NCBI GenBank assembly: GCA_934119935.1
Contig: CAKOSX010000005.1
Span: 4,933 to 68,932 of the forward strand
Source: an uncultured Clostridia bacterium
GTDB taxonomy: Bacteria > Bacillota > Clostridia > TANB77 > CAG-508
Direction: 5' to 3'
Length of the DNA: 64,000 nt
Shown: positions 1 to 64,000 of the stretch, piece after piece
How positions within the stretch are numbered: the first letter of the stretch is position 1
Layout of the letters: every line of letters begins with the position of its first letter
Made by a program: the position numbers and the translations under genes
Notes under the pieces: generated by a model
What the model was told of the DNA's origin: nothing
The model's database searches: none
Seen by the model: the letters and a program-made list of their open reading frames with translations, nothing else

Positions 1-823
1 GGCCTACTATTTTACCATACTCATTTAATTTATGTGTATACTCTTCTATCTCTTTTAACGTATTAATTCTGCTATAAATCTTGTCAAAGTAAGTCATACA
101 CATCATTTTTTGTGTTTCCATATATAGCTGTATTATCTTCTCTTCACTTCTTTTTTCTTCATTATTTTCATCCAGGATAGCATCAAAGTTTGATAAAATC
201 TTATTTGTATTTTCTTCGAATGTGTTATACAAATCATTTTCAAAATCTACTGTTCCATCTATCGCACTCTTAATAAGATTCTTCTCTCCTACAAAGAATA
301 ACAACTGTATTACTAAGCTCGTAAGATATGGATAATATTTATCATTTATTGTATAAATCGATATACTTTCATTATTCTTCCTATGTGGATTTTCTCCAAT
401 AGCTTTAGAAGCAATGTATTGGGTAACTGCTTCATTAAGTCCTAGACAATATATTTTAAATTCCGCAAAGTTACAAACCCCTATTCTTTGCTCACTTCCA
501 TCAAACTTTCTAAAATTTTGAAGATAATGAATACATTCTTGAATAACCTTCTCATCAATTTTGGCTATGTCAAACTTTTCGTCAAAATACAACGTATTAT
601 TAGGGTAAAAATACACAACATTTCCAAATTTAGGTGCAACTTGAGCATAACTCATATTGCAATTATAAATTCGCATATATAATTCATTATAAGAATCTCC
701 AAGCTCGTGTATGTTGTCAGCTAACTTCTCGGCAACAACCTTAGCTATATAATTCGTTTCATTAAACTCAAACTTTCTAGTTGGAATAATTCCAAGCACA
801 TTTAAACTTTTCTCTATATTCAT
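1..823 (-). CDS. hypothetical protein, truncated by the window edge (N-terminal ~274 codons present)
   Basis: Manual minus-strand translation from the ATG at 823 (MNIEKSLNVLGIIPTRKFEF...) stays open to position 1. It is absent from the ORF track because no stop lies in the window. No family recognised. Confidence 0.5.
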   Translation of the reverse strand, partial: MNIEKSLNVLGIIPTRKFEFNETNYIAKVVAEKLADNIHELGDSYNELYMRIYNCNMSYAQVAPKFGNVVYFYPNNTLYFDEKFDIAKIDEKVIQECIHYLQNFRKFDGSEQRIGVCNFAEFKIYCLGLNEAVTQYIASKAIGENPHRKNNESISIYTINDKYYPYLTSLVIQLLFFVGEKNLIKSAIDGTVDFENDLYNTFEENTNKILSNFDAILDENNEEKRSEEKIIQLYMETQKMMCMTYFDKIYSRINTLKEIEEYTHKLNEYGKIVG

Positions 824-920
824 AATCTTCCCTTATAATACATTTTTCTTTATTATATACTATATTACGGTAAAATTATATTGCATTTTTATTAAATTTA
901 TATTACAATTTTATTTCATA

Positions 921-1030
921 TACATTTTAGGGACGGAGAAAAAAATGTACATTTTAATAGAATTAATATATACTGTACATTTTTTTCTCCGTCCCCGAAT
1001 TGTACCGAATTGTACACTAATTGTACAAAC
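921..1030. repeat. Family-A palindromic repeat pair with a short loop (GGGACGGAGAAAAAAATGTACA ... TGTACATTTTTTTCTCCGTCCCC), followed by three AATTGTAC sub-repeats
   Basis: The inverted copies were read directly at 930-952 and 974-996. The same motif recurs at 9249, 42051, 50578/50793, 62271/62455 and 63013. Confidence 0.85.
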
Positions 1031-1058
1031 AAAAAAGACGAGGCTTTCCTCGTCTTTT
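1031..1058 (-). terminator. rho-independent terminator downstream of rny
   Basis: Hairpin GACGAGG/CCTCGTC, followed on the minus strand by a T-run. It lies 20 nt after the rny stop. Confidence 0.8.
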
Positions 1059-1078
1059 AAATTTATTTGTTTTTTAAT

Positions 1079-2620
1079 TTATTTTGCGTAGTCTACAACT
1101 CTTGTTTCTCTTATGATGTTTACTTTTATTTGTCCTGGATATTCCATTTCTTCTTCTACTTTCTTAGCAACATCTCTTGCAAGAATTGTCATATCTGCAT
1201 CTGAAATTTGCTCTGGTTTTACAACTATTCTAACTTCACGACCAGCTTGAATTGCAAATGATTTTTCAACTCCTTTGAATGAGTCTGCAATTGATTCTAG
1301 TTTTTCCAAACGCTTGATGTAATTTTCAAGTGTTTCTCTTCTAGCTCCAGGTCTTGAAGCAGATATTGCATCGGCTGCTGCTACTAAAACAGCTTCTACT
1401 GTTTGTGGTTCTACGTCTCCATGGTGAGCCTCTACCGCATTTATTACTAATGGATTTTCTTTGTATTTCTTAAGAATATCTACACCAATTTGAACGTGAG
1501 TTCCTTCTACATCATGATCTAGTGACTTGCCAATATCATGTAATAATCCTGCTCTTCTTGCAAGTTTTGGGTCTAATCCTAATTCGTCTGCCATAATTCT
1601 TGCTAAGTTAGAAACTTCTATTGAATGGTTTAATACATTTTGACCATAGCTTGTTCTGTATTTTAATTTTCCTAGCAAGTTTACGATGTCTGGATGAAGT
1701 CCAATTACACCTGTTTCCATGCAGGCTCTTTCTCCTTCTTCCTTGATTGTTTCGGCGACTTCTTCTTTTGCCTTTTCAACCATTTCTTCGATTTTTGCTG
1801 GGTGGATTCTTCCATCTTCCATCAATTTTTCAAGAGCTATTCTTGCAATTTCTCTTCTTAATGCATCAAATCCAGATATTACTACTGCTTCTGGTGTATC
1901 ATCAATTATTAAGTCTACTCCTGTTAAAGTCTCTAATGTACGGATATTTCTTCCTTCTCTTCCTATTATTCTACCTTTCATTTCATCATTTGGTAGTGGA
2001 ACTATAGATACAGTTGTTTCTGCTGTATGGTCTGCCGCACATTTTTGAATAGCATATCCAATTACTTCTCTTGCATTTTTTATAGACTCTTCTTTAACCT
2101 TATTTTCTGCAGCCTTTATTAAGTTTGCTTTCTCTAAAGTTAATTGCTTGTCCATATCTGAAAGTAATTGATTTTTTGCTTCTTCCTTAGATAATCCTGA
2201 AATTCTTTGAAGCTCTTGCATTTGCTTGTCCAAAGTTTTTGATATTTCTTGTTTCTTATTTTCAAGCTCTTGCTTCTTGTTTTCGATTTCTTGTTCCTTT
2301 CTCTCAATGTGCTCCATTTTGTTTTCAAGATTTTCCTCTTTTTGTAATAATCTTCTTTCTTGTTGTTGTACTTCGCTTCTTCTTTCTCTAATCTCGTTGT
2401 CAAGATCTTTTCTACTGTTCATGATCTCTTCTTTAGCCTTAAAAATTTCTTCCTTCTTTTTGTTTTCGGCTTCTTTTTGTGCAAGGTTAATTATTTTTTT
2501 TGCCTCTTCCTCTGCACTCCCTAATTTTGATTCTGCTACTTTTTTTCTTATTGCCATACCTACAAAGGTAAAAATGATTGCTGAGACTAGAAAAATGGCG
2601 ATATAAATTACAATTTGCAT
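1079..2620 (-). CDS. rny: ribonuclease Y
   Basis: N-terminal membrane helix, long Lys/Glu coiled coil, KH region ([12 protein letters not shown]) and HD domain (LLHDIGK, EAHHGD). Confidence 0.95.
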
Positions 2621-2927
2621 AATCTAACACCTCTTTCTATTAAATTTTCAATGTGCATAAATATATATCTAATACTCTCTCTAAATATATAAATTTTATT
2701 TAATTATCTATCTATAATTTTTATATTAGCTATACTTTACATATACTATTTTATATGTATTATTGACAACTGTCAAGTATTTTTTGTAAAAGTATAATTA
2801 TAGCCTTTCAAAAAAATTACCATTTTTTTCAACATTTTTAACGCTTATTTATAACTTTATCTGTTGTGTCACATATAAAAAAGATGGTTACTATTTGTAC
2901 TGAACCCAAAAAGTTGGACAGTATAAA

Positions 2928-3749
2928 TTAGGCTACTAACTCGGAATGTTCTCTGTATTGAACAGGGGACATTCCTTTTAGTTTGCTCTTAATTCTTCTG
3001 TTATTATAATATTCTATATATTCAATTATATTATTTTCTAATTCTTCTATATTTTTATACTCTTTTTCTTTTATATAATAGAGCTCTGATTTTAATATTC
3101 CAAAAAAGTTCTCTGCACATGCATTATCTAAACAATTTCCTTTTCTTGACATACTTTGCCTAATACCCTTTTGTTCTAATAAATATTGATATTGTTTCAT
3201 TTGATACTGCCATCCCTGATCAGAATGTAATATTAAATTGGTATTATCTGGTATTTTATTAAATGCTTTTTTTAACATATCTACTACTTGATTAAATACT
3301 GGATGTCGAGATAAATTAAAGCTTATTACTTCACCGTTAAACAAATCTACTATTGGTGATAAATAAAGTTTATCATTATTAACTTTAAATTCCGTTACAT
3401 CTGTAGCCCATTTTTGGTTTGGCTTATCTGCCTTAAACTCTCTTTTTAATAAATTATCTGCTATTTTTCCTATTGTTCCTTGATATGAATTATATCTTCT
3501 TTTTGGTCTTTGAATGCTTTGTAATCCCATTATTTGCATTATTCTTGCAACTGTCTTATGGTTTATTATATAGCCACGATTTCTCATTTCTAATGTTATT
3601 CTTCTATAACCATAACGTCCTTTATTTTCATTAAATATAGATAAAATTTCGTCTTTTTCTGCCTTATATTTATCTTTTTTCTTCATTTTTTTTAGATTAT
3701 AATAGAATGTACTTCTTGGTATTTCTGCTAATTTTAATAATTCTCTCAA
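2928..3749 (-). CDS. IS3-family transposase OrfB (DDE integrase core), probably made as an OrfAB fusion
   Basis: rve-type core (WATDVTEF..., HSDQGWQY, NACAENFF). The frame stays open upstream (VIVVDELRHKYS) into the orfA overlap. Confidence 0.9.
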   Translation of the reverse strand: MRELLKLAEIPRSTFYYNLKKMKKKDKYKAEKDEILSIFNENKGRYGYRRITLEMRNRGYIINHKTVARIMQIMGLQSIQRPKRRYNSYQGTIGKIADNLLKREFKADKPNQKWATDVTEFKVNNDKLYLSPIVDLFNGEVISFNLSRHPVFNQVVDMLKKAFNKIPDNTNLILHSDQGWQYQMKQYQYLLEQKGIRQSMSRKGNCLDNACAENFFGILKSELYYIKEKEYKNIEELENNIIEYIEYYNNRRIKSKLKGMSPVQYREHSELVA

Positions 3750-3781
3750 GCTATATTTGTGCCTTAATTCATCGACAACAA

Positions 3782-4291
3782 TTACTTTTTCTTGTTCTCT
3801 CGCTTGATTCTTTCCTGAACTAAGGCATTTAATTTTTTTAAGTATTCATTCTCCATTCTAAGTCTTTGATTTTCTGCGATTAAATCTTCTTCAACTTCCT
3901 TGTTCAAATTTTTCTTTCTTGGTTTAGAACTCATATTTTTCGACCTTCCACGTCGTTCTATATACAAACCTTGTGGTCCTTCCTCATAATATATACGTTC
4001 CCATTTACTAACTACATAATCTCCTGCTAAATTAAAATGAATTGCTGTTTCATGACATGATAAATGGTTCTCATGCATGTATTCTACTACATTTTGTTTA
4101 AAATTTCCACTATAACTTGATCTCTGATTTTTCATTAATCCTACATATCCATTTTCTTTGTATTTTCTAACCCATCTAAGAACGGGGGAATATGCTATAC
4201 CAAAGTGGTCGGCTGCTGTTTGATATCCAACATTATTTTCTAAATAATATTTTATAACCTCTAATTTAAATTCACTCGAATATTTACTCAT
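3782..4291 (-). CDS. IS3-family transposase OrfA (HTH)
   Basis: Short HTH protein with a leucine-zipper-like C-terminus ending in NKKK, in the 0 frame upstream of orfB. Confidence 0.9.
   Translation of the reverse strand: MSKYSSEFKLEVIKYYLENNVGYQTAADHFGIAYSPVLRWVRKYKENGYVGLMKNQRSSYSGNFKQNVVEYMHENHLSCHETAIHFNLAGDYVVSKWERIYYEEGPQGLYIERRGRSKNMSSKPRKKNLNKEVEEDLIAENQRLRMENEYLKKLNALVQERIKRENKKK
3785..3793 (-). other. probable -1 programmed frameshift site (AAGAAAAAG) joining orfA to orfB
   Basis: The orfB frame is -1 relative to orfA, and an A-rich slippery run sits directly before the orfA stop. This is the usual IS3 architecture. Confidence 0.6.
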
Positions 4292-4362
4292 AAAAAATGA
4301 ACCCTCCTTGTTAAACTTTTTTGTCTAACATTTTGGGTTCACTTCAATTTGTGTAACCATCC

Positions 4363-5667
4363 TTATTTCAGACTAATATATTCTTTGTAATTTATATCTT
4401 TTTTTCTATATGCACTTGGGCTCAATCCAACTCTTGTTCTCATATAATTTATTATTAAAATCATTATTGTAAAAAATACTATTCCAAATATTATCATTGA
4501 GTGTTTCATATCAAAGTTTGATGAGATTATAGCTCCAAAAGCACATATTATTAAGTTTCCAAGTCCTATTACAAAACTATGTGCAGAATATACTTTGTTT
4601 GCAACCTCTCCATTTGTAAAATTAGTTATATATTTTTTTATTAAAACATAATAAAATCCAGTTGATAAATAACGTACTACATATGTTGCAACAATTATTC
4701 CTATAATCAACCAATATGGCAATCCTGTAACGGCTATAATTCCAGCCATTAGGCATGCTAGTGTATATGATATTCCAACTATTGAAAGAGTTTTGTTTTT
4801 ATACTTTTGGTGTATTTTTTCATGCTGTTTCGATGATATACCTGCTATTATTTGCATTACCGCATAAATAATTCCTGTTACAGAAGCTGACAAACCAACT
4901 TCATCTAGCAATCCCATTTCATATGTATTCATAACCATTATAATTCCATACATCACTCCCGAAAACAACATAAGTGCTTTTAATCTGCTCGAATTAAATA
5001 TGAATGAGAAAGCTAATCTTAGGTCTCTGAAATATGTTTTGTAGTATTTCTTGATGTTTTCTTGTTTCTTTACCTGATTCAATTCTGTGAATCCTGTTGC
5101 AAGTAGTGCCGATATAATCAAGATTATTACACATATAGCCATTGGAATATATCCATTTATGTCATATAAAAATCCTGATATTATTGCAGAGATTGCTGAA
5201 AAGTAATAAAAATTTCCAACCGATTTTCCGTCAATTTTAGAATATATTTGACTCTTCTCTGCCACATCTGGAATCGAGGAATTTAAAAGTCCTGGTTCGG
5301 CAACATCCTTCATTCCAACGGCTATTGCTCCAAATAAATTTGCAAAAATCAACATAGGTACAGAGGTTGATAGCATTATTAAGAAAACAGATATAGCTTG
5401 AAAAATGTCTGCTATAATCAAACTTTTTCTATTTCCAATTTTGTCTATTACAACTGTTACAGGTATTTGAAACATAACTTTAAATAGTCCTAAAAATGCA
5501 CTTACAGTTACTATGTCACTCGCCGAAAAGCCTTTTATTTGCGTTAGAAATAAAAACTTTATGGCATAGTAAAATAGCAAATCGAATGTGAGCATTCTAT
5601 GAACTGAATATATTCTCATATTTTTCTTTCTTGCATCCGCTATTGCTTTTTCTTCTGCTTCCATCAT
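4363..5667 (-). CDS. MFS-type transporter
   Basis: About 12 predicted hydrophobic helices and an MFS-like loop (DKIGNRKS). Substrate unknown. Confidence 0.65.
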   Translation of the reverse strand: MMEAEEKAIADARKKNMRIYSVHRMLTFDLLFYYAIKFLFLTQIKGFSASDIVTVSAFLGLFKVMFQIPVTVVIDKIGNRKSLIIADIFQAISVFLIMLSTSVPMLIFANLFGAIAVGMKDVAEPGLLNSSIPDVAEKSQIYSKIDGKSVGNFYYFSAISAIISGFLYDINGYIPMAICVIILIISALLATGFTELNQVKKQENIKKYYKTYFRDLRLAFSFIFNSSRLKALMLFSGVMYGIIMVMNTYEMGLLDEVGLSASVTGIIYAVMQIIAGISSKQHEKIHQKYKNKTLSIVGISYTLACLMAGIIAVTGLPYWLIIGIIVATYVVRYLSTGFYYVLIKKYITNFTNGEVANKVYSAHSFVIGLGNLIICAFGAIISSNFDMKHSMIIFGIVFFTIMILIINYMRTRVGLSPSAYRKKDINYKEYISLK

Positions 5668-5763
5668 TACTCCTATTTTATTTATAGATTTTTTTGCTTA
5701 CAACTTTAAGGTGTAAAACTAGAATCTTCTAGTCGTTAAATTATTAGTTAGTTAATTAATTAT

Positions 5764-7188
5764 TTATTTTAAATTCCATGCACCATCAGCCTTTATCATG
5801 TCAATCATATTTGAACTAATTGTCACAACTGGTCTTAAGAATTTACCATCATCGTCAGTATATAATTGAGAACTCATCATGCAAGTTCCAAAAGTCCTTG
5901 TTGAATAATTTAACAAGTCAAAATCGGCTCTATTTTTATGGCTTACTACCGTTCTTGTTGCAAGCCAATATTCAACTCCACAATTAATAATTTCTGCTGC
6001 TGCACCATAGTTTTCCTCATTAATCTCTATGCCATAATAATTCATTGTTATAGTTAAACTTGAATTATCAGCCTGAGTATATGTTTCTGTTGTAGGGACA
6101 CTATATACCTCTGCACTTCCATCATATGGATCTATGGTATTTACAATATTAGGTTGTGTCACCTCACTACTTCCTATTCCAGCGCCCTTTTGTGTTGCAT
6201 ATATTTTTGGATAATAGCTTGCTCCATCAGTAAATGTTATAGTTTCTCCATATTTAGCGCCTTCGCTTTCATATACATATGTATTTCTTTTTTCAAATCC
6301 ATTAGCTGTTAAATGTCTTTCCATGTTAACCAAGTTAATACTCCTTGCGGTCACCCCAAGTCTACTATTGCTGTACTGTTTTTTACAAATATCATTCATA
6401 AAATATACTGCATTATTATAACCTACTGCATTTCCAAAATAAACATTATCGTTTGTTGCTTTTTCACTTACAAGTTCTATCTTCTTATTAGTGTTATCTA
6501 TGTTAAATATTCTCCATTTTAGCCCTGTTGTTTGAGGCACTCCATCCGTTGGATTTTTAGTCGAACCACAAGTAGCTTCTTCAAGAACATAGTTTGGTGC
6601 TTCATCATAGGTATAATTCACATAATCACCTATTTTAAATTTTTCAACTTTTTTGGTTGCTGATGAAGAGTTCCCTTCTACATCTGTTGCCTTAACAACC
6701 ACATTGTATTCTTCAAATCCTAAAGATATGTCATCAAAAGTGTATGATTTTGCCCTATTATCATATTTTGGAGTTGTAAAATGTTCTCCACCATCTATAC
6801 TATATTCAATTTTTGCCAACCCACTTCCAGTCTCAGTTACATTCACAGATACCTTAAACGATGTATCTGTTACATATGTTACATCCATACTATTTATTGT
6901 TGGTGCATCTTCGTCATTTAAGATAGTAGCTCCATCATTAGCAATTGTAGTTCCTTTTAAAGAATCTATTCTGTTTTGCCCTTCTTTCTGTGCTTTTTCA
7001 ATGTTTGCTTTTATCTCTTTTGCTTTTGCAACCATTCCATTATCTCCTGTTACAAGAGATATTGTTGCACCAGCTAGAATAATCATTACAATTATTGTTA
7101 CTGTTAAAGAGATTAAAGTTATACCTTGTTCTTTTTTAATTGTATTCTTTTCATATTTATCCATAAAATTCCTTGGCCTTTCAATCAT
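5764..7188 (-). CDS. prepilin-like N-terminal domain protein with an Fn3-like domain and a large C-terminal domain
   Basis: KEQG-ITLISLTVTIIVMIILAG helix followed by GDNGMVAKAKE, then a beta-rich Fn3-like segment. The true start may be the internal MDKYEK. Confidence 0.6.
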   Translation of the reverse strand: MIERPRNFMDKYEKNTIKKEQGITLISLTVTIIVMIILAGATISLVTGDNGMVAKAKEIKANIEKAQKEGQNRIDSLKGTTIANDGATILNDEDAPTINSMDVTYVTDTSFKVSVNVTETGSGLAKIEYSIDGGEHFTTPKYDNRAKSYTFDDISLGFEEYNVVVKATDVEGNSSSATKKVEKFKIGDYVNYTYDEAPNYVLEEATCGSTKNPTDGVPQTTGLKWRIFNIDNTNKKIELVSEKATNDNVYFGNAVGYNNAVYFMNDICKKQYSNSRLGVTARSINLVNMERHLTANGFEKRNTYVYESEGAKYGETITFTDGASYYPKIYATQKGAGIGSSEVTQPNIVNTIDPYDGSAEVYSVPTTETYTQADNSSLTITMNYYGIEINEENYGAAAEIINCGVEYWLATRTVVSHKNRADFDLLNYSTRTFGTCMMSSQLYTDDDGKFLRPVVTISSNMIDMIKADGAWNLK

Positions 7189-7345
7189 TTGTTATTCTCC
7201 TTATATCTATTATTTCTTATTATATAGTAAAGATTTTATTTTTTCAACAAAAAAAATAAACTAATTAATATTTTTATGTTTATCCGTTAAAACTTGCTTG
7301 TTACTGCAATTTCGGTTTCTATAAAAATATAAATTAGCTTTTTTT

Positions 7346-8191
7346 CTATTTTATATATATATTTGGATCTACATTTTCGCCATCTTTCTTAATTTCAAAA
7401 TGGATATGCGTGTTATCTGCAATTTCAAATCTTGCTGTATTTCCAACAGTTGCTATGGTTTGCCCTTGCTCAACTTGCTCCCCAACACTTATAAATTCGG
7501 CTGTTAGCAAATTAGAATATATACTTTCAAATCCATTTTCATGTTCAATTACAACTGTAAGTCCGAATCTTGGATCATTTTTTATCGATTTAATAGTTCC
7601 ATTAGCCGAAGCTTTTACTATATCTGTTTTTTGAGCAGCATAGTCAATTCCAAGGTGCGTGGTCCATTCGTCCAAGGTTGCTGAATACACCAGATTATCT
7701 TTTGAATAGTCTTTTAATTTTTCTCCTTCAACAGGTTGTATAAAAGTAGGATCTTTTGTTTTCTCGCCTTCGTCTGCATTTTGATTTTCTGATATATTAA
7801 CTTTCTCTGTGTTACTTTGTTCTGTTTTTTCTGCATTCTTAGAAGTTTCTTTTTTATTTTCCAAATTGCTTGTATTAACAGCCATCTTGTTTGTTAAGCT
7901 TTCATTATTTTCTTGTTTTGTAGTATCAATTGAATTTGATAATTCGTTTACAGTTTTACCAATTGAGCTACTTGTAGATTCAGTGTTTCCAATTATGTTC
8001 ATCATATTTTTGTCTGATGATGACGCAATTTTTTGAGTATTGTTTATTTGTTTTGCCTGTCCTGCCATTCTTCCGCTATACAATACATACGCCATCACAA
8101 AGGCAATAACAGCAATTATTGCTATAACTCCAAAATAAATAAAACCTACATTCTTGTTCGCCTCTGTATCTCTTCTGCCTCTTCTATTCAT
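7346..8191 (-). CDS. membrane-anchored M23/LytM-domain protein, SpoIIQ-like
   Basis: N-terminal TM segment plus a C-terminal M23 domain (HLGIDY, HIHFE). It sits next to spoIID, as in C. difficile. Start set at MNRRGRR, which has an AAGGAGG SD; the ORF-track start at 8251 is an upstream extension. Confidence 0.6.
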   Translation of the reverse strand: MNRRGRRDTEANKNVGFIYFGVIAIIAVIAFVMAYVLYSGRMAGQAKQINNTQKIASSSDKNMMNIIGNTESTSSSIGKTVNELSNSIDTTKQENNESLTNKMAVNTSNLENKKETSKNAEKTEQSNTEKVNISENQNADEGEKTKDPTFIQPVEGEKLKDYSKDNLVYSATLDEWTTHLGIDYAAQKTDIVKASANGTIKSIKNDPRFGLTVVIEHENGFESIYSNLLTAEFISVGEQVEQGQTIATVGNTARFEIADNTHIHFEIKKDGENVDPNIYIK

Positions 8192-8299
8192 ACTTTTCCT
8201 CCTTATTTTTTTATTAATAAAAGTATTTCCATTTTTTCTAAATATATACATAATATTAATTTCAAAATAAGGATACTCTTCTAAATTTTATTATTATAT

Positions 8300-9313
8300 T
8301 TATAATGTAGTAATTTCCACTCCCGTATAGTAATGTTTTATAATCTGTTCATAATTGTTCCCTTGTTTAGCCATGCTATCAGCACCGGTTTGACTCATTC
8401 CAACTCCATGGCCATATCCCGTTACCGAGAATTTTATTTCACTCTCATTTATTTCTGTTTTAAAGTTAGCAGACCTTAATCCTAATAAATTTCTTACTTC
8501 AACTCCGGATAATTCTAAGTTTCCAATTTTTATTGTTTTTACTCTATTTCCTTGAGTATATTCTAGTACCTTTATACAATCACTTTCATCATAATTTATT
8601 GTAAATTCAGGATGTTTTTCTTTCATCTTATTTTCGAATTCTTGCTTGGTAAATACTGCTTCAGATTGATATTGGCTGTATCCCTCTTCACCCGCAGTCT
8701 CCACACTTTGCAAATATGGTAGATTGGCTCCACCCCACACATTTGAAACTTCTTCGGTTTTTCCCCCGCTATTCGAATGAAAAAAAGCATCTATCACTTC
8801 TCCATTATATGTTACCACTTTTCTTGAAGTTGAATTTACAGCTTCTTTTATTTTATCCCAATTACTTTCTCTTTCACTTTCTTCCCATCTTGCGAACCTG
8901 TCTTCCTTCGAAATCCAAGCCTGACAACACGCAGAATTATCACAAATATCTGCTCCTTCATGTTTATTAGAGTTATGTTCAATAATATACCTTGTATATG
9001 TTCTTGCAACAACAGCTTGAGCCTTCAATGCTTCTTCTTCAAAATTTGCTGGCATCTCAGCAGACACAACGCCTAATAAGTATTCTTCCATTTTCATCTC
9101 TTCTATACTGTTATCTTTTGTATGCAAAATCTTCACTGTTAAATCTTCGCCCAATAGGGACGCCCCCTTTTGAGCGAAGTTTTCTTCATCATTTTGTTGC
9201 ACATTATTGCTGATTTCTTTGTCTTTTTCAAGTTCTCCGACTCGTTTTTTGTACAATTTTTTCTCCGTCCCCAAACTGTACAAATTGTCCAGTAAATATA
9301 ATCGGTATGGCAA
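8300..9313 (-). CDS. spoIID: stage II sporulation protein D (SpoIID/LytB lytic transglycosylase domain); 5' end disturbed by repeats
   Basis: VVARTYT, HSNSGGKTE and GHGVGMSQTGA motifs. The track start is a TTG, and the membrane anchor is in another frame (see 9228-9359). Confidence 0.85.
   Translation of the reverse strand: MPYRLYLLDNLYSLGTEKKLYKKRVGELEKDKEISNNVQQNDEENFAQKGASLLGEDLTVKILHTKDNSIEEMKMEEYLLGVVSAEMPANFEEEALKAQAVVARTYTRYIIEHNSNKHEGADICDNSACCQAWISKEDRFARWEESERESNWDKIKEAVNSTSRKVVTYNGEVIDAFFHSNSGGKTEEVSNVWGGANLPYLQSVETAGEEGYSQYQSEAVFTKQEFENKMKEKHPEFTINYDESDCIKVLEYTQGNRVKTIKIGNLELSGVEVRNLLGLRSANFKTEINESEIKFSVTGYGHGVGMSQTGADSMAKQGNNYEQIIKHYYTGVEITTL
9145..9179. repeat. Family-C hairpin repeat copy inside the spoIID linker coding region
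   Basis: CTTCGCCCAATAGGGACGCCCCCTTTTGAGCGAAG closely matches the reverse complement of the dnaK-dnaJ terminator hairpin at 52084-52116. Confidence 0.7.
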
Positions 9314-9359
9314 ATGTAGCCAATATGATTAGCATTACAATTATTATTAAATTCTTCAT
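9228..9359 (-). CDS. short ORF encoding a signal-anchor helix (MKNLIIIVMLIILATFAIPIIFTG...), likely the displaced N-terminus of SpoIID
   Basis: GGAG SD then ATG, about 20 nt after the sigF stop. The ORF runs through the family-A repeat and stops at TGA. It is offset by one nucleotide from the spoIID body frame. Confidence 0.5.
   Translation of the reverse strand: MKNLIIIVMLIILATFAIPIIFTGQFVQFGDGEKIVQKTSRRT
9249..9287. repeat. solo Family-A repeat inside the spoIID 5' region
   Basis: TTGTACAATTTTTTCTCCGTCCCCAAACTGTACAAATTG. Confidence 0.85.
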
Positions 9360-9377
9360 CATTTTCTCCATAATAAT

Positions 9378-10109
9378 TTATATTACTAATTTTTGTTTCA
9401 TAGAATATAATATTCTTTTTTCTATTCTGGATACTTGTACCTGGCTTATGCCAAGTTTTTTTGCAACTTCTGTTTGTGTTTTTCCTTTGTAATATCTAAG
9501 TATTACTATTTCTTGTTCTTGATTATTCAATTCGTCTATTAATTTTTTTATTGTAAGTTTGTCTGCTATTTTTCCTTCTTCGTCTTTTTCACTTGCTAGC
9601 ATGTCTTCTATGCATAGTTCCTTACCAGATTTTTCACTGTATACTGGCTCGTTTATTGATGTAACAATGCTAGCTGAGCTTGCGTCTAGCGCTAGTGCTA
9701 TTTCTTCTTTTGGTACTTGCAATATTTCTGCCATTTTTTCTATTTTTATTTCTTCTCCATTTTTTTCTATTGCTTCTTTCTGTATTTGCATTATTTTGGT
9801 TGCAAGCTCTTTTATGCTTCTGCTTACTTTTATTCGTCCATCGTCTCGTATATATCTTTTTATTTCTCCTATTATGAATGGAACTGCATATGTAGATAAT
9901 TGAACATTGTAATTTGTATCAAATTTTTTTATTGATTTTACTAGTCCCATTGCTCCAATTTGGTTTATGTCATCTATTTCGTATCCTCTTCCTACAAATC
10001 TTTTTGCTATGTTGTACACAAGTCCCATATTATTTTTTACAAGTTCGTCAAGTGCATCTTTGTCTCCACTCTGAGCTTTTATAATGTTTTCATATGTACT
10101 TTCCAGCAT
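9378..10109 (-). CDS. sigF: RNA polymerase sporulation sigma factor F
   Basis: Sigma-70 regions 2-4 (GLVYNIAKRF, TQTEVAKKLGISQVQVSRIEKR) in a spoIIAA-spoIIAB-sigF operon. Confidence 0.92.
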   Translation of the reverse strand: MLESTYENIIKAQSGDKDALDELVKNNMGLVYNIAKRFVGRGYEIDDINQIGAMGLVKSIKKFDTNYNVQLSTYAVPFIIGEIKRYIRDDGRIKVSRSIKELATKIMQIQKEAIEKNGEEIKIEKMAEILQVPKEEIALALDASSASIVTSINEPVYSEKSGKELCIEDMLASEKDEEGKIADKLTIKKLIDELNNQEQEIVILRYYKGKTQTEVAKKLGISQVQVSRIEKRILYSMKQKLVI

Positions 10110-10123
10110 TTCTTAAAACCTTC

Positions 10124-10615
10124 CTAAAAATTAGAATTTTCTTTAATTTCGTGTGTTTCTTCCGAGTCGCACTCTTCGTCTTTACCAGACATTATGTATT
10201 TTTTCATTGTTACTTTAGTTCCCATATCTGGAATTGATTCTACTTTCATTTCGTCCATGAAACTTTCCATTATTGTAAAGCCCATTCCCGATCTTTCAAG
10301 GTTAGCCTTTGTCGTGTACAATGGCTTTTTTGCAAGCTCTATGTTTTCAATTCCCTTGCCTGTATCCGCTATCTGTATTTCTATGCAATTGCCTTTTAGC
10401 TTACATTCTATTTTTACTATTCCAACTGTATTTTCATAACCATGAATTATGCAATTTGTTACAGCTTCCGATACTGCAGTCTTAATATCAGCTATTTCTT
10501 CTATTGTCGGGTCCAATTGTGATGCAAAAGCTGCTACTGTAATACGTGCAAATGCCTCGTTTGATGATTTACTAACAAATTCTAGTTTCATTTCATTATC
10601 ATAAATTCCTACCAT
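10124..10615 (-). CDS. spoIIAB: anti-sigma F factor (serine kinase) SpoIIAB
   Basis: HATPase_c-type motifs ([21 protein letters not shown]) and operon position. Confidence 0.92.
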
Positions 10616-10710
10616 TTTATCCTCCTCGTATATGTTTATAAAATTTATCTATAACCATATATTTTTATACGCTTTGAAATCTTAATTTATATTTTAATTT
10701 TAATGTAATG

Positions 10711-11040
10711 TTAACCAACATTCTCTTCTTGATCTCTTATTAAAGGAATTATTTTTAATATTCCGCTTATCTCAAATACCTTTTCTACTTGTTTATTTAC
10801 ATTTAATAATTCTAACTGTCCACCTAACATTTTTATTACCTTATATCTACCAAGCAGCAATCCTATTCCTGCACTATCCATAAAAGCAACGTTACTAAAG
10901 TCAAATATAACTTTTCTCGGCAAAAATCTAGTAATTTCATTATCAATTTTCCTCCTTAATTTTTCTGTTGTGTGCTCGTCAATTTCCTCTGTAATTTTAA
11001 GCGTTAATTGCTTGTCCTTTGGTACATAAATACATTCCAC
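10711..11040 (-). CDS. spoIIAA: anti-sigma F factor antagonist SpoIIAA (STAS)
   Basis: STAS domain with the phosphorylatable FMDSAGIG motif. GTG start preceded by GAGGAGG. Confidence 0.9.
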   Translation of the reverse strand: MECIYVPKDKQLTLKITEEIDEHTTEKLRRKIDNEITRFLPRKVIFDFSNVAFMDSAGIGLLLGRYKVIKMLGGQLELLNVNKQVEKVFEISGILKIIPLIRDQEENVG

Positions 11041-11280
11041 CTTCGTTCCTCCTCTTCTTAAGACTGCATATATCTACACATTTTCTTTATATAATTTTAT
11101 GCATCTTTCCCTTATTTTTATTTTTTAGTTCTTTACAAAGTTTATATGCTATCTTTTTTCTATATAGACTATACTACATATTCCATATTTTTCCAATAGC
11201 AAAATTTGACTACTTTTATCGATTTATAAGAAGTTTTCGACTTTTTTCGCCTGTAATTTATCGAAGCAACACGCTAAATG

Positions 11281-11311
11281 CTCAAAAAGAAACGTCCATA
11301 TTGGACGTTTC
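11281..11311 (-). terminator. rho-independent terminator after the ftsEX-M23-ctp operon
   Basis: GAAACGTCCA/TGGACGTTTC hairpin followed by a T-run on the minus strand. Confidence 0.75.
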
Positions 11312-11366
11312 TATTAATTTAAATTTTTATTTAATTTAGTTTGATTTATTTTAGTCGATTCGAACT

Positions 11367-12623
11367 TTATTTTATTTTTGACTTTACTGTTTCTATTGCT
11401 TTTTTTACTTGAGCATCTTTATCAAACGATGTTTCATATTTTCCATCCGCATCTTTTGTTAGATCTACTTCTACATCTGGTGTTATGCCTTCTTTGTTTA
11501 TTTTGTTATGGTTTGGTGTATAATATTCTTCTGTTGTTATTTTTAGTCCACTTCCATCTGTTAAACTATATAAAGTTTGTATTACACCTTTTCCATATGT
11601 TTTCATTCCAACTATTGTTGTATTTGGATATTTGTCTTTTAATGCTCCTGCTAATATTTCTGACGCACTTGCAGTACTCTCATTTACCAATACTACAACA
11701 GGTAGGTCTTCAATTATCGGATCATTTTTAGACACTGTTAGTTGCTCGTCTTTTTCTTTTGCTTTTGTAATAAGAATTGTTTCATTTTTCTTTAAGAATA
11801 AGTCTGCAATTCCAGTCGCTTCATCAACAATTCCGCCACCATTGCTTCTTAAATCTATTATTATTCCTTTTGCGCCATCATTTTTTAGTGATGTTATTTG
11901 TTGCTTAAATGAATCTGCAACTCCACTATCAAATGAATCGATTTGTAGATATGCAATTTTATCATCTAACATTTTTGAAGCAACATGTTCAACTGTTATT
12001 TTCTTTCTTGTAACTGTAAGGTCAACCTCTTTATTATCTCTTAATACTGTAACTTTTGCAGTTGTTCCTTCTTCACCTTTTAATACTTTTATTGCATCAT
12101 TTAATTGTTCTCCAGTATATGCAACATCGTTTACTTTTTCTATTATGTCTCCTGCTTGCATTCCGGCTTCTAATGCTGGTGAAGATTTCATTATTCCAAC
12201 AACCAGAATTGTGTTTGTTGTCTTGTCATTTGTTAAATAAACTCCTATTCCAACATATTCACTACTTGTTTCTTCTGTAAATTCAGCCATTTCTTCTTTA
12301 TCTAAGTAAGTTGTATATGGGTCACCTAATCCTTCAACATATCCCTTTATAGCCCCATCAATCATCTTTTCTTCATCAATTTCACCAATGTATTTTTGTT
12401 GCAACATTGCTTTGAAAGATTCTAATGTTTTTATTAGTGATGTATTACTTGTTGTTGATTGTGATGTGTTGCTTCCCTTTATTGTGCTACCAATGCTTCC
12501 ATACGTAGCAGAGAATTTGTTGTACATTACCATTGTTGTTAGCATAAATGTAATTGTTGCCGTTAATACAACCAGCATGATTATCTTGTATACACTTTGC
12601 TTTTTTATTTTATTATCCTTCAT
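11367..12623 (-). CDS. S41 carboxy-terminal processing protease
   Basis: N-terminal anchor, PDZ region, catalytic STASASEI Ser motif and TYGKG Lys motif. Confidence 0.88.
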   Translation of the reverse strand: MKDNKIKKQSVYKIIMLVVLTATITFMLTTMVMYNKFSATYGSIGSTIKGSNTSQSTTSNTSLIKTLESFKAMLQQKYIGEIDEEKMIDGAIKGYVEGLGDPYTTYLDKEEMAEFTEETSSEYVGIGVYLTNDKTTNTILVVGIMKSSPALEAGMQAGDIIEKVNDVAYTGEQLNDAIKVLKGEEGTTAKVTVLRDNKEVDLTVTRKKITVEHVASKMLDDKIAYLQIDSFDSGVADSFKQQITSLKNDGAKGIIIDLRSNGGGIVDEATGIADLFLKKNETILITKAKEKDEQLTVSKNDPIIEDLPVVVLVNESTASASEILAGALKDKYPNTTIVGMKTYGKGVIQTLYSLTDGSGLKITTEEYYTPNHNKINKEGITPDVEVDLTKDADGKYETSFDKDAQVKKAIETVKSKIK

Positions 12624-12684
12624 TTTTTAACATTCTTCCTTTCGTTTTATTATATTTAATAATTATTTTTTTATTCCCTTTGTT

Positions 12685-13959
12685 TTAACCTGTTACTCCC
12701 GAAGAAATCTCTGTATTATTCACTTCTGTATTGTTTGCAGCATTGTTATCTTGATCTTTTTTTCCTTGTAAATATGGAATTGGATCTACCGCAGTTCCAT
12801 TCTCTCTAACTTCAAAGTGCAAATGTGGACCTGTTGAATTTCCTGTCGATCCAACAGCCATTATCACTTCACCTTGCTTTACAGATGCTCCTAATGTTGT
12901 ATATATTTCCTGTCCATGTCCATATAGTGTAACAATGCCACTTCCATGGTTTATCATAACGCAATTGCCATAGCCTCCCATAACTCCGGCAAAAGTAACA
13001 ATTCCATCGGCAGCAGCAACAACCGGTGCACCGAAGCCTGCATTACCTATATCCAATCCATCATGGTACCTGTATACACCTTGGATAGGATGTAATCTGT
13101 TTCCAAATGGAGACGTTATATATGTGCCTTCTTTTCCAACTGGCCATATCATAACTCCACCTGTGTACTGTATTGCCAGGGCTCCGCTCCAGTTAATTGC
13201 TGCTCGAATTTGGTTTTCTAAATCTTCTTGCTCTTTTTTGTATTGCTCTATTTGCGTATAAAGCTCTTTTTCCTCGTCGCTCAGCTTTGCTGCATAGCTT
13301 TCTTGCAAAGTTTTCTGATTTTCCATCAAAATTTGCATTTGCCCTTCTTTTGCTCTTGCAACTCTTAGGTCGGTTTTCTTCTTTTCTTGTTCAGCCTTTT
13401 TCACTTCTACATTATGCTTTTGCTCCGTCAATTCATCAAGCAGTCCACTATCAAGTTCCACAATCTGCTCTAGCATATAATAATTCGACAAAAAGTCAAA
13501 CAGACTTTTTGATGACAACAGCACATCTAAATATGTTGCGTCACCGTCTTCATACATGGCTACAACTCTCTTCTTAAGAAGATTTTCCTTTCTTAGATAT
13601 TCTTCCTCTATTCTTGAAAGATCATTTTCAGTTGCATTTATCTCATTTTCCAAAGATGTAATCTGCGCTTGTATATTATTATATTTATTTTGATAATCAT
13701 TTATAGAATCATCTAATTCTTGTACTTTTTGCAATGAAGCAGAAATCTCGTTTTTTACATATTCTAGCCTTTTATTAGATTCTGTTAATTTATTATCAAC
13801 TTCTGTTTTTTGTTCCCATAAAGTCATATTATTAGCTTCACTATTTGTTTCGTTTTCTAATATGTTATTTTCTGCAATTTCATTATCAGAAAAAACATTT
13901 ATGGAAAAACATAACAATATTGAACATATTATAATTATTGTTATTATTTTCTTTTCCAT
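12685..13959 (-). CDS. coiled-coil M23 family peptidoglycan endopeptidase
   Basis: Signal sequence, long coiled coil, and a C-terminal M23 domain (HDGLDI, GPHLHFE). Confidence 0.85.
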   Translation of the reverse strand: MEKKIITIIIICSILLCFSINVFSDNEIAENNILENETNSEANNMTLWEQKTEVDNKLTESNKRLEYVKNEISASLQKVQELDDSINDYQNKYNNIQAQITSLENEINATENDLSRIEEEYLRKENLLKKRVVAMYEDGDATYLDVLLSSKSLFDFLSNYYMLEQIVELDSGLLDELTEQKHNVEVKKAEQEKKKTDLRVARAKEGQMQILMENQKTLQESYAAKLSDEEKELYTQIEQYKKEQEDLENQIRAAINWSGALAIQYTGGVMIWPVGKEGTYITSPFGNRLHPIQGVYRYHDGLDIGNAGFGAPVVAAADGIVTFAGVMGGYGNCVMINHGSGIVTLYGHGQEIYTTLGASVKQGEVIMAVGSTGNSTGPHLHFEVRENGTAVDPIPYLQGKKDQDNNAANNTEVNNTEISSGVTG

Positions 13960-13987
13960 AAATGTTTCCTCCCTCTATGTATTCAAT

Positions 13988-15208
13988 TTAATCGACTATA
14001 GTATAACCACCTGGCAAATAATCAAGCGGATTTAACCAGTTGTTTCCAAAGAAATCACCAACTGATGTCGCTTTTCTAATCTCAAAATGTAAATGAGGTG
14101 CAACTCCTCCAGTGTTTCCTGAATACCCAATTAATTGCCCTTGAGATACCTTCTGTCCAGTGCTTACAGCTTTAGAATTCATATGTGCATATAATGAACA
14201 ATATCCGTTTCCATGATAAATAATTATGTAATTTCCGTAACCTACATTAGACGAAGTTCCAGCTTGATAAGCACTATACACAACTGTTCCTGATGCAGCT
14301 GCTACAACTCTTTTACCAGTTTCTGCATTAGTTCCAATATCAATTCCTTTGTGCCATCTTCCCCATCTGTATTTCATTCTAGATGTAACTCTTCTTGGTG
14401 AATAATCCAATGGCCATGCAAAAGTACCGTCAAAGCTACTTCCATTTCCACCTGTGCTTGCATTGTTCTTTCTTTCTTCTTCTTGTGCTTTTCTCAAAGC
14501 CTCCGCAATTGCATTATCAATTTCTTTTAATTTAGCGTTATAAGCATCTAATTCATCTTGTTTTGCCTTTTCATCAGCAGATAGCTTATTAACCTCAGAT
14601 TGTTTTTTCTCTTGCAAAGCACTTAATTCTGCTCTTTTTACTTCTTGATCAGCCTTAGTACTTTGAACCTTTGCTTTATCTTCTTCCAAACTTTTTTTAT
14701 CTTCTTCTAGTTGTTGTTTTTGATCTTCTAATTCATTTATTAAATTAGTATCATTTTCAACAATCTGTTGAATAATAGAATAATTTGATAGGAAGTCTAA
14801 TAAGTTTTCTGAATTGAACAATACATCTAAATATGAAGTTTCTCCAACTTCATATAAAGCTACCATTCTATCTTTAAGCAACTTATCTTTCTTTTGTATT
14901 TCGGCTTCTTCATCTTCAATTTCTTTTTGTTTATCACTTATCGAATCATTTAAATCTTCTATTTGAGCATTTAATGTATCTAACTGTCTTTGTACCTCTG
15001 TCACCTGATTTGTAAGCTTTTGTAATTCTGTTTCAGCCTCATCCTTATCATCAGATATACCACTTAACTCATTTTTTGTTTGATCAATTTTATCTTGAAC
15101 ATCCTTTTTATCGTCAGACAAAGCCGCATACGATTTCACCGATACAGATGATATTAGTATGAACACTGTTAAAATAGAAAGTATTGTTAACAATATTTTT
15201 TTTCTCAT
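13988..15208 (-). CDS. coiled-coil M23 family peptidoglycan endopeptidase (paralogue)
   Basis: Same architecture as the neighbour (HKGIDI, APHLHFE), immediately downstream of ftsX. Confidence 0.85.
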   Translation of the reverse strand: MRKKILLTILSILTVFILISSVSVKSYAALSDDKKDVQDKIDQTKNELSGISDDKDEAETELQKLTNQVTEVQRQLDTLNAQIEDLNDSISDKQKEIEDEEAEIQKKDKLLKDRMVALYEVGETSYLDVLFNSENLLDFLSNYSIIQQIVENDTNLINELEDQKQQLEEDKKSLEEDKAKVQSTKADQEVKRAELSALQEKKQSEVNKLSADEKAKQDELDAYNAKLKEIDNAIAEALRKAQEEERKNNASTGGNGSSFDGTFAWPLDYSPRRVTSRMKYRWGRWHKGIDIGTNAETGKRVVAAASGTVVYSAYQAGTSSNVGYGNYIIIYHGNGYCSLYAHMNSKAVSTGQKVSQGQLIGYSGNTGGVAPHLHFEIRKATSVGDFFGNNWLNPLDYLPGGYTIVD

Positions 15209-15227
15209 GGTTTTATCTCCTTTTAAT

Positions 15228-16151
15228 TTATACCTGTAAGTATTTTCTCATTGAAATTGAACTTCCAAGTGCACCAATTCCAATTCCAAGTGTCATGTAA
15301 ACTATAACTAATAATGTAATCATATCTGAGAATCCTAATAGTTTTAGTCCCATTCTGTTTAGCATATTTGAGCCCGACATTGCATTTGTAATCAAGTTAT
15401 ATGCAACACCTAAAATAAGGATTGATATAAGTGCTGCTACAATTCCTATTATTATACCTTCTATTACGAAAGGCCATCTTATAAAGCTATCTGTTGCTCC
15501 CACATACTTCATAATTGATATTTCTTTTCTTCTTGCATGAACAGTTAATTTAATTGTATTAGCAATAATAAATATTGATATTAGTACTAGCAATGTTAGT
15601 ATAACCGCTGAAACAATTCTTACTCCATTTGCAATTGTTACCAATCCATTTATAGTTTCATCTCTGCTTTGAATTTTCGCTACATTATCAATCTTGCCAA
15701 TTTCTTCTTGAACCTGTGAACTCAATTTTAAGTCTGTAAGTGTTACAAGATATGATGCCTTAAATGGGTTGTTCTCATCCCATCCAGTAATTAATGATTG
15801 ATAATTTTTAAGTTTTTCCTTAGTCTGGTTCAAAGCATCCTCTTTAGATACAAAGTTTACATTATTTACTCCGTCAATTTGTAAAATTTGCTCTCCTATT
15901 TGTTGTATTTGTGCATCCGATGCGTCTTTCTCTATAAAAACCTGCATTCCTTGTTGCGATTCCAATGTTTCAACCGCATTATTAAGGTTCTCTATAATCA
16001 TGAAAAACAATCCAAAAATCAACATAGTGGCACACATAATTGCAAGTGACGCACCCGATGATTTTTTATTGTGAAATACATTTCTAAAACCTTCTCCTAA
16101 TAAATAACCCAATATACTATGCTTCACTGTCATACCCACCTTTTTTATCAC
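15228..16151 (-). CDS. ftsX: cell division permease-like protein FtsX
   Basis: Four-TM FtsX topology with a large extracellular loop. It overlaps the end of ftsE. Confidence 0.88.
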   Translation of the reverse strand: MIKKVGMTVKHSILGYLLGEGFRNVFHNKKSSGASLAIMCATMLIFGLFFMIIENLNNAVETLESQQGMQVFIEKDASDAQIQQIGEQILQIDGVNNVNFVSKEDALNQTKEKLKNYQSLITGWDENNPFKASYLVTLTDLKLSSQVQEEIGKIDNVAKIQSRDETINGLVTIANGVRIVSAVILTLLVLISIFIIANTIKLTVHARRKEISIMKYVGATDSFIRWPFVIEGIIIGIVAALISILILGVAYNLITNAMSGSNMLNRMGLKLLGFSDMITLLVIVYMTLGIGIGALGSSISMRKYLQV

Positions 16152-16800
16152 TTATAATATTTCCGTTTTCTATACGAATAACTCTTTTGTTCATTTTGTC
16201 TACTATATCTTTTGCGTGTGTTGCAACAACCAAAGTAGTTCCTCTTAAATTAATTTCATTTAAAAGTCTCATAATATCCCAAGCTGTGTCTGGGTCTAAG
16301 TTACCAGTAGGCTCGTCTGCAATTAACATTGATGGATTGTTTACTAGTGCTCTAGCTAGTGCAACTCTTTGTTGCTCACCACCAGATAACTCGTTTGGAT
16401 ACACATTAGCCTTGTCTGATAGTCCTACCATTGCAAGTACCATTGGTACCTGTCTTCTTATATGCTTTGGTGTAGCTCTTACAATATACATTGCAAAAGC
16501 AACATTCTCATAAACAGTTTTATCTGGCAAAAGTCTGAAATCCTGGAAAACCACCCCCATACTTCTTCTTAAATATGGAACTCTCTTAGGCTTTAAGAAA
16601 GTAGTATCTTTTCCATTAATAATAATGTGTCCAGAAGTTGGTTCTTCCTCTTTCAAAATTAACTTTATTAAAGTAGACTTACCAGAACCAGAACTACCAA
16701 CCAAGAATGCAAAATCTCCTTTATTAATAGTAAAATTAGCATTATGTACAGCCTCTGTACCAGTATCGTACACTTTAGAAACATTCCTAAACTCTATCAT
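16117..16800 (-). CDS. ftsE: cell division ATP-binding protein FtsE
   Basis: Walker A GSSGSGKST, ABC signature LSGGEQQRV and Walker B LIADEPTG. Confidence 0.92.
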   Translation of the reverse strand: MIEFRNVSKVYDTGTEAVHNANFTINKGDFAFLVGSSGSGKSTLIKLILKEEEPTSGHIIINGKDTTFLKPKRVPYLRRSMGVVFQDFRLLPDKTVYENVAFAMYIVRATPKHIRRQVPMVLAMVGLSDKANVYPNELSGGEQQRVALARALVNNPSMLIADEPTGNLDPDTAWDIMRLLNEINLRGTTLVVATHAKDIVDKMNKRVIRIENGNIISDKKGGYDSEA

Positions 16801-17020
16801 TTTAAAATCCTCATTTCATACTCTTCGACATTTTATATCATAATATTTTATTCTTCTCTATAATAACAATAAACGATGTTAAATGCAAGAGTATTTATCA
16901 AAAAAAATAGCAATTTAAGTTTAATTTTCTCACTTAAATCGCTTGATATTCACTATTATTCAAAAGTATAAAATTCACAAAAAATTCACAATTATCTTGT
17001 AAGCTTCATATACTAAAAAA

Positions 17021-17129
17021 CGATAGTTCTTATTTTTATAAGTTCTCAACATGTCGTGCTTGGTCGGAGCTCCTTCGGACTCCTCAAAAGGCGCACTTCC
17101 AGTTTCGGTTTAAAAAATAAGAACTATCG
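17021..17129. repeat. Family-B palindromic element, copy B1 (conserved ~60-nt core inside copy-specific inverted arms)
   Basis: Core CAACATGTCGTGCTTGGTCGGAGCTCCTTCGGACTCCTCAAAAGGCGCACTTCCAGTT. Arms CGATAGTTCTTATTTTT / AAAAATAAGAACTATCG. Confidence 0.85.
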
Positions 17130-17165
17130 CTTTTATCTAGGTGTCTTTCTTATATTGTTCACCTT

Positions 17166-18113
17166 TTATTTAGATAATATTTTTACCAAATATTCGCTAT
17201 TTAAATTGTATTTTTTTAAAAGCTCTTCTGCTTTTCCAGATTCTCCAAATGTATCATTTATTCCTATTCTTGTTACCTTTGCTGGGTAATTCTCTGAAAG
17301 GACTTCGCATACAGCCGTTCCAAGGCCTCCAATTATGCTGTGGTCTTCTATTGTAATTATTCTTTTAGTTTCCTTGGCACATTTTATTATCATTTCTTTA
17401 TCTAACGGTTTTATTGTATGCACATCTATCACTCTTACATTTATGCCTTTTTCTTTTAATTCTTCCTGCGCCTTTAAAGCCTCCGAAACTGCCACTCCTG
17501 TTGCTATTATGCTGGCGTCTGTTCCGTCTCCAATTTGAATTGCTTTGCCAATTTCAAATTTTATATTATTTTCTTTAACAAATTCTTCATCATATATTAC
17601 TGGTGTTTCAAGTCTCGATAATCTTACATACACAGGTCCTTTTACATTTGCAATTTCTTTTATTGCCCATTTAGTTTGAATATCATCAGATGGACTCATA
17701 ACCATCATGTTTGGAAGAGTTCTCATCATGCTTATATCTTCTAGCATTTGATGTGTCGCACCATCTTCACCAACAGTTATTCCGGCATGTGTCGCACATA
17801 TTTTTACATTAGCATTTGTGTGTGCTATTGTATTTCTTATTTGATCATACGCTCTACCAGCTGCAAACACTGCAAAAGTACTTACATATGGAATTTTTCC
17901 AAAAGTACTTAATCCAGCTCCAGTTCCTATCATATCTTGCTCTGCGATTCCCATATCAAAAAATCTTTCAGGGAATTTCTTTGCAAAAATTGATGTTTTT
18001 GTTGCTCCAGATAAATCTGCATCTAGTACAACTACATTTTTATTTTCTTCTCCTAGCTCTACTAAAGCCTCTCCATAGCTTTGACGTGTTGCAATTTTCT
18101 TATCTAAAAGCAT
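17166..18113 (-). CDS. transketolase, C-terminal (pyrimidine-binding) subunit
   Basis: Typical split-transketolase subunit sequence (FFDMGIAEQDM), overlapping the N-terminal subunit gene. Confidence 0.9.
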   Translation of the reverse strand: MLLDKKIATRQSYGEALVELGEENKNVVVLDADLSGATKTSIFAKKFPERFFDMGIAEQDMIGTGAGLSTFGKIPYVSTFAVFAAGRAYDQIRNTIAHTNANVKICATHAGITVGEDGATHQMLEDISMMRTLPNMMVMSPSDDIQTKWAIKEIANVKGPVYVRLSRLETPVIYDEEFVKENNIKFEIGKAIQIGDGTDASIIATGVAVSEALKAQEELKEKGINVRVIDVHTIKPLDKEMIIKCAKETKRIITIEDHSIIGGLGTAVCEVLSENYPAKVTRIGINDTFGESGKAEELLKKYNLNSEYLVKILSK

Positions 18114-18997
18114 ATTGAATCCTCCTTTCCAGGTAGTTCCGAAATATTATATTCTATTTTTTCTTCCTCTAATTTTAGTGCCTTCATTGCCTTTTCATAT
18201 TCTTCATCACTTGGAGCCTTTCCATGCCATTCGGCTTTGTTCTCCATGAACGGTACTCCTTTTCCTTTTACAGTTCTAGCAATTATTATACTTGGCTTTT
18301 CTTTAGTCTGTCTTGCTTTCTCGAAACTATCTATCAACATCTCGATGTTGTGACCATCACATGGAATAACATTAAAACCAAATGATTCCCATTTGCTATA
18401 CAAACAATCCAAAGCTTTAACATCTTCAACTTTTCCATCTATTTGCAAGCCATTATTGTCTAAAATTACACATAAATTATCTAATGCATATTTATTAGAA
18501 GTCATCGCAGCTTCCCAAATTTGTCCTTCTTCAATTTCTCCGTCTCCTAAAATGCAATAAACTCTACAACCCAAATTATCCATTTTAGATGCAATAGCCA
18601 TTCCATTTGCAATAGACAAACCTTGGCCCAGCGAACCAGTAGACATATCTACTCCCGAAACTTTCTCCATGTCTGGATGTCCTTGTAAGTTTGAACCTAA
18701 TTTTCTGAAAGTTTTTAAATCTTCTTTATTAATAAATCCTCTTTCTGCAAGCACCGCATATAAAGCAGCTGATGCATGCCCCTTAGAAAGCACCAATCTA
18801 TCTCTTAAATTAGATTCCGGCATCTCTGGATTTATATTCATCTGATTAAAATATAAAACCGTTAATATATCTGCTATTGATAGTGCTCCTCCTGGATGCC
18901 CAGATTTAGCACTGTATACTTCATTTATTATATCAATTCTAACATCATTTGCAATTTTTCTTAATTCCTTCTCATCAGTAATTTTCAAATAAATCAC
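18104..18997 (-). CDS. transketolase, N-terminal (TPP-binding) subunit
   Basis: GHPGGALS and GDGEIEEGQIWEA thiamine-diphosphate motifs. Confidence 0.9.
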   Translation of the reverse strand: MIYLKITDEKELRKIANDVRIDIINEVYSAKSGHPGGALSIADILTVLYFNQMNINPEMPESNLRDRLVLSKGHASAALYAVLAERGFINKEDLKTFRKLGSNLQGHPDMEKVSGVDMSTGSLGQGLSIANGMAIASKMDNLGCRVYCILGDGEIEEGQIWEAAMTSNKYALDNLCVILDNNGLQIDGKVEDVKALDCLYSKWESFGFNVIPCDGHNIEMLIDSFEKARQTKEKPSIIIARTVKGKGVPFMENKAEWHGKAPSDEEYEKAMKALKLEEEKIEYNISELPGKEDSICF

Positions 18998-19162
18998 ACT
19001 CCTTCGAAGAATAATATACTATAACTTATGTAAAAATACAAGGTGATTTTCAGAAAACCTCAAGCATCAGTATTCATCTACATTTCGATTGATTTTTGTT
19101 CTATATTGTGGTATAATGTTCCTAGTTTGCAACAAGCAATTTTTTGAAAGGATGGTAACACA

Positions 19163-20113
19163 ATGACAGAACGGCAACTCAAAATATTAAAGGAAGATTA
19201 TTTTTACATAACGGGAATAGTACGTGCAAAAACAGTTGACAAGTCTTTTATCGCAATCAAACTCGGCGTAAGTTGGCCTACTGTGAAGAAAAAAGTTGCA
19301 TCTTTGCTTAATGAAGGCATAATAATTAACGAAGGAGATTCTTATAAGTTCAATCCAGATATTTTAGACACATCATTATTTATTGGCATTTATTCTGATG
19401 GAATTAGCATTAATTGCATTGCACTGAATCTAGCCCAAGAAACTGTTGAATTAAGTGAAGTGCTCTCTAAGGAAAACTATGATAGTTTTATTGCAAGCAT
19501 TCATAACACAAACCTTAGTCTTTTGTCCAAAATCACATTTTTAGTTCATCTCTTCTCGCAAGAGGACAAAATACTAAATGTCGGCATTTCCATTCAGGGA
19601 ACAATAACTCTCTCAGGTGATGTCGTTATCTCCAATTCACATTTATCATTGAGCAGTTCTTCTTTCCTAGACAAATGTACACTTTTCGAAGCAGTACGAG
19701 CTAATTACTACATGTTAAAATCAGATCACTTACTAGATGATATGTGGTATCTGTATGTTGGCAATGACGCCATTTATCTGTTATCAAATGACACAATTAG
19801 TCCCGCCAAGGGATTAATTACTCTTGACACATGCGAGAAAAAGGCTATTAGCACGCTGTTTAAGCATAACACAGATCAAATTAGCCTTTTTGAGGCAAAA
19901 GACATCGTATTGCGTAAAATTATTCCTTTTATGCAGTTTGTACATCCTTCCATTTTAATCGTCGGAGGAGCTTTAGCCAGCCAGGAAGTTTCCAGTTTTG
20001 TCTATTCCGACTTTAAGGCTTTAAACATCAGCGAAGTAAAATTCGATGACAGCAACTTTACAAAGTCTATTGCATGCTTTGCGATGAGCAAGTTCTTCAA
20101 AGGTCGGGAATGA
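19163..20113 (+). CDS. putative winged-HTH regulator with a degenerate ROK/sugar-kinase-like C-terminal region
   Basis: N-terminal HTH-like segment (IAIKLGVSWPTVKKKVASLLNEGII). The remainder resembles ROK proteins only loosely. G+C looks slightly higher than the flanks. Confidence 0.35.
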   Translation: MTERQLKILKEDYFYITGIVRAKTVDKSFIAIKLGVSWPTVKKKVASLLNEGIIINEGDSYKFNPDILDTSLFIGIYSDGISINCIALNLAQETVELSEVLSKENYDSFIASIHNTNLSLLSKITFLVHLFSQEDKILNVGISIQGTITLSGDVVISNSHLSLSSSSFLDKCTLFEAVRANYYMLKSDHLLDDMWYLYVGNDAIYLLSNDTISPAKGLITLDTCEKKAISTLFKHNTDQISLFEAKDIVLRKIIPFMQFVHPSILIVGGALASQEVSSFVYSDFKALNISEVKFDDSNFTKSIACFAMSKFFKGRE

Positions 20114-20115
20114 TA

Positions 20116-20394
20116 TCATTCGCAATAAAAGAGTCGTATCTTCTGAATAGATGGTACGACTCTTTTAGGCATTTTTATCGTTTTCCTGACGTCAGGAAAA
20201 TGTTCAGTTACGCTAATACCAGTGTTTTCACAGGCAATCATTGCTTTATTTATTACCTTTTCAAAGTTCTCCCATTTATTATACTCTAATATCTTTTGTA
20301 ATTCTCTTCCATACCAATACTCAATTCAATTCTCGTCAATGTGTCTAGTGTCTTCAAACGTTTGATTTTCTCTCTTCGCATTTCTCATCCCCAT
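20116..20394 (-). pseudogene. DinD-like (DNA-damage-inducible protein D) 5' fragment with an in-frame TGA and a truncated C-terminus
   Basis: Manual translation gives MGMRNAKRENQTFEDTRHIDEN*IEYWYGRELQKILEYNKWENFEKVINKAMIACENTGISVTEHFPDV... This matches the conserved DinD N-terminal block, then diverges and stops. Confidence 0.6.
20130..20166 (+). terminator. hairpin terminator after the ROK-like gene
   Basis: AGAGTCGTA/TACGACTCT stem followed by TTT. Confidence 0.6.
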
Positions 20395-20535
20395 CACTCC
20401 ATTTACATTTAATGGAATTAAATATAAAACGTTTGTTTGTGTTTGTCAAGCATTTTTTATATTTTCCTAAAAAAAAAGTTGTATTCTTCTAAATAGATAA
20501 TACAACCATTTTTCACTTAATACATATATAAATTT

Positions 20536-20620
20536 TGGTGGAGATGAAGGGAGTTGCCAAGCCGCGTCGGGAAAATTGTCCACTGGACAATTTTCTATTC
20601 CTCCTTTTCGACTCCCTAGA
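20536..20620 (-). repeat. distal att-like unit: 21-nt tmRNA 3'-end core plus a 64-nt conserved arm
   Basis: TGGTGGAGATGAAGGGAGTTG, then GCCAAGCCGCGTCGGGAAAATTGTCCACTGGACAATTTTC... Nearly identical to 25063-25147. Confidence 0.8.
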
Positions 20621-20926
20621 ACTTTATATTATTCATTTAAGTTATATATAAAGTTCTAGTTTTTCTTTCTGTTCTGGTGCCATCGAGGTAGTTATCTACA
20701 ACTTTTTGGCTCTCATAACGATTGAGACAAATATCAATCAATTTATATATAAATTAACAGATTTTTTTATAAAAATCAAGAAATTTTATAAAAAAATCTT
20801 GCGAAATTTTGTTTCTTTTATATTGATTAATTTTAAATTCTATGTTATACTAGCTGACATAGGAAATGATGATAAGCAGATGTGGTTTTGCCACCAATTA
20901 TACGAAATATCGTAAGAGAGGTGGTG

Positions 20927-21046
20927 ATGTTTATGGTTAAAGTGATACTATTTTTTATAATATCATTTATGTTATCTTTAACATTAAACGTTGCCTTGAC
21001 AGCAGTTCTGTATAAGAACTGGGTTGATAAGCAACTACATAAATAA
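20927..21046 (+). CDS. small hydrophobic peptide, type I toxin-like (39 aa, or 37 aa from the second ATG)
   Basis: GAGGTGGTG SD. MFMVKVILFFIISFMLSLTLNVALTAVLYKNWVDKQLHK has a single TM helix and a basic tail. A paralogue lies at 59271-59372. Confidence 0.6.
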   Translation: MFMVKVILFFIISFMLSLTLNVALTAVLYKNWVDKQLHK

Positions 21047-21049
21047 AAA

Positions 21050-21135
21050 AGCTCACATCTGTAACTTTGGCGAGTTAGGTGTGAGTTTTTACAACTAATT
21101 TCGGCAAAACCACGTTTGTGGGTTTGTCATTTCCT
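21050..21135 (-). ncRNA. predicted antisense (antitoxin-like) RNA convergent with the peptide gene
   Basis: Minus-strand promoter TTGACT-17-TATAAT (21170-21142). The start lies near AGGAAATGAC, and the RNA shares the bidirectional hairpin at 21050-21085. Confidence 0.45.
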
Positions 21136-21190
21136 ATATTTATTATACACAGATATTTAAGAAAAGTCAAATAAAATTTCGCAATTAAAA

Positions 21191-21646
21191 TTATTTACTA
21201 AAAAATCTTATTATAAATTTCCATACTTTTTTATACCATTTAATATTATTTATTTCTATTAAATCTAATTTTTGCTCTTGTTCGGTAGCATCCAAAATAA
21301 TTTTTTTCTTATTATTCTTAAAAATATTATCAGAATTATATCTTTCTTTCTTTTTTTCTTCTAATTGCATTCTATCATAATTTTGTTTAGTAATAATTTT
21401 TTCTTTTTGTAATTCTGTAGCCCAATAATCTCTAAATAAAATCGCAATAATTGCTTTTGCAGTTTTTGATACATTTTGTTCATCTAAAGTTTTATTTGGA
21501 TTATATTTAAATATATATTCTTTATTGTGATTTGTTTCGAAAAGCTCTATTTTAGAATTTGGTATTTTTTCATAATCTTCTTTGGAAATGTATTTTAAAA
21601 TTTCTAAAACTTCACTATAAGCATTTGCATATTCAACACTTACCAT
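21191..21646 (-). CDS. hypothetical protein (151 aa), translationally coupled to the upstream 787-aa gene
   Basis: The ATG lies 1 nt after the upstream stop. N-terminal helical region and Lys-rich C-terminal half. No family recognised. Confidence 0.6.
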   Translation of the reverse strand: MVSVEYANAYSEVLEILKYISKEDYEKIPNSKIELFETNHNKEYIFKYNPNKTLDEQNVSKTAKAIIAILFRDYWATELQKEKIITKQNYDRMQLEEKKKERYNSDNIFKNNKKKIILDATEQEQKLDLIEINNIKWYKKVWKFIIRFFSK

Positions 21647-21647
21647 T

Positions 21648-24011
21648 TTATCCTCCTATAGTTGCTTGATTTTCCTTTGTTTTATCTAAATCTCTTTCTT
21701 GACTTTCAATTGTTCTTTCAGTTTCATCTATTAAAATAGTATCAGATATTTCATCAATAACTTGTTTTCCTAATTTTTGTCCATTTGTTAATTGACTATC
21801 TTTAAATCTATCTTTACACATCTCTATAAATTCTAAATGAGTAAAAATCTTTTTATAGTCCATTCCAAACTCTTGCAACCACTTCTGAATTCTTTCTTTG
21901 TTTTCTTCTGTTGTAATTATTCCAACAAATCTGTCATCATCTTCCTTAAAATCAATTGATTGAACTCCTCCTGGTACTTCAGAGCCAAAATTTTCTAAAC
22001 CTTTATAAATCTCATCTTTTTTTGGATAAAATGCAAATATAGCTCCATAAGGTCTGGCTGAGTCGATTCCTGGGTCTGCAAATTCAACAGGAACATGAAT
22101 ATCATATTTATTAGCAACAGCAATTTGTATAGCAAACGATTTGAAATCTACACCTCTTTCTTCAGGTGTTTTTAGTCCACCAGTCTTTAATATTTCATAT
22201 ATTGCTGCAATATCATTATTCCCGTGAAATACCATAGGAATGCCATCTGGTATAATTTCAGCAACTTGCTTGCTAAATGACTGACGAATTCTTTTCCTTT
22301 CTTCTAAATCTTCTGGAATATCTTCTCTCATATATGAAAGTTGATTTTCTAGCTCATTTATTCTTCTTTTTATCTTTTCAACTCGACTACCATATGCCTC
22401 TGCTTTTCTTGTTTCATTATTCTTTATCGCTTCATCATACATTGTTTTATATTTTGTTAAACTATTTTTTTGACTTTCTAAAATTTTTCTAACATACATT
22501 TTTTTATTTTCAAGCATAATTGTTTGATTCCTTTCTAAGCCAGAGTATAAGCCTGCATACCTTGTTTGAGCTATCTCTCTTTGCAATCCTTGTTCATAAG
22601 TTTTTCTATTAGTTCTTTCTAAATTATGATCTAATGTATCACTTATAGACCAATATGTTATTCCATCTAACTGTACTCCAGTTTCTTCAATAGCTTTTGA
22701 AATTTCATCCATTCTCATTGATTTAAACTCTGCTATACTTCCAATAGTAATACCACTTTTACTTATTTTACTATTAATAAGTTCTACCAAATCCTGCTCA
22801 GAACGTATTTTTCCATTTTCATCAAACATAAATCTTTCTGGTAAACACATATCAAATTCTGTTATTTGAGTTCTAATTCCTAATTGTTCTAATCTTTTAA
22901 AGGCCTCAAAACATTGTCTAATATCATCTGTATTTTGTGTCATCTCAATATGCATCTGTGTACCAATTGTATCAATTAATCCAGGAGCTAGTCCATTAAT
23001 TCGAGATAATTGTTCTATTACAACTTGTCTTCTTTCAGGATTTTCCAAAAACGGTTCATTATATACATACGTTACTCCATCTGGTTTGTTTTCTAATGCA
23101 TACTGAAAAATGCTAACTAATTCTTCGTTGGAAATTCCGTATAATTCTTGCCACATATTTCTGTATGGTTCATCAAAAGAAATTATCTCATTAAGCAAAT
23201 CTACAGAACATATTACTCCTTTTCCATTTATCTTATGCTCCTCATTATATTTTGAAATAAAATCTATAGATTTCTTTACATATTTTTGCAGTTCTCCTAA
23301 AACATATTCTTTTTGCTTGCCTATTAAATGTTCTTCCATAGTTTGTTTATCTAATAATGTATGATATCTTGCATACATTCCATTTTTATAGCAAAAATCT
23401 AGACCCCTTTGAGCATAATAAAAATCATATTTTTCCATATTTGGTATATGTTCATCATACATTTTTTTTGTAACATCATAATATCTTCCTGCTCCTATTA
23501 GAAGAGTATTATGATTAGATAAAATATCATTTAATCCGGATAATTCTTCATAAGTTATGCTTGTCATTTGATCTCTTTCTGTTCCAATAAATCTATGAGC
23601 TTTTTCTGTAAAAATATCATAACTTTCAGGGTGTTCTGCTTTTAATTTTTTCTTAATACCTTCATAACCATTATTTTGAAATACTGAAATGTATGAATCT
23701 ACTTCATCAGCAGTAATTCCTGAATGCTTTAATGCTAATTTCAAAACACTTCTTCTGTTTTTAATACTTTGTTCCATTGATACTAATGTGCTCTTATATT
23801 GTTCGACAAGCATTCTTTTTATATCTTCAATATCGTTATCATTCCAACTAGTTAAATCTTCTTCAGAAATATTTAACTGTGAACAATTAATTGCAAAATC
23901 TTTTAATTCTTCTATATTTTTACATTGAATTATACTTAATAATTCAATAGTTTCTGAATTCAAATAAATTCCATTTATTTGACTCTCTAACTTTAATGAA
24001 AATTCTTGCAC
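21648..24011 (-). CDS. large multidomain island protein: GH10-like TIM-barrel region, coiled coil, and a possible ADP-ribosyltransferase/Tpt1-like C-terminal domain
   Basis: Blocks YDFYYAQRGLDFCYKNGMYARYHTLLD, VDLLNEI, YVYNEPF, IDTIGTQMHI, QITEFDM and GITYWSISD parallel the GH10 signature blocks. The C-terminal segment reads VFHGNNDIAAIYEILKTGGL. No signal peptide. Confidence 0.55.
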   Translation of the reverse strand: MQEFSLKLESQINGIYLNSETIELLSIIQCKNIEELKDFAINCSQLNISEEDLTSWNDNDIEDIKRMLVEQYKSTLVSMEQSIKNRRSVLKLALKHSGITADEVDSYISVFQNNGYEGIKKKLKAEHPESYDIFTEKAHRFIGTERDQMTSITYEELSGLNDILSNHNTLLIGAGRYYDVTKKMYDEHIPNMEKYDFYYAQRGLDFCYKNGMYARYHTLLDKQTMEEHLIGKQKEYVLGELQKYVKKSIDFISKYNEEHKINGKGVICSVDLLNEIISFDEPYRNMWQELYGISNEELVSIFQYALENKPDGVTYVYNEPFLENPERRQVVIEQLSRINGLAPGLIDTIGTQMHIEMTQNTDDIRQCFEAFKRLEQLGIRTQITEFDMCLPERFMFDENGKIRSEQDLVELINSKISKSGITIGSIAEFKSMRMDEISKAIEETGVQLDGITYWSISDTLDHNLERTNRKTYEQGLQREIAQTRYAGLYSGLERNQTIMLENKKMYVRKILESQKNSLTKYKTMYDEAIKNNETRKAEAYGSRVEKIKRRINELENQLSYMREDIPEDLEERKRIRQSFSKQVAEIIPDGIPMVFHGNNDIAAIYEILKTGGLKTPEERGVDFKSFAIQIAVANKYDIHVPVEFADPGIDSARPYGAIFAFYPKKDEIYKGLENFGSEVPGGVQSIDFKEDDDRFVGIITTEENKERIQKWLQEFGMDYKKIFTHLEFIEMCKDRFKDSQLTNGQKLGKQVIDEISDTILIDETERTIESQERDLDKTKENQATIGG

Positions 24012-24086
24012 TTTTTCACCTTCTATTGTTTAATTCAAAAATATTATATCAATAACTTTTAATTTTTACAATGATTTAGAACATTT

Positions 24087-24383
24087 TTAAGTATAATTAA
24101 TATTGTTAAACAAATATAATGCTACTTTATTTTGCTCTGTTGTTTCCATTTCCATAAGTTTAGCCATTGCAAACATTACAATCTTATATTTAGCAAAGTT
24201 TCTAAGTGTAATTCTATACTCTTCATCAATATCTTTTAGCATAGTATCAAATTTTTCATAATTGTCTTTAGTATTATATGACCATTTACTTTGACTCATA
24301 CATATTGCTAGTCTTAATTTATCTTTTATATCCATGTCATTTATCCTATTTATTAAATATTTTATTTTTTCACTTTCCAACAT
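24087..24383 (-). CDS. hypothetical protein (98 aa)
   Basis: ORF only. Same strand as, and upstream of, the 787-aa gene. Confidence 0.4.
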   Translation of the reverse strand: MLESEKIKYLINRINDMDIKDKLRLAICMSQSKWSYNTKDNYEKFDTMLKDIDEEYRITLRNFAKYKIVMFAMAKLMEMETTEQNKVALYLFNNINYT

Positions 24384-24391
24384 TGCACTCC

Positions 24392-24948
24392 TTACTTTAA
24401 TTCCATATTATTTTTCTTTTTAACATTAGTATTATTAAGTTCATCTGCTGGTTTAATTTTTCTTGATATATCATTAACAATTCGATTATCATTGTCATCA
24501 AAAATACCATTTTTATATAGGTCATCGCTAACATATTTATACTTTTCATCTTTATCAAATCCAATTTTATTTTGGAAGTATTTAATTAACTTATGCCAAA
24601 ATCCTTTGAATTTTTGTAGCTCTGTTTTAAGCTTTGCTTTTTCAGTTTGTAATTTATTAATAATCTTATCTTTAGTAGATAATTCGCTTTTCAAACTGAT
24701 AATTTGATCTTTTTAGATAAATTAGAAATATAAACATCATTTGAATAATTGAAAACTAACAAATTAATGTTTTTTACAATTACCTTATGTGGTTCGATAT
24801 AAGATAAATTGGTCTTTTCAATTTTTCTAATACTACCTTTTATAAAAGTAGGAGTTACTTTTGAAAACTCACATATAAATTCTAGTCTTTGCTTTAAACT
24901 TTCCTCAAATTGTATTTCCTGTTTAATTATCTTCATTACAGACACCAT
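24392..24948 (-). pseudogene. frameshifted island ORF (85-aa and 100-aa pieces)
   Basis: The two ORFs abut in different frames around an A5 run (TCTAAAAAG). A one-nucleotide change would join ...YISNLSKK to DQIISLKSELSTKDK..., a continuous coiled coil. Confidence 0.45.
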
Positions 24949-25062
24949 CCTTTCGTTTGGATGATTTTTATATTGTTTTTAAACAACAAAAAAATCAACC
25001 AGATTTATTTTCTGATTGATTTTTGTATCTATCTGTTTTATTAGTTCGAACAGATACGTCAT

Positions 25063-25147
25063 TGGTGGAGATGAGGGGAGTTGCCGAGCCGCGTCGGGAA
25101 AATTGTCCACTGGACAATTTTCTATTCCTCCTTTTCAACTCCCTAGA
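25063..25147 (-). repeat. proximal att-like unit: 21-nt tmRNA 3'-end core plus a 64-nt conserved arm
   Basis: TGGTGGAGATGAGGGGAGTTG, then GCCGAGCCGCGTCGGGAAAATTGTCCACTGGACAATTTTC... It lies only 51 nt from the true tmRNA end. Confidence 0.8.
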
Positions 25148-25198
25148 CCAACTATTTTTCAGCCTAGTTATTTTTTGTCAAAATTCTAATTTTTATTC

Positions 25199-25560
25199 TG
25201 GTGGAGATGAGGGGAGTTGAACCCCTGTCCAATATTCTTTCCATATACGTTTCTCCGAGTGCAGTTTGTTATTTAATTTTCCCTGTAAAATTCATTAACA
25301 AACAAACGGATTTTACAAGTAACCATTTGTTTTACCTACTGTTTTAATGGCTAAAACAGTGTTGTTATCCTACTAATTGACGCCTTATCTAAGACCGTAG
25401 GCCTTCTTAGTAAGACGGGCCGCCTAAGCTTAGGCAGCGTATGCTAATTCTGTATTATCAGCGTTTATTTTTATTTCTGCTTTTTTATAGTGGCCGAAGC
25501 AGCCATCCACTACTCGCTACATATACTTCTGGGATACTGTCGAAAACCAAATACATCCCC
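25199..25560 (-). ncRNA. ssrA: transfer-messenger RNA (tmRNA)
   Basis: The 5' end GGGGATGTATTTGGTTTTCGACAG pairs with the 3' end CATCTCCACCA. T-arm AGGGGTTCAACTCCCCT. Tag reading frame GCT GAT AAT ACA GAA TTA GCA TAC GCT GCC TAA encodes ADNTELAYAA. Confidence 0.93.
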
Positions 25561-25679
25561 ATATGTATTTATTATACTCTAATTTCACATTAAAGTCCAC
25601 TATTTTTTTATACTATACATAATTTTCGAAATAATTTACTTTATAGTTAACTGGCACACCATAAAAGTACATTTATAAT

Positions 25680-25708
25680 TTGACATAAAGTGGAAAATGT
25701 CGTATAAT
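25680..25708 (+). promoter_or_regulatory. perfect consensus sigma-A promoter (TTGACA-17-TATAAT)
   Basis: Read directly; located 62 nt upstream of the ATG at 25770. Confidence 0.75.
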
Positions 25709-25769
25709 AGGAGTAGAGGCGTTTGCCTTTTTTACACACACAAAAAACATCAGAAAAAGGAGATAGACT

Positions 25770-26885
25770 ATGAATCAAAAAGAATTAGTTAATCCTAGCG
25801 CCGTTCCGACTCTCAAGTTTCGGAGTAAGTTTTTAAGGTTGTTTGAGACCTTATCCGAGAGCACTCAAAAGGAGTTGTACTCGATTATCGAGAAATTTGT
25901 AAACGAGCAGAATGACGTGTATGCAGCCGACATCCTGTGGAAGATTACTTATAACTGTTTTTGGGGGCTTAGCATTCTTGGTCTGAAGGTAAAGGATGAA
26001 ATCTTTAAAGACATCCTTGTTCTTGAGGAGAAATACCGTTCTCCTCACGCAAGGCCGCTCGAGATTCCTCCTGAACTTGTGACACCACTTAAGAACGAAC
26101 TTAGGTTTCAGCGGAAAAAATTTCATCCAGATTTTCTAATTGTTCATTTCCCTGAGGAATGTGAACAACCTTTCAAGAAGCTTTTGGATGCTTCTGCCGA
26201 TCCAGTTCTAACATACGTCGCATGTTATCATTGTTACGATGTTTGTTACTTATCCAATGAGCAGGAAGTTGAAAGAATTCTATTCCTGCTAAAAAGCAAA
26301 GTTAAAGAGAACGTATTTGGTGGAATCCGAAGCTTGAAGTTTAGTTACGAACAGGCTCAATATTTCATGAAGTTAGCACCTTACATTGCTAACTATCTGG
26401 AAGCTCTTTGGCAATCAATTCTTCCAGAAAAAGAACCTGTTTTGAACACCCCGCTTGCAGCTCCGCTCGAAGCATGGCGTGATTCTCACTCCGAAGCACT
26501 ATCGTCTGATGAGCTTCCTTTTGATGAAAGCTCTGCCGAAGAAGTTTTTGGCGAGAACAACTCCACACAACAACCTGCTATGGATGAAATGCCCGAGGAC
26601 ATTGATGAGTCTCTCCAATCTCAGCTATCTTGCCTAAAATCAGCACTTTCTGTTGATTTAGTGGCAAAAAGACCTCTGTCTGTGCACAATATTCTTTCAG
26701 ACAGAGAGCTTTTCCAAAAGCTGTTGGAAAAGGCCTACGATGACTCTTTCAAAAAGTCACTAGGCGAGTTTGCTCAGATTGTGTATGCTCTAAAAAGCAG
26801 GGGCTACGATTACAAAGAGGCAATTGTTGTTTTACCCAGAATCGAAGCAATAATTGGTTCCATGTCTATTCTGGAAGGGGCTTAA
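25770..26885 (+). CDS. hypothetical protein (371 aa) with an acidic, probably disordered central segment; compositionally foreign
   Basis: AAGGAG SD. G+C is visibly higher than in surrounding genes. Followed by a strong hairpin terminator. No family recognised. Confidence 0.6.
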   Translation: MNQKELVNPSAVPTLKFRSKFLRLFETLSESTQKELYSIIEKFVNEQNDVYAADILWKITYNCFWGLSILGLKVKDEIFKDILVLEEKYRSPHARPLEIPPELVTPLKNELRFQRKKFHPDFLIVHFPEECEQPFKKLLDASADPVLTYVACYHCYDVCYLSNEQEVERILFLLKSKVKENVFGGIRSLKFSYEQAQYFMKLAPYIANYLEALWQSILPEKEPVLNTPLAAPLEAWRDSHSEALSSDELPFDESSAEEVFGENNSTQQPAMDEMPEDIDESLQSQLSCLKSALSVDLVAKRPLSVHNILSDRELFQKLLEKAYDDSFKKSLGEFAQIVYALKSRGYDYKEAIVVLPRIEAIIGSMSILEGA

Positions 26886-26927
26886 GCTTATGATAGCTAT
26901 CCCCATATCACTTCCTGAGACACCAGG

Positions 26928-26965
26928 AGTGGCAGACTAACTTGTCTGCCACTTTTGGTATTTTT
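26928..26965 (+). terminator. rho-independent terminator
   Basis: AGTGGCAGAC/GTCTGCCACT stem followed by TTTTGGTATTTTT. Confidence 0.8.
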
Positions 26966-27037
26966 ATAATTTAATTAATTTTTTTTCTTTTAGTATTGCA
27001 CATTTTGCTATTTTATGCTATTATAATAAAGTCAGTT

Positions 27038-27112
27038 AGGGGTATGGTGTTAGTGGTAGCATGCCGGTCTCCAAAACCGTTGGGCTGAGTTCGAGTCTTA
27101 GTACCCCTGCCA
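27038..27112 (+). tRNA. trnW: tRNA-Trp (anticodon CCA), encoded CCA end
   Basis: Manual cloverleaf: acceptor AGGGGTA/TACCCCT, anticodon loop CTCCAAA, T-arm CTGAG-TTCGAGT-CTTAG. There is one C-U mismatch at the top of the anticodon stem. Confidence 0.9.
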
Positions 27113-27251
27113 AAAGCTTAGTAATTTATTACTAGCTTTTATTTTTTTCAAAAATATCTTGTGACTTCTGATTTGTGTCTTTTTCGTGAAAAGTATGGAC
27201 AAACTTTGATCAGTATGCTATTATGCTTATTATTAATGAAATGGGGTTTTT

Positions 27252-27677
27252 ATGAAGGATTTAATTAAAAAAATAATCGACAAATTTTTTACTAAAGAAG
27301 TAATTTTATATATTGTTTTTGGAGTTCTTACAACTATCATAAACCTAGTTGTAACCTATATATTGAACAATTTTATGCATATTAATGGTGCAATTTCAAG
27401 TGCCATAGGAATTATTGCAGCAGTTATAGTTGCATATCTTACAAATAGAAAAATGGTATTTAATTCTGAGGCAGTCGGTTTTAAGCAAAATTTAAAAGAA
27501 TTTGGCAAGTTTATTTTAGGCAGAGCGGGTACAATGCTTGTTGAAGAAGGTGGAGTCATTCTGTTTAACACAGTATTAAAATTACCTTTGATGCCTGTAA
27601 AAATCGCACTAACAATTTTAGTAATAATATTAAACTTTTTTATTAGCAAATTTTTCGCATTTAAAAAATCAAAATAA
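27252..27677 (+). CDS. GtrA family membrane protein
   Basis: Small four-TM protein with GtrA-like sequence features. Confidence 0.7.
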   Translation: MKDLIKKIIDKFFTKEVILYIVFGVLTTIINLVVTYILNNFMHINGAISSAIGIIAAVIVAYLTNRKMVFNSEAVGFKQNLKEFGKFILGRAGTMLVEEGGVILFNTVLKLPLMPVKIALTILVIILNFFISKFFAFKKSK

Positions 27678-27721
27678 TTCTTACTACTAGTATAGATATT
27701 CTCTAAAAAAGGAGGCTTATC

Positions 27722-28279
27722 TTGTCTAGTAGTTTTTTTAAATATTTTATTACATATATATGTGTAATATTGTTTTCTATTGTTTTAATTTTTTTCGTCA
27801 TTATTCAGTCTGCAAATTCTACTCAGTATGACGGCACATTCGTATGGCCTTTGCAAGACTATTCTTATATAAGTTCATATTTTGGTCATAGGGTCTCTCC
27901 CACATCAGGTGCCTCTTCATATCATTCAGGAATTGATATTCCTGCCCCAGAGGGCACTCCAATTTTGTCAGTCTGCGACGGAACTGTAACTTTTGCAAGT
28001 TGGGGTGCCGGCGGCGGATATACTATTGTTGTAGAAAATGGTAACATTAGAGTTTCTTATTGTCATGTTTCTCCAGCTTTCGTTGTGGCCAAAGGTGATT
28101 ATGTTGTTGCAGGCAGTGTTATTTCAAATGTTGGTCCCAAAAATGTGTATGGAATTTTAAATAATCCATATAAAGATTCTTCCGGTAATCCCACAAATGG
28201 TGCTACTACCTGATGTCATCTTCATTTAACAATAAAAAAAGACGGCATAGCCGTCAATCCTTTAGACTTTTTTACATAA
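27722..28279 (+). pseudogene. M23 family peptidase interrupted by an in-frame TGA just before the HxH zinc motif
   Basis: The ORF reaches ...NGATT, then TGA (28211-28213). The same frame continues CHLHLTIKKDGIAVNPLDFFT-stop, the expected M23 C-terminus. Confidence 0.7.
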
Positions 28280-28282
28280 TTT

Positions 28283-28774
28283 CTACATATCATCGTCTTC
28301 GTCATTTTTATCTTCTTCTTCATCATCTTCTTCACATTCAACATGATGATGTCCACAAGAAGCACAACCACCTGAACAGCAGTCATCTTCTCCGTCCCAA
28401 TCAAGTTCAATTACATTATGGCATTCTGGACATTCTATTTCTTCTTTTAACTCATCTTCAACATTAGCTACAAACTCATGATTGCAATATGGGCATACGA
28501 TTTCAAAATCATACTCCTCATCTTCGTAGATATCTTTTTTTATTAAATCAACTGTTTCTTTTACTTTATCTAGTTTCTGCTCAAGTTGATCTTGATATTT
28601 TTCTAATTCATCCATTCTATCTGAATTAACACTTGTAACTCTATCTATAATACCCATATATAAAGATGCAAGTTCTGAAATTTTACTTAAAACATATTTC
28701 TTTTCGTTCTCATCAGATATATTTTCTTCAATATCCTTTATAATTTTTGAATATTCTTCACTTAATTTAGCCAT
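28283..28774 (-). CDS. zinc-ribbon protein with a coiled-coil N-terminus and a Cys/His-rich acidic tail
   Basis: CPYC...CPEC ribbon followed by CCSGGCASCGHHHVECEEDDEEED. Located upstream of efp. Confidence 0.6.
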   Translation of the reverse strand: MAKLSEEYSKIIKDIEENISDENEKKYVLSKISELASLYMGIIDRVTSVNSDRMDELEKYQDQLEQKLDKVKETVDLIKKDIYEDEEYDFEIVCPYCNHEFVANVEDELKEEIECPECHNVIELDWDGEDDCCSGGCASCGHHHVECEEDDEEEDKNDEDDDM

Positions 28775-28793
28775 AATTCTTACCTTTCTAAAA

Positions 28794-29360
28794 TTAAACT
28801 CTTTCCATATACTCGCCAGTTCTTGTGTCTATTTTTATAACATCACCGATGTTAACAAACATTGGAACTGTAAGTTCATATCCATTTTCTAATGTTGCAG
28901 GTTTTCCAGATGTTGTTGTTGTGTTTCCAGCAAATCCTGGTTCTGTATATTTAACTTCTAATTCAACAAACATTGGTGGCTCTACTGCAAATACACTTCC
29001 TTTATATGAAAGCATTGTTACACTCATGTTTTCTTTTATGAATTTTAATGCATCTCCAATTTGTTCTTTGTTTAAAGGTATTTGCTCATATGTATCATTA
29101 TCCATGAAGTAGTATAAATCTTCATCATTGTATAAATATTGCATCTCCTTTTTCTCTATTTGAGCTGCTGGATATTTTTCTGATGGGTTAAATGTTTTTT
29201 CTATAACTGCTCCTGATATTACATTCTTTAATTTTGTTCTTACGAATGCTGATCCCTTTCCTGGTTTTACATGTTGGAATTCTACTACTCTGAATACATT
29301 TCCATCCATTTCAAATGTTGTTCCGTTTCTAAAATCGCCTGCTGAATATACGCTTGCCAT
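28794..29360 (-). CDS. efp: elongation factor P
   Basis: Full-length EF-P similarity ([17 protein letters not shown]). Confidence 0.95.
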
Positions 29361-29502
29361 TATTATTACCCCTTTCTAATTTTTTATTATATTTTTAAAT
29401 TTTTTTCTCATTAAAATGCGACTATATTATAATACCATATTATAGCTTAAAAATCAAGTGTTGTAGCACTTTTTTTCAGTTTTTCAAATTTTCTGGTTTA
29501 AC

Positions 29503-29617
29503 ATGAGATATATTAACTTTTTAGAAATTCAACTGGAAGTGCGCCTCTTGAGGAGTCCTAAGGAGCTCCGACCAAGCACGACATGTTGATATTTCGTAAA
29601 AAGTTAATATATCTCAT
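29503..29617. repeat. Family-B palindromic element, copy B2 (opposite orientation to B1)
   Basis: Conserved core at 29530-29589. Copy-specific arms ATGAGATATATTAACTTTTTA / TAAAAAGTTAATATATCTCAT. Confidence 0.85.
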
Positions 29618-29628
29618 TTGCACTAATT

Positions 29629-30708
29629 CTATGCATCTACAACCACATAGTCTTTTTCTGATTTTGTAAGACTCGTGCTCATTCCTCTGTTTACAAGCAC
29701 TGTGTCTTCTATTCTTACACCAAATTGATTTGGTATATAAATTCCTGGTTCATCTGTTACTATCATGTTATTTTTTAATACAAAGTCCATTCTAGTACTT
29801 GCAAATGGAAACTCATGTATTTCTAATCCAACTCCATGCCCTAATGCGTGTATTAAATCATAACCATGCAATTTGAAATCGTTTTCAACCATTCTGCTTA
29901 CAAGCTTTAAGTTAACTCCCTCTTTCATTTCGTTTATTACCTGTCTTTGATTTTTTAATACTAACTCATATACAGGTTTTACTTCTTCTGGTACAAAGCC
30001 TGCAAATATCGTCCTTGTCATATCAGAACAATATCCTTTGTATTTACAGCCCATATCTATAGTTATTGGATCTCCTGCTTCAATCTTTTTATTGGTTGGT
30101 ACAACATGTGGCATTGAAGAATTTTTTCCTGATGCTACTATAGTACTAAACGCAACATCATCAGCACCATTATCTATAAAAAACTCATCAATTTCTTTTG
30201 CAATTTGTTTTTCTGTTAATCCTATCTTTATGAAACTTTTTAAATGATTAAAGCAATCGTCTGTAATTTTACAAGCTTTCTCTATAAGCTCTATTTCTTC
30301 TGGATCTTTAATCATTCTTTGTTTTTCGATTATTCCTTCTGTTTCTTCCAGATTATTTATTTTATATCTGTGCATAAAGTCTTTATATTTTGCATATGTC
30401 ACATATTCTTCTTCGAATCCAACATTTTCGCAGAACAGAAAGAAATTCTCGTAGTCGTCTCTCGAAATATCTTTCATATCGTAAACAACTATCTCATCAT
30501 TTAGTGTTAATGTGTTGTTTACACCTTCTACATATCTACCGTCTGTTATGTAAATGTTTTCCTTTGGTGTAATTAAAAATACTCCTTCTGCTTCAATTCC
30601 AGTTAAATACTTTATATTAATAGGATTAGAAATTATTATTCCTTGCAAATCCAACATTCTTATTTTATCTCTTAACCAACGAATATTATTATTCATGTTT
30701 TCACCCAT
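29629..30708 (-). CDS. M24 family Xaa-Pro aminopeptidase
   Basis: Creatinase/prolidase N-terminal domain plus M24 metal ligands (DMG, HGVGLEIHE, EDT). Confidence 0.88.
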   Translation of the reverse strand: MGENMNNNIRWLRDKIRMLDLQGIIISNPINIKYLTGIEAEGVFLITPKENIYITDGRYVEGVNNTLTLNDEIVVYDMKDISRDDYENFFLFCENVGFEEEYVTYAKYKDFMHRYKINNLEETEGIIEKQRMIKDPEEIELIEKACKITDDCFNHLKSFIKIGLTEKQIAKEIDEFFIDNGADDVAFSTIVASGKNSSMPHVVPTNKKIEAGDPITIDMGCKYKGYCSDMTRTIFAGFVPEEVKPVYELVLKNQRQVINEMKEGVNLKLVSRMVENDFKLHGYDLIHALGHGVGLEIHEFPFASTRMDFVLKNNMIVTDEPGIYIPNQFGVRIEDTVLVNRGMSTSLTKSEKDYVVVDA

Positions 30709-30735
30709 TTCTATTAATGATTTTTGCTATATTTA

Positions 30736-31479
30736 TTATATCAATTGAGCTTTATATGTCCCCAGAGTAAATATTTTTAGCATTATATATAATAAAATAT
30801 TAAATGGTACAAACATCGCCGTTATTGCAGCAATTACAATGAATGGACCAAAAGGGATATATTCATCACCTGTTTTTCTTTTGCATATTATTAACGCTAC
30901 ACCGATTATTGCCCCTAGTAGGAATGCTATTAATGAAATTATTATTATTGTTCTCCATCCAAAGAATAATCCGAGTGCCCCCATTAGTTTTACGTCTCCG
31001 AAACCCATTGCTTCCTTACCTGCAATCAGTCCGCCTACTAGCGTTATAAACAAGAATATTCCAGCTCCAGAAACCATTCCAAGTAACATGTCTATTGCGA
31101 TGTTTATATTTACAATTCCTTCTACGAATGTATAAATTAGTCCAACTTCGAAGATTGTTAAATTTAGTCTATTAGGAATTATTTTTAGTCTATAATCTAT
31201 CGCTAAAGCGCTAATTAGCATTGGTATTAAGACTAAATAAGCTAACGTTTTTATTTGGAATCCATACAAATACAAGACTCCAACATACAGTAACGCCATC
31301 GCCACCATGTATATGTATTTAGGCTTTTCATTTTTTAAGTAAATTGTAAAAAATTCTCTTACGAAAACTTTTTTATAATCAGGGAGTCTTACAGTACTCC
31401 ACGCCACAAATTGACCAATTCCAAGCCCTATAATACCTAAAAATAAGTAATATAATATGTTTATATTGTTAATGTACAT
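30736..31479 (-). CDS. A24 family prepilin peptidase
   Basis: Polytopic membrane protein with the GFGDVKLMGALGLFFGW aspartyl motif. Confidence 0.85.
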   Translation of the reverse strand: MYINNINILYYLFLGIIGLGIGQFVAWSTVRLPDYKKVFVREFFTIYLKNEKPKYIYMVAMALLYVGVLYLYGFQIKTLAYLVLIPMLISALAIDYRLKIIPNRLNLTIFEVGLIYTFVEGIVNINIAIDMLLGMVSGAGIFLFITLVGGLIAGKEAMGFGDVKLMGALGLFFGWRTIIIISLIAFLLGAIIGVALIICKRKTGDEYIPFGPFIVIAAITAMFVPFNILLYIMLKIFTLGTYKAQLI

Positions 31480-31492
31480 TTAAATACCTCTT

Positions 31493-31981
31493 TTACTTTT
31501 GTTTATATTTTTTTAAAATTTGTCTTTCTATTAATCTGTTAAATCTAGTTATAAAAATGTCTTTTTCGGCAAGTGGTTCGACTAAAATAGAGTACATATG
31601 GCTCCTATTTGCTCCAAGCACATCTGTTAGTACTTGGTCTCCAATTACTGCTATATTTTCACTATTTTCTTGTACTATTTTTTTAGCCCTATTGAATCCA
31701 AATTTTAATGGTTTTTTAGCAAAATAAATATATGGAACCTCCAACTTTTTTGACATTTTTTCTGCTTTTTTCTTTTTATTTGTGTTAGATAGAATACAAA
31801 ATTTTATACCATGTTTTTTTGCTTTTTTTACCCAATCCTCTAGACCCTCTAAAATGTTATTATCAGTGTCTATCATGGTGTTATCTATGTCTAACAGAAT
31901 AGCCTTTATATTATTTTTTTCTATAAAGTTCATGTCTATTTCTAATATGTTTTTAAAGTAACTTTTAGGGTAAAAAATCAT
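31493..31981 (-). CDS. YqeG family HAD-IIIA phosphatase
   Basis: LLDIDNTM and GDQVLTDVLGAN motifs. Confidence 0.85.
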   Translation of the reverse strand: MIFYPKSYFKNILEIDMNFIEKNNIKAILLDIDNTMIDTDNNILEGLEDWVKKAKKHGIKFCILSNTNKKKKAEKMSKKLEVPYIYFAKKPLKFGFNRAKKIVQENSENIAVIGDQVLTDVLGANRSHMYSILVEPLAEKDIFITRFNRLIERQILKKYKQK

Positions 31982-32048
31982 TGTATCCTCCTAATATTTC
32001 TGCTACTTTATATTATCAATATGTTGGAGGTTTGTCAAGCATTTATTG

Positions 32049-32750
32049 CTATTTACAAAATCTATGTTTTCCTATTGTAACAACATGCGGTCTTGACCAA
32101 ATCCATGCATTTGTTGCAGTGCTTGGATTGAAGTAGTATATTGAGCCATATGATGGGTCCCAACCATTTAGCGCATCTCTTGCAGCATTGTATGCTGTTT
32201 GGTTTGGTGTTAAATTAATCTGACCATCTGATACAGCCGTGAATGCACCTTTTTGATATATTACTCCTGCTATTGTGTTTGGAAACGAACTGCTTTTTAC
32301 TCTATTTAATACGACCGCTGCAACGGCAACCTGCCCGGCATATGGTTCTCCCCTTGCCTCACTATACACAGCTCTTGCAAGCAGATTTAAATTGCTGCTA
32401 CTTGTACTGTTGCTAGAATTTGAATTACCACTAGAATTAAATATTCCCATTGCCTCTAGTGTCTTTTTTCCGGCAATTCCATCGACTGTTAATCCATTTT
32501 TTCTTTGAAAATACTTAACAGCTGCTAACGTTTCAGAGCCATAAATTCCGTCAACACTTCCAGAGTAATATCCCCATCTCTTTAATTTAGTCTGAATCTG
32601 CGTAACTTCCGATCCTCTCGAACCATATTTTGATAATGCTAATATATTATTATTTGTAAAAAATATGTTATATAACAAAAATATTATTAATAATACTGAA
32701 ATAATTGCGATCGCTCTTTTATTTTTTAACATAAAAATTCCACCTTTCAA
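32049..32750 (-). CDS. SleB/CwlJ-type cell wall hydrolase with a peptidoglycan-binding domain
   Basis: PG_binding_1 repeat (DGIYGSETLAAVKYFQRKNGL) plus a Hydrolase_2 domain (ARAVYSEARGEPY..VLNRV). Confidence 0.85.
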   Translation of the reverse strand: MKGGIFMLKNKRAIAIISVLLIIFLLYNIFFTNNNILALSKYGSRGSEVTQIQTKLKRWGYYSGSVDGIYGSETLAAVKYFQRKNGLTVDGIAGKKTLEAMGIFNSSGNSNSSNSTSSSNLNLLARAVYSEARGEPYAGQVAVAAVVLNRVKSSSFPNTIAGVIYQKGAFTAVSDGQINLTPNQTAYNAARDALNGWDPSYGSIYYFNPSTATNAWIWSRPHVVTIGKHRFCK

Positions 32751-32781
32751 GTTTATTATTCCTTGATTCGGTGGATTTATA

Positions 32782-34446
32782 CTAAAATATTCCTATTATA
32801 TTTCCGTTTTTATCAATATCAATTTTTTCGGCAGCTGGAACCCTTGGAAGTCCTGGCATTGTCATTATCTTTCCAGTGATTACAACTATAAACTCCGCTC
32901 CAGTTTTTAATGCTATGTCATTTACATGTAACTCATACGGTTCATTACATTCTAGATTTTTTGGATCATCCGAGAATGAATACTGTGTTTTAGCAATACA
33001 TACTGGATAATGCGAATATCCCATTTTTTCTATTTTTTCAATCTCTTGCAATGCTTTTTCCGAATATTCTACACCTGTTGCACCATAAATATTCTTAGCA
33101 ACTTTTTCTATTTTTTCCTTTACACTATCTGAATTATTATAAGCAAATTGCATGTTTTCTTCTTCATCTACAATTCTTATAATTTTCTCGGCTAAATCGA
33201 TTGCACCTTTGCTTCCTTTTTCATGGCTCTCAACAAGGCTCATTTCAATATTTTGCTCTCTTAGTTCATTACTTAGAAGTTCAATCTCCGCATCTGTATC
33301 TGTATCAAATTTGTTTATTGCAACAATAACATTTAATCCAAATACATTTTTTAAATTATCTAAATGTTTATTTAAATTTTTTATTCCTTTTTGTAATGCT
33401 TCAAGATTTTCTGTTTTTATTTCTTCCTTTGCTTGTCCTCCATGATATTTTAAGGCTCTAATTGTAGCAACACATACAACCGCATCTGGCTGTATGTCTG
33501 CCTTTCTGCATTTAATATCTATAAATTTCTCTGCGCCCAAGTCAGAGCCAAAACCGGCCTCTGTTATTGTGTAGTCTGCTAATTTCATTGCAGTTTTAGT
33601 AGCAATAATACTGTTACACCCATGAGCAATATTTGCAAAAGGTCCTCCATGAATTATTGCTGGAGTATGTTCTAAAGTCTGAACCAAGTTTGGCTTTATT
33701 GCATCTTTTAGTAAAACAGTTAACGCTCCTTCTGCATGTAAATCTCTTACTGTAATCGGCTTTTCTTCTTTATTATAACCGACTGTAATGTTTCCAATTC
33801 TTCTTTTTAAATCTTCAATATCAGTTGCCAAGCATAAAATAGCCATTATTTCAGAGGCAACAGTAATATCGAATCCATCTTCTCTTGCAACTATATTTTT
33901 CTCACCAGATAGACCTGTCTCAACTTTTCTTAACTGTCTATCGTTAAGGTCAACACATCTTTTCCATGTAACTCTTTCAAATCCTAATTCATTTCCATAA
34001 TAAATATGATTATCAATAAGAGCCGAAAGCAAATCGTTTGCAGAAGTAATTGCATGAATGTCTCCAGTGAAATGCAAATTTATATCTTCCATTGGAGCTA
34101 CCTGAGCATATCCACCGCCAGTAGCACCACCTTTAATTCCAAAAACAGGACCTAAAGAAGGTTCTCTTAAGGCTATAATTGCACTCTTTCCAATTCGTGT
34201 TAAACCATCTGCAAGACCAATAGCCATAGTAGTTTTTCCTTCTCCTAATGGAGTTGGATTAATTGAAGTAACTAAAATAAGCTTTCCATCTTTTCTATCT
34301 TTTAATCTATTAAGCAATTTTTTGCTATCAATCTTAGCCTTAAAATTTCCATACTGTTCAAGTTCATCATCAGCAATTCCAGCCTTTGCAGCAATGTTCT
34401 TAATATTCTCTAACTTAGTATTTCTAGCAATTTCAATATCTTCCAT
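32782..34446 (-). CDS. fhs: formate-tetrahydrofolate ligase
   Basis: Full-length FTHFS similarity (PTPLGEGKTT, GGPFANIAHG). Confidence 0.95.
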   Translation of the reverse strand: MEDIEIARNTKLENIKNIAAKAGIADDELEQYGNFKAKIDSKKLLNRLKDRKDGKLILVTSINPTPLGEGKTTMAIGLADGLTRIGKSAIIALREPSLGPVFGIKGGATGGGYAQVAPMEDINLHFTGDIHAITSANDLLSALIDNHIYYGNELGFERVTWKRCVDLNDRQLRKVETGLSGEKNIVAREDGFDITVASEIMAILCLATDIEDLKRRIGNITVGYNKEEKPITVRDLHAEGALTVLLKDAIKPNLVQTLEHTPAIIHGGPFANIAHGCNSIIATKTAMKLADYTITEAGFGSDLGAEKFIDIKCRKADIQPDAVVCVATIRALKYHGGQAKEEIKTENLEALQKGIKNLNKHLDNLKNVFGLNVIVAINKFDTDTDAEIELLSNELREQNIEMSLVESHEKGSKGAIDLAEKIIRIVDEEENMQFAYNNSDSVKEKIEKVAKNIYGATGVEYSEKALQEIEKIEKMGYSHYPVCIAKTQYSFSDDPKNLECNEPYELHVNDIALKTGAEFIVVITGKIMTMPGLPRVPAAEKIDIDKNGNIIGIF

Positions 34447-34477
34447 AATGGCCTCCTCTTATTATTAATGGCATATA

Positions 34478-34594
34478 ACTTTGAAAATAATTTCAATTTT
34501 TGAATAAATCAACTGGAAGTGCGCCTTTGAGGGGTCGAATGAGCCCCGACCAAGCACGACATGTTGATTTTTCAAAAATAAATTTTTTCAAAGT
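34478..34594. repeat. Family-B palindromic element, copy B3
   Basis: Conserved core at 34510-34568 with copy-specific AT-rich inverted arms. Confidence 0.85.
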
Positions 34595-34600
34595 GAATTA

Positions 34601-35050
34601 TTAAAATATTAGTCCCACAATTAAGCCCACAATCGCACCAACAAATACTTGAAATGGCGTGTGTCCTACTAATTCTTCTAGCTTTACATTAAATGTCATT
34701 TTTGAGAGTTCAGAATCTGGATTTGTCATTATCTCGTTTAGTACATGGGCTTGTTTTCCAGTCTCATACCTTACTCCACACGCATCATACAGAACTACCA
34801 TTGAAAATACGAATGATAAAGCAAATAGTGGAGATGAAAAACCTTGGCTACGTGCTATCATTGTAGTGATTGAAACAACAACTGCAGAATGAGCACTTGG
34901 CATACCACCAGCACCCCATAATCTTCTAATATTTAATCTCTTTGTTTCTGCATATTCCCATATTATTTTAAATAATTGTATTCCAATCCATGTAAAGAAT
35001 GGCACAACTAAATATCTATAATCATTATAAAAATTCATTAAGTTACTCAC
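34601..35050 (-). CDS. divergent PAP2 (acid phosphatase/vanadium haloperoxidase-related) membrane protein
   Basis: GGMPSAHSA and GHTPFQV motifs. Confidence 0.8.
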   Translation of the reverse strand: MSNLMNFYNDYRYLVVPFFTWIGIQLFKIIWEYAETKRLNIRRLWGAGGMPSAHSAVVVSITTMIARSQGFSSPLFALSFVFSMVVLYDACGVRYETGKQAHVLNEIMTNPDSELSKMTFNVKLEELVGHTPFQVFVGAIVGLIVGLIF

Positions 35051-35103
35051 TTTTGTGATGTTCCTTTCTTTGCGAACTAATTTTGGTTATGAAATAATTA
35101 CAA

Positions 35104-35340
35104 CTAGTCTTCTTTTGGAACAAAATTCTCTTCCTTAATTTCGTCTCCATTATTTATCAACATTGTAATCTTCTTTTCTGCTGAATTTAAAAAATCGTTA
35201 CATTTTTTAGACAAATTCATTCCTTCTTCGAATTTTTTTACAGATTCATCTAATGTTAGATTTCCCTTTTCTAGTTCATTTGCAATGTTTTCTAATTGTT
35301 TCATTGCATCTTCAAAATTTATATCTTCGTTCATATTCAA
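35104..35340 (-). CDS. xseB: exodeoxyribonuclease VII small subunit
   Basis: FEDAMKQLENIANELEKGNLTLDES is the typical XseB N-terminus. Downstream of xseA. Confidence 0.92.
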   Translation of the reverse strand: MNMNEDINFEDAMKQLENIANELEKGNLTLDESVKKFEEGMNLSKKCNDFLNSAEKKITMLINNGDEIKEENFVPKED

Positions 35341-35378
35341 TAGTATTCCTTTCTCACAGTACTAATTCATTTCAATAA

Positions 35379-36569
35379 CTAGTCTATTGTTGCCGTTCTT
35401 TGTCCATCTGATAATCTTAAATTTACTTTTTCCCCAGAATTTAAACCATTTACAGATTTTATTACTTTTCCATCTGGTTCTGTTATAATACTATAACCTC
35501 TTGTTAAAGTTTTTAATGGACTTAAAGAATCTAGTTTAGCAGTCTCTTTTACAAAACTTGTTTTTGCTTCTTTTAATTTCAGCATTACGCTATTTTGCAG
35601 AGTTTTTACCTTCATATCAATTACCATATATTGTTCATTTATTTTCTGTGTCGGATTCTTGTATGCAGGTCTTGCCATACATTTTTCGTATGATAATCTC
35701 ATTAATTCTATTTTCTTTTTCAGAGCAACTTTATATCTGTTATTATACAATTTTAAAGTTTCTCTTACGTCGTCTATATTAGCAACCGCAAGCTCTGCAG
35801 CAGCTGATGGAGTTGGTGCTCTTAAATCTGCTACAAAATCTGCAATAGTAAAATCTGTTTCATGACCAACTGCCGAAATTATTGGTAATTCCGAATCATA
35901 AATTGCTCTTGCCACAATTTCTTCGTTAAATGGCCATAAGTCTTCGAGCGACCCTCCTCCTCTACCAATTATAAGAACATCAGCAAGTTTGTTTTCATTC
36001 ATAAATTTAATACCCTCTGCAATTTTCTCTGCAGCCCCAGGTCCTTGCACCGGAACAGGATACAACCTAATATGTACCCCTGGATTTCTTCTTGTGCTTA
36101 CATTTATAATATCTCTTATTACAGCACCTGTATTAGAAGTCAAAACACCTATCGTTTTAGGCATGAACGGAATTTTCTTTTTATGTGCCTCTGCAAACAA
36201 TCCTTCTTGTTCTAACTTTTTCTTTAATTCTTCATATGCCGTGTATAAGCTTCCAAGTCCATCTTCCTTCATGGCTTTTGCATAAATTTGATAGATTCCA
36301 TCTCTTTCAAACACAGCAACACTGCCTAAGACCATGACTTTCATCCCGTCCTTAGGCATAAAAGATAAATGTGTGGTGTAACTTTTGAACATTACACATT
36401 TTATTAATGAATTTTCATCTTTTAAAGTAAAATACATATGTCCAGTATAATGGTTTTTGAAGTTAGATATTTCTCCTTTTACTAAGACATTATTTAGCAT
36501 TTCATCGCCATCAATTTTGTTCTTTATGTATTTGTTTAAATCTGTTACCGTAATTGGATTATATTCCAT
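35379..36569 (-). CDS. xseA: exodeoxyribonuclease VII large subunit
   Basis: OB-fold N-terminus plus the catalytic region (IGRGGGS, GHETD). Confidence 0.93.
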   Translation of the reverse strand: MEYNPITVTDLNKYIKNKIDGDEMLNNVLVKGEISNFKNHYTGHMYFTLKDENSLIKCVMFKSYTTHLSFMPKDGMKVMVLGSVAVFERDGIYQIYAKAMKEDGLGSLYTAYEELKKKLEQEGLFAEAHKKKIPFMPKTIGVLTSNTGAVIRDIINVSTRRNPGVHIRLYPVPVQGPGAAEKIAEGIKFMNENKLADVLIIGRGGGSLEDLWPFNEEIVARAIYDSELPIISAVGHETDFTIADFVADLRAPTPSAAAELAVANIDDVRETLKLYNNRYKVALKKKIELMRLSYEKCMARPAYKNPTQKINEQYMVIDMKVKTLQNSVMLKLKEAKTSFVKETAKLDSLSPLKTLTRGYSIITEPDGKVIKSVNGLNSGEKVNLRLSDGQRTATID

Positions 36570-36577
36570 TTTTTCTC

Positions 36578-37048
36578 CTATTGTTCGCTATTAACATCAT
36601 TATTATCTGTAGACACATCAGTTTCAGTATTTTTCTCATCTGATAATTTATTCTCTGCAACTATTTTTGCAAGAACTCCATTAACAAAAGATGGCGAATT
36701 TTCTTCTCCATACTTCTTTGCCATATTAACAGCTTCATTTATAATTATTTTATAAGGTGTACCCATATAATTCATTTCATATATTGCAAGTTTCAATAAA
36801 GCTAAATCAATCTTTGAAATTCTATTTATTGTCCATCCTGTTTTCAAATTTTTTGATATCATTTCACTAATCTCAGAATCATTTTCTTTAATCCCACTCG
36901 CAACAATTTTAACATACTCTCTCGAACGACCATTTTCTACTTCTGTGCTATCTAAAAATAATTTTACTTGAGCCTTGCTGTTGTCTCCTTGTATTTCTTG
37001 ACTATATATATAGCAAAAAGCAAGCTCTCTTCTAGTCATTTCTTCCAT
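36578..37048 (-). CDS. nusB: transcription antitermination factor NusB
   Basis: NusB fold sequence and the conserved position upstream of xseA. Confidence 0.88.
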   Translation of the reverse strand: MEEMTRRELAFCYIYSQEIQGDNSKAQVKLFLDSTEVENGRSREYVKIVASGIKENDSEISEMISKNLKTGWTINRISKIDLALLKLAIYEMNYMGTPYKIIINEAVNMAKKYGEENSPSFVNGVLAKIVAENKLSDEKNTETDVSTDNNDVNSEQ

Positions 37049-37064
37049 CTAAATCCCCTTACTA

Positions 37065-37268
37065 CTACAATCTATCTATAAATTTTTTTAATTTTTCTTT
37101 CACTTCTGATTTGTTGTGTTGTACATAATTTCCTATGTATAATCCTAAGCATATAAATACTATCCATATAATTAATTCATACAAACGTGTACACAATATT
37201 AGAATTGCAATTAATGCTCCAATTATTGCTCCGCCATATGTTCTAAAAAACTTTTTTATATCGTCCAT
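37065..37268 (-). CDS. DUF2273-like small membrane protein
   Basis: Two-TM 67-aa protein that ends an asp23-amaP operon. Confidence 0.6.
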   Translation of the reverse strand: MDDIKKFFRTYGGAIIGALIAILILCTRLYELIIWIVFICLGLYIGNYVQHNKSEVKEKLKKFIDRL

Positions 37269-37292
37269 ACTACCCCTCCATACTATACTTAT

Positions 37293-37853
37293 TTATATTT
37301 CTTTTGTTTCTTCTGCAGGTGTTACCATGTCTTTTACTTTAATATCCAAGCTTTTTACTTCAACGTCCAAAGATTTTTTTATTGCATCTTTTACACGAAT
37401 TTGAATATTATTGCTTAGTTCCTTTATAACCGCTTTATCAGATACCTCTATTGTTAATAATATAGAAAGATCGTTATTTTCATCTAGTGTAATTCTTGTT
37501 TGTTGACCTTGTACACTTTCAAATCCAGCTACTACAGAATTTACAATGCTTACTAAAGTTTCTTTTGTTATCAATAACTTGCCATCATCGTTCTCTAATA
37601 ATATTCCATTTCCCGATCCTTTTTCTTCTTCTGTATTTGACTCAAAAAATATTCCTTTTAGCGCCATTATTATTAGTACAGCATTTAATCCTAATAATAT
37701 ATTGCATGTTGTTTTATCTGCCAATGCTTTTGTTGCAAGTAAATATAAATTTGTTACCTCAATCCATCCAAATATACATGCACATGAAAAAATTGCAATT
37801 AGCAACATTAATACTGAAAATACACATAATATCATTTTATCTATAAACTTCAT
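37293..37853 (-). CDS. amaP: alkaline shock response membrane anchor protein AmaP-like
   Basis: N-terminal TM pair plus a soluble domain, directly downstream of the Asp23 homologue. Confidence 0.6.
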   Translation of the reverse strand: MKFIDKMILCVFSVLMLLIAIFSCACIFGWIEVTNLYLLATKALADKTTCNILLGLNAVLIIMALKGIFFESNTEEEKGSGNGILLENDDGKLLITKETLVSIVNSVVAGFESVQGQQTRITLDENNDLSILLTIEVSDKAVIKELSNNIQIRVKDAIKKSLDVEVKSLDIKVKDMVTPAEETKEI

Positions 37854-37917
37854 ATGATTTTTCCTCCATATACTTATATAAAGGCACGAAATATACGTGC
37901 CTTATAAGTATTTATTC

Positions 37918-38379
37918 TTATTTGTTTTCTTCATCTGATGATTGATCTTCTTTTTCTTCTGTAGCAGCTTCTGTGTTAACTCCTTGTACGTGAACATTTA
38001 CAGCTACAACTTTCAATCCTGTCATACCTTCAACAGCTGTTTTTACTCTGTTTTGAATTTCAAATGCAACGTCTGGAATTCTAGAACCATATTCAACTAT
38101 AATATTTACATCTATTTTTGTTTCTTTTTCTCCAACGTCAACTTTTATACCTTTTGATAGATTTTTTCTTCCACTTAATACTTCTGATATACCACCAGCA
38201 AAGCTTCCTGCCATTGCGTATACACCTGGAGTTTCTGCTACTGCTTTTCCTGCAATTACAGATACAACATCGTCAGCTATTTGAATACTGCTTGTTTCTC
38301 CCTCTGTGTTTTCTATTGTTATCTCACTCTCATTTACTTTCTCATTTTCATTATTTTCCATAATAGTACCTCCATACAT
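37918..38379 (-). CDS. Asp23/Gls24 family envelope stress protein
   Basis: Asp23 core (DVVSVIAGKAVAETPGV, VNVHVQGV). The true start is probably the internal MENNEN. Confidence 0.85.
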   Translation of the reverse strand: MYGGTIMENNENEKVNESEITIENTEGETSSIQIADDVVSVIAGKAVAETPGVYAMAGSFAGGISEVLSGRKNLSKGIKVDVGEKETKIDVNIIVEYGSRIPDVAFEIQNRVKTAVEGMTGLKVVAVNVHVQGVNTEAATEEKEDQSSDEENK

Positions 38380-38453
38380 TTATTATCTCTAATAGTTTTT
38401 TACTATCCATATATAGTATACCAATTTATTTGAAATTTTACAAGTGTTTTTAC

Positions 38454-38762
38454 CTATATTGACACACCATGTTGAATTTCACTTGCCATTTCATTTGCTT
38501 GCTCTTCTTGTTGTCTTAGTTCTTCATTTTTCATCTCTTCATTTTGTATTCTTTCTTGCTCGGCCATCATTGCATTCTGCTCCTCTTCCGGCTTTGTAAT
38601 ATAATCATATGTAATATTAGCCCTTATTTTATCTCTTAAAGATGCTTCATCTGTTATTACTTCTTCCTTTTTAGGTTTTGCAAATTCTACAATTACTGCA
38701 ATTAGCGCAATAGCTAATATTATAATTATTACATTTAAAATTTTGTTTTTATTTTTATCCAT
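38454..38762 (-). CDS. hypothetical membrane-anchored protein
   Basis: Single N-terminal TM helix with a Glu/Gln-rich tail. Confidence 0.45.
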   Translation of the reverse strand: MDKNKNKILNVIIIILAIALIAVIVEFAKPKKEEVITDEASLRDKIRANITYDYITKPEEEQNAMMAEQERIQNEEMKNEELRQQEEQANEMASEIQHGVSI

Positions 38763-38910
38763 CTTTCCTCTCCTTTTCTTATTTTAAGATAATTTTATTT
38801 TAATAAATCATTCAAGTCAATAATTTTCTAAAACTGTAATAAATTTGTAATATTGTCATTATGCCAACAACGTGTTATAATTATATAAGTTTTATTTAGG
38901 AGATTTTATA

Positions 38911-41295
38911 ATGTTACAAAAATATTTAAACAAATTAGAATATGATAAAATTGTTGATCTAGTATCAAATTACTGTTCAACATATATCGGGCAAAATTTT
39001 GCCACAAGCATGCTACCAAGTAATGATTCAGATTTAGTAAAAACAAAACTTTCTGAAACAAATTTGGCTCTTATTTTACTTTTTAGAAAAGGAGAACCTT
39101 CTTTTTCTAACATTACAAATATTGAGGTCTATATAAAAAATCTTGAGAGTTATAATACAATTTCTGCAAAAGCCTTGCTAGATGTTGCTCATGTATTGCA
39201 AACCTCTCGTCTTTTGCATGAATATTTCTTTGCAGACGATTCTTTTGACCTATCTGAATTTAGTTTACTAGAAAATTACTTTTCTATGCTTTATTACAAC
39301 GAAAATATAGAAAAAAATATTTTACGTTCAATAATAGATGAAGATACTATAGCCGATGATGCATCCAAAACCTTACTATCGTTAAGAAAAAATAAACACA
39401 AATTAGAGCAAGATGTTCGTGATAAATTATCTAATTTTATTCACTCTTCGTCATACTCGAAATACATAATGGACTCTATTGTAACAATAAGAAACGATAG
39501 ATTTGTTATTCCGGTAAAAGAAGAATTTAAAGATAATATTTCTGGTGCAATCCTGGATGTTTCTGCAAGTGGCTCTACCGTTTATATTGAACCATCAGCT
39601 ATATTCGAGTTAAATAATAAAATCAATGTAATTAAAGCCGAAGAAGCTATAGAAATAGAAAAAATTCTGAAAAATCTTTCTTTGTCTTTGTTTCCAATTG
39701 CAGACAAATTAAGAGTTGCATTAGAAGCAATAGGTCAAATTGACTTTATATTTGCAAGGGCAAAATATTCGAGGAAAATCGATGGAATACTTCCACAGAT
39801 ATCCGATAAGAAAGAAATACATCTATTAGGTGCCAGACATCCACTTATCAATCCAGATGTTGTAGTTCCAGTTGATATATCTATAGGAGATAAATATACT
39901 TCTTTATTAATTACAGGTCCAAATACCGGCGGAAAAACCGTATCTTTAAAGACTGTTGGGCTATTTTGCCTTATGGCTTGTAGCGGTATTTTGATTCCAG
40001 CAAAAGAAAATAGCAGTGTATTTGTTTTTGATAACATTTTTGCCGATATAGGCGATGAGCAGAGCATTCAAGAATCTTTAAGTACTTTTTCTGCACACAT
40101 GTTAAATATTATCGAAATTTTACATGACGCAACTTCTAACAGTCTCGTACTGGTTGATGAACTAGGCTCTGGAACTGATCCCTTAGAAGGTGCAAGCCTT
40201 GCAATAAGCATTCTTGAGTATTTTCATAATTTAGGAACACTTACTATATGTACAACTCACTACCCAGAGTTAAAGCAATATGCATTAACTCACGACAGCT
40301 TTGAAAACGCAAGTTCAGACTTTGATGTTGAAAATCTACGCCCTACATACAGATTGTTAATCGGTATTCCAGGCAAAAGCAATGCTTTTGCAATAAGCAA
40401 AAAACTTGGACTTCCAGAGGACATATTAAACAGGGCCAAATCATTTCAAAAAGAAGATGATATCAGCATTGAAACACTTCTGAAAAATATTTACGATGAT
40501 AAGCTTGCAATAGAAAAAGAAAAGGAAAAAATAGAAAAGAATTCTAATCAAATAGAGCTTTTGAGAAAATCATTAGAACGAGATAATACCAAATTATCTC
40601 AAGAGGCAGAAAATATAGTTTCTGACGCTAAGCAAAAGGCTCGTGAGATTTTGTTAGATGCAAAAGACGAAGCAAACGATATAATTAAAGAATTGAACAA
40701 AAAATCTATTACAACAAAGTCGGCCAATGAAATGCGAAATAAGCTAAACAACTCCATAAATTCTTTGGTAGACGACGTCAATCCCGTGACAATCAAAGTT
40801 CTCTCTCCTTCTGATATATTTGTCGGAGAGGAAGTATTTTGTAATACTTTTAACGCCAAAGGTACAATTGTCTCTCTTCCAAATAAATCTAAGGAAGTAC
40901 GTGTTCAAATTGGAAGCTTAACGACAAATTTAAAAGTAAATACTCTATCTGCTGTTCCAGGTTCGAATTCAGTAGTTTCATCGTCTAACGAAGCAGGCAC
41001 AAAATCTAAAAGAGGCAATATATCTTTTTCAAAAAACTTTAAAGCTAAAAATGTAGCCTCAGAAATAAATATTATCGGCTTAAATGTTGATGAAGCAATT
41101 CCAATAGTGGATAAATACTTAGATGACTGTTACATGGCGAATTTAGAATCTGCCAGAATCGTTCATGGCAAAGGCACAGGCAGACTTCGTGAAGGAGTTC
41201 ACTCATTTTTAAAGAAACATCCTTATGTAAAATCATATAGAATGGGAACTTACGGCGAAGGCGAAATGGGCGTTACCGTTGTATATTTTAAATAA
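38911..41295 (+). CDS. mutS2: endonuclease MutS2
   Basis: MutS ATPase domain (GPNTGGKT, DELGSGTDP) plus a C-terminal Smr domain (HGKGTGRLR). Confidence 0.95.
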   Translation: MLQKYLNKLEYDKIVDLVSNYCSTYIGQNFATSMLPSNDSDLVKTKLSETNLALILLFRKGEPSFSNITNIEVYIKNLESYNTISAKALLDVAHVLQTSRLLHEYFFADDSFDLSEFSLLENYFSMLYYNENIEKNILRSIIDEDTIADDASKTLLSLRKNKHKLEQDVRDKLSNFIHSSSYSKYIMDSIVTIRNDRFVIPVKEEFKDNISGAILDVSASGSTVYIEPSAIFELNNKINVIKAEEAIEIEKILKNLSLSLFPIADKLRVALEAIGQIDFIFARAKYSRKIDGILPQISDKKEIHLLGARHPLINPDVVVPVDISIGDKYTSLLITGPNTGGKTVSLKTVGLFCLMACSGILIPAKENSSVFVFDNIFADIGDEQSIQESLSTFSAHMLNIIEILHDATSNSLVLVDELGSGTDPLEGASLAISILEYFHNLGTLTICTTHYPELKQYALTHDSFENASSDFDVENLRPTYRLLIGIPGKSNAFAISKKLGLPEDILNRAKSFQKEDDISIETLLKNIYDDKLAIEKEKEKIEKNSNQIELLRKSLERDNTKLSQEAENIVSDAKQKAREILLDAKDEANDIIKELNKKSITTKSANEMRNKLNNSINSLVDDVNPVTIKVLSPSDIFVGEEVFCNTFNAKGTIVSLPNKSKEVRVQIGSLTTNLKVNTLSAVPGSNSVVSSSNEAGTKSKRGNISFSKNFKAKNVASEINIIGLNVDEAIPIVDKYLDDCYMANLESARIVHGKGTGRLREGVHSFLKKHPYVKSYRMGTYGEGEMGVTVVYFK

Positions 41296-41301
41296 TTATA
41301 A

Positions 41302-41343
41302 AAAAATGTTTTTAGAAAGCTTTCACTTACTAAAAACATTTTT
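41302..41343. terminator. bidirectional AT-rich hairpin terminator
   Basis: AAAAATGTTTTTAG/CTAAAAACATTTTT stem between convergent genes. Confidence 0.65.
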
Positions 41344-41356
41344 ATTTATATTAAAT

Positions 41357-41896
41357 TTATTTTGATACAGAATAACTGTAGGCATTTGCTAAATCAATAG
41401 TCGCAGCAGTTTCAAATGTTGTTGTTTCACCAGCAGGAACTTCATCAACATATATTCCAACAGCAAGTACTTCAATACCAGAATCATCTTTTAATGAAAT
41501 AGTTAATATTTCGTCTCCGAGAGTAGCTCTTCCAGTATTTTTTATAGTTCCAGAAATCATAGTGTTGTTATCCTTGCTTGTTATTTGTATTCCTTCAACC
41601 TCTAAGTCTCTTTCGCCATCAACGGTAACTGTTTCTTTCATTTTTTCACTTGTGTTTACTCTGTTACCATTTTCATCATGTGTTATATATTTTTCTTCTC
41701 CATATAATACTTCTGTGTAAACCTCTTGGTATATCTCGTCCTCAGTTAATACTGAGTCTTCCAATGCTACTTTCGTCTTTACCTCTTTATCATTCTTTTT
41801 TATTATTAACAATGTAGAAAACACAATTAATAGAATGACTAATACAGCTATAATTACATATTTAACTCTCTCTTTTTTCATAGGTTCCCCTTTCAT
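41357..41896 (-). CDS. hypothetical membrane-anchored beta-rich protein
   Basis: N-terminal TM helix. The C-terminal ~90 aa is immunoglobulin-like in composition. Confidence 0.45.
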   Translation of the reverse strand: MKGEPMKKERVKYVIIAVLVILLIVFSTLLIIKKNDKEVKTKVALEDSVLTEDEIYQEVYTEVLYGEEKYITHDENGNRVNTSEKMKETVTVDGERDLEVEGIQITSKDNNTMISGTIKNTGRATLGDEILTISLKDDSGIEVLAVGIYVDEVPAGETTTFETAATIDLANAYSYSVSK

Positions 41897-42046
41897 ATAT
41901 TTAAAATTAATATTTACACTTCAATTAAAGCATTAATAAAAATATATGTCAATATTTTATATGAATTTTATTTTTCTTGTTACATGTCTATCATAAGACT
42001 TCCTTATATATATTTTATTTGCACTCTTTTTCAGTTTAGAAATTAT

Positions 42047-43051
42047 TTAATTGTACAATTTTTCCTCCGTCCCCAAAATGTACCCTACATCAATCTTATT
42101 TCCTCTTAGAAAATCAGAAATTGCCATTCTCTTTGAGTTTTCTCCTTGTATTTCAAGCACTTGTAGTATTCCTTCATTCGCCTTTATGTATAAGCCCTTT
42201 TTTTCGTCTGAAAACAATACGGTCCCGGCTTGCATTTTGTTTAAATGGTATTTGTATTCTTCTAATTCTTGAAATTTTTCTAATAATTCATTTTCTGTTA
42301 ATGTTTGTACTTTCCAGAATTTTATCTTTTTGCCGTCTAGAAATGTGTATGCTCCCATTATTGGATTTAGTCCTCTTACGAGATTTTTTATCTCTTGAGC
42401 AGTCTTGTTTTCCCAGTCTATTTTTGCCATTTCTTTAGATAGCATTGGAGCCATAGTTCCTACTTCTGGTTGTTTAGTTCTTGTGGCAGTTCCATTCTCA
42501 ATTTCTTTTACTGTTTTTATTAATAGATTTGCCCCTATCATTTTTAATCTATCCCACAATTCACCAGTAGTTTCATCTTCTCCTATTTCGACTTCTTCTT
42601 TTAATATCATGTCTCCAGTATCCATTCCAGCATTCATAAACATAGTGGTTACACCTGTTTTCTTATCTCCGTTTAGTACAGCCCACTGGATTGGTGCAGC
42701 GCCTCTATATTCTGGCAATAAAGATCCATGAACGTTTACACATCCATATTTTGGAATATCTAATAATTCCTGTGGCAAGATTTTTCCATAAGCCACAACA
42801 CAAATTAAATCTGGATTTAATTTCTTTACCTCCTCCAAAAATTCTGGATTATTTCTAACTTTTACAGGTTGATAAACTTGCAATTTTTTCTCTATTGCAT
42901 ATTCTTTTACAGGAGAAGCTACCATCTTCATTCCTCTTCCTTTTGGTTTATCTACATTTGTAACAACCCCAATTATATCATATTTTGCTTCATATAATGC
43001 TTTAAGCGACTCTAACGCAAAATCCGGTGTTCCCATAAATAAAATTCTCAT
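42047..43051 (-). CDS. fmt: methionyl-tRNA formyltransferase (last ~8 codons and the stop are supplied by a family-A repeat)
   Basis: Full-length Fmt similarity (HGSLLP, RGAAPIQ). The C-terminal ...GTEEKLYN is encoded by the repeat at 42051-42085. Confidence 0.93.
   Translation of the reverse strand: MRILFMGTPDFALESLKALYEAKYDIIGVVTNVDKPKGRGMKMVASPVKEYAIEKKLQVYQPVKVRNNPEFLEEVKKLNPDLICVVAYGKILPQELLDIPKYGCVNVHGSLLPEYRGAAPIQWAVLNGDKKTGVTTMFMNAGMDTGDMILKEEVEIGEDETTGELWDRLKMIGANLLIKTVKEIENGTATRTKQPEVGTMAPMLSKEMAKIDWENKTAQEIKNLVRGLNPIMGAYTFLDGKKIKFWKVQTLTENELLEKFQELEEYKYHLNKMQAGTVLFSDEKKGLYIKANEGILQVLEIQGENSKRMAISDFLRGNKIDVGYILGTEEKLYN
42051..42085. repeat. solo Family-A repeat overlapping the fmt 3' end
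   Basis: TTGTACAATTTTTCCTCCGTCCCCAAAATGTACCC. Confidence 0.85.
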
Positions 43052-43237
43052 ACTCTATTTTTCCTTTCATAACATTCTGATTTTTTGTTTTCCAAATATT
43101 TTTGAGTAAAATTTACACTTTCATTAAACAAAATAGTATTTTCTAAAATTTATCATAATCAAAATTAACTTTTTAATTATTAAGCTACTAACTTGTTTTA
43201 TACAAAATTAGTAGCATTATTCTAGTCAAACTATATT

Positions 43238-43720
43238 CTATTTTTCATCCTCTGGACTAATATATTCTAAAGTTCCTGGAATCATGTTATCAATAAACAA
43301 AACCCCATTTAAATGATCTATTTCATGAGCTAAAGCTTGAGCTAATAAATCTTTTCCAACAATTTTAACTTTCTTTCCTTCTTCATTTAAAGCTTCAACA
43401 ACAACCTCTTTAGGTCTTATTACTTTAGCATACTCGTTTGGAAAGCTTAAGCATCCCTCATCAACTTCTTGTTCTCCCTTTGCCTTAATAATTTTAGGGT
43501 TTACAAGTTTTAGTGGTTCTTCTCCGTCATATAAGTCTATAACTATCACTCTTTTAAGCACACCAACTTGTGGGCCAGCTAGTCCAACTCCATTATATTT
43601 ATGCATGGTTTCAACCATATCATCTAACAATTCTCTTATTCTATCATCAACAGTTTCAACCTCTCTTGAAGTCTTTCTTAGAATTTCATCATTTGATAAT
43701 CTTATCTCTCTTATTGCCAT
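43238..43720 (-). CDS. def: peptide deformylase
   Basis: GVGLAGPQVG, EGCLSFP and HEIDHLNG motifs. Confidence 0.95.
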   Translation of the reverse strand: MAIREIRLSNDEILRKTSREVETVDDRIRELLDDMVETMHKYNGVGLAGPQVGVLKRVIVIDLYDGEEPLKLVNPKIIKAKGEQEVDEGCLSFPNEYAKVIRPKEVVVEALNEEGKKVKIVGKDLLAQALAHEIDHLNGVLFIDNMIPGTLEYISPEDEK

Positions 43721-43832
43721 TCTACTTGCTCCTTTCTCTCATTATAAATATTGATACTTCTATATTTCTTTCCATAGCATTCCATTTTATATTTTATTTT
43801 GTACATTTCACTAGTCATATTTCAAACAGCTT

Positions 43833-46094
43833 TTACAACATATTACTTGGATTTACATCTACAACTATTCTAGTATCATTTTTTGTATTTTTATTTCCAA
43901 CATTTTTTACAGTATCGTCTATTGCATTTATTATCGGTTCTCCCACAATACATTTTACTATTATTCTCCACCTGAATTTATTTTTTATTCTGTCAATTGG
44001 AGCTGGAACAGGCTTGTACAATAATATTTGCAATTTTTCCGTTTGTATTTTTGCCTTCAAACTTTCATATATTTTATTCGAAGTTTCTTCCAATTCTTTA
44101 TACGATTTACTAGAAACTCCAATTAGTATTATATCACAGAAAGGTGGATATCTCAACTGTTTTCTTAGGTGTATTTCTGTATCATAAAATAATTTGTAAT
44201 CTTGTTTTTGTGAATATTGAATACAAAATGCATCTGGATTGTAAGTTTGGATTATTACTCTTCCTTTGTCTTTTCCTCTTCCAGCACGACCGGCAACTTG
44301 AGTAAGAGTTTGAAAAGTACGCTCGTGAGCCCTATAATCATCTATATTTAAGCTACTATCAGCAGCAATTACTCCAACAAGAGTAACATTTGGAAAATCG
44401 TGTCCCTTTACAACCATTTGAGTTCCAATAAGTATATCTATTCCATCTTTTTTGAAGCTATTTAAAATATCTTCGTGTGAATTTTTCTTTGTTACTGTAT
44501 CTATGTCCATTCTGATTGTTGTAGCATCAGGAAACATTGTTTTTATCTGCTCTTCTAGTTTCTGTGTTCCAGTTCCGAAATACCTAATATTCTTGCCTCC
44601 ACATTCTGGGCATACTGTAAGTGCCTTTGTCTCGTAACCACAATAGTGGCACTTTAATTTATTTTCCTTCAAATGATATGTAAGAGTTATGTCACAGTTC
44701 TTGCATTTAGCGGTATATCCACAATCTCTACACATTATGAAAGTAGCAAATCCTCTTCTATTTAAGAATAAAATTGTCTGCTTCTTATTTTTTAAATTTT
44801 CTTCAATCTCGTCATGTAATTTTTGACTAACCATTGTTTTATTACCACTTGCAAGTTCATGGCGTAAATCTACAATTTCTATATCTGGAAGGCTCGCATT
44901 ATTAGCCCTTTTGGTCAATTCTAACAATTCTTTCTTTCCATTTATAGCATCGTGATATGTTGTCATATCTGGAGTAGCACTTCCAAGAACTACTGGTACA
45001 TTATGCTGTTTTCCTAAGTAACTTGCAATCTCTTTTGCACTGTAGCGAGGACTCATCTCAGACTTATATGAATCGTCATGCTCCTCATCAATTATGATTA
45101 ATCCCAGATTTTGGACTGGTGCAAAAATTGCAGACCTTGCTCCTATTACAATTTTGGCATCTCCACGCTCAATCTTTTTCCATTGGTCATATCTTTCACC
45201 AACTGATAATTTGCTATGTAGAACCGCTATTTTTTCTTCACCAAATCTACTCAAAAATCTATTTACAGTCTGAGGAGTAAGCGAAATTTCCGGAACTAGC
45301 ATAATGCTGTCTTTTCCAAGTTTCAACGCCTCTTCTATGAGTCTAATATAAATTTCTGTTTTTCCAGAACCAGTAACACCAAATAGCAAAAATTCATCAT
45401 ATTCATCAAATTGCAAAGAGGCATTTATTTTATCAAAAGCATCTTGCTGTTCCGGATTTAACACCAAATCCTGACTCTTTTCTATAACTTTATGTATAAA
45501 TGGATTTCTCTCTACCTCTTTTTCTACAATTTCAATATAACCATTCTTTTCAAGAGTTTTTAAAACAGCATTCGTTACATCTGCAAACATCTGCAAATCC
45601 GTACTTAATATTTCATTTTCAACATTTTCCACTAAAAATTTCAAGGCTCTAATCTGCTTCTCAGATTTCAACTTTTTACTCTCTATATCTGCCTCAATTT
45701 CGTCCGCTTCTTTTGTTAAGTATACAAAATTTTGTGTCTTATCATTTACTCTATTAGACATGACCTTTGCAGTTGTTCCAGGTGGCAACATTAGCTTCAT
45801 ACAGTCTGAAACATTGCAGAAATATCTATGAGCCATCCACTTTGCAAGCTCAATTTTCTCATCACTTAAATGCAACTTGCTCTCAATCTGAGCAATACTC
45901 TTTAATTTATCTAAATACTCAGAAGTCTCTTTGATTCCAACAATGTATCCTTCTTCAAGCTCCTTCTTATTGCCAAAAGGCAGCAAAACTCTAGCTCCCA
46001 CAATAGCCTGTGCTTCAAGCTCTTCTGGGATAATATAGTCAAATTTTCTATTCAAATTCTTAACATTGCTGTTTATAATAACTTCTGCTATCAT
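43833..46094 (-). CDS. priA: primosomal protein N' (replication restart helicase PriA)
   Basis: Walker A GVTGSGKT, DEEHD box and Cys4 zinc fingers. Start set at MIAEVII, which has an AAGGAG SD; the ORF-track start at 46166 is an upstream extension. Confidence 0.93.
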   Translation of the reverse strand: MIAEVIINSNVKNLNRKFDYIIPEELEAQAIVGARVLLPFGNKKELEEGYIVGIKETSEYLDKLKSIAQIESKLHLSDEKIELAKWMAHRYFCNVSDCMKLMLPPGTTAKVMSNRVNDKTQNFVYLTKEADEIEADIESKKLKSEKQIRALKFLVENVENEILSTDLQMFADVTNAVLKTLEKNGYIEIVEKEVERNPFIHKVIEKSQDLVLNPEQQDAFDKINASLQFDEYDEFLLFGVTGSGKTEIYIRLIEEALKLGKDSIMLVPEISLTPQTVNRFLSRFGEEKIAVLHSKLSVGERYDQWKKIERGDAKIVIGARSAIFAPVQNLGLIIIDEEHDDSYKSEMSPRYSAKEIASYLGKQHNVPVVLGSATPDMTTYHDAINGKKELLELTKRANNASLPDIEIVDLRHELASGNKTMVSQKLHDEIEENLKNKKQTILFLNRRGFATFIMCRDCGYTAKCKNCDITLTYHLKENKLKCHYCGYETKALTVCPECGGKNIRYFGTGTQKLEEQIKTMFPDATTIRMDIDTVTKKNSHEDILNSFKKDGIDILIGTQMVVKGHDFPNVTLVGVIAADSSLNIDDYRAHERTFQTLTQVAGRAGRGKDKGRVIIQTYNPDAFCIQYSQKQDYKLFYDTEIHLRKQLRYPPFCDIILIGVSSKSYKELEETSNKIYESLKAKIQTEKLQILLYKPVPAPIDRIKNKFRWRIIVKCIVGEPIINAIDDTVKNVGNKNTKNDTRIVVDVNPSNML

Positions 46095-46266
46095 GACTGC
46101 TCCTTTTCTTATGGTAAGATTATATAATTTTTTTTGAGGATTCGCAAGATAATTTAGTTTTTTCATTTAAAGAGTAAGTAAAACCCAGGTATATAAACTA
46201 TATACCTGGGTTTATATAATATATTCAATAATTTTTCATAGTTTTTTATAAATAAATTTAAAATAT

Positions 46267-46797
46267 TTATTGTACGTGGTCGATGTAAATTTCTATATAC
46301 TTTCCTTCTTTATCATATCTAACAAATATATCATATCCATTTGACTTTACATATATTTCATAAAATTCTCCATTAGTTTCCGTCTCCCTTAACGACCATT
46401 GACTACCACCTTTTAAAATTTCTACAGTATTACCGGAATTATCTTGTATTGGTTCTTTAAAATAAACATAGCCATCCCTTACTTCCAACTCATCTGTACT
46501 ATAATCCGTCTGTAAATTATAAACCTTCCCATCTTGCCCATAAAACATAAGTTTATCGCCTTCTATTCTTACACCATATTGAAAGCTTTGGTCGATAAAA
46601 TTATCTAGGCTATTTAAGAATTCATTGTCTGATGTTGTTGCATTTGACATAGCATTTCTTGCTTCTTTTGCTTTAGTTATTATTCCATTGTTTCCTAGTG
46701 TCATGTTTATACTAATTCCTGCAAGAATTAATAATACGACTATTGTTACCACAAGTGCAATTAATGTAATACCATTCTTCCCCTTTTGTATTTTCAT
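46267..46797 (-). CDS. prepilin-like N-terminal domain protein (176 aa)
   Basis: GKNG-ITLIALVVTIVVLLILAG helix, then GNNGIITKAKE, the same N-terminal module as 5764-7188. Confidence 0.6.
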   Translation of the reverse strand: MKIQKGKNGITLIALVVTIVVLLILAGISINMTLGNNGIITKAKEARNAMSNATTSDNEFLNSLDNFIDQSFQYGVRIEGDKLMFYGQDGKVYNLQTDYSTDELEVRDGYVYFKEPIQDNSGNTVEILKGGSQWSLRETETNGEFYEIYVKSNGYDIFVRYDKEGKYIEIYIDHVQ

Positions 46798-46910
46798 ATT
46801 TTTCTCCTTCCGTTCAATTTTACTTCATATTATCATAGCAAAAAACTTTTTTCAACATTTTCTCAAAAAAAAGAATGGAACATTTCTTCCATTCCTTACA
46901 TTTTCTATTT

Positions 46911-47486
46911 TTAAAATTCTACATTTTTAACTTTGCTTTCGCTATCAATTATTGCAGTTATTATTTGTATTGTTTTTTCTAAGTCATTATTTTTCAACAC
47001 ATAATCATATACACCAATTTTAGATTCTTCATAATCGAATCTATTTAGACGTAATGTTATTTCCTTTGGATCTGCATCTGGTGTTCTTTCTAATAATCTT
47101 CTATGCAATTCTTCTTTTGGAACACGTAGAAATATAGTAACTATTTTTGTGTCTTTTCCTAATAATTTTACTAGATTCTCTGTTCCATTTACATCGATAT
47201 CTTTTACTATTATTTTTCCACTTTTTAATCGTTCATTTAACAAATGTTTTGATGTGCCATAATAGTGATTATGGTGTACGTCATACTCGTACAAATCACC
47301 ATTTTTTATTAGTTCTTCAAATTCTTGTGTAGAAATAAAATTATATATTTCTCCGTTTACTTCTCCTTCTCTTGGTTCTCTATCTGTATAGGATGGTAAA
47401 GATGTGATATTAGAATTTCTTTTTATTAATTCTCTCTTTATAGTGTCTTTACCCGCACCAGAAACACCTGATAATAATACTAGCAT
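46911..47486 (-). CDS. gmk: guanylate kinase family protein
   Basis: P-loop SGVSGAGKDT, REPREGEVNGEIYNF and YYGTS motifs. Confidence 0.8.
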   Translation of the reverse strand: MLVLLSGVSGAGKDTIKRELIKRNSNITSLPSYTDREPREGEVNGEIYNFISTQEFEELIKNGDLYEYDVHHNHYYGTSKHLLNERLKSGKIIVKDIDVNGTENLVKLLGKDTKIVTIFLRVPKEELHRRLLERTPDADPKEITLRLNRFDYEESKIGVYDYVLKNNDLEKTIQIITAIIDSESKVKNVEF

Positions 47487-47668
47487 ACTTTCACCTTTCC
47501 AGCTTCAATCTCATCTGCTGCTATAGAATCTGGAGCAACATCGTCTGTTTTTACTAGTGGCTCTGCTCCTTGTGCAATTTGTCTTGCTCTTTTTGATGTT
47601 GCAATTACTAACTCGTATCTGTTATCTACTTTTTCTAGTAATTCAGCAACACTTGGTTTTATCATCAT
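47480..47668 (-). CDS. rpoZ: DNA-directed RNA polymerase subunit omega
   Basis: MMIKPSVAELLEKVDNRYELVIATSKRARQI. The ORF-track N-terminal extension was discarded. Confidence 0.88.
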   Translation of the reverse strand: MMIKPSVAELLEKVDNRYELVIATSKRARQIAQGAEPLVKTDDVAPDSIAADEIEAGKVKVC

Positions 47669-47773
47669 AATACAATTACCTTCTTTCCAATTTTCTACTA
47701 TTATAACACGTTTCAGTGAATTTGTCACTTAAAAAACTTAATTTTCTATTATTATGTTTAGTTCAAGCTCATT

Positions 47774-48646
47774 TTATTCTATGTTCTGAACTTGTTCTCT
47801 TATATCTTCTAATTCCACCTTTAGGTCTATTACATCCTTTGTTATTTCTCCGCTTCCTGCTTTTGAGCCTATCGTATTAGTCTCTCTGTTCATTTCTTGG
47901 ATCATAAAATCTAACTTCTTGCCGACTGGACCGTCACTATTGGCTAACTCTTTAAATTGAACTATGTGACTGTTCAAACGGGTTAGCTCTTCTTCGATTG
48001 ATGTTTTATCTGCATATATTACCGCTTCTTGTGCAATTCTATCTTCATCCACAACATCTATTTTTAGTATTTCCTTTACTCTTTTTTCTAGCTTATTCAC
48101 ATATTCCTCAACTATTCCTTTTGAATTTTGAGTTATTTCGTCAACTAACTTTTGAACTCTTTCAATTCTTACTAATAAATCCTGTTTTATATTTTCTCCT
48201 TCATTTCTTCTCATTTCAATTAAATTTTCTATTGCCATATTTAAACATTGCAATAATTCATTTGCTATTTCATCATCGTCATCTGAGTCTATAGAATTTA
48301 ATATATCAGGAAGTTTGGCTATTTCTACCACACTAATATTCTCAGATAAATTATTTTCATCTGCAATTTCTCTTAATTGTGTAATATATTCTTTAGCAAT
48401 TTCTTTATTTAGTACAATATTTTTAGACTTGCTACTAAAGTCAAAAAAGCTTATGGAAACATCAATTTTTCCTCTTGTTATTTTGTTCGCAATTTGCTTT
48501 CTAATTTTATCTTCCATAAAACTAAATCTTTTTGGAGCTTTAACTGTTATATCACTGTATTTATTGTTTACAGTCTTTATTTCTATTACGTAATTTCTAC
48601 CATTACTTTCTAAAGTAGCTCTGCCAAAGCCTGTCATACTTTTCAC
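47774..48646 (-). CDS. YicC family stress-induced protein
   Basis: MTGFGR N-terminus and C-terminal DUF1732-like motif (EMNRETNTIGSKA). Confidence 0.88.
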   Translation of the reverse strand: MKSMTGFGRATLESNGRNYVIEIKTVNNKYSDITVKAPKRFSFMEDKIRKQIANKITRGKIDVSISFFDFSSKSKNIVLNKEIAKEYITQLREIADENNLSENISVVEIAKLPDILNSIDSDDDDEIANELLQCLNMAIENLIEMRRNEGENIKQDLLVRIERVQKLVDEITQNSKGIVEEYVNKLEKRVKEILKIDVVDEDRIAQEAVIYADKTSIEEELTRLNSHIVQFKELANSDGPVGKKLDFMIQEMNRETNTIGSKAGSGEITKDVIDLKVELEDIREQVQNIE

Positions 48647-48663
48647 TTTCTATCTCCCCTTTA

Positions 48664-49668
48664 CTAATCATCAGAAATTATTTCTTTTACATCGCTTATT
48701 GTTTTTTTCCAGCTTATTTTATCTTTTATATACACCGATATTGCTCTGATAAAATAATAAGCTATTGCTACGCAAGAGCAGATGCTGGTTATCATTACAA
48801 ATTTATCTTGATATAATATATACATGTATAACAATACTAGCGAAACAATTGCCACTACTAACATTTCTACCCCTTTTAGTGCAGCTCTTCCACTATCTTT
48901 GTTATACGCATATTCAAACAATATAATTGTAATGCCAAGCAATATAACGCTAAATACTTTTAAATCTGTTACAAAACTTCTGGTATTTATATTAACAAAT
49001 CCCCAGCCAAGTGAAATAAAATAAATAGAAATTAATATGCCAAATAAAATGTTTCCAAATACATTCTTATATATTTTTTTCTTCTCATCTTTAGGCATTT
49101 TCTGAGCTTTTTCAATTTGCATAGAAATTTGCTTTTCATCCATCTTAGGAGTTTCTTTTTTTACTACTTCCTTTTCTGGTTCCTCGGCCACCTCTTTAAA
49201 TTTATCTACATTATTTAATTGTTCTGCAATAATTTGTTTTATTTTTTCATCCGTCTTTTTGGCTTTCTTCACTTGTTTGGATTTTTCTATTTTCTTCGTG
49301 TCTTTGCTGTTTTTATTTTTCTTTTGTGCTGTTGCCTTGGTTGTTGTTGATTTTCTAGTTGGCTTTGCCGCCTCTCTCGTTGTTGATTTAGTAGTTGATT
49401 TTTTTGTTGATTTCGTTGCTGTTTTAGTTGTTGTTTTTGCTGTTTTTGTTTTACTTTCGACTTGCTCGCCTGTTGTCTCATTTTTAGTTGATTGCCTACC
49501 AGTTGCTTTTTTACTTGTAGTCGTACTCTTTTTAGCTTTTGTTGTTGAGGTTGATGTTTTGGTAGGCGTTTTTTTCTTGGTTACACTACTTGTTTTCTTG
49601 TTTTTATTAGTATCTGCTTTGTTTACATCGTTATTCTCTTGTATATTTTCTTCATTATTATCCGCCAT
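48664..49668 (-). CDS. hypothetical membrane protein with a long Lys/Thr-rich low-complexity N-terminal tail
   Basis: About 130 aa of K/T/S repeats, followed by a Lys/Glu-rich linker and about four TM helices in the C-terminal part. Confidence 0.5.
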   Translation of the reverse strand: MADNNEENIQENNDVNKADTNKNKKTSSVTKKKTPTKTSTSTTKAKKSTTTSKKATGRQSTKNETTGEQVESKTKTAKTTTKTATKSTKKSTTKSTTREAAKPTRKSTTTKATAQKKNKNSKDTKKIEKSKQVKKAKKTDEKIKQIIAEQLNNVDKFKEVAEEPEKEVVKKETPKMDEKQISMQIEKAQKMPKDEKKKIYKNVFGNILFGILISIYFISLGWGFVNINTRSFVTDLKVFSVILLGITIILFEYAYNKDSGRAALKGVEMLVVAIVSLVLLYMYILYQDKFVMITSICSCVAIAYYFIRAISVYIKDKISWKKTISDVKEIISDD

Positions 49669-49772
49669 TTTTTCAAAATCCTCCTAATACAGATTATACC
49701 AAATTATACTTTATCATTTCAAGGCTTATTATTTTATTTTTCATTTCTATTCTTCATTTCTATTCTTCATTC

Positions 49773-50516
49773 CTATTTTTCCAACTCATATAAAATATTT
49801 CCTGCCATTACAAGTCCCGCAGTTTCTGTTCTTAAAATTCTCTTTCCGAGTGAAACAAATTTAACATTTTTTTCATCTAGTAATTCTATCTCTTTCTCAG
49901 AAATTCCACCTTCAGGGCCTATCACAATTGCTATGTTGTACTCTTGTTTATTTTGGCTCTCTAATTTTTTTAGCTCTGCTTTTAACATATTATGCTCTTC
50001 ATTTTCATATGCAACTAATACAACATCATACCCGTCTACATCAATTTCTTTTGTCTTTATTATACTTTTTATATTTGGAATAATGTCTCTCATAGATTGT
50101 TTAGCAGCTATCTCAGCAATTTTTTGCCATCTATCCAATTTTTTACTAGCGACCTTTTCATCAAGCTTTACAACCGTTCTTTCCATTATCACAGGTACAA
50201 TATTATTAACCCCGACTTCAGTATTTTTTTGAATAATAAGCTCCATTTTTTCAAACTTCGGTACCCCTTGAAATAGCGTTATATGCACATTTGATTCTGT
50301 TGTTTTGCTTATTTTTTCTATAATTTCACAATTAACTTCATTTTTTGTATACTGAGTAATCTTTGCATTATAATTATCTCCAGTCACCTGATTGCAAACT
50401 TGAATTTCATCATCTTTTTTCATTCTTAATACATTTAATATATGGTTCACGTCATCTCCATCTATTATAATATTATCGTTTTTTATTTGTTCTGGTTTTA
50501 CAAAAAATTTAGACAT
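49773..50516 (-). CDS. rsmE: 16S rRNA (uracil1498-N3)-methyltransferase RsmE
   Basis: PUA-like N-terminus and SPOUT knot motif (IGPEGGISEKE). Confidence 0.88.
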   Translation of the reverse strand: MSKFFVKPEQIKNDNIIIDGDDVNHILNVLRMKKDDEIQVCNQVTGDNYNAKITQYTKNEVNCEIIEKISKTTESNVHITLFQGVPKFEKMELIIQKNTEVGVNNIVPVIMERTVVKLDEKVASKKLDRWQKIAEIAAKQSMRDIIPNIKSIIKTKEIDVDGYDVVLVAYENEEHNMLKAELKKLESQNKQEYNIAIVIGPEGGISEKEIELLDEKNVKFVSLGKRILRTETAGLVMAGNILYELEK

Positions 50517-50577
50517 ACAAAACCTCTCTTTACAATTTTATGTTTACATTATACCAAAAAATAGTTTAACTAGCAAT

Positions 50578-50830
50578 AGTACAATTTTTACAATTTTGTA
50601 CAATTTGGGGACGGAGAAAAAAATGTACGTACTAAATTAATAAATATAAAAAAAAATAATACTTTAATATTTTATAAAACATCAACACGTTGTGCTTGTT
50701 CGGAGCTACTTCGGGCTCCCCAAAAAGTGCATTGCCGGTTTCGTTTTTAAAATATTAAAGTATATTATTTTTCGAGAAGAAAAAATACAAAAACGTACAT
50801 TTTTTTCTCCGTCCCCAAATTGTACAAAAA
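50578..50830. repeat. composite nested palindromic element: family-A terminal inverted repeats enclosing family-B copy B4
   Basis: The A arm ...TTGTACAATTTGGGGACGGAGAAAAAAATGTACGTAC (within 50578-50632) has its inverse at 50793-50830. The B arms plus core lie at 50656-50769. Confidence 0.85.
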
Positions 50831-50837
50831 TTATATT

Positions 50838-51989
50838 TTATCCAAATATTCCTCTCTTTTTTACTGGAGGTTGTTCGTTCATAGTTTTTGCAAGTTCTAC
50901 TAGTAGGTCTCTTTGTTCTTTAGACAAACGTTTTGGAACTTGTACCTGTACTGTGAATATTAAATTTCCTCTATAGCCAGAATTAATGTGTACAAATCCT
51001 TTGTCTTTTATTGTGAATTTTGTACCTGTTTGTGTTCCTTCTGGTATTCTATATGTCGTTTTTGTTCCATCTACTAGTGGAATTTCTAGTTCTGCACCAA
51101 GTGTTGCTTGTGTAAATGTGATTGGAATATCACAATACACATTATCATCTTTTCTAGTAAATATGCTGTGTCTCTTCAAATTTACTGTTACATATATATC
51201 TCCATTTGGTCCACCGTTTGTTCCTGGTTCACCTTCGCCTCTTAATACTACTGTTTGACCATCGTCAATTCCTGCAGGTATTTTTAGATTTATTTTAGCC
51301 TGTTTTCTTACCGTTCCTTTTCCAAGACATGTATCACAAACATCTTTTATTACTTTACCAGTTCCATGACAATTTGAACATGTTGTTTGGACTCTCATTT
51401 GTCCTAATAGAGTAGTCTGCATCTTTGTAACAGTTCCTTTTCCTCCACATATAGAGCACGTTTCTGGATGTGTTCCAGGTTTTGCACCTGTACCAGAACA
51501 TGTAGGACATTTTTCATTTCTAGTAATATTTATTTCTTTATTTACTCCACTATATGCTTCTTCAAAAGTAAGGTTTACACTATATTTCAAATCTGCACCT
51601 TTGCTTGGAGCATTTGGATTTCTAGATGATGACCTTCCAGTTCCGAATCCAAATAAATCTCCTAAGTCTCCGAAAATATCACTAAATCCATCAAATCCAG
51701 ATGTTGAATACGTGTATGTTCCCCCACCAAATGGACCTCCAGCACCGCCAAAACCTTGGCTTGGATCTGCTGTTCCGAATTGGTCGTACATTTTTCTCTT
51801 TTGCGGATTAGACAAAACTTCATATGCTTCATTTACTTCTTTGAATTTTGCTTCTGCTTCTTCTTTATTATCTGGATTAGCATCAGGGTGATATTTCTTT
51901 GCAAGACGTCTATATGCTTTTTTTAGTTCGTCATCTGTTGCTGTTTTTTCAACACCTAAGACTTCATAATAATCCTTCTTTTCAGCCAT
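50838..51989 (-). CDS. dnaJ: molecular chaperone DnaJ
   Basis: J domain (HPD), G/F region and four CxxCxGxG zinc motifs. Confidence 0.96.
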
Positions 51990-52083
51990 TGCTTTCTCCT
52001 TTTCTACAATTATCCTTTTCTAAATTTTACGTCTAGATTGTATTAATCAGTAACGAAATCTATTAACGAAAAATATTTAGAAA

Positions 52084-52116
52084 ATCGCCCAAAAAGGGGC
52101 GTCCCTATTGGGCGAT
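52084..52116 (-). terminator. dnaK-dnaJ intergenic hairpin terminator or attenuator (Family-C repeat copy)
   Basis: ATCGCCCAA/TTGGGCGAT stem with a T-run on the minus strand. Confidence 0.7.
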
Positions 52117-52121
52117 TTTTA

Positions 52122-54011
<1,890 letters not shown>

Positions 54012-54085
54012 CTAAAGTTATTTTTCTATATTAAATTTTCTTAAGTTCTATCTATATAAATTTTAAAATTAATAACATATAAATT

Positions 54086-54625
54086 TTAGTTTGCTACAAC
54101 AACCATAGAATGCCTAATAACCTTACTTCCAATCATGTAGCCTTTTCTATATTCTTGTGCAACTATTTTTTCTCCAAGTTTTTCATCTTGTATCATGCTT
54201 ACTGCCTCATGTAATTCTGGATCAAAAGGTTGTCCTACTGCCTCTATCTCTTTTACTCCATTTGCTGTAAGCACATCTTTAAATTGTTTTAACACAAGCT
54301 CGATTCCTTTTTTGTATTCTTCATCTTTTGTCTCGGCTTCTGTTGCTTTTTCTAAGTTATCAATTACTGGTAATAATGATGATATTATATCCCCTATTAT
54401 CGAATTGTATAACCCTTCTCTTTCTTTTGCACTTCTTTTCTTTAAATTATCGAATTCTGCAATAAGCCTTGTGTGTCTATCTTTTACGTCTGTCAATTCA
54501 TCTTTTAATTTTGATATTTGCTCATTTAATTCTTTTTCTTTATTTTCTGTCTTTTCTTCTTTTTTTACTTCTTGCTTTTCATCTTTTTCTTCTTGTACTT
54601 TTTTCTCTTTATCCATTATCATCAT
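54086..54625 (-). CDS. grpE: nucleotide exchange factor GrpE
   Basis: Coiled-coil N-terminus plus GrpE core (RLIAEFDNLKKR). Confidence 0.93.
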   Translation of the reverse strand: MMIMDKEKKVQEEKDEKQEVKKEEKTENKEKELNEQISKLKDELTDVKDRHTRLIAEFDNLKKRSAKEREGLYNSIIGDIISSLLPVIDNLEKATEAETKDEEYKKGIELVLKQFKDVLTANGVKEIEAVGQPFDPELHEAVSMIQDEKLGEKIVAQEYRKGYMIGSKVIRHSMVVVAN

Positions 54626-55682
54626 CCTTTCTCTCTTTAGAATTTGGATTGTCTAGTTTTGGTGTTTCACTATTTTCGCCTAGCTTTTTACTAATATATT
54701 TCATTGCCGATATTACTTTTGAATAGTCCATTCTGGTAGGTCCAATTATAGCAATTGTTCCTAAATCTTTGCCTTCTTCTTTATGTTTAAATGTTATTAT
54801 GCTAAAGTCTTTTAGAGCTTCATCCACATTTTCATCACCAATGTAAACATTTATTTCATCTTGATTATCATCACTATTCAAAACATCTATCATCTGTTTA
54901 GTTTTGTCTGTATCTAATATATTTACAAAATTTTTGGCTATATCTAAACTCTTGAATTCTGGCAAATCAAACGATTTATTGGCCCCCTCCATATAAATCG
55001 GTGCGTCTTCGTTTATTGCTTTATTTAACTGTTCTAACACAGGTTTTACCACATTTAATACACTGCTCATTTCTGAATGCATGTATTCTTCCATCGGTTT
55101 ATCTATTTGAGTAAGTGGTTTTCCTTTTAGCTTGTTGTTAAACAAATACGTTATTGTATCAACTTGTTCCTGTGTTACATCTTCGTCAAACTTAATTATT
55201 GTTTCTTTTATGAGTCCACTCTCTGTTAGAATTATAGCCATTAAAAGCCTGCTACCTAACAATACAAATTTAACTTCTTCTATATTTTGGCTCGCTACTC
55301 GTGGCCCTATTCCAACTGATGTGTAATGAGTTATTTCCGATAATGTTGATGTTGCAATTTTTGTTAAATCTTCTATCTGATTAACTTTAGTTGCAAGTTG
55401 TGTTTGTATATATTTTATCTCTTGCATACTAATATCATTATAGTTTAAAAGTTCATCAACATAATATCTATAACCTTGTGCCGACGGAATACGTCCAGCT
55501 GATGTATGTGGTTTATCAAGCAAACCAATCTTTTCTAGCTCAGCCATATCGTTTCTTATCGTGGCACTGCTGTAATCAATTCCATGTTTTTCTACAATAG
55601 ACTTTGAGCTTACAGGCTCAGCTGTTTCGATATATTCTTCTACAATAGCTTGTAATATTTTTTTCTTTCTATTGTCTAGCAT
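54609..55682 (-). CDS. hrcA: heat-inducible transcription repressor HrcA
   Basis: MLDNRKKKILQAIVEEY wHTH N-terminus. Start moved to 55682 (GAGGTG SD) because CIRCE lies inside the longer track ORF. Confidence 0.92.
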   Translation of the reverse strand: MLDNRKKKILQAIVEEYIETAEPVSSKSIVEKHGIDYSSATIRNDMAELEKIGLLDKPHTSAGRIPSAQGYRYYVDELLNYNDISMQEIKYIQTQLATKVNQIEDLTKIATSTLSEITHYTSVGIGPRVASQNIEEVKFVLLGSRLLMAIILTESGLIKETIIKFDEDVTQEQVDTITYLFNNKLKGKPLTQIDKPMEEYMHSEMSSVLNVVKPVLEQLNKAINEDAPIYMEGANKSFDLPEFKSLDIAKNFVNILDTDKTKQMIDVLNSDDNQDEINVYIGDENVDEALKDFSIITFKHKEEGKDLGTIAIIGPTRMDYSKVISAMKYISKKLGENSETPKLDNPNSKERKDDDNG

Positions 55683-55696
55683 TTTTTCACCTCTTT

Positions 55697-55723
55697 TTAG
55701 CACTATACTATCTCGAGTGCTAA
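55697..55723. promoter_or_regulatory. CIRCE operator (HrcA binding site)
   Basis: TTAGCACTA-N9-GAGTGCTAA, read directly and matching the TTAGCACTC-N9-GAGTGCTAA consensus. Confidence 0.9.
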
Positions 55724-55874
55724 ACTGTGTATATAATACATCGTAAGTTAGCAAAAGTCAATAGAGATTGCTAATTTTATTGTGAAAGTTTTGTGAATTT
55801 TCGCTCGTTTACTACATAATTTTTACAACATAAAAACTCGAGACAGTCTATATAGACCATCTCGAGGCAGGAGT

Positions 55875-56237
55875 TTATTCTTTTCGGTTATTTTTAATTC
55901 TTTTTACGTTCTCAGTCTGTTTAAAAATTGATTTCAAAAAAATTGGTATAATGATAGTTATAATTATAAGTCCCGATGCAAAAATCACAAGATTTTTATC
56001 AATCTTAAATTTACTATCAATTACCATTCCAGCAATAATAGCTATAAGAAACCATCTTTCAGTTCTCGCCATAATATCATAATTATAAACTATGGTTATT
56101 GGTATCTGCATTGCTACTACGAAAATAGCATACCGAACTGTCAAAATGGGAATTTTCGTTAAAAATATACTTATGTTTATCCCCATAATGACTCCAAGAA
56201 TAATTGCATTTAGTTTCATTGAAAATTTCATATGCAC
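55875..56237 (-). CDS. hypothetical small integral membrane protein
   Basis: Four hydrophobic helices. No family recognised. Confidence 0.45.
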   Translation of the reverse strand: MHMKFSMKLNAIILGVIMGINISIFLTKIPILTVRYAIFVVAMQIPITIVYNYDIMARTERWFLIAIIAGMVIDSKFKIDKNLVIFASGLIIITIIIPIFLKSIFKQTENVKRIKNNRKE

Positions 56238-56305
56238 ACTCCCTTTGTTATATTATTTTCTGAAACATATTTAATTTATACCATATTTTTCACTTTATGT
56301 AAAGA

Positions 56306-57394
56306 TTATACATTAAATTTAAATAATACTATATCTCCATCTTGCATTACATATTCTTTACCTTCTGAACGAACTAATCCTTTTTCTTTTGCAGCTGTCA
56401 TCGAGCCTTCTCTCATTAAATCTTCATAAGAAACTATTTCTGCTCTAATGAATCCTCTTTCAATGTCTGAGTGAATTTTTCCTGCAGCCTGTGGAGCTTT
56501 TGTTCCTTTCTTTATTGTCCAAGCTCTTACTTCTGGCTCTCCAGCTGTTAAGAATGACATTAATCCAAGTAAATCATAGCTTGCCTTTATTACTTTATCT
56601 AGTCCAGATTCTTCCAAACCTAGTGCTTCTAGCATTTCTTTTTTATCATCGCCATCTAAGCTTGATAATTCTTCTTCTATTTTTACACAAAGCTTTATAA
56701 CTTCTGCCTTGTCTTGTTTTGCATATTCTTTTACACTATTTACATTTGCATCATTTTCATCTAATAATTGATCTTCTGAAACATTTGCAACATATAAAAT
56801 TGGCTTCATTGTTAATAAGAATCCATCCCTTACTATTTCTAGTTCTTCATCTGTATACTCCAAGCTTCTTGCTGGCTTGCCATTTTGCAAAGCATCTCTT
56901 ACTTTTTTCCATGTATCAAATTCTAATTGATATTTCTTATCACCTTTTATTAATTTACTTGCTCTATCAATTCTTTTTTCAACAGTCTCTAAATCTGCAA
57001 AAACTAGCTCTAAATTAATAGTTTCTATATCTCTTACTGGATTTATACTTCCATCAACATGTATTATGTTTGAATCTTCAAAACATCTTACAACTTGGCA
57101 AATTGCATCTGTTTCTCTTATATGAGATAAAAACTTATTTCCTAATCCTTCACCTTTGCTTGCTCCTTTTACCAAACCTGCTATATCCACAAATTCAATT
57201 ACAGCATGTGTAACCTTTTGAGGATTATACATCTTTGCTAGGTTGTCCAATCTCTCGTCTGGCACTGGAACTACTCCAACATTTGGTTCTATTGTACAGA
57301 ATGGATAATTTGCACATTCTGCTCCTGCATTTGTTATTGCATTAAATAAAGTACTCTTTCCTACATTTGGAAGTCCTACAATTCCTATTTTCAT
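56306..57394 (-). CDS. ychF: redox-regulated ribosome-binding ATPase YchF
   Basis: GLPNVGKSTLFN G1 motif and a TGS-like C-terminus. Start set at MKIGIVG; the track ORF is extended upstream. Confidence 0.93.
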   Translation of the reverse strand: MKIGIVGLPNVGKSTLFNAITNAGAECANYPFCTIEPNVGVVPVPDERLDNLAKMYNPQKVTHAVIEFVDIAGLVKGASKGEGLGNKFLSHIRETDAICQVVRCFEDSNIIHVDGSINPVRDIETINLELVFADLETVEKRIDRASKLIKGDKKYQLEFDTWKKVRDALQNGKPARSLEYTDEELEIVRDGFLLTMKPILYVANVSEDQLLDENDANVNSVKEYAKQDKAEVIKLCVKIEEELSSLDGDDKKEMLEALGLEESGLDKVIKASYDLLGLMSFLTAGEPEVRAWTIKKGTKAPQAAGKIHSDIERGFIRAEIVSYEDLMREGSMTAAKEKGLVRSEGKEYVMQDGDIVLFKFNV

Positions 57395-57520
57395 TATATC
57401 TTCGACCTTTCTTTTTCTTATAGCTATTATAATATAACACAAATTATTACTTTTGGCAATTAATTTATTTAAGGTTCCATACCGGAACCCCAAATAGAAT
57501 TTTAAATATATTTTTCACTA

Positions 57521-58369
57521 TTATTTGAATAATTTATTAAACGTATTCTTTCCAACTATTCCATCTTGTGATAATCCATTTCTTTTTTGAAATTCTCGTA
57601 TCGCACTTTCTGTTGCAGGTCCGAATATTCCGTCTGCATTAATGTTAAATAATTTGCAAATAAGCATTGACTGAATTAGCCAAGTGATGTTTCCTTCTGC
57701 TCCTCTTCGAACATTTATGCAGGCATTGTAAGTGTTAGTTCCAAATATTCCATCGACTGCTAGTTTACTTCCAAACTGTTTATTTAATTCTGTTTGTAAT
57801 CCCTTCACCAATGCCTTCTTCGTCTCGTTTCCATAAATATTATCTACTGAAATATTTAAGCCATATTTTTCATTTAAAGAGGTTTGTATTGTAGCTATTT
57901 TTCCCTTTTCTTGGCTTGGTTTTGATACTCCTGTTTCATTTGAATTTGCTATTTGATCAAATGGAAAATTGTCACCCGGGCAATTTGTTGCATTTACATT
58001 TTTATGAACTTGTACTGTGTTTATTCCATATTTATTTTTTAAAAAATTTACAAGTTCTCTTCCAGCCTTAATCTCCTCCTCTTGCATTATTTCTTCCTTA
58101 TAATCTCCTTCAAAGCAAATTCCCAATGAATCATAATTTGCACCATATGCATGAGCTCCAACTTTATCCTCTGGACGAAGTCTATATATTGTGCCGTCTT
58201 TTCTTACCAGAAAGTGATATCCAGCTCCACTCCAACCGTTGCTTAAATGCCACCTGTGAATATCTTCAGCTGAGCACCTTTTTGCAGCAGCATGATGCAA
58301 AATTATTCTTTTAGTAGAGCTACGTGTATCCATTTGTTTAAAATTTAAATTTGTATTAATTATATTCAT
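57521..58369 (-). CDS. N-acetylmuramoyl-L-alanine amidase (Amidase_2/PGRP) with tandem peptidoglycan-binding repeats; endolysin-like
   Basis: The HHAA...GYHF...NCPG amidase_2 pattern plus PG_binding_1-like repeats (DGIFG...). Confidence 0.85.
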   Translation of the reverse strand: MNIINTNLNFKQMDTRSSTKRIILHHAAAKRCSAEDIHRWHLSNGWSGAGYHFLVRKDGTIYRLRPEDKVGAHAYGANYDSLGICFEGDYKEEIMQEEEIKAGRELVNFLKNKYGINTVQVHKNVNATNCPGDNFPFDQIANSNETGVSKPSQEKGKIATIQTSLNEKYGLNISVDNIYGNETKKALVKGLQTELNKQFGSKLAVDGIFGTNTYNACINVRRGAEGNITWLIQSMLICKLFNINADGIFGPATESAIREFQKRNGLSQDGIVGKNTFNKLFK

Positions 58370-58371
58370 AT

Positions 58372-58572
58372 TTATTTTTTCTCCCTATTGCTAATAGCCT
58401 TCTGACCAAGTAAATACGTACTTATTACACCTTGAACAACGGCTATTACTTGTACTATTTGAATCGCATATGGTATTGTTATTCCTTCTACAGCATTAAT
58501 TCCAGTAACCAAAGCACTAATAATTGCCAAAACATTTATTGTATATTTTGCTATTGTCTTAATCTTTTCCAT
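58372..58572 (-). CDS. putative holin (66 aa, two TM helices, basic C-terminus)
   Basis: Small membrane protein ending in NREKK. Its stop lies 2 nt before the amidase start. Confidence 0.6.
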   Translation of the reverse strand: MEKIKTIAKYTINVLAIISALVTGINAVEGITIPYAIQIVQVIAVVQGVISTYLLGQKAISNREKK

Positions 58573-58676
58573 ATTAAATCCTCCTAATATATTGTATTCG
58601 AGAATTTTTTTATTGAGACTATTTACACGAATTTAGATAAAAAATTTATTTTTTCATAATTTTCAATTGGAAATAT

Positions 58677-58705
58677 TTGACTTTTCCTGTAAAATATTGT
58701 ATAAT
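58677..58705 (+). promoter_or_regulatory. near-consensus sigma-A promoter (TTGACT-17-TATAAT) for the 72-aa ORF
   Basis: Read directly. It is followed by a ~90-nt leader containing two hairpins. Confidence 0.6.
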
Positions 58706-58798
58706 TTTGCCAGTAACATATTTTAATATGTGTTGCCTTCGAATATATACAGAGTTCGGAGGCACAATCCTCCGAACAATCACAAGGAGGAAGTTTTA

Positions 58799-59017
58799 AT
58801 GAAAGTATCGATGAATGACAAGGTCAAAGTCAAACTGAACAAGATCGGCGATGAATTGCTTCAAAAAGTTTTGGGAAGTTCTCAGGAGCTTCCCAAAAAG
58901 GATCCTGAGGGTTATACCGAAATGAAGTTTCTCTATCTCCTTAAGATGTTCGAGGATTTCGAATATCTGGGTGAGGTCAACAAGCCGTTTGACGGCGATG
59001 TTATTGTAATCGCATAA
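58799..59017 (+). CDS. hypothetical 72-aa protein, compositionally atypical
   Basis: AAGGAGG SD 8 nt before the ATG (MKVSMNDKVKV...). G+C is visibly higher than the flanks. Followed by a 16-bp-stem terminator. Confidence 0.55.
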   Translation: MKVSMNDKVKVKLNKIGDELLQKVLGSSQELPKKDPEGYTEMKFLYLLKMFEDFEYLGEVNKPFDGDVIVIA

Positions 59018-59054
59018 TTTCATTTCATGGTACAGGCCTTATCACATGTACCAC

Positions 59055-59108
59055 AACCACCAGCAGAGTTACTCATTTCAGAGCAACTCTGCTGGTGGTT
59101 TATTTTTT
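59055..59108 (+). terminator. strong rho-independent terminator
   Basis: AACCACCAGCAGAGTT/AACTCTGCTGGTGGTT stem followed by a T-run. Confidence 0.85.
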
Positions 59109-59151
59109 ATATAACTAGATTAAATTTATAACAAAAATCGTTGTCAAAAAA

Positions 59152-59180
59152 TTGACAAACAGATAATTAATGTATATAAT
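59152..59180 (+). promoter_or_regulatory. perfect consensus promoter (TTGACA-17-TATAAT) for the antisense RNA of type I module 2
   Basis: Read directly. The -35 hexamer lies within the palindrome TTGTCAAAAAATTGACAA. Confidence 0.7.
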
Positions 59181-59186
59181 AAATAT

Positions 59187-59270
59187 AGGAAATGAAAAAC
59201 CACAATCGTGGTTGCCACATATTATTGTAACAACACATCTGCTGGCCAAAGCAAAGATGTGTTGTTTTAT
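59187..59270 (+). ncRNA. predicted antisense (antitoxin-like) RNA of type I module 2
   Basis: It starts at AGGAAATGAAAAACCAC... six nt after the -10 and ends at the shared hairpin AACAACACATCT.../...AGATGTGTTGTT. Confidence 0.5.
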
Positions 59271-59372
59271 TTATTCCTTATTTGACAAAATTATGTATAT
59301 AATTGCTAATAAGGCTACGTTTATAGTAAGGGAAAATCCCAATGCATATATTAAAAATAATATAATACCCAT
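59271..59372 (-). CDS. small hydrophobic peptide, type I toxin-like (33 aa)
   Basis: GAGGTGGTG SD. MGIILFLIYALGFSLTINVALLAIIYIILSNKE shares the SLT(L/I)NVAL core with the peptide at 20927-21046. Confidence 0.6.
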   Translation of the reverse strand: MGIILFLIYALGFSLTINVALLAIIYIILSNKE

Positions 59373-59567
59373 AAACACCACCTCACTTTCCCATAGTATA
59401 TACTATGAAGTAAAGTGGCAACACACTTGCTTATCTCATTTCCTATATCAATTACTATACTATATATATTAATAAAAAACAAGCGAACACTAAAAATATA
59501 TGCATATTTTTTTATGTTAGATAAAATAAAAAAATTAAAGTTATATAAAACTCTAATTTTTTCATTC

Positions 59568-59643
59568 TGGAGCTAACAACCGGAATTGAACCGGTGACCT
59601 CAGCCTTACCAAGGCTGCGCTCTACCTACTGAGCTATGATAGC
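59568..59643 (-). tRNA. trnT: tRNA-Thr (anticodon GGU), encoded CCA end
   Basis: Manual cloverleaf: anticodon arm CAGCC-TTGGTAA-GGCTG, T-arm CCGGTTCAATTCCGG. One T-T mismatch in the acceptor stem. Confidence 0.85.
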
Positions 59644-59674
59644 ATGTATTGCTTCTGTTTTTCATCAGAAGCTT

Positions 59675-60307
59675 TTATATATTACTTTCTGCTTGTATAT
59701 TTTTTGCAGTTTTCTTTCTAATTCTTTGTATTGCATTGTCCACAGATTTTACTGGAGCATCTAATCTTTCTGCAATTTTTACATAAGATTCTCCTTGTAC
59801 ATATCTATTAAGTACTTTCTTTTCAAAATCACTTAATGATGAGTCTATCACATTTTCTACACTTAAGAAATATTCTTTTTTTGTAATTGTATCTAGTGGA
59901 TCTTCTATTACTGTGTTTTCAAGCACGTCCACTATTTGTGTATCATTGTTCCCATCTTCGTTTTCAAAAGCTGTCATATTCAATGATAAATATGAATTTA
60001 GTGGCATATGTTTTTGTCTATTAGAGGATTTTATTGCTGTTATTAGCTGTCTTTCTATACATAAATTTGCAAATGATTTAAATGAATTCTGCTTGTCCGG
60101 TTTGTAATCTTTAATCGCTTTATATAACCCTATCAAACCTTCTTGTACTATATCTTCTTTTTCGGCACCAATTATAAAATATTTATTCACTTTTGAATTT
60201 ACTAGGTCTTTATATTTGCATATTAAAAAATCTAGTGCATCTGTATCTTTTTTATTTATCAATTCCAGTAGTTCATCATCAGACATATTATTATAATTGT
60301 TGTTCAT
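59675..60307 (-). CDS. sigH: RNA polymerase sporulation sigma factor H
   Basis: SigH-type region 2 (EDIVQEGLIGLYKAIKDY..SFKSFANLCIERQ) and region 4. Confidence 0.88.
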   Translation of the reverse strand: MNNNYNNMSDDELLELINKKDTDALDFLICKYKDLVNSKVNKYFIIGAEKEDIVQEGLIGLYKAIKDYKPDKQNSFKSFANLCIERQLITAIKSSNRQKHMPLNSYLSLNMTAFENEDGNNDTQIVDVLENTVIEDPLDTITKKEYFLSVENVIDSSLSDFEKKVLNRYVQGESYVKIAERLDAPVKSVDNAIQRIRKKTAKNIQAESNI

Positions 60308-60479
60308 CTTTTAGCAAGTTCCTCCTAATAGTGCCTCATTGGTTTGTATTATATGCCAAAAAAGCTTGAAATGTCAATATTTTTTGCAAATTATTTTCAT
60401 TTTTTTAGTGGTTTTTTTATTGCTAAACCGTCTTTTTTGAGGTATAATCATTCTATTAAAATTTAAGGAGATTTTTGCA

Positions 60480-62270
60480 ATGGCTTTTGATGGTATTGTA
60501 ACTAAAGCAGTCGTTTCAGAATTGAATACTTGTCTTATTAATGGAAAGATAAATAAAATTTTTGAACCTAATAAAAACGAGATTTTATTGGGTATTTATT
60601 CTGGTGGAAAAAATTATTGTTTGAATATTTCTATAGATTCAGTAAACTATAGAATTAATTTAACTACCAGTTCTAAGCCTAACCCTCAAAATGTTTTGAA
60701 TTTTTGTATGGTTCTTAGAAAACATTTGACTGGTGGAACTATAAAAAAAATCTATTCTACTGGCTTGGAACGTATTGTTTTTATTGATGTTGATGTATAC
60801 AACGAGCTTAATGATTTAATTACAAAAACTCTTGTTGTTGAACTTATGGGAAAGCACAGCAATGTTATCCTACTAAATTCAGAGCATATAGTTATCGATA
60901 GCTTACGTCATCTAAATAAGTTTGATAATTCAAATAGAGACATCTTCCCTGGTTCGAAATATTTGAATATTGAAAGTGATAAAAAGGACTTTCTTGCAGT
61001 TAGAACTTTTGATGAATTTTATAGAGATGTCACAATAGATTGCGGAAATTTACCATCAACATTATCTAAAATTTACAATGGATTTGGAAAGAAAAATATA
61101 TCATATTTATTAGAAACATTGAATATTCCAACAGCTGTTTCTACTAATGATTTGAAAAAAGTTTACTCATATTTAAAAGATTTATTTGCAAGCATGCCTG
61201 ATAATGTTGTTTTAAAAGAATATGCCGCTGACAAGAAAGACTATTTTGCTTATAACTCTATAAATGACGGACTTTCTGTAAATTTCTTTTTAGATGATTT
61301 TTATACTTCAAAAGAACAAGCTGAGCAGTTTAAACAATATAGAGATACAGTATTAAAGCTTGTTTTAAATCATGTTGGAAAAATAAAAGAAAGAATTAGC
61401 ACAATAGATTCAAAAATTGCCGATTGCACAAATGCTGAAAAATACAGATTATATGGTGAGTTAATAACCTCTAACTTATACAGAATCCCAGATTATCCAC
61501 AGTCTGAAGTTACTTTGGAAAATTATTATGATAACAACAATTTAATTACTATACCTTTAGATGAGAAATTTAGTCCATCTAAAAACGCCAAGAATTTTTT
61601 CAAGAAATATAGAAAATTACAAAATACAATAGCTATTGTAGAAAAGCAAAAAGAATTGGCCGAAGCCGAACTATCATACTTGGATAGCATTGTATACGAA
61701 TTAGAAAATGTTTCCACAATTGAAGATATAGACAATATTTATTCTGAAATTTGTGATAATTTAATTTTTGGAAAAAATGCAAATACAGTAAATAATCATG
61801 TTTATAATAGCCACGATAAAATTGCTAATTCAAAGAATTCAAAATCTAATAAGCAGTCAAGCTCAAGCAATATGCCGGAGAAGCGTGATATTGATGGTTA
61901 CACTGTTTACATTGGAAAAAATAATAAACAAAATGATTATTTAACTTGCAGACTCGCACAAAATTCTGACATTTGGTTCCACACAAAAGATATACATGGA
62001 AGCCACGTTGTATTAAAAGTAGATAGTAACCCTAATGCCTCTCATGTAAACTCAGAAAATCCTGGTATATCTAATACATTCAGTGTTCCAGACGCCGTTT
62101 TATATAAATGTGCATCTGTTGCAGCATACTACAGCAAAGCCAGAATGTCTCAGAATGTGCCAGTTGACTATACCTTAATAAAATACGTAAAGAAACCTAA
62201 TGGTGCAAAACCAGGAATGGTAATATACACAAATAATAAAACCATATATGCAAATCCACAAAATATATAA
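60480..62270 (+). CDS. rqcH: ribosome quality control protein RqcH (NFACT / FbpA family)
   Basis: NFACT-N domain, coiled coil and NFACT-R motif (DIWFHTKDIHGSHVVLK). Confidence 0.9.
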   Translation: MAFDGIVTKAVVSELNTCLINGKINKIFEPNKNEILLGIYSGGKNYCLNISIDSVNYRINLTTSSKPNPQNVLNFCMVLRKHLTGGTIKKIYSTGLERIVFIDVDVYNELNDLITKTLVVELMGKHSNVILLNSEHIVIDSLRHLNKFDNSNRDIFPGSKYLNIESDKKDFLAVRTFDEFYRDVTIDCGNLPSTLSKIYNGFGKKNISYLLETLNIPTAVSTNDLKKVYSYLKDLFASMPDNVVLKEYAADKKDYFAYNSINDGLSVNFFLDDFYTSKEQAEQFKQYRDTVLKLVLNHVGKIKERISTIDSKIADCTNAEKYRLYGELITSNLYRIPDYPQSEVTLENYYDNNNLITIPLDEKFSPSKNAKNFFKKYRKLQNTIAIVEKQKELAEAELSYLDSIVYELENVSTIEDIDNIYSEICDNLIFGKNANTVNNHVYNSHDKIANSKNSKSNKQSSSSNMPEKRDIDGYTVYIGKNNKQNDYLTCRLAQNSDIWFHTKDIHGSHVVLKVDSNPNASHVNSENPGISNTFSVPDAVLYKCASVAAYYSKARMSQNVPVDYTLIKYVKKPNGAKPGMVIYTNNKTIYANPQNI

Positions 62271-62493
62271 TTGTACAAAGTGGGGACGGAGAAAAAAAAG
62301 TACATTTTCATAATAATCAAAAGAATCAACACTATGATATTTTTAAAACGAAACCGGCAGTGCGCCTTTGAGGGGTCCGATAGGAGCCCCGACCAAGCAC
62401 AACGCGTTGAGTCTTTATAAAATATCATGGTATTGATTTTATATACAGAACTTTCGTACATTTTTTTCTCCGTCCCCATTTTGTACAAATAAT
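62271..62493. repeat. composite nested palindromic element: family-A terminal inverted repeats enclosing family-B copy B5
   Basis: The A arm TTGTACAAAGTGGGGACGGAGAAAAAAAAGTACA has its inverse at 62455-62493. The B arms plus core lie at 62324-62438. The element starts on the base after the rqcH stop. Confidence 0.85.
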
Positions 62494-62494
62494 T

Positions 62495-63019
62495 TTATGC
62501 TGGCGGATTTATTATTGCCTGTATTTCTTCATCTTGTCTTAATTCTGGCACGATAAAGTCATAGGCTCTTTTATCCTGCTTTATCGCTTCTATTGCTATT
62601 GTTTTATCTGAACGCAAACGCTTGCTTGCATATTTAATAATTAGTCCTTTATTTTTTACCGCTTCAAGCACAACATCGTAATCGTCTCTCAATTCTTTGC
62701 TTACATAATATAAAATTTGACCATCTGTTTTGGCAGCTTTTAAAGCTAATTCCTTGTCTGCTTTTAGTTCATCTGATGCATAACAAAGAACCCAGCCTTT
62801 TTTCTCAACTGCTTGCATCAATATTTCTCTATCCGCTTTTAATCTTTTTGAGGCAAATTCCAATGCTCCACCATCTTTTGTAACGGCTTTCATTACTAGA
62901 TCTTTGTCGTCTTGAAACTCCGGATCTGCTGCATCCAATAAAAGTCCATCTTCTTCTATTGCTTTTTCCACATATTCTTTGTCATTGCTATGTTCTTTTA
63001 CATCGTCATAAGTGTACAT
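62495..63019 (-). CDS. DUF4116 repeat protein
   Basis: Repeated (D/E)KE(L/I).(L/M)KAV..(D/N)G..L.YAS..L(K/R).D units. Start set at MYTYDD, whose SD and ATG lie inside a family-A repeat. Confidence 0.7.
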   Translation of the reverse strand: MYTYDDVKEHSNDKEYVEKAIEEDGLLLDAADPEFQDDKDLVMKAVTKDGGALEFASKRLKADREILMQAVEKKGWVLCYASDELKADKELALKAAKTDGQILYYVSKELRDDYDVVLEAVKNKGLIIKYASKRLRSDKTIAIEAIKQDKRAYDFIVPELRQDEEIQAIINPPA

Positions 63020-63046
63020 TTTTTCCTCCGTCCCCAAAATGAACGC
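63013..63046. repeat. solo Family-A repeat providing the SD and start codon of the DUF4116 gene
   Basis: The minus strand reads GGGGACGGAGGAAAAAATGTACAC. Confidence 0.85.
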
Positions 63047-63074
63047 CAAGCCGATTGCCAATATGATCGTTCTT

Positions 63075-63317
63075 TTATATAGCGCTCGTTTTGTATTCTA
63101 TGTTTTCCATGTATGGATATATTTCTTTTAGTCTCTTATGTGTAATTATTGTTAAACGTGGTAATGGATTTTTTAGATTTTCTGTTAGTAACTGCTGTGT
63201 GTAGCAGTTTTCTGATGTTTTGAATAGCTGATATCTATTCCTTACATATGTGTAGAAAATTATATATCCATTATCCAATTCGTTTTCCATTCGTTCAAAT
63301 GAGTATTTGCCGTCCAT
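63075..63317 (-). CDS. hypothetical protein (80 aa)
   Basis: ORF only. No family recognised. Confidence 0.4.
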   Translation of the reverse strand: MDGKYSFERMENELDNGYIIFYTYVRNRYQLFKTSENCYTQQLLTENLKNPLPRLTIITHKRLKEIYPYMENIEYKTSAI

Positions 63318-63393
63318 AAGTTTGATTTTTTCCTTTCATTTATTTGTTACGCCAAGATTTAGAAAGAAATAAATTTTGACCCATCAAAATTGT

Positions 63394-64000
<607 letters not shown>

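What the first reader, a model, noticed from the sequence alone, without database searches (positions are those of the whole stretch)
17021..17129. Family-B repeats: a conserved ~60-nt core always embedded in long, copy-specific inverted arms (5 copies in 64 kb)
The five copies are at 17021-17129, 29503-29617, 34478-34594, 50656-50769 and 62324-62438. They share the core CAAC(A/G)(T/C)GT(C/T)GTGCTTG(G/T)TCGG(A/G)GCT...(loop)...C(T/C)CC(T/C)CAAA(A)(G/A)G(C/T)GCA(C/T)T(T/G)CC(A/G)GTT. The apical stem covaries between copies (GGAG/CTCC versus GGGG/CCCC), and the loop varies (CTTCGG, CTTAGG, ATTCGA, TATCGG). Each core sits between 17-27 bp AT-rich arms that are complementary within a copy but unrelated between copies. 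This is the opposite of a normal miniature inverted-repeat transposable element (MITE), which has conserved ends and a variable interior. Core orientation relative to the flanking minus-strand genes is mixed (B1 and B4 one way; B2, B3 and B5 the other). Three explanations seem possible. The element could insert into pre-existing hairpin loops. Its insertion could generate inverted target duplications. Or it could be a structured RNA or DNA hairpin whose basal stem evolves by compensatory change.
Basis: seen in the sequence. Interest (0 to 1): 0.7.

Follow-up and report, generated by a model that had tools for sequence, protein, structure and literature searches.

The report
Flipping hairpin repeat with conserved centre
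This is a small, non-coding hairpin repeat found between housekeeping genes in one group of uncultured human-gut Clostridia; its stem arms are rebuilt at each site and its centre repeatedly flips, so it is a good natural example of hairpin-driven DNA rearrangement but probably not a new gene or regulator.

Summary
A purpose-built covariance model finds exactly five copies in the window (75-98 bits; the next hit scores 16.5). None matches any Rfam family. Scans of public genomes and metagenomes found the core only in three related gut Clostridia species (Clostridium sp. CAG:245 group), at about 14 intergenic sites, always just after a gene.

New findings:
- The core, or the whole interior between the outer inverted repeats, lies in both orientations relative to the flanking genes at 4 of 7 multiply sampled sites. 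This holds even among contigs encoding an identical neighbouring protein.
- Arm mismatches are resolved by copying one arm onto the other, and orthologues show multiple fully compensated changes.
- Cores at different sites are 86% identical on average (up to 98-100%). Outer arms are at random-level identity and uncorrelated with core similarity.
- Related genomes lacking the element at sites B1-B3 have no pre-existing hairpin there. Two comparisons suggest one arm is native sequence and the other its inverted copy.
- B4 and B5 sit inside a second palindrome family, which in a relative is a simple hairpin just after dnaJ.

Best reading: a selfish or structural palindromic repeat shaped by replication template switching. 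I rate it a new variant of a known kind, of moderate interest.

The parts
17016..17134 (+). B1 hairpin element. Arms 17016-17037 and 17113-17134; core 17040-17112 on the + strand. It lies 3' of the transketolase C-terminal-part gene (stop at 17166) and upstream of an ABC ATPase gene.
   Evidence: (I9). The orthologous site is empty in L040, L029 and L063. The core is inverted in L001 and L032.
29503..29617 (-). B2 hairpin element. Arms 29503-29523 and 29597-29617 (21 nt, 100% complementary); core 29523-29595 on the - strand. It lies between the stop of the M24 (Xaa-Pro-type) peptidase gene and efp.
   Evidence: (I10). There are 27 orthologous copies plus 3 flipped ones. The element is absent from relatives at 87-94% EF-P identity.
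34478..34594 (-). B3 hairpin element. Core 34503-34573 on the - strand. It lies between the stop of the DUF212 gene and the ribosome-binding site of formate-tetrahydrofolate ligase.
   Evidence: It is about 198/200 identical across genomes whose flanks are ~92% identical. The alternative allele carries an unrelated 60-nt spacer, which aligns colinearly with the right-arm side.
50650..50772 (+). B4 hairpin element. Arms 50650-50678 and 50744-50772; core 50676-50748 on the + strand. It is nested inside a family-A palindrome between dnaJ and rsmE.
   Evidence: (I5). Against the 94%-tier orthologues its core differs at 8-9 of 59 positions while its arms differ at 0-2 of 26.
62324..62438 (-). B5 hairpin element. 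Arms 62324-62348 and 62414-62438; core 62344-62416 on the - strand. It is nested inside a family-A palindrome between the convergent rqcH (NFACT) and DUF4116 genes.
   Evidence: (I11). The whole interior is inverted in L008, L010, L098-L101 and L108.
50594..50829 (.). Family-A palindrome enclosing B4. Its 37-nt perfect arms are 50594-50630 and 50793-50829 (TTTTGTACAATTTGGGGACGGAGAAAAAAATGTACGT).
   Evidence: I1. In L077-L079 the orthologous site has only AGGACGGAGAA-GATGTATAT-TTTTCTCCGTCAC followed by TTTT.
62268..62491 (.). Family-A palindrome enclosing B5. Its arms are 62268-62303 and 62456-62491 (92% complementary). These arms bound the segment that inverts between strains.
   Evidence: (I2).
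921..1004 (.). Family-A palindrome without a B element. About 24 nt separate the two inner GTAC motifs. It shows that family A exists independently of B.
   Evidence: I3.

Best explanation
Family B is a low-copy, lineage-restricted, non-coding palindromic repeat. It resembles MITEs and REPs in being a selfish or merely structural hairpin parked just 3' of genes.

Its unit of identity is a ~60-nt GC-richer imperfect hairpin, (T)CAAC...GTTG(A). The long AT-rich arms are mostly not inherited with it. I infer that the core's own hairpin promotes replication template switching, meaning fold-back copying of the nascent or complementary strand. That single process would do four things:
- make an inverted copy of the adjacent local sequence, giving each site its own arms;
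- keep the two arms complementary by copying one onto the other;
- extend or rewrite the arms over time;
- invert whatever lies between the arms, giving the mixed orientation.

Cores stay similar between sites because insertions are recent, and possibly because cores are exchanged between copies by gene conversion.

As RNA the element would simply be a very stable 3' hairpin. No orientation-specific function is needed to explain the data.

Shown directly: repeat family, narrow distribution, inversion polymorphism, arm homogenisation, decoupling of core and arm similarity, absence of hairpins at empty sites, and nesting in family A.

Inferred: template switching as the mechanism, local origin of the arms, and lack of function.
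For: Distribution:
- Five clean copies in the window; the next CM hit is noise.
- The strict-pattern scan found the core in only three related GTDB species and 64 real human-gut metagenome loci.
- None in viral contigs.
- About 14 distinct sites in all.

Inversion:
- Both orientations occur at 4 of 7 multiply sampled sites.
- Breakpoints lie in the B arms at B1 and the GCAAT site, and in the A arms at B5.
- Contigs encoding the identical RqcH protein P0246 carry either orientation: L108 versus L106, L107, L109 and L110.

Arm homogenisation:
- A B2 arm position that is mismatched (A,C) in the common allele is (C,C) in L007 and (A,A) in the window.
- B1 versus L001 shows three fully compensated pair changes in about 17 pairs. 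By my own estimate about 0.1 would be expected under independent substitution.
- Arm mismatches show no RNA-type strand bias: 19 G.U versus 30 A.C.

Decoupling of core and arms:
- Identity between sites is 0.86 for cores and 0.59 for outer arms (random 0.55), with r = 0.12.
- B1 and the common B2 allele have 98-100% identical cores and unrelated arms.
- Within a site, arms and core have similar diversity. Gradual divergence therefore cannot explain the arms in a clade this young.

Origin of the arms:
- No hairpin exists at empty B1, B2 and B3 sites.
- An A element lacking the core keeps only the left arm.
- The B3 empty allele is colinear with the right-arm side only.

Weak constraint on the core:
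- The B4 core differs at 15% of positions between close orthologues while its arms do not.
- A diverged core at L014:9470-9540 still has perfect 17-bp arms.

Literature: template switching between inverted repeats is documented to homogenise arms, invert spacers, and create or extend stems (PMC8604942, PMC8794818, PMC13100816).
Against: - Template switching is inferred from patterns, not observed. Recombination between arms, or selection on an RNA hairpin, could give similar patterns.
- Several sites share related arms, so whole hairpins are sometimes copied.
- At B1 the indel relative to the empty site is larger than the hairpin (~150-170 nt) and is bounded by short direct repeats (AAATAA or TTAT). 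That could reflect conventional transposition or a deletion.
- The 'one arm is native' evidence rests on one clear paralogous comparison (L069) and one marginal alignment (p~0.04). A precise deletion between TATTTT repeats would look the same.
- B3 is far more conserved than its flanks.
- The core's loop nucleotides are highly conserved across sites, which hints at sequence-specific recognition.
- How the core reaches new sites is unknown.
Confidence: 0.5

Rival explanations
1. A core-only mobile element with a dedicated, still unidentified enzyme, for example a single-strand HUH-type transposase. It would recognise the conserved imperfect hairpin and insert it into the tips of hairpins or palindromes such as terminators. 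Alternatively its insertion chemistry would itself generate the inverted target duplication.
For: - The conserved unit has sharp boundaries, (T)CAAC...GTTG(A), with covarying end pairs: CAAC/GTTG, AAAC/GTTT and CGAC/GTCG.
- Loop nucleotides are near-invariant.
- Cores are 98-100% identical in unrelated arms.
- 4 of about 14 sites are nested in family-A palindromes. One of those, in a relative, is a simple hairpin after dnaJ.
- The core-less A element in L069 has one arm only.
Against: - The window contains no candidate enzyme. Its only transposase is an IS3 with unrelated ends.
- Empty B1-B3 sites show no target hairpin.
- In B4 the core does not sit at the A palindrome's tip but inside a further 63-nt interior.
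- Copy number is low.
- The rest of the genome could not be searched.
Confidence: 0.2
2. A structured RNA, either a cis-acting 3'-UTR or intergenic element or a small RNA. Its conserved core would be the functional part and its basal stem would be maintained by selection through compensatory substitutions.
For: - 91% of cells are paired in a three-helix model, and 5 pairs show double changes, above all shuffled and slid controls.
- Two near-invariant U.G pairs exist only in the 'sense' orientation.
- Many copies carry a C(UUCG)G-type apical loop.
- B3 is about 198/200 identical where its flanks are ~92% identical.
- All copies are positioned to be co-transcribed with the upstream gene.
Against: - The core is found sense or antisense to the same flanking genes in closely related strains. 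A cis-acting RNA function would therefore be lost half the time.
- There is no conserved promoter or terminator signal of its own.
- There is no Rfam match, even at E <= 10.
- The B4 core decays quickly.
- The arms show no G.U strand bias.
- Diversity within the element is about the same as in the flanks at B2 and the GCAAT site.
- The covariation counts come from related sequences aligned to the model.
Confidence: 0.15
3. A programmed invertible switch (inverton). A site-specific recombinase would flip the segment between the inverted repeats to change expression of neighbouring genes (phase variation).
For: - Inverted repeats of 18-37 bp flank a 75-160-bp segment.
- Both orientations occur among near-identical strains.
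- The organisms are gut bacteria, where invertons are common. This last point rests on my own background knowledge and on PMC7641763.
Against: - The window contains no invertase.
- The B arms are not a shared recombinase site; they differ between sites.
- No promoter lies in the segment beyond chance.
- B5 lies between convergent gene ends, where a switch has nothing to control.
- The outer hairpin is the same in both orientations.
Confidence: 0.07

Closest known systems
REP / REPIN elements (repetitive extragenic palindromes and their inverted doublets, mobilised by RAYT transposases; PMC3116915, PMC3337134)
   Same: Short, non-coding, intergenic, hairpin-forming and dispersed, with structure preserved by paired changes. 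Family A in this window (conserved inverted arms, variable spacer) has the REPIN layout.
   Different: In B the centre is conserved and the arms vary, the reverse of a REPIN. Copy number is very low (about 14 sites). No RAYT was found in the window, and the rest of the genome could not be tested. There is no GTAG-type REP signature.
Bacterial MITEs and ERIC/RU-type intergenic repeats (PMC10969869, PMC3184786, PMC2759123)
   Same: About 110-120 bp, non-coding, an imperfect palindrome, located in transcribed intergenic regions, in either orientation, and present or absent between close relatives.
   Different: There are no conserved terminal inverted repeats (outer-arm identity is random). There is no clear target-site duplication. 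No parent IS shares its ends; the IS3 in the window is unrelated.
Template-switch mutations at inverted repeats (PMC8794818, PMC8604942, PMC13100816)
   Same: All the described footprints are present: multi-base 'compensatory' changes, homogenisation of arms, inversion of the spacer or loop, and creation or extension of perfect stems.
   Different: Those papers describe the process in rRNA or microRNA genes and in yeast coding or promoter DNA. I found no description of it as the shaping force of a dispersed bacterial repeat family with a conserved centre.
Invertons (invertible DNA switches of gut bacteria; background knowledge, and PMC7641763 for Bacteroides)
   Same: Inverted repeats flank a short segment that is found in both orientations among strains.
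   Different: No recombinase gene lies nearby. The B repeats are not a common recognition site. There is no promoter or controlled gene.
Insertion sequences that target palindromes (for example IS1397/ISKpn1 inserting into REP loops, and class C group II introns inserting after terminators). These are recalled from background knowledge and were not tested here.
   Same: One repeat is nested inside the hairpin of another (B inside family A).
   Different: B has no coding capacity. The nesting is not at the exact tip of the A palindrome in B4. Most B copies are not inside a recognisable pre-existing hairpin.

Membership tests
Any Rfam RNA family | Match to a curated covariance model | tested here: not met
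   The whole window at gathering thresholds returns only tmRNA and two tRNAs. The B1 region at E <= 10 returns only chance hairpin hits, best E = 0.51 to a plant miRNA model.
MITE | Terminal inverted repeats conserved among copies | tested here: not met
   Outer-arm identity between sites is 0.59 against 0.55 for shuffled arms, while cores are at 0.86. Only some sub-lineages share arms.
MITE | Target-site duplication of fixed length | tested here: inconclusive
   Short direct repeats occur at indel boundaries: AAATAA or TTAT at B1 and TATTTT at the B4-type junction. They are AT-rich, differ between sites, and are equally compatible with microhomology-mediated deletion.
MITE | A parent autonomous IS sharing the ends | tested here: not met
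   The only transposase in the window is an IS3 (rve plus HTH, 2890-4352) with ends TGAACCCAAAA..., unrelated to the A or B arms. The rest of the genome was not available.
MITE | Small, non-coding, dispersed, and present or absent between relatives | tested here: met
   110-120 bp, about 14 sites, with empty alleles at B1, B2 and B3.
REP/REPIN | Conserved palindromic arms in inverted orientation around a variable spacer | tested here: not met
   B has the opposite layout. Family A does meet this feature.
REP/REPIN | Associated RAYT (HUH tyrosine transposase) gene in the genome | not testable with these tools
   None is present among the 65 window ORFs (>=80 aa) scanned against Pfam. A whole-genome protein scan of the host was not possible.
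Inverton | Inverted repeats flanking a segment found in both orientations | tested here: met
   This includes contigs with identical RqcH protein but opposite orientation.
Inverton | Both orientations within one population, and a cognate invertase | not testable with these tools
   No read data were available. No serine or tyrosine recombinase is present in the window.
Inverton | A regulatory payload (a promoter, or an orientation-dependent terminator) acting on a neighbouring gene | tested here: not met
   Promoter-like and terminator-like sites are no more frequent than in shuffles. B5 lies between convergent gene ends.
Template-switch-shaped hairpin | Multi-base compensated changes, arm homogenisation, loop or spacer inversion, and stem creation from adjacent sequence | tested here: met
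   three compensated pairs; a mismatch fixed both ways; inversions; one arm native. These are pattern-level only; the mechanism itself was not observed.
Intrinsic terminator | GC-rich short stem-loop followed directly by a U tract | tested here: not met
   The scanner finds none at B1, B2 or B4. The stems are long and AT-rich, and T runs follow only some copies. The minimal family-A hairpin after dnaJ in L077-L079 does look like a terminator.

The most novel reading that the evidence does not exclude
The ~60-nt core is a new kind of minimal mobile element that needs no terminal repeats. After it is copied into a site, its own hairpin primes fold-back synthesis. That builds a site-specific stem from the neighbouring DNA, and afterwards keeps that stem perfect and flips the core. 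In other words, the element would manufacture its own palindrome, and it would tend to nest within other palindromes such as family A or terminator hairpins.
Probability: 0.2. Interest if true: 0.75.

Novelty: new variant of a known kind. Interest (0 to 1): 0.42.

Why it matters
If the reading is right, this family is a compact natural case in which one process, template switching at a hairpin, explains three things usually attributed to different causes:
- 'compensatory' stem evolution, normally read as proof of RNA function;
- site-specific inverted repeats, normally read as transposon ends or target duplications;
- DNA inversion between strains, normally read as recombinase-driven phase variation.

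That is a caution for covariation-based RNA discovery and for inverton calling in gut metagenomes. It also offers a tractable system, with dozens of strain-level alleles in public data, for measuring the rates of these events.

It does not appear to be a new gene, regulator or defence system.

Tried and rejected
- **Rfam.** Gathering thresholds and permissive E-values both gave nothing.
- **Viral contigs.** No copies, so there is no phage link.
- **Own promoter or terminator.** Consensus scans were at chance level.
- **Cognate transposase in the window.** Only an IS3 with unrelated ends was found.
- **Arms as an independent repeat family without the core.** In about 700 kb of related DNA, arm sequences match only at B sites, apart from 13-17-nt AT-rich chance hits.
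- **Family-A remnants around every B.** Clear at only 4 sites and weak at 2. B is therefore not always inside A.
- **RNA strand signal in the arms.** G.U is not enriched over A.C.
- **Stronger purifying selection on the element than on its flanks.** Seen only at B3 and the L004 site, not at B2 or the GCAAT site.
- **Inversions as assembly artefacts.** Judged unlikely for three reasons. The perfect arm stretches (18-37 nt) are shorter than the final k-mers named in many contig ids (k119, k141). Flipped alleles recur in independent assemblies. They also carry their own substitutions. Read-level proof is lacking.
- **Chimeric contigs.** Three contigs (L016, L033, L054) join the left side of one site to the right side of another. 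They were set aside as probable assembly chimeras, although real recombination between copies is not excluded.
- **An A-only state at the B5 site.** A search in more distant relatives failed because synteny breaks there.

Full report
**1. The observation**

The five elements are at the stated coordinates.
- An 18-nt degenerate core pattern finds the five sites with no mismatch, where 0.01 hits are expected by chance.
- I built a covariance model from nine copies. Run over the whole window with filters off, it gives five hits of 75-98 bits. The next best is 16.5 bits. There are therefore five copies and no hidden degenerate ones.
- Each element folds into one long hairpin of -35 to -48 kcal/mol (z -5 to -8) on either strand.
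- The arms are 21-29 nt and 84-100% complementary.
- The window has 31% G+C, while the core has about 50%.
- Nothing in Rfam matches, at gathering thresholds or at E <= 10.

**2. Context**

All five copies are intergenic and begin about 5-40 nt after a stop codon of a housekeeping gene:
- B1 follows the transketolase C-terminal-part gene.
- B2 follows an M24 peptidase gene and precedes efp.
- B3 follows a DUF212 gene and precedes formate-THF ligase.
- B4 follows dnaJ and precedes rsmE.
- B5 lies between the convergent rqcH and DUF4116 genes.

The other window ORFs of at least 80 aa that I scanned are ordinary chromosomal genes, plus one IS3 copy whose ends are unrelated to the repeat.

B4 and B5 each lie inside a second repeat, 'family A'. 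Its 36-37-nt inverted arms read TTGTACAA..GGGGACGGAGAAAAAAATGTAC. A third A copy at 921-1004 has no B.

**3. Census**

- A strict pattern scan of one genome per GTDB species found the core in only three related uncultured gut Clostridia: Clostridium sp. CAG:245 and two MAGs.
- The metagenome scan gave 65 loci, almost all from human gut. One of them (L043, GC-rich) is a chance hit.
- Viral contigs gave none.
- Clustering by outer flanks gives about 13 sites. The model search adds one more, with a diverged core but perfect 17-bp arms.
- Caveat: the collection scans needed exact pattern matches, so more diverged relatives could have been missed.

**4. The centre flips**

In 4 of the 7 sites sampled more than once, the core is in opposite orientations relative to the same flanking genes:
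- B1: window and L055 versus L001 and L032.
- B2: 27 copies versus 3.
- GCAAT site: 16 copies versus 1.
- B5: see below.

Where the breakpoints fall:
- At B1 and the GCAAT site the flanks align right up to the B arms, so the breakpoints are in the arms.
- At B5 everything between the family-A arms is inverted, non-palindromic spacers included.

Contigs encoding exactly the same 596-aa RqcH protein carry either orientation: L108 versus L106, L107, L109 and L110. Other protein tiers are fixed one way or the other.

Perfect arm stretches are shorter than the assemblers' final k-mers, and flipped alleles recur in independent assemblies with their own substitutions. I therefore do not think they are artefacts, but read-level proof is missing.

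**5. The arms are kept complementary by copying**

- Between the window and L001, three arm pairs differ on both sides and remain Watson-Crick (G-C to A-T, T-A to G-C, G-C to A-T), against one or two single-sided changes. With about 17 pairs and roughly 15% divergence, my own estimate is that only about 0.1 such pairs would be expected from independent changes.
- At B2, a position that is an A/C mismatch in the commonest allele is C/C in L007 and A/A in the window. One mismatch was thus resolved in both directions.
- Arm mismatches show no excess of G.U over A.C in the core's sense orientation (19 versus 30). That argues against selection on one RNA strand.
- A copy whose core has drifted (55.9 bits) still has perfect arms.
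- At B4 the core differs at 8-9 of 59 positions from close orthologues, while the B arms differ at 0-2 of 26.

**6. Core and arms have separate histories**

- Between sites, mean identity is 0.86 for the core, 0.73 for the inner 14 nt of the arms and 0.59 for the outer 17 nt. Shuffled arms give 0.55. Core similarity does not predict arm similarity (r = 0.12 for outer arms, 0.07 for inner).
- B1 and the common B2 allele have 98-100% identical cores and unrelated arms.
- Within a site, arms and core show similar nucleotide diversity, about 0.03-0.05.
- The host clade is young: sampled flanks are 84-97% identical.
- Gradual divergence therefore cannot have erased arm similarity. Most arms must differ from the time of insertion, or have been rewritten in large steps.
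- Conversely, B4 and L069 share arms and the family-A context but carry different core types, GGAG versus GGGG. Cores are therefore sometimes replaced, which suggests gene conversion between copies.
- Some sites do share related arms (L004~L014~L030~GCAAT site, L005~L045), so whole hairpins are sometimes copied too.

**7. Empty sites**

- *B1.* Three relatives with ~92-94% identical flanks lack about 170 nt, including both arms. The indel is bounded by short AT-rich direct repeats.
- *B3.* Relatives have an unrelated-looking 60-nt spacer. It aligns colinearly with the right-arm side of the filled allele only, with p~0.04, which is marginal.
- *B2.* Relatives at 87-94% EF-P identity have short spacers holding only the efp promoter region, with no hairpin.
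- *B4.* Genomes in the 82% RsmE tier have, right after dnaJ, only AGGACGGAGAA-GATGTATAT-TTTTCTCCGTCAC followed by TTTT. This is a minimal family-A hairpin that looks like the dnaJ terminator. The outer palindrome may therefore pre-date the insertion. The polarity is not proven, because the next outgroup has lost synteny.
- *L069.* This locus holds two adjacent family-A copies that share a ~63-nt interior with B4. The first copy contains B. The second lacks the core and the right arm but keeps the left-arm sequence, with junction AATATTTT^T(C/T)(G/A)AGAAG. This is what an insertion accompanied by an inverted copy of the upstream flank would look like. A precise deletion between TATTTT repeats would look the same.
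- *Arms elsewhere.* No arm sequence occurs away from a B core in about 700 kb of related DNA.

**8. Structure of the core**

- On 38 distinct sequences a three-helix model is 91% paired. Five pairs change on both sides: CAAC/GTTG versus AAAC/GTTT versus CGAC/GTCG, a Y-R pair, and GGAG/CUCC versus GGGG/CCCC. This exceeds all shuffled and slid controls.
- Two U.G pairs are almost invariant in one orientation, and many copies have a UUCG-type apical loop.
- These points favour a real hairpin, and weakly favour an RNA reading.
- However, the sequences are closely related and were aligned to the model.
- One diverged copy supports a different pairing register, GCUC/GAGC replacing GUGC/GCAC.
- Double changes are also what template switching produces in a single step (PMC8794818).

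**9. Interpretation**

The published footprints of polymerase template switching between inverted repeats are all present here:
- arm homogenisation;
- multi-base 'compensatory' change;
- spacer or loop inversion;
- stem creation and extension (PMC8604942, PMC8794818, PMC13100816).

I therefore favour the following model, at about 0.5 confidence. Family B is a small selfish or structural palindromic repeat. Its hairpin-forming core seeds fold-back copying of local sequence, which gives site-specific arms. The same process later keeps the arms paired and flips the centre. Cores remain similar because insertions are recent and because cores are occasionally exchanged.

As RNA, the element would be a very stable hairpin at the 3' end of the upstream transcript in either orientation. 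No orientation-specific function is required, and frequent flipping argues against one.

Rivals:
- a core-only mobile element with an unidentified enzyme that targets or creates palindromes (0.2);
- a functional structured RNA (0.15);
- a recombinase-driven inverton (0.07).

**10. Comparison with known families**

- It behaves like REP/REPIN, ERIC-type and MITE-type intergenic palindromes. It fails the defining features of MITEs (conserved ends, parent IS) and has the reverse layout of a REPIN.
- Family A, by contrast, has the REPIN layout.
- It shares the inverted-repeat and two-orientation features of invertons, but lacks a nearby recombinase, a common repeat site and a regulatory payload.
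- I class it as a new variant of a known kind, of moderate interest. The unusual points are the conserved centre with locally made arms, the nesting inside another palindrome family, and the high inversion rate without an evident recombinase.

Noticed in passing
window 921-1004, 50594-50829, 62268-62491; single arms near 9251-9288(-), 42058-42074(-), 63019-63035(-): There is a second repeat family, 'A', with 36-37-nt inverted arms TTGTACAA..GGGGACGGAGAAAAAAATGTAC around a variable interior (a REPIN-like layout). Solo arm-like copies also occur. The one at 63019-63035(-) provides the GGAGG ribosome-binding site and ATG of the DUF4116 gene.
   Followed up: partly
window 996-1030; L069 about 1690-1720 and 2010-2030: Short tandem repeats of (G)AATTGTAC, two to three copies, sit at the outer ends of family-A elements. 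They look like iterated binding sites.
   Followed up: no
window 2890-4352: There is an IS3-family insertion sequence: an HTH orfA at 3782-4291(-), an rve orfB at 2928-3749(-), and ~31-nt terminal inverted repeats TGAACCCAAAA.../...TTTTGGGTTCA. It is unrelated to families A and B.
   Followed up: yes
window 17135-17165 (between B1 and the transketolase stop): The window and L055 carry an extra ~33-nt segment (GTGAACAATATAAGAAAGACACCTAGATAAAAG on the - strand) flanked by ATAAAAG direct repeats. L001 and L032 lack it. This is another small indel right next to the hairpin.
   Followed up: partly
L045 1780-1970: There is a partial tandem duplicate of core plus right arm, followed by an isolated 5' core fragment (CGACATGTTGTGC). 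This is a complex local rearrangement at a B site.
   Followed up: no
L021, L031 and L062 (flipped B2 allele), about 40 nt left of the hairpin: The flipped B2 allele also carries a ~40-nt insertion inside or next to the left arm, bounded by a direct repeat of (AT)GAGATATA. Its origin is unknown.
   Followed up: no
L016, L033, L054: These contigs join the left flank and arm of one B site to the right arm and flank of another. They are either assembly chimeras at the repeat or real recombination between copies.
   Followed up: no
window 25199-25560(-) and 25770-26885(+): There is a tmRNA gene (tag ADNTELAYAA). It is followed by a 371-aa ORF with no Pfam match and then tRNA-Trp. Several further ORFs at 19163-24948 also lack Pfam matches.
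   Followed up: no
whole window: GC skew is strongly negative along all 64 kb and nearly all genes are on the - strand, so the + strand is probably the lagging-strand sequence here. B copies occur in both orientations regardless.
   Followed up: no

Follow-up and report, generated by a model that had tools for sequence, protein, structure and literature searches.

Two unrelated things are stacked behind the tmRNA gene ssrA in the 64-kb window analysed here (the whole stretch of clostridial DNA under study): the relic of an integrative mobilisable element (IME), and mini-elements that each comprise a 64-nt arm and a 21-nt copy of the tmRNA 3′ end, referred to below as the core. An IME relic plus a separate mini-element family is the best explanation overall, and we put its probability at about 0.72. 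In tmRNA orientation, the order is ssrA, spacer B–arm–core 2, the IME relic, spacer A–arm–core 3 and then chromosome, with each segment terminated by CCA. The individual features are as follows.

25199–25560, minus strand: tmRNA gene ssrA (ARAGORN and Rfam RF00023, 169.7 bits), tag ADNTELAYAA; its last 21 nt, 25199–25219, are core copy 1
25148–25198, minus strand: spacer B of mini-element B, 51 nt from the tmRNA CCA to unit 2, in the position of the terminator-bearing spacers of other units
25063–25147, minus strand: unit 2 (arm 25084–25147, core 2 25063–25083; covariance model 101.6 bits), the arm made up of the inverted repeat GGGAGTTG, an A-rich/GGAGG segment, a 25-nt palindrome and CCGACGCGGCTCGG
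20680–25062, minus strand: body of the decayed large serine recombinase (LSR)/MobV IME (blastn against the empty site L015, the copies at other sites L031, L034 and L037, and the intact L040 and L161)
24990–25024, minus strand: intrinsic terminator at the IME left end, 14-bp stem plus T-run, 40–70 nt past the CCA junction
24691–24948, minus strand: 85-aa ORF homologous to the 89-aa first gene that is conserved in the IME backbone
24392–24694, minus strand: relic of a Mob_Pre (MobV) relaxase, C-terminal ~105 aa only (tblastn, blastn against L040, Pfam on the L040 protein)
24087–24383, minus strand: 98-aa ORF, the conserved ‘100-aa’ gene of the IME backbone
21648–24011, minus strand: 787-aa cargo protein in which aa 189–458 form a GH10-like TIM-barrel region
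21191–21646, minus strand: 151-aa partner of the 787-aa protein, the two being always adjacent
20820–21170, no strand assigned: type I toxin–antitoxin-like module, a small hydrophobic ORF with convergent promoter-like sites
20621–20674, minus strand: spacer A of mini-element A, found directly behind the tmRNA gene in CAG:245
20536–20620, minus strand: unit 3 (arm 20557–20620, core 3 20536–20556; covariance model 98.1 bits)

The initial annotation of this DNA reported three copies of the tmRNA end, two of them preceded by near-identical 64-nt arms, and both observations hold. The tmRNA 3′ 21-mer CAACTCCCCTCATCTCCACCA is found exactly at 25199–25219 and 25063–25083 and with one mismatch (CAACTCCCTTCATCTCCACCA) at 20536–20556, giving spacings of 136 bp and 4527 bp; no match was seen in 100 shuffles. 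The arms lie within an 86-nt direct repeat (20535–20620 and 25062–25147, 97% identical) that ends in the two extra 21-mer copies. The inverted repeat within the arm, described previously as 10 bp, is instead a perfect 25-nt palindrome with 12-nt arms, GAAAATTGTCCA-C-TGGACAATTTTC. Unit 3 departs from unit 2 at three positions, and a single mismatch falls in its stem of inverted repeat and core; it is therefore taken to be the older copy. When the 64-kb window was searched with the covariance model, units 2 and 3 alone were matched.

A decayed serine-recombinase element

Sequence comparison indicates that the region from 20680 to 25062 is the relic of an IME whose recombinase has been lost. Directly behind the CCA of core 2, the 4.38-kb body opens with ATGACGTATCTGTTCGAAC; its other end reads ...GTTGTAGATAACTACCTCGATGG(CACCA), of which the CACCA, at 20675–20679, is common to element and target. 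Whereas the island had been thought to be bounded by the 21-nt cores, its body is flanked by a 5-nt repeat alone (CACCA, 25063–25067 and 20675–20679), which places the crossover dinucleotide no more precisely than within CACCA; the 21-nt fragments belong to the mini-elements. Nor is the composition of the intervening DNA host-like, which would have counted against an island: its GC content is ~0.26, against ~0.32–0.33 in the flanks.

Besides cargo, intact relatives of the element code for a 642-aa LSR, a MobV relaxase and two small proteins of 89 and 100 aa. In L040 the 642-aa protein matches the Pfam families PF00239 (2e-33) and PF07508 (2e-18), and its gene linkage in these relatives suggests that it is the integrase of the island family. 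A TnpV-family gene is present in the related locus L039. The ISNCY transposase of L034 was considered as the island’s own enzyme and rejected, as it belongs to an IS inserted into the island.

Relative to L040, positions 314–3712 are absent from the window, owing to an internal deletion of ~3.4 kb (junction at ~24696–24715) that accounts for the loss of the recombinase and of most of the relaxase. Using a related LSR as tblastn query, no LSR homologue was found in the window, and a relaxase query recovered only aa 359–463 of 463 aa (24395–24709, 90% identity); the Pfam Mob_Pre domain, which occupies aa 48–217 of the intact L040 relaxase, is deleted. With neither an LSR nor the relaxase domain, the window copy is thus a relic and not a functional member of the LSR-IME family. 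Tyrosine integrases were likewise absent, both from the window (tblastn with a sole tyrosine query, one truncated integrase fragment) and from the island ORFs (Pfam, PHROGs and PADLOC). The earlier statements that the island lacks an integrase and may be a decayed element are therefore upheld, with the qualification that the lost enzyme would, by comparison with intact relatives, have been a large serine recombinase and not a tyrosine integrase. The further suggestion that the island might be a satellite mobilised in trans is unlikely, since the same deleted copy is found, identical and at the same locus, in many metagenome contigs. As far as its gene content and distribution indicate, the island no longer moves and is inherited vertically as a relic.

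Amongst the cargo, the 787-aa protein matches Pfam PF00331 (1.1e-20) and xylanases in the PDB (1e-10), and searches of all island ORFs, this one included, with PADLOC and PHROGs gave no family match. The type I toxin–antitoxin-like module of the initial annotation is present: a small hydrophobic ORF (20882–21046), for which Pfam and PHROGs give no family match, lies between a plus-strand promoter-like site (20823–20851) and a convergent minus-strand promoter-like site (21170–21142), an arrangement consistent with a putative type I toxin–antitoxin system. The island, in short, is ordinary: one more case of a serine-recombinase IME, and now defunct.

Element ends and an empty site

Members of the IME family are inserted exactly past the CCA of tmRNA, tRNA-Tyr, tRNA-Gln or tRNA-Leu genes. 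The body found in the window recurs with identical ends straight after the tRNA-Tyr CCA (L031/L032) and also after units behind tRNA-Tyr (L034) and tRNA-Leu (L037), whilst intact backbones follow straight after the CCA of tmRNA (L161) and tRNA-Gln (L167), with right ends (...GGCACCA or ...GGAGCCA) that match the last 5 nt of the target. Behind tmRNA, tRNA-Tyr and tRNA-Leu there is a constant left end (CCA followed by ATGAC(G/T)T.TCTGTTCGAAC) and a constant right end (...GTTGTAGATA.CTAC...GGCACCA), with related ends behind tRNA-Gln. Neither a circular form nor an attP junction of the island was observed; joining the right end to the left reconstructs the IME attP as ...CTCGATGGCACCA followed directly by ATGACGTATCTG...

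The initial annotation regarded the island as horizontally acquired and proposed a search of relatives for an empty ssrA site. Such a site is found in Clostridium sp. CAG:245 (L015), where the order is flank–core–arm–spacer A–tmRNA: window positions 20300–20679 match L015 positions 4340–4721 at 93.7% (blastn), with homology stopping 5 nt into the tmRNA end. For the IME, then, there are both discrete constant ends at different chromosomal sites and an empty site in a relative, and horizontal acquisition is borne out.

The same locus might be read as two related, arm-sharing elements placed in tandem at ssrA by a tyrosine-type integrase that crosses over within the 21-nt core; the 4.5-kb island, comprising body, spacer A and arm, would be one of the two and would either have lost its integrase or be a satellite mobilised in trans. 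That the island is flanked by arm-plus-core units in direct orientation fits this, as do the recurrence of the unit–body–...–arm–core order behind tRNA-Tyr in L034, the spacer and unit that follow IME right ends in L039, L061 and L085, and chimeric units, with an inverted repeat of one type and a core of another, that show exchange at or near the arm/core boundary. However, bodies without an arm, having their own constant ends and a junction identity of 5–9 nt, are found at tRNA-Tyr (L031), tmRNA (L161) and tRNA-Gln (L167); arms are found without a body at at least 12 tRNAs; intact bodies encode a serine and not a tyrosine recombinase; and CAG:245 retains spacer A–arm–core straight behind ssrA. 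For the island body this explanation is already contradicted, and taken as a whole we consider it improbable. What stands of the original proposal of tandem integration by related elements is that the repeated cores mark separate insertions at the ssrA 3′ end; the island and the arm are not related. On the reading that we favour, an IME relic beside separate mini-elements, the relic represents a widespread IME family of gut Clostridia whose target is the very end, ...NCCA, of several tRNA and tmRNA genes, and which carries its own terminator.

A family of mini-elements behind tRNA genes

The 64-nt arm is not part of the island. Arm and core together form a mini-element of ~133–141 bp, usually with a terminator-bearing spacer, that belongs to a family found behind many tRNA genes in related gut Clostridia. 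Our collection comprises 98 instances, or 80 distinct sequences, and was made with a search pattern that fixed part of the arm, so that both the diversity of the family and its C/T-only polymorphisms are partly subject to ascertainment bias. Where the contig includes an upstream tRNA, units mostly lie 13–55 nt behind it and the core is mostly the exact last 21 nt of that tRNA. At least 12 tRNA/tmRNA genes carry units (tmRNA, Met, Tyr, three Leu, two Arg, Phe, Gly, Cys and Thr), often in tandem with a period of ~137–138 nt. The unit is 85 nt long in 76 of the 80 distinct sequences. In all tRNA types the core begins at T-loop position 56, preceded by the invariant CCCGACGYGGCTYG, and runs from the T-loop to the CCA. 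The spacer bears a terminator behind most tRNAs, though not clearly in the two spacers of the window or behind tRNA-Arg(cct). The first ‘element’ behind ssrA, previously described as reduced to about 115 bp, is accordingly no random remnant but one of a discrete ~135-bp type with constant architecture. The initial annotation would have taken occurrence at many unrelated loci as the sign of a generic repeat; this is the case in part, the arm being present at at least 12 tRNA/tmRNA genes, but its positions are tRNA-linked and its core is specific to each locus.

The initial annotation proposed checking whether the arm always sits beside ssrA-targeting integrases. No recombinase linked to the mini-elements was found at the copies examined (near units in L047, L061, L085, L117, L139 and L157), where all that lay nearby were IME right ends, Mob genes belonging to other elements and a truncated tyrosine integrase that reads through a unit. 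The arm is almost absent from viral sequence, its pattern matching a single IMG/VR contig and no phage record. The possibility that it is a phage attP arm was rejected: the prophages in L013, L018 and L020 lack it and integrate in tRNA-Thr itself, with a 51-nt identity at the anticodon loop. A literature search for the hairpin sequence returned nothing relevant, and the family looks new. A practical consequence is that units create extra copies of tRNA 3′ ends, by which programs that delimit islands through displaced tRNA fragments will be misled, as the initial annotation was here.

A fold that follows the target gene

In each unit the 8–10-nt inverted repeat pairs with the start of the core to give a basal stem, above which the conserved arm folds into a branched hairpin. 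Inverted repeat and core covary, with 94.4% of cells paired and 69 double-change cells compared with 24.9 ± 3.8 in shuffles (0/500); slid controls collapse, and RNAalifold independently recovers the same stems. Within tmRNA units the inverted repeat follows a T-loop polymorphism (CAAC/GTTG versus CGAC/GTCG).

Several identities for the arm were rejected. Rfam gives sub-threshold matches only, to tmRNA_permuted (32 bits, driven by the tmRNA end) and to the Brucella sRNA BASRCI153 (RF02604), for which units score 21.8–30.3 bits against a gathering threshold of 137 bits. On alpha-proteobacterial-like contigs RF02604 scores 50–52 bits, and the resemblance is confined to the central hairpin. A hammerhead or other ribozyme and a T-box were dropped by eye, there being no conserved core motifs, as was a coding function, since a start codon is not conserved and the changes that covary in the hairpin alter the would-be codons. 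Exact 24-nt palindrome matches occur in a ‘proteobacterium’ MAG and in RUG14645; a perfect palindrome needs only 12 independent bases and such a match alone is thus weak evidence of relatedness. Given covariance-model matches that extend beyond the palindrome, at 30–38 bits, and plasmid hits, some of these outside sequences may nevertheless be related to the family.

Conserved folding raises the prospect that the units are immobile modules maintained by the host behind tRNA genes, with tandem copies arising by unequal crossing-over; candidate functions would be a bidirectional terminator/insulator that doubles as a decoy tRNA 3′ end absorbing CCA-targeting elements, or a read-through structured RNA. 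Besides the covarying stems, the two short stems vary only from G-C to G-U in the tRNA-sense strand, the hairpin lies between A- and T-tracts like a bidirectional terminator, and LSR elements sit past the CCA of a unit in five contexts (the window, L034, L048, L037 and L062/L102). The distal copy in the window has also diverged from unit 2 (three differences), and truncation is seen in units at other loci (the distal copy of L034, and L159). Set against this is a clean presence/absence difference between close relatives: the tRNA-Thr locus is empty in the window, whilst CAG:245 has a discrete 133-nt insertion there with a 24-nt direct repeat, and the spacer arrives with the insertion. Furthermore, arms at different tRNAs are highly alike, and most units lie behind a terminator, so that transcription from the tRNA promoter should be low. 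On balance, we regard a host module as rather unlikely.

Alternatively, the units might be neutral by-products, tRNA 3′-end fragments left by past integrations and excisions and gene-converted by the neighbouring tRNA gene, with no mechanism or function of their own. Several types of element do hit tRNA 3′ ends in this clade, and short tRNA-like right ends erode beginning at their 5′ side. This origin is nevertheless very improbable given the constant architecture (85 nt in nearly all distinct units) and the fact that the inverted repeat, which conversion from the tRNA gene could not impose, tracks the tRNA down to the tmRNA T-loop polymorphism.

Proposed course of events

On the favoured reading of an IME relic plus separate mini-elements, the LSR would have joined the element precisely to the ...NCCA that closes a tRNA-like 3′ end, with only ~5–9 nt common to the target and the element’s right end, and the left end would have supplied its own terminator. 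The element now sits past the CCA of core 2 and may therefore have landed on the mini-element’s copy, or mini-element B may have been added later between element and ssrA. The ~3.4-kb deletion would then have eliminated the recombinase along with the catalytic portion of the relaxase, leaving an immobile relic.

The mini-elements, for their part, would be miniature, non-autonomous integrative elements that insert at tRNA/tmRNA 3′ ends, and we infer that they are moved in trans by a site-specific recombinase acting at the arm/core (T-loop) boundary. A double-stranded circle of ~135 bp is a poor recombination substrate, which counts against their mobility, and differences in presence could also arise through allelic replacement or through precise deletion between the 21–24-nt repeats.

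By analogy with other folded sites, the 85-nt unit might act as a programmable, structure-based attachment site, folded single-stranded as DNA in conjugative transfer or replication, or as RNA. The basal stem, formed by the inverted repeat and the first 8–10 nt of the core, would reproduce the target duplex at the T-loop/T-stem, and a trans-acting recombinase would choose among a dozen or more tRNA genes by nucleic-acid match and not by protein–DNA recognition. We hold this to be a doubtful proposition. If true, tRNA 3′ ends would be platforms for cassette arrays, by a logic like that of integron attC, CTX attP and the guides of IS200/IS605 and IS110, yet new. Were the match functional, base complementarity would set target choice in a very small element, with a bearing on how integrative elements switch tRNA targets and possibly on programmable integration.

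Comparison with known systems

The clostridial mobilisable transposons Tn4451 and Tn4453 encode the large serine recombinase TnpX and the Mob/Pre relaxase TnpZ. The IME described here is like them, by the yardstick of shared Pfam domains alone, in combining an LSR, a Mob_Pre relaxase and small cargo, with few bases common to ends and target. Tn4451, however, targets GA-centred sites resembling its joint, whereas the present family targets the ...NCCA ends of tRNA/tmRNA genes.

The ssrA islands of Dehalococcoides use a serine recombinase; their 20-bp repeat, with a conserved motif upstream of it, starts in mid T-loop, and they form tandem arrays that include members without an integrase (PMC3146451). 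As in the window, these are serine-recombinase IMEs at the ssrA 3′ end, in tandem arrays and with many members lacking the integration module (PMC3146451), and the units described here share the features of the repeat (~20 bp, T-loop to 3′ end, upstream motif, tandem arrangement). In contrast to Dehalococcoides, the LSR element here shares ~5–9 nt with its target and joins at the CCA and not at the T-loop; separate elements of ~135 bp account for the 21-nt repeats; and at least 12 tRNA/tmRNA genes are used, not ssrA only. Here the upstream motif takes the form of a folded arm of 64 nt whose inverted repeat is complementary to the target, a feature not described there, and nothing resembling the DsiB/DsiA serine recombinase module was found beside the units examined.

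Tyrosine-integrase islands of the Islander type, as outlined in part in PMC4383910 and as generally understood, resemble the units in having a displaced fragment of the target 3′ end at the far end, identity starting in the T-loop and a restored gene 3′ end. They differ in that no tyrosine integrase is found in the window or linked to the units examined, and beside the core there is none of the T-stem symmetry that a T-loop crossover would lead one to expect, the complement lying 55 nt away instead.

By analogy only, integron attC sites and the CTX-phage attP(+) are like the units in their covarying variable inverted repeats, their conserved bulged or branched middle and their arrays of short modules by a fixed primary site. 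The units, however, have no link to IntI or Xer and no R-box consensus, and their stem sequence is that of the target gene; the likeness is structural only. Finally, MITEs and CIMEs, non-autonomous elements that keep only their ends, are like the units small, non-coding and multi-copy, with a constant architecture and the need for a trans-acting enzyme; the ends of the units, by contrast, are not constant terminal inverted repeats but vary with the target tRNA, from which they are copied or to which they are matched.

The repeated 3' end of ssrA

A unit is here a 64-nt arm followed by a 21-nt core that copies a tRNA or tmRNA 3' end, and a unit with its spacer makes up a mini-element of ~133-141 bp. 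Handles such as L015 denote loci from other genomes and metagenome contigs compared with the window.

Features of the ssrA locus
25199-25560, minus strand: tmRNA gene (ssrA; ARAGORN, tag ADNTELAYAA; Rfam 169.7 bits)
25063-25147: unit 2, in mini-element B beside ssrA
20680-25062: island body
20536-20620: unit 3, in the distal mini-element A

Exact copies of the last 21 nt of the tmRNA lie at 25199-25219 and 25063-25083, and a third copy, at 20536-20556, has a single mismatch; this 21-mer was matched in none of 100 shuffles. Each extra copy ends an 86-nt direct repeat (20535-20620 and 25062-25147, 97% identical) that contains a 25-nt perfect palindrome. The 21-mer search, repeat alignment and shuffles confirm the three tmRNA 3' ends and repeated arm described in the initial annotation, and its remark that no integrase is visible is borne out: the 64 kb gave no tblastn match to a related large serine recombinase (LSR) or to the one tyrosine query tried, a truncated tyrosine-integrase fragment, and Pfam, PADLOC and PHROGs recognised no recombinase among the island ORFs. 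GC content is ~0.26 within the island and ~0.32-0.33 outside.

Island boundaries

An empty ssrA site, sought in relatives, is present in the closest genome found, Clostridium sp. CAG:245 (L015), whose flanks are ~93% identical to the window and whose order is flank, core, arm, spacer A, tmRNA. The alignment of window 20300-20679 ends 5 nt into the tmRNA end (TGGTG, plus strand), whilst 25062-25577 aligns to the single unit and tmRNA of CAG:245, which thus lacks 20680-25061 and one unit. Further evidence comes from a gene pair of the body (encoding 787-aa and 151-aa proteins), found directly after a tRNA-Tyr CCA in L031/L032 (89% nucleotide identity), behind a tRNA-Tyr unit in L034 (96%, with an ISNCY insertion sequence inside) and behind a tRNA-Leu(taa) unit in L037 (97%). 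The left end in all copies is CCA/ATGAC(G/T)T.TCTGTTCGAAC (the slash marks the junction), and the right end, in copies that retain one, is ...GTTGTAGATA.CTAC.TCG.TGGCACCA. Common ends at several sites define the mobile unit as window 25062 down to 20680. Judged by sequence comparison, this mobile body appears to be flanked by CACCA at both sides and not by 21-nt cores.

The ISNCY-family transposase of L034 (7403-8797; NCBIfam 2e-113) takes the place of the homologue of window 24090-24771. In CAG:245 (L015 3568-4339) and L039 (10637-11464, with Pfam Bro-N), a gene of 275-278 aa separates the ROK-like regulator from the ssrA flank, where the window has just 132 bp (20168-20299), implying a second deletion adjoining the island.

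The island is a decayed mobilisable element

Two relatives retain genes missing from the window. L040 encodes, in order, an 89-aa ORF, a 642-aa LSR, a 463-aa Mob_Pre relaxase, a 100-aa ORF and the 787-aa and 151-aa proteins; L039, which shares the window's ROK/transketolase locus, has a full relaxase and a TnpV-family gene. Pfam matches on the intact relative are Resolvase (2e-33), Recombinase (2e-18) and Mob_Pre (3e-14). Window 24969-24696 corresponds to L040 39-313 and 24715-20707 to L040 3713-7744, and tblastn identifies the window's '100-aa ORF' as the final 105 aa of the relaxase. The island is therefore an ordinary decayed LSR/MobV integrative mobilisable element (IME), as one of two earlier proposals had it, ~3.4 kb including the recombinase being absent relative to L040. 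The other proposal, a satellite mobilised in trans, is made unlikely by the many metagenome contigs in which the identical deleted island occupies this very locus, a distribution that points to a fixed relic.

In L161 an intact copy directly follows the CCA of tmRNA (left ...CTCCACCA/AAAACGAATCTGTTCGAAC; right ...TTGGCACCA/AAAATACTC), and in L167 that of tRNA-Gln (left ...CCCAGCCA/ATAACGAATCTG; right ...ATGGAGCCA/TCTTG); in both, the element's right end matches the target's last 5 nt. From its gene linkage, the LSR is the inferred agent of integration; it is very common in gut metagenomes, with one variant on >600 contigs. An intrinsic terminator at the left end makes sense for an element that parts a tRNA from that tRNA's terminator. 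L117 carries a recombinase-less 1.9-kb insert exactly after a tRNA-Gly CCA, ending ...CTGCTCCA, and together with the LSR elements this indicates that insertion at CCA ends is common in this clade.

The IME backbone holds differing cargo from copy to copy. In the window the variable slot (21191-24011, minus strand) is filled by the 787-aa protein, with an internal GH10-like TIM-barrel region (Pfam 1e-20; PDB xylanases 1e-10), and the 151-aa protein with which it is invariably paired; other copies have a 2-hydroxyacid dehydrogenase and a 418-aa protein. PADLOC gave no match for the pair, whose role may be in defence or competition. The right-hand end of the island holds a type I TA-like module (20820-21170) with a small hydrophobic ORF (20882-21046) and two convergent promoter-like sites, one on the plus strand (TTGATT-17-TATACT with TG) and one on the minus strand (TTGACT-17-TATAAT, 11/12, 21170-21142). 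Copies L031, L039, L040 and L161 have the module beside their IME right end; L037 lacks it.

Mini-elements behind tRNA genes

Searching genome, viral and metagenome collections with the palindrome and then an 18-nt arm motif yielded 98 units, 80 of them distinct. Where the contig shows the upstream region (about a quarter of units are too close to a contig end), units follow a tRNA or tmRNA gene, co-oriented with it, at a distance of 13-55 nt, apart from four at 0.5-3.6 kb with inserted DNA between. The genes are tmRNA, Met, Tyr, Leu(tag), Leu(taa), Leu(caa), Arg(tct), Arg(cct), Phe, Gly(ccc), Cys and Thr(ggt). Tandem units have a period of ~137-141 nt and up to three copies. Most tRNAs are followed by a canonical terminator in the gene-to-unit spacer; the window's two spacers and the short tRNA-Arg(cct) spacers have no clear one. 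The arm had been counted as part of the island, a view overturned by the units at many tRNA genes and by the L161 and L167 bodies, near which there is no unit.

The great majority of scorable units end exactly as their own tRNA does, with its last 21 nt, from T-loop position 56 to CCA. Upstream of the conserved middle, an 8-10-nt inverted repeat is the reverse complement of the first 8-10 nt of the core, even tracking a T-loop polymorphism within tmRNA (GTCG with CGAC).

Inverted repeat and core start by target
tmRNA: GGGAGTTG / CAACTCCC
Tyr: ATGGATTCG / CGAATCCAT
Leu: GGGACTTG / CAAGTCCC
Phe: CTGGAATCG / CGATTCCAG

Among 28 diverse units, 94.4% of cells are paired and both sides have changed in 69 cells, against 24.9 +/- 3.8 in shuffles (0/500); slid partners abolish the signal. 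RNAalifold recovers the basal stem and hairpin unprompted, plus two 3-bp stems whose sole variation, on the tRNA-sense strand, is from G-C to G-U; the search pattern permitted only C/T at these two positions, so this last point is weak. Arm-core units make up an apparently new family of tRNA-end mini-elements whose stems covary with the target.

The central hairpin module (GGA.YAGAAA, a stem with GTCCAGTGGAC, then TTTCCCCG; window 20562-20601 and 25089-25128) also occurs in alpha-proteobacterial intergenic DNA and GC-rich IMG/VR contigs, where covariance-model matches score 30-38 bits over model positions 15-64, beyond the palindrome. Part of this resemblance can be chance between A/T-flanked palindromes. 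Such sequences are multi-copy and intergenic in alpha-proteobacteria and other GC-rich contigs (L021-L026, L002/L007, L169/L170). The hairpin is weakly like Rfam RF02604 (BASRCI153), below threshold.

Proposed mini-element mobility

The window's tRNA-Thr (59568-59643) has no unit. The orthologous CAG:245 locus (L014), 98.6% identical up to the junction, then has 133 extra nt, in which a terminator-bearing spacer is followed by inverted repeat, arm and core. A direct repeat of 24 nt, TTCTGGAGCTAACAACGGGAAT, goes with this extra DNA. This empty/filled pair has the signature of site-specific insertion of a miniature element, or of its precise loss. Chimeric units, with the inverted repeat of one tRNA type and the core of another (L041, L048, L056, L113, L139, L144), show exchange near the arm/core boundary or within arms and indicate recombination between units of different loci; one has an Arg-type repeat and Tyr-type core, followed by an IME.

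The initial annotation asked whether the arm always sits beside ssrA-targeting integrases; no recombinase was found next to any unit checked. Our best guess, a little short of an even bet, is that mini-elements are moved by trans-acting site-specific recombination. The intact 18-nt arm motif occurs in only one viral contig, and the prophage-flank contigs L018 and L020 have an arm variant outside the prophage.

Prophages in L013, L018 and L020 enter tRNA-Thr(ggt) through a 51-nt identity starting in the anticodon loop and leave the downstream unit intact, so that two distinct integration systems use the same tRNA-Thr. A tyrosine-integrase-like ORF in L139 (1354-2496) and L157 (3671-4814), with a GLRRSE box and lacking the HxxR...Y region, reads through the unit and is cut off at its CCA; the 3.3-kb element ends at a 51-nt tRNA-Arg 3' half in a composite, degraded locus.

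How did island and units come together? In five contexts (window, L034, L048, L037 and L062/L102, the last with an LSR 43% identical) an LSR-type element begins right behind the CCA of a unit; in L031, L161 and L167 it directly follows a genuine tRNA or tmRNA, with no unit there. The window, L039, L061 and L085 each have a spacer and unit after the right end of the IME. One history that fits is that the IME landed on the first unit's CCA in a two-unit array. Another that fits is a landing on ssrA itself, of the kind seen in L161, with mini-element B arriving beside the gene afterwards; a pristine unit 2 and three substitutions in unit 3 are consistent with this.

Comparison with known systems

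By gene content the IME backbone resembles the Tn4451-type mobilisable transposons. The nearest described case is that of the Dehalococcoides ssrA islands (PMC3146451), whose general layout the present locus shares. Those islands have a serine recombinase (DsiB), a 20-bp repeat that begins mid T-loop and, upstream of every repeat, a conserved 15-bp motif; they form tandem arrays, and about half of them lack an integration module. Four things set the present locus apart: the LSR element is joined at CCA through ~5 nt of identity, the 21-nt repeats are parts of other, ~135-bp elements, the targets include many tRNAs, and what lies upstream of the repeat is a 64-nt arm that folds and bears an inverted repeat matching the target. 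In having covarying inverted repeats on either side of a conserved bulged middle, the units also recall integron attC and CTX attP, a likeness that we offer as analogy only.

Follow-up and report, generated by a model that had tools for sequence, protein, structure and literature searches.

A type I toxin-antitoxin-like module with a predicted closed leader and a predicted convergent antisense RNA in uncultured gut Clostridia

Among the described type I toxin-antitoxin systems, those closest to the locus analysed here are txpA/RatA and bsrG/SR4 of Bacillus subtilis, par of Enterococcus faecalis pAD1, hok/sok, and the systems of Clostridioides difficile. In txpA/RatA and bsrG/SR4, which are often carried on prophages or islands, a convergently transcribed antitoxin RNA complements about 120 nt at the toxin mRNA's 3' end. 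The duplex formed by type I pairs that overlap in this way is an expected substrate of RNase III (PMC6563280). The par system (Fst, RNA I-RNA II; the Fst/Ldr family) has convergent promoters, one bidirectional intrinsic terminator with complementary terminator stem-loops, and a toxin mRNA whose 5' stem-loop sequesters the Shine-Dalgarno (SD) sequence; the toxin is a short peptide of one helix that carries a charged, Trp-containing tail, and RNA II is about 40 nt long (PMC7472228). In hok/sok the primary transcript is translationally closed and engages in long-range pairing between its 5' and 3' ends (tac/fbi). The C. difficile pairs (CD2517.1/RCd8 and others) are convergent overlapping genes whose toxins have no homology to earlier families, and homology searches that start from known type I toxins have yielded almost nothing in most Clostridia (PMC6563280).

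The window considered in the present work is a stretch of 64 kb from an uncultured Clostridia bacterium. A sequence-only reading of this DNA had proposed that positions 20823-21180 hold a type I toxin-antitoxin-like module, with a peptide mRNA whose 3' end is covered by a convergent antisense RNA, and conservation, covariation and coding selection at more than 120 loci strongly support this proposal. The two promoters, the SD, the peptide and the hairpin on which it was based are all present at the positions given below. We consider it probable that the region is a self-contained module of this kind, in which a closed leader is combined with an antisense RNA that drives decay from the 3' end.

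The toxin promoter, TTGATT-17-TATACT (20823-20851, plus strand), matches the consensus at 9 of 12 positions and has a TG-extended -10; among the subfamilies its -10 (as TAtAnT) and the TTG of its -35 are retained, with looser conservation than the antisense promoter shows. The predicted 5' end of the mRNA is an 11-nt box, ATAGGAAATGA (20859-20869, plus strand), which constitutes block 1 of the left arm of an inverted repeat and is exact in 47 of the 60 modules that were chosen by peptide alone for the counting of box and promoter conservation. This box is predicted to be mostly unpaired (mean unpaired probability 0.64-0.90 for nt 1-11 of the toxin mRNA), and inside that mRNA no partner was found for it, runs of 6-9 pairs being at the level of shuffled boxes. 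It has four exact copies in the 64 kb, one in each arm of the present module (module 1) and of a paralog (module 2).

Block 2 of the left arm, GTGGTTTTGCC (20882-20892), runs into an anti-SD, UUGCCACC (20888-20895), so that the two together span 20882-20895 of the plus strand. In the minimum free energy (MFE) structure the anti-SD pairs with GGUGGUGA (20920-20927) and the resulting helix encloses a small apical hairpin, UACGAAAUAUCGUA (20901-20914, plus strand); the SD region as a whole is GAGAGGTGGTGA (20916-20927, plus strand), with the SD, GAGAGGTGG, at 20916-20924. Sequestration of the SD is thus evident in silico: of 115 leaders, 104 pair the SD core with block 2, and covariation links the anti-SD to the SD, as in GCCUCCU:AGGAGGU. 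These observations support a leader that would hide its SD within a covarying anti-SD:SD helix.

The open reading frame, MFMVKVILFFIISFMLSLTLNVALTAVLYKNWVDKQLHK (20927-21046, plus strand, including the stop codon at 21044-21046), specifies 39 aa, or 37 aa from the ATG at 20933, the start with which the paralog aligns. Its product is predicted to form a single helix over residues 2-37 (pLDDT 95), with a hydrophobic core that contains a polar SLTLNVAL motif and is followed by the charged tail YKNWVDKQLHK. Coding selection is observed across the families, with pN/pS values of 0.31-0.58 (0.41 is listed for the module 1 ORF) and with codon position 2 the least variable, and on these substitution patterns the ORF appears to be a genuine coding sequence. 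An unconserved ORF within a conserved repeat, which had been named in advance as an outcome that would tell against the module, was looked for and is not what is seen within subfamilies.

Neither the peptide nor the RNA had been recognised in the sequence-only reading, and the searches agree with it: the peptide has no match at threshold in Pfam (E up to 10), NCBIfam, PHROGs or PDB sequences, and the antisense RNA belongs to no Rfam family at threshold. The peptide resembles Fst in its size, its single helix and its charged tail with Trp, but the PXXXG motif is absent (there is no proline in either peptide of the window) and there is no Pfam Fst match; it likewise lies outside the Hol_Tox family of TxpA and BsrG, with no Pfam or NCBIfam match, and has no homology to Hok. 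The C. difficile toxins differ in their length of 50-53 aa, in the long regions over which they are complementary to their antitoxins, and in their location beside CRISPR arrays or in prophages, and no sequence similarity to those systems was found. The best Rfam match of the antisense RNA, RF02589 (Spy779816, a Streptococcus pyogenes small RNA), lies exactly over it at 21045-21133 of the minus strand and shares with it a 5' stem-loop followed by a terminator with a CGCCAAA loop; membership was rejected, as the score is 26.1 bits against a gathering threshold of 67 and module 2 gives no match, and we treat the resemblance as chance or, at most, as a remote analogy.

The antisense promoter, TTGACT-17-TATAAT (21142-21170, minus strand), matches the consensus at 11 of 12 positions and lies upstream of AGGAAATGACAAACCCACAAACGTGGTTTTGCC (minus strand, from 21135). 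TATAAT is found in 59 and TTGAC in 58 of the 60 peptide-selected modules, none of which lacks the promoter, and conservation is at least 90% in every subfamily; judged by these alignments, the near-consensus antisense promoter appears to be the best-conserved part of the module. The predicted antisense RNA of about 95 nt (21041-21137, minus strand), which is longer than the RNA II of par, consists of a 5' tail, AUAGGAAAUGA, a stem-loop SL1 (CAAA.CCAC-AAAC-GUGG.UUUG; 21106-21126, minus strand), a spacer, the terminator, and a U-run over the toxin stop codon. Its structure is supported by covariation: the SL1 stem varies as CCAC/GUGG, CACAG/UGUG, CGCAG/UGCG and AUACAG/UGUAU, 20 of 24 pairs have changed on both sides, the covariation score is 0.347 compared with 0.101 for shuffles, and 87% of cells are paired, a level that falls to 71% for shuffles and to 38-48% for slid controls. 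The corresponding covariance model, R1, scores 90 bits at module 1 and finds 105 homologs in 100 sources. The orientation of G.U pairs, used as a test of which strand selects SL1, gave a mixed result.

Both transcripts are predicted to end at one bidirectional terminator (21045-21090, both strands), which comprises an A-run, a hairpin at 21051-21086 with the loop region CUUUGGCG, and U5. A simple terminator scan made no call at this hairpin, which is interrupted by a bulge, but the hairpin is supported both by RNAfold and by covariation, with changes on both sides at 12 of 14 stem pairs across 93 distinct sequences. When the loop region was checked for the YUNR U-turn of par, UUGG was found within it, in a loop whose boundaries vary with the fold. 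Over the final ~55 nt of the toxin mRNA, which comprise the stop codon, the A-run and the terminator, the antisense RNA is a perfect complement, and in cofolding the two RNAs form a 55-bp intermolecular duplex while the leader and SL1 stay intact. This overlap, unlike the longer ones of txpA/RatA and bsrG/SR4, is essentially the shared terminator, and because it lies mostly within stable hairpins of both RNAs, efficient pairing is an assumption of the model.

We infer from this layout that both strands are transcribed, that the peptide is toxic, and that the antisense RNA neutralises it with the involvement of an RNase. The moderate toxin promoter would give an mRNA of about 235 nt for the membrane peptide of 37-39 aa, the presumed toxin, and this primary transcript would be translationally closed by pairing of the anti-SD with the SD and start region. 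The near-consensus promoter on the opposite strand would produce the ~95-nt RNA, which would end at the same hairpin; the terminator hairpins of the two RNAs would then make contact through their loops and pair progressively into a long duplex. As in txpA/RatA and bsrG/SR4, this duplex would expose the toxin mRNA to cleavage by a double-strand-specific RNase and to decay from its 3' end, while the closed leader would in the meantime delay translation, as in par.

The arrangement is no product of chance, and the module belongs to a family of considerable size. A palindromic search pattern that specified only the two 11-mers, 237-267 nt apart, matched at least 120 species-level genomes, nearly all of them uncultured gut Clostridia, and between the arms a hydrophobic ORF of 33-40 aa with a strong SD was found at all of these loci except one. 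A pattern match in Agathobacter (L064) was discarded as a false positive produced by an unrelated long inverted repeat. The number of protein clusters is 48 in the A/B branch and more than 700 in the C/D branch, and homology between peptide families A/B and C/D is not significant by hhalign, so that one conserved RNA scaffold bears peptide families with no detectable mutual similarity. Genomes carry several divergent copies, located in variable regions, and for 16 of 129 modules a tRNA or tmRNA gene is no more than 300 nt away. Module 1 itself is situated about 200 nt inside a 4.4-kb island that is bounded by repeats derived from the 3' end of tmRNA, a setting that recalls those of txpA/RatA and bsrG/SR4. 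Module 2 (59171-59515, minus strand; peptide MGIILFLIYALGFSLTINVALLAIIYIILSNKE; antisense RNA at 59185-59275 of the plus strand, 72 bits with R1) is 69% identical to module 1, adjoins tRNA-Thr and is surrounded by core genes. Cultured phage and plasmid records gave no DNA match, and only two IMG/VR contigs match the pattern. Decay is asymmetric, three antisense genes lying beside destroyed toxin ORFs and one module having a frameshifted toxin; the orphan antisense genes speak indirectly for a toxic peptide that the RNA would neutralise. An adjacent 151-aa gene was rejected as a third component, since its arrangement in the window recurs at 2 of 120 genome loci and a homolog is nearby at 8; by this comparison of loci the module appears to be autonomous.

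The inverted repeat that had been described as about 33 nt long is present, but it is not a continuous 33 bp: two exact 11-nt blocks flank a diverged centre of 12-13 nt. The right arm, GGCAAAACCAC...TCATTTCCTAT, occupies 21103-21137 in plus-strand coordinates, and its box is exact in 45 of the 60 peptide-selected modules. The repeat arises because the antitoxin promoter and the first ~35 nt of its transcript are a diverged mirror copy of the toxin promoter and leader. Both RNAs are therefore predicted to begin with the same single-stranded 5' tail, whereas in par direct repeats (DRa/DRb) make the antitoxin complementary to the toxin's initiation region. The upstream helix of the par toxin mRNA also has no counterpart here, the 5' end being predicted to be free. 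The sharing of the 5' box and the co-variation of the arms between subfamilies are features that the main model does not account for.

These features can be approached in two other ways. The sequence-only reading had suggested that the mRNA 5' end folds back on its own 3' end, and a switch like that of hok (fbi/tac) can be formulated on this basis: in a toxin mRNA that reads through to about 21137, the 3' arm would pair with the leader, and the antisense RNA, which is the perfect complement of the 3' arm and nearly a copy of the leader, would compete for it and so set the leader conformation and with it translation or stability. The pairing does form in hypothetical read-through transcripts, whose MFE structures contain the 11-bp box:box' helix and some 11-17 further pairs in 123 of 123 distinct modules; pairing of the arms in isolation is worth -36 to -45 kcal/mol, with an advantage of 4-12 kcal/mol for the sense over the antisense orientation; and the sense U-tract is short (2-5 U, UU in module 2) compared with 7-10 U in the antisense direction, counts taken from MFE structures being unusable here because the A-run pairs with the U-run. 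We nevertheless judge such a switch unlikely, for in module 1 the transcript would have to pass a 13-bp hairpin and then U5, no sense terminator is apparent farther downstream, and the 3' arm, unlike that of hok, lies beyond the terminator hairpin, with the antisense RNA at the 3' end and not over the leader. Compensatory changes are also lacking: among natural family-A variants, 20 of 59 have an altered box 1 in one arm only, and the 2 that are altered in both arms do not restore identity. Transitions between the arms run 85:11 toward G.U-compatible states on the sense strand, but this ratio lost most of its weight as evidence once arm composition and transversions were checked, for the antisense arm is A/C-rich because SL1 formation requires such a composition, and transversions are similarly biased (T/A 40:9). 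Some residual complementarity is in any case expected of diverged duplicates, and the arms are otherwise employed, the 5' arm holding the anti-SD and the 3' arm encoding SL1 of the antisense RNA. The other approach, which is tentative and in our estimation rather doubtful, treats the antitoxin RNA as a mimic of the toxin leader, the mirrored ~35 nt co-evolving with the leader and both competing for one partner, either the read-through 3' arm, in a panhandle switch set by the antisense RNA, or a shared factor or RNase that binds the 5' tail. If this is true, control would operate by competition or by a decoy and not by plain antisense occlusion, a mode that to our knowledge is undescribed for type I systems.

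Control in the manner of par would also begin with contact between the terminator loops, but the 5' domain of the antisense RNA would then pair with the leader or the initiation region and block the ribosome in a stable, inert complex not destined for decay. The features that define par (PMC7472228) are all present: the promoters converge, both transcripts share one bidirectional terminator, and a 5' stem-loop sequesters the SD; in some modules (L059 and L061, for example) the segment after SL1 has 12-13 bp of complementarity to the SD-AUG region; and SL1 carries in its 5' arm the complement of leader GUGGUUUUG, which amounts to a direct repeat in the DNA. The energies point the other way and make this mode of control improbable: duplexes between the leader and the 5' domain of the antisense RNA do not improve on shuffles (z -0.3 to -1.0), so that complementarity of the kind provided by DRa/DRb in par is not above background, cognate pairs are no better than non-cognate ones (-9.8 vs -10.3 kcal/mol), and the family to which module 1 belongs shows weak pairing, at about -8 kcal/mol. 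If the 5' arm of SL1 were used, an equal intramolecular stem would simply be exchanged, and cofolding leaves SL1 and the leader closed. The absence of any toxin family matching the peptide, and the position of module 2 among core genes, would also suit a harmless small membrane protein whose convergent small RNA regulates the ORF, or other targets in trans; this is very unlikely in our view, as the combination of SD sequestration, a much stronger antisense promoter, multiple divergent copies, a location at island edges and retention of the RNA gene where the peptide has been lost is characteristic of type I loci, and no candidate trans target of the 5' box was found. That inverted arms bracket a short cargo, in several copies per genome and often near tRNA genes, might suggest a MITE-like mobile element with terminal repeats, but this is hardly credible for a family whose ORFs are under purifying selection and whose two copies in the window have diverged to 69% identity; conserved promoter elements lie outside the arms, the arms carry RNA functions, and beyond the -35 boxes there was no sign of conserved termini or of target duplications.

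Under the type I reading preferred here, the locus would represent a new family of a known kind, with the layout of an RNA-controlled toxin-antitoxin pair, of which database comparisons suggest that neither the peptide nor the RNA has been catalogued. It would form part of a sizeable superfamily, so far entirely without annotation, from uncultured Clostridia in the guts of humans, rabbits, chickens and ruminants, for the annotation of which an RNA model and a sequence signature are now available. The mirrored and co-varying leaders offer a tractable case in which to study how an antitoxin RNA gene can arise from the toxin's own 5' region. Since the modules are located at the borders of islands associated with tRNA or tmRNA genes, they may stabilise mobile DNA in gut bacteria.

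Every element that the sequence-only reading had placed on the two strands of module 1, the candidate type I toxin-antitoxin-like locus at window positions 20823-21180, is present. On the plus strand, a toxin promoter with TG before its -10 box (TTGATT-17-TATACT, 20823-20851) is followed after seven bases by the 5' box ATAGGAAATGA (20859-20869), a second left-arm block GTGGTTTTGCC (20882-20892), the SD GAGAGGTGG (20916-20924), the peptide ORF, with ATG codons at 20927 and 20933 and its TAA at 21044-21046, and a hairpin between an A-run and U5 (21051-21086); on the minus strand, a promoter with 11 of 12 consensus matches (TTGACT-17-TATAAT, 21170-21142) precedes the antisense 5' sequence AGGAAATGACAAACCCACAAACGTGGTTTTGCC, which starts at 21135. 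The inverted repeat bracketing the ORF is also there, and consists of two exact 11-nt blocks flanking a diverged centre of 12-13 nt. The 11-mer ATAGGAAATGA has exactly four copies in the 64-kb window, which are the arms of module 1 and of its paralog, module 2 (59171-59515, minus strand); the latter is 69% identical to module 1 over 370 nt (E 2.6e-22) and repeats all of its parts in order, and the start codon of its 33-aa peptide, MGIILFLIYALGFSLTINVALLAIIYIILSNKE, corresponds in the alignment to the second of the two module 1 ATGs. A perfect 16-bp inverted repeat made up only of A and U, with a 9-nt loop (AGATTTTTTTATAAAA...TTTTATAAAAAAATCT, 20759-20799), lies just upstream of the toxin promoter and could serve to insulate it or to terminate transcription weakly.

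The peptide ORF is a gene: pN/pS within the peptide subfamilies is 0.31-0.58, which is not the case of an unconserved frame inside a conserved repeat that had been named as contrary to the toxin-antitoxin proposal, and codon position 2 varies least, the pattern expected if hydrophobicity is maintained. AlphaFold predicts a single helix for residues 2-37 of the module 1 peptide (mean pLDDT 95), and searches against Pfam, NCBIfam, PHROG and PDB sequences returned no match, even at lenient thresholds. A scan of one genome per species for the palindromic pattern, defined solely by the two 11-mers at 237-267 nt from each other, found at least 120 loci; the hosts of the matches listed are nearly all uncultured Clostridia MAGs, from the guts of human, rabbit, chicken, goat and deer, and all pattern loci listed except one have a hydrophobic ORF of 33-40 aa behind a strong SD between the arms. 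The exception (L064, 3915-4185 in an Agathobacter MAG) was rejected as a module, being an unrelated long inverted repeat with arms of ~60 nt and no ORF; it resembles a MITE, and its possession of the 11-mers is due to chance. The whole module architecture is kept on contigs from human gut samples.

Metagenome modules picked by peptide similarity only, which gives a sample of 60 distinct modules that is unbiased for RNA features, show that the antisense promoter is the most conserved part of the module, with TATAAT in 59 and TTGAC in 58, compared with exact left and right boxes in 47 and 45; the promoter is absent from none of the 60. The predicted antisense RNA (21137/21135 to ~21041, minus strand) begins with a single-stranded 5' tail, AUAGGAAAUGA, continues with the stem-loop SL1 (CAAA.CCAC-AAAC-GUGG.UUUG) and then a spacer, and ends in a terminator hairpin with a long U-run that lies over the toxin stop codon. 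A covariance model of this RNA, built from 105 sequences, gave 105 matches in 100 sources, and within the window it finds only modules 1 and 2 (90 and 72 bits). In the alignment, 20 of 24 pairs have changes on both sides, 87.3% of cells are paired (70.9% in shuffles, 38-48% with the partners slid), and the covariation score of 0.347, against 0.101 in shuffles, was reached by none of 500 shuffles; the alignment was fitted to the covariance model, so that these counts lean towards structure, but the slid controls argue strongly for the structure despite this. When toxin mRNA and antisense RNA are cofolded, a single 55-bp intermolecular duplex is predicted over the stop codon, A-run and terminator, with SL1 and the closed toxin leader left intact, which agrees with the antisense coverage of the mRNA 3' end originally proposed.

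The module 1 MFE has a closed leader, in which UUGCCACC (20888-20895) and GGUGGUGA (20920-20927) form a helix that encloses an apical hairpin (20901-20914), and AUAAGCA pairs to UGUUUAU at the start codon. Since the SD core is paired to the upstream block in 104 of 115 distinct leaders and the partners covary (UUGCCACC:GGUGGUGA, UUACCACC:GGUGGUAA, UUUGCCUCCU:AGGAGGUGAG, UUGCCUUUAAUU:GAUUGGAGGUGA), left-arm block 2 is in part an anti-SD. The modelled leader helix is of a kind already described for par and further toxin mRNAs of type I systems, a 5' stem-loop that sequesters the SD (PMC7472228, PMC6563280).

By sequence, the antisense promoter and first ~35 nt are a diverged mirror copy of the toxin promoter and leader, so that the same tail opens both RNAs. 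This common tail is mostly unpaired in both (predicted mean unpaired probability 0.64-0.90), and no RNA partner for it was found inside the toxin mRNA. The GUGGU(n)GCC block is also common to both RNAs; it runs into the anti-SD in the toxin mRNA and forms the 3' arm of SL1 in the antisense RNA. The sequence-only reading had also proposed a fold-back, in which the 5' end of the toxin mRNA can pair with its own 3' end. Read-through to ~21137 would indeed give such a panhandle in the MFE of every one of the 123 distinct modules; pairing of the arms in isolation is worth -36 to -45 kcal/mol, and the sense orientation is better than the antisense by 4-12 kcal/mol. Substitutions in the peptide-selected sample nevertheless strike single arms, with no compensatory pairs, and shuffling of the arm centres alone leaves the match expected of diverged duplicates. 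In module 1 a 13-bp hairpin with U5 separates the ORF from the 3' arm, although the sense U-tract is short in many modules, and only UU in module 2. Arm-to-arm transitions favour by 85:11 the direction that keeps G.U pairing possible on the sense strand, but transversions are similarly skewed (T/A 40:9), and the antisense arm must be A/C-rich in order to pair with its G/U-only SL1 partner. The arms co-vary between subfamilies, with, for example, an equal number of U in GUGGU(2-4)GCC on both arms and GCUACC on both in one type (L008); this could be due to fold-back, to gene conversion from one arm to the other, or to a pairing between the leader and the 5' arm of SL1. The structural explanation covers the repeat itself and not the co-evolution of its arms, and on the balance of these points fold-back is kept as a rival rather than as the main mechanism.

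The layout of the module is closest to that of par, in which the promoters are likewise convergent, both genes use one bidirectional terminator, and a 5' stem-loop sequesters the SD (PMC7472228), and it resembles the 3'-overlapping layout of txpA/RatA and bsrG/SR4 (PMC6563280). In par/Fst, however, the repeats are direct rather than inverted, the 5' end is not free as it is in the module, and there is complementarity to the initiation region, which was not detected here: when the 5' domain of the antisense RNA is paired in silico with the leader or initiation region, the predicted duplexes do not surpass those of shuffles (z -0.3 to -1.0), and cognate pairs are no better than non-cognate ones (-9.8 vs -10.3 kcal/mol). 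Two loci, L059 and L061, are among the few modules with such complementarity, of 12-13 bp over the start codon. Membership of the Fst family was rejected on these differences and because the peptide has neither the PXXXG motif nor a Pfam match. The best Rfam similarity, to RF02589 (S. pyogenes sRNA Spy779816), falls exactly over the predicted antisense RNA (21045-21133, minus strand) and includes an identical CGCCAAA terminator loop, but at 26 bits it is below the threshold of 67, and module 2 does not reproduce it.

In genomes the modules behave in a TA-like way. One genome often holds several of them, at times arranged in tandem (L007, L011, L092; 230 nt separate those at 4197-4478 and 4708-4985 of L011), and in some genomes two modules lie at a distance of a few hundred up to a few thousand bases. 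The covariance model also detects three orphan antisense genes (L076 7305-7399, L078 1027-1118, L030 2448-2542), the partner toxin ORF being truncated, interrupted or lost, and in L028 the toxin is frameshifted. Module 1 lies ~200 nt within a ~4.4-kb island. An 86-nt direct repeat marks both island ends (20535-20620 and 25062-25147; the copies are 97% identical), and each copy begins with the last 21 nt, the 3' end, of the tmRNA gene (25199-25560, minus strand). Besides module 1, the cargo comprises a 151-aa ORF, three small ORFs and a GH10-domain ORF of 787 aa; no integrase was seen in the island, which looks like an integrated element or remnant at ssrA. The 151-aa gene was rejected as a component of the system, its window arrangement recurring in 2 of the 120 genome loci listed and any nearby homolog in 8. 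A conserved segment of ~70 nt (TGGTGCC...TTGAGACAAATATCAATCAA, 20672-20745) marks the onset of window homology in many family-A loci, and L003 and L004 (both 3270-3340) diverge exactly at GTGGTGC, a tRNA gene 3' end, which suggests an att-type junction. Module 2 lies directly downstream of tRNA-Thr (59568-59643) amid the core genes amidase, ychF, hrcA and dnaK; two IMG/VR 'viral' contigs (L127, L128) are ~96.6% identical to window 57362-59586 and end there, and 16 of 129 modules have a tRNA or tmRNA gene within 300 nt. A very strong G+C-rich hairpin with a T-run (59050-59105, plus strand) probably terminates a 95-aa ORF (58730-59017); a sub-threshold SurC match at the hairpin is spurious.

Peptides of the window type make up 48 clusters of a 5.8-billion-protein collection, all unnamed or hypothetical and none with a Pfam domain. 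Subfamily A comprises peptides like that of module 1, and B and B2 those like that of module 2; subfamilies C and D, of which MVESALLTIIYLLFYGLIGVTIINIALIITLVIILSK is an example, form a branch with 713 clusters of its own, and the profile comparison of A with C/D is not significant. A single homologous RNA scaffold therefore carries peptides that have no demonstrable kinship at the protein level. No published description of the family was found in the literature. Module 1 is considered real, conserved and autonomous, a type I toxin-antitoxin-like module that represents a new family and whose mechanism we infer from analogy and modelled structures.
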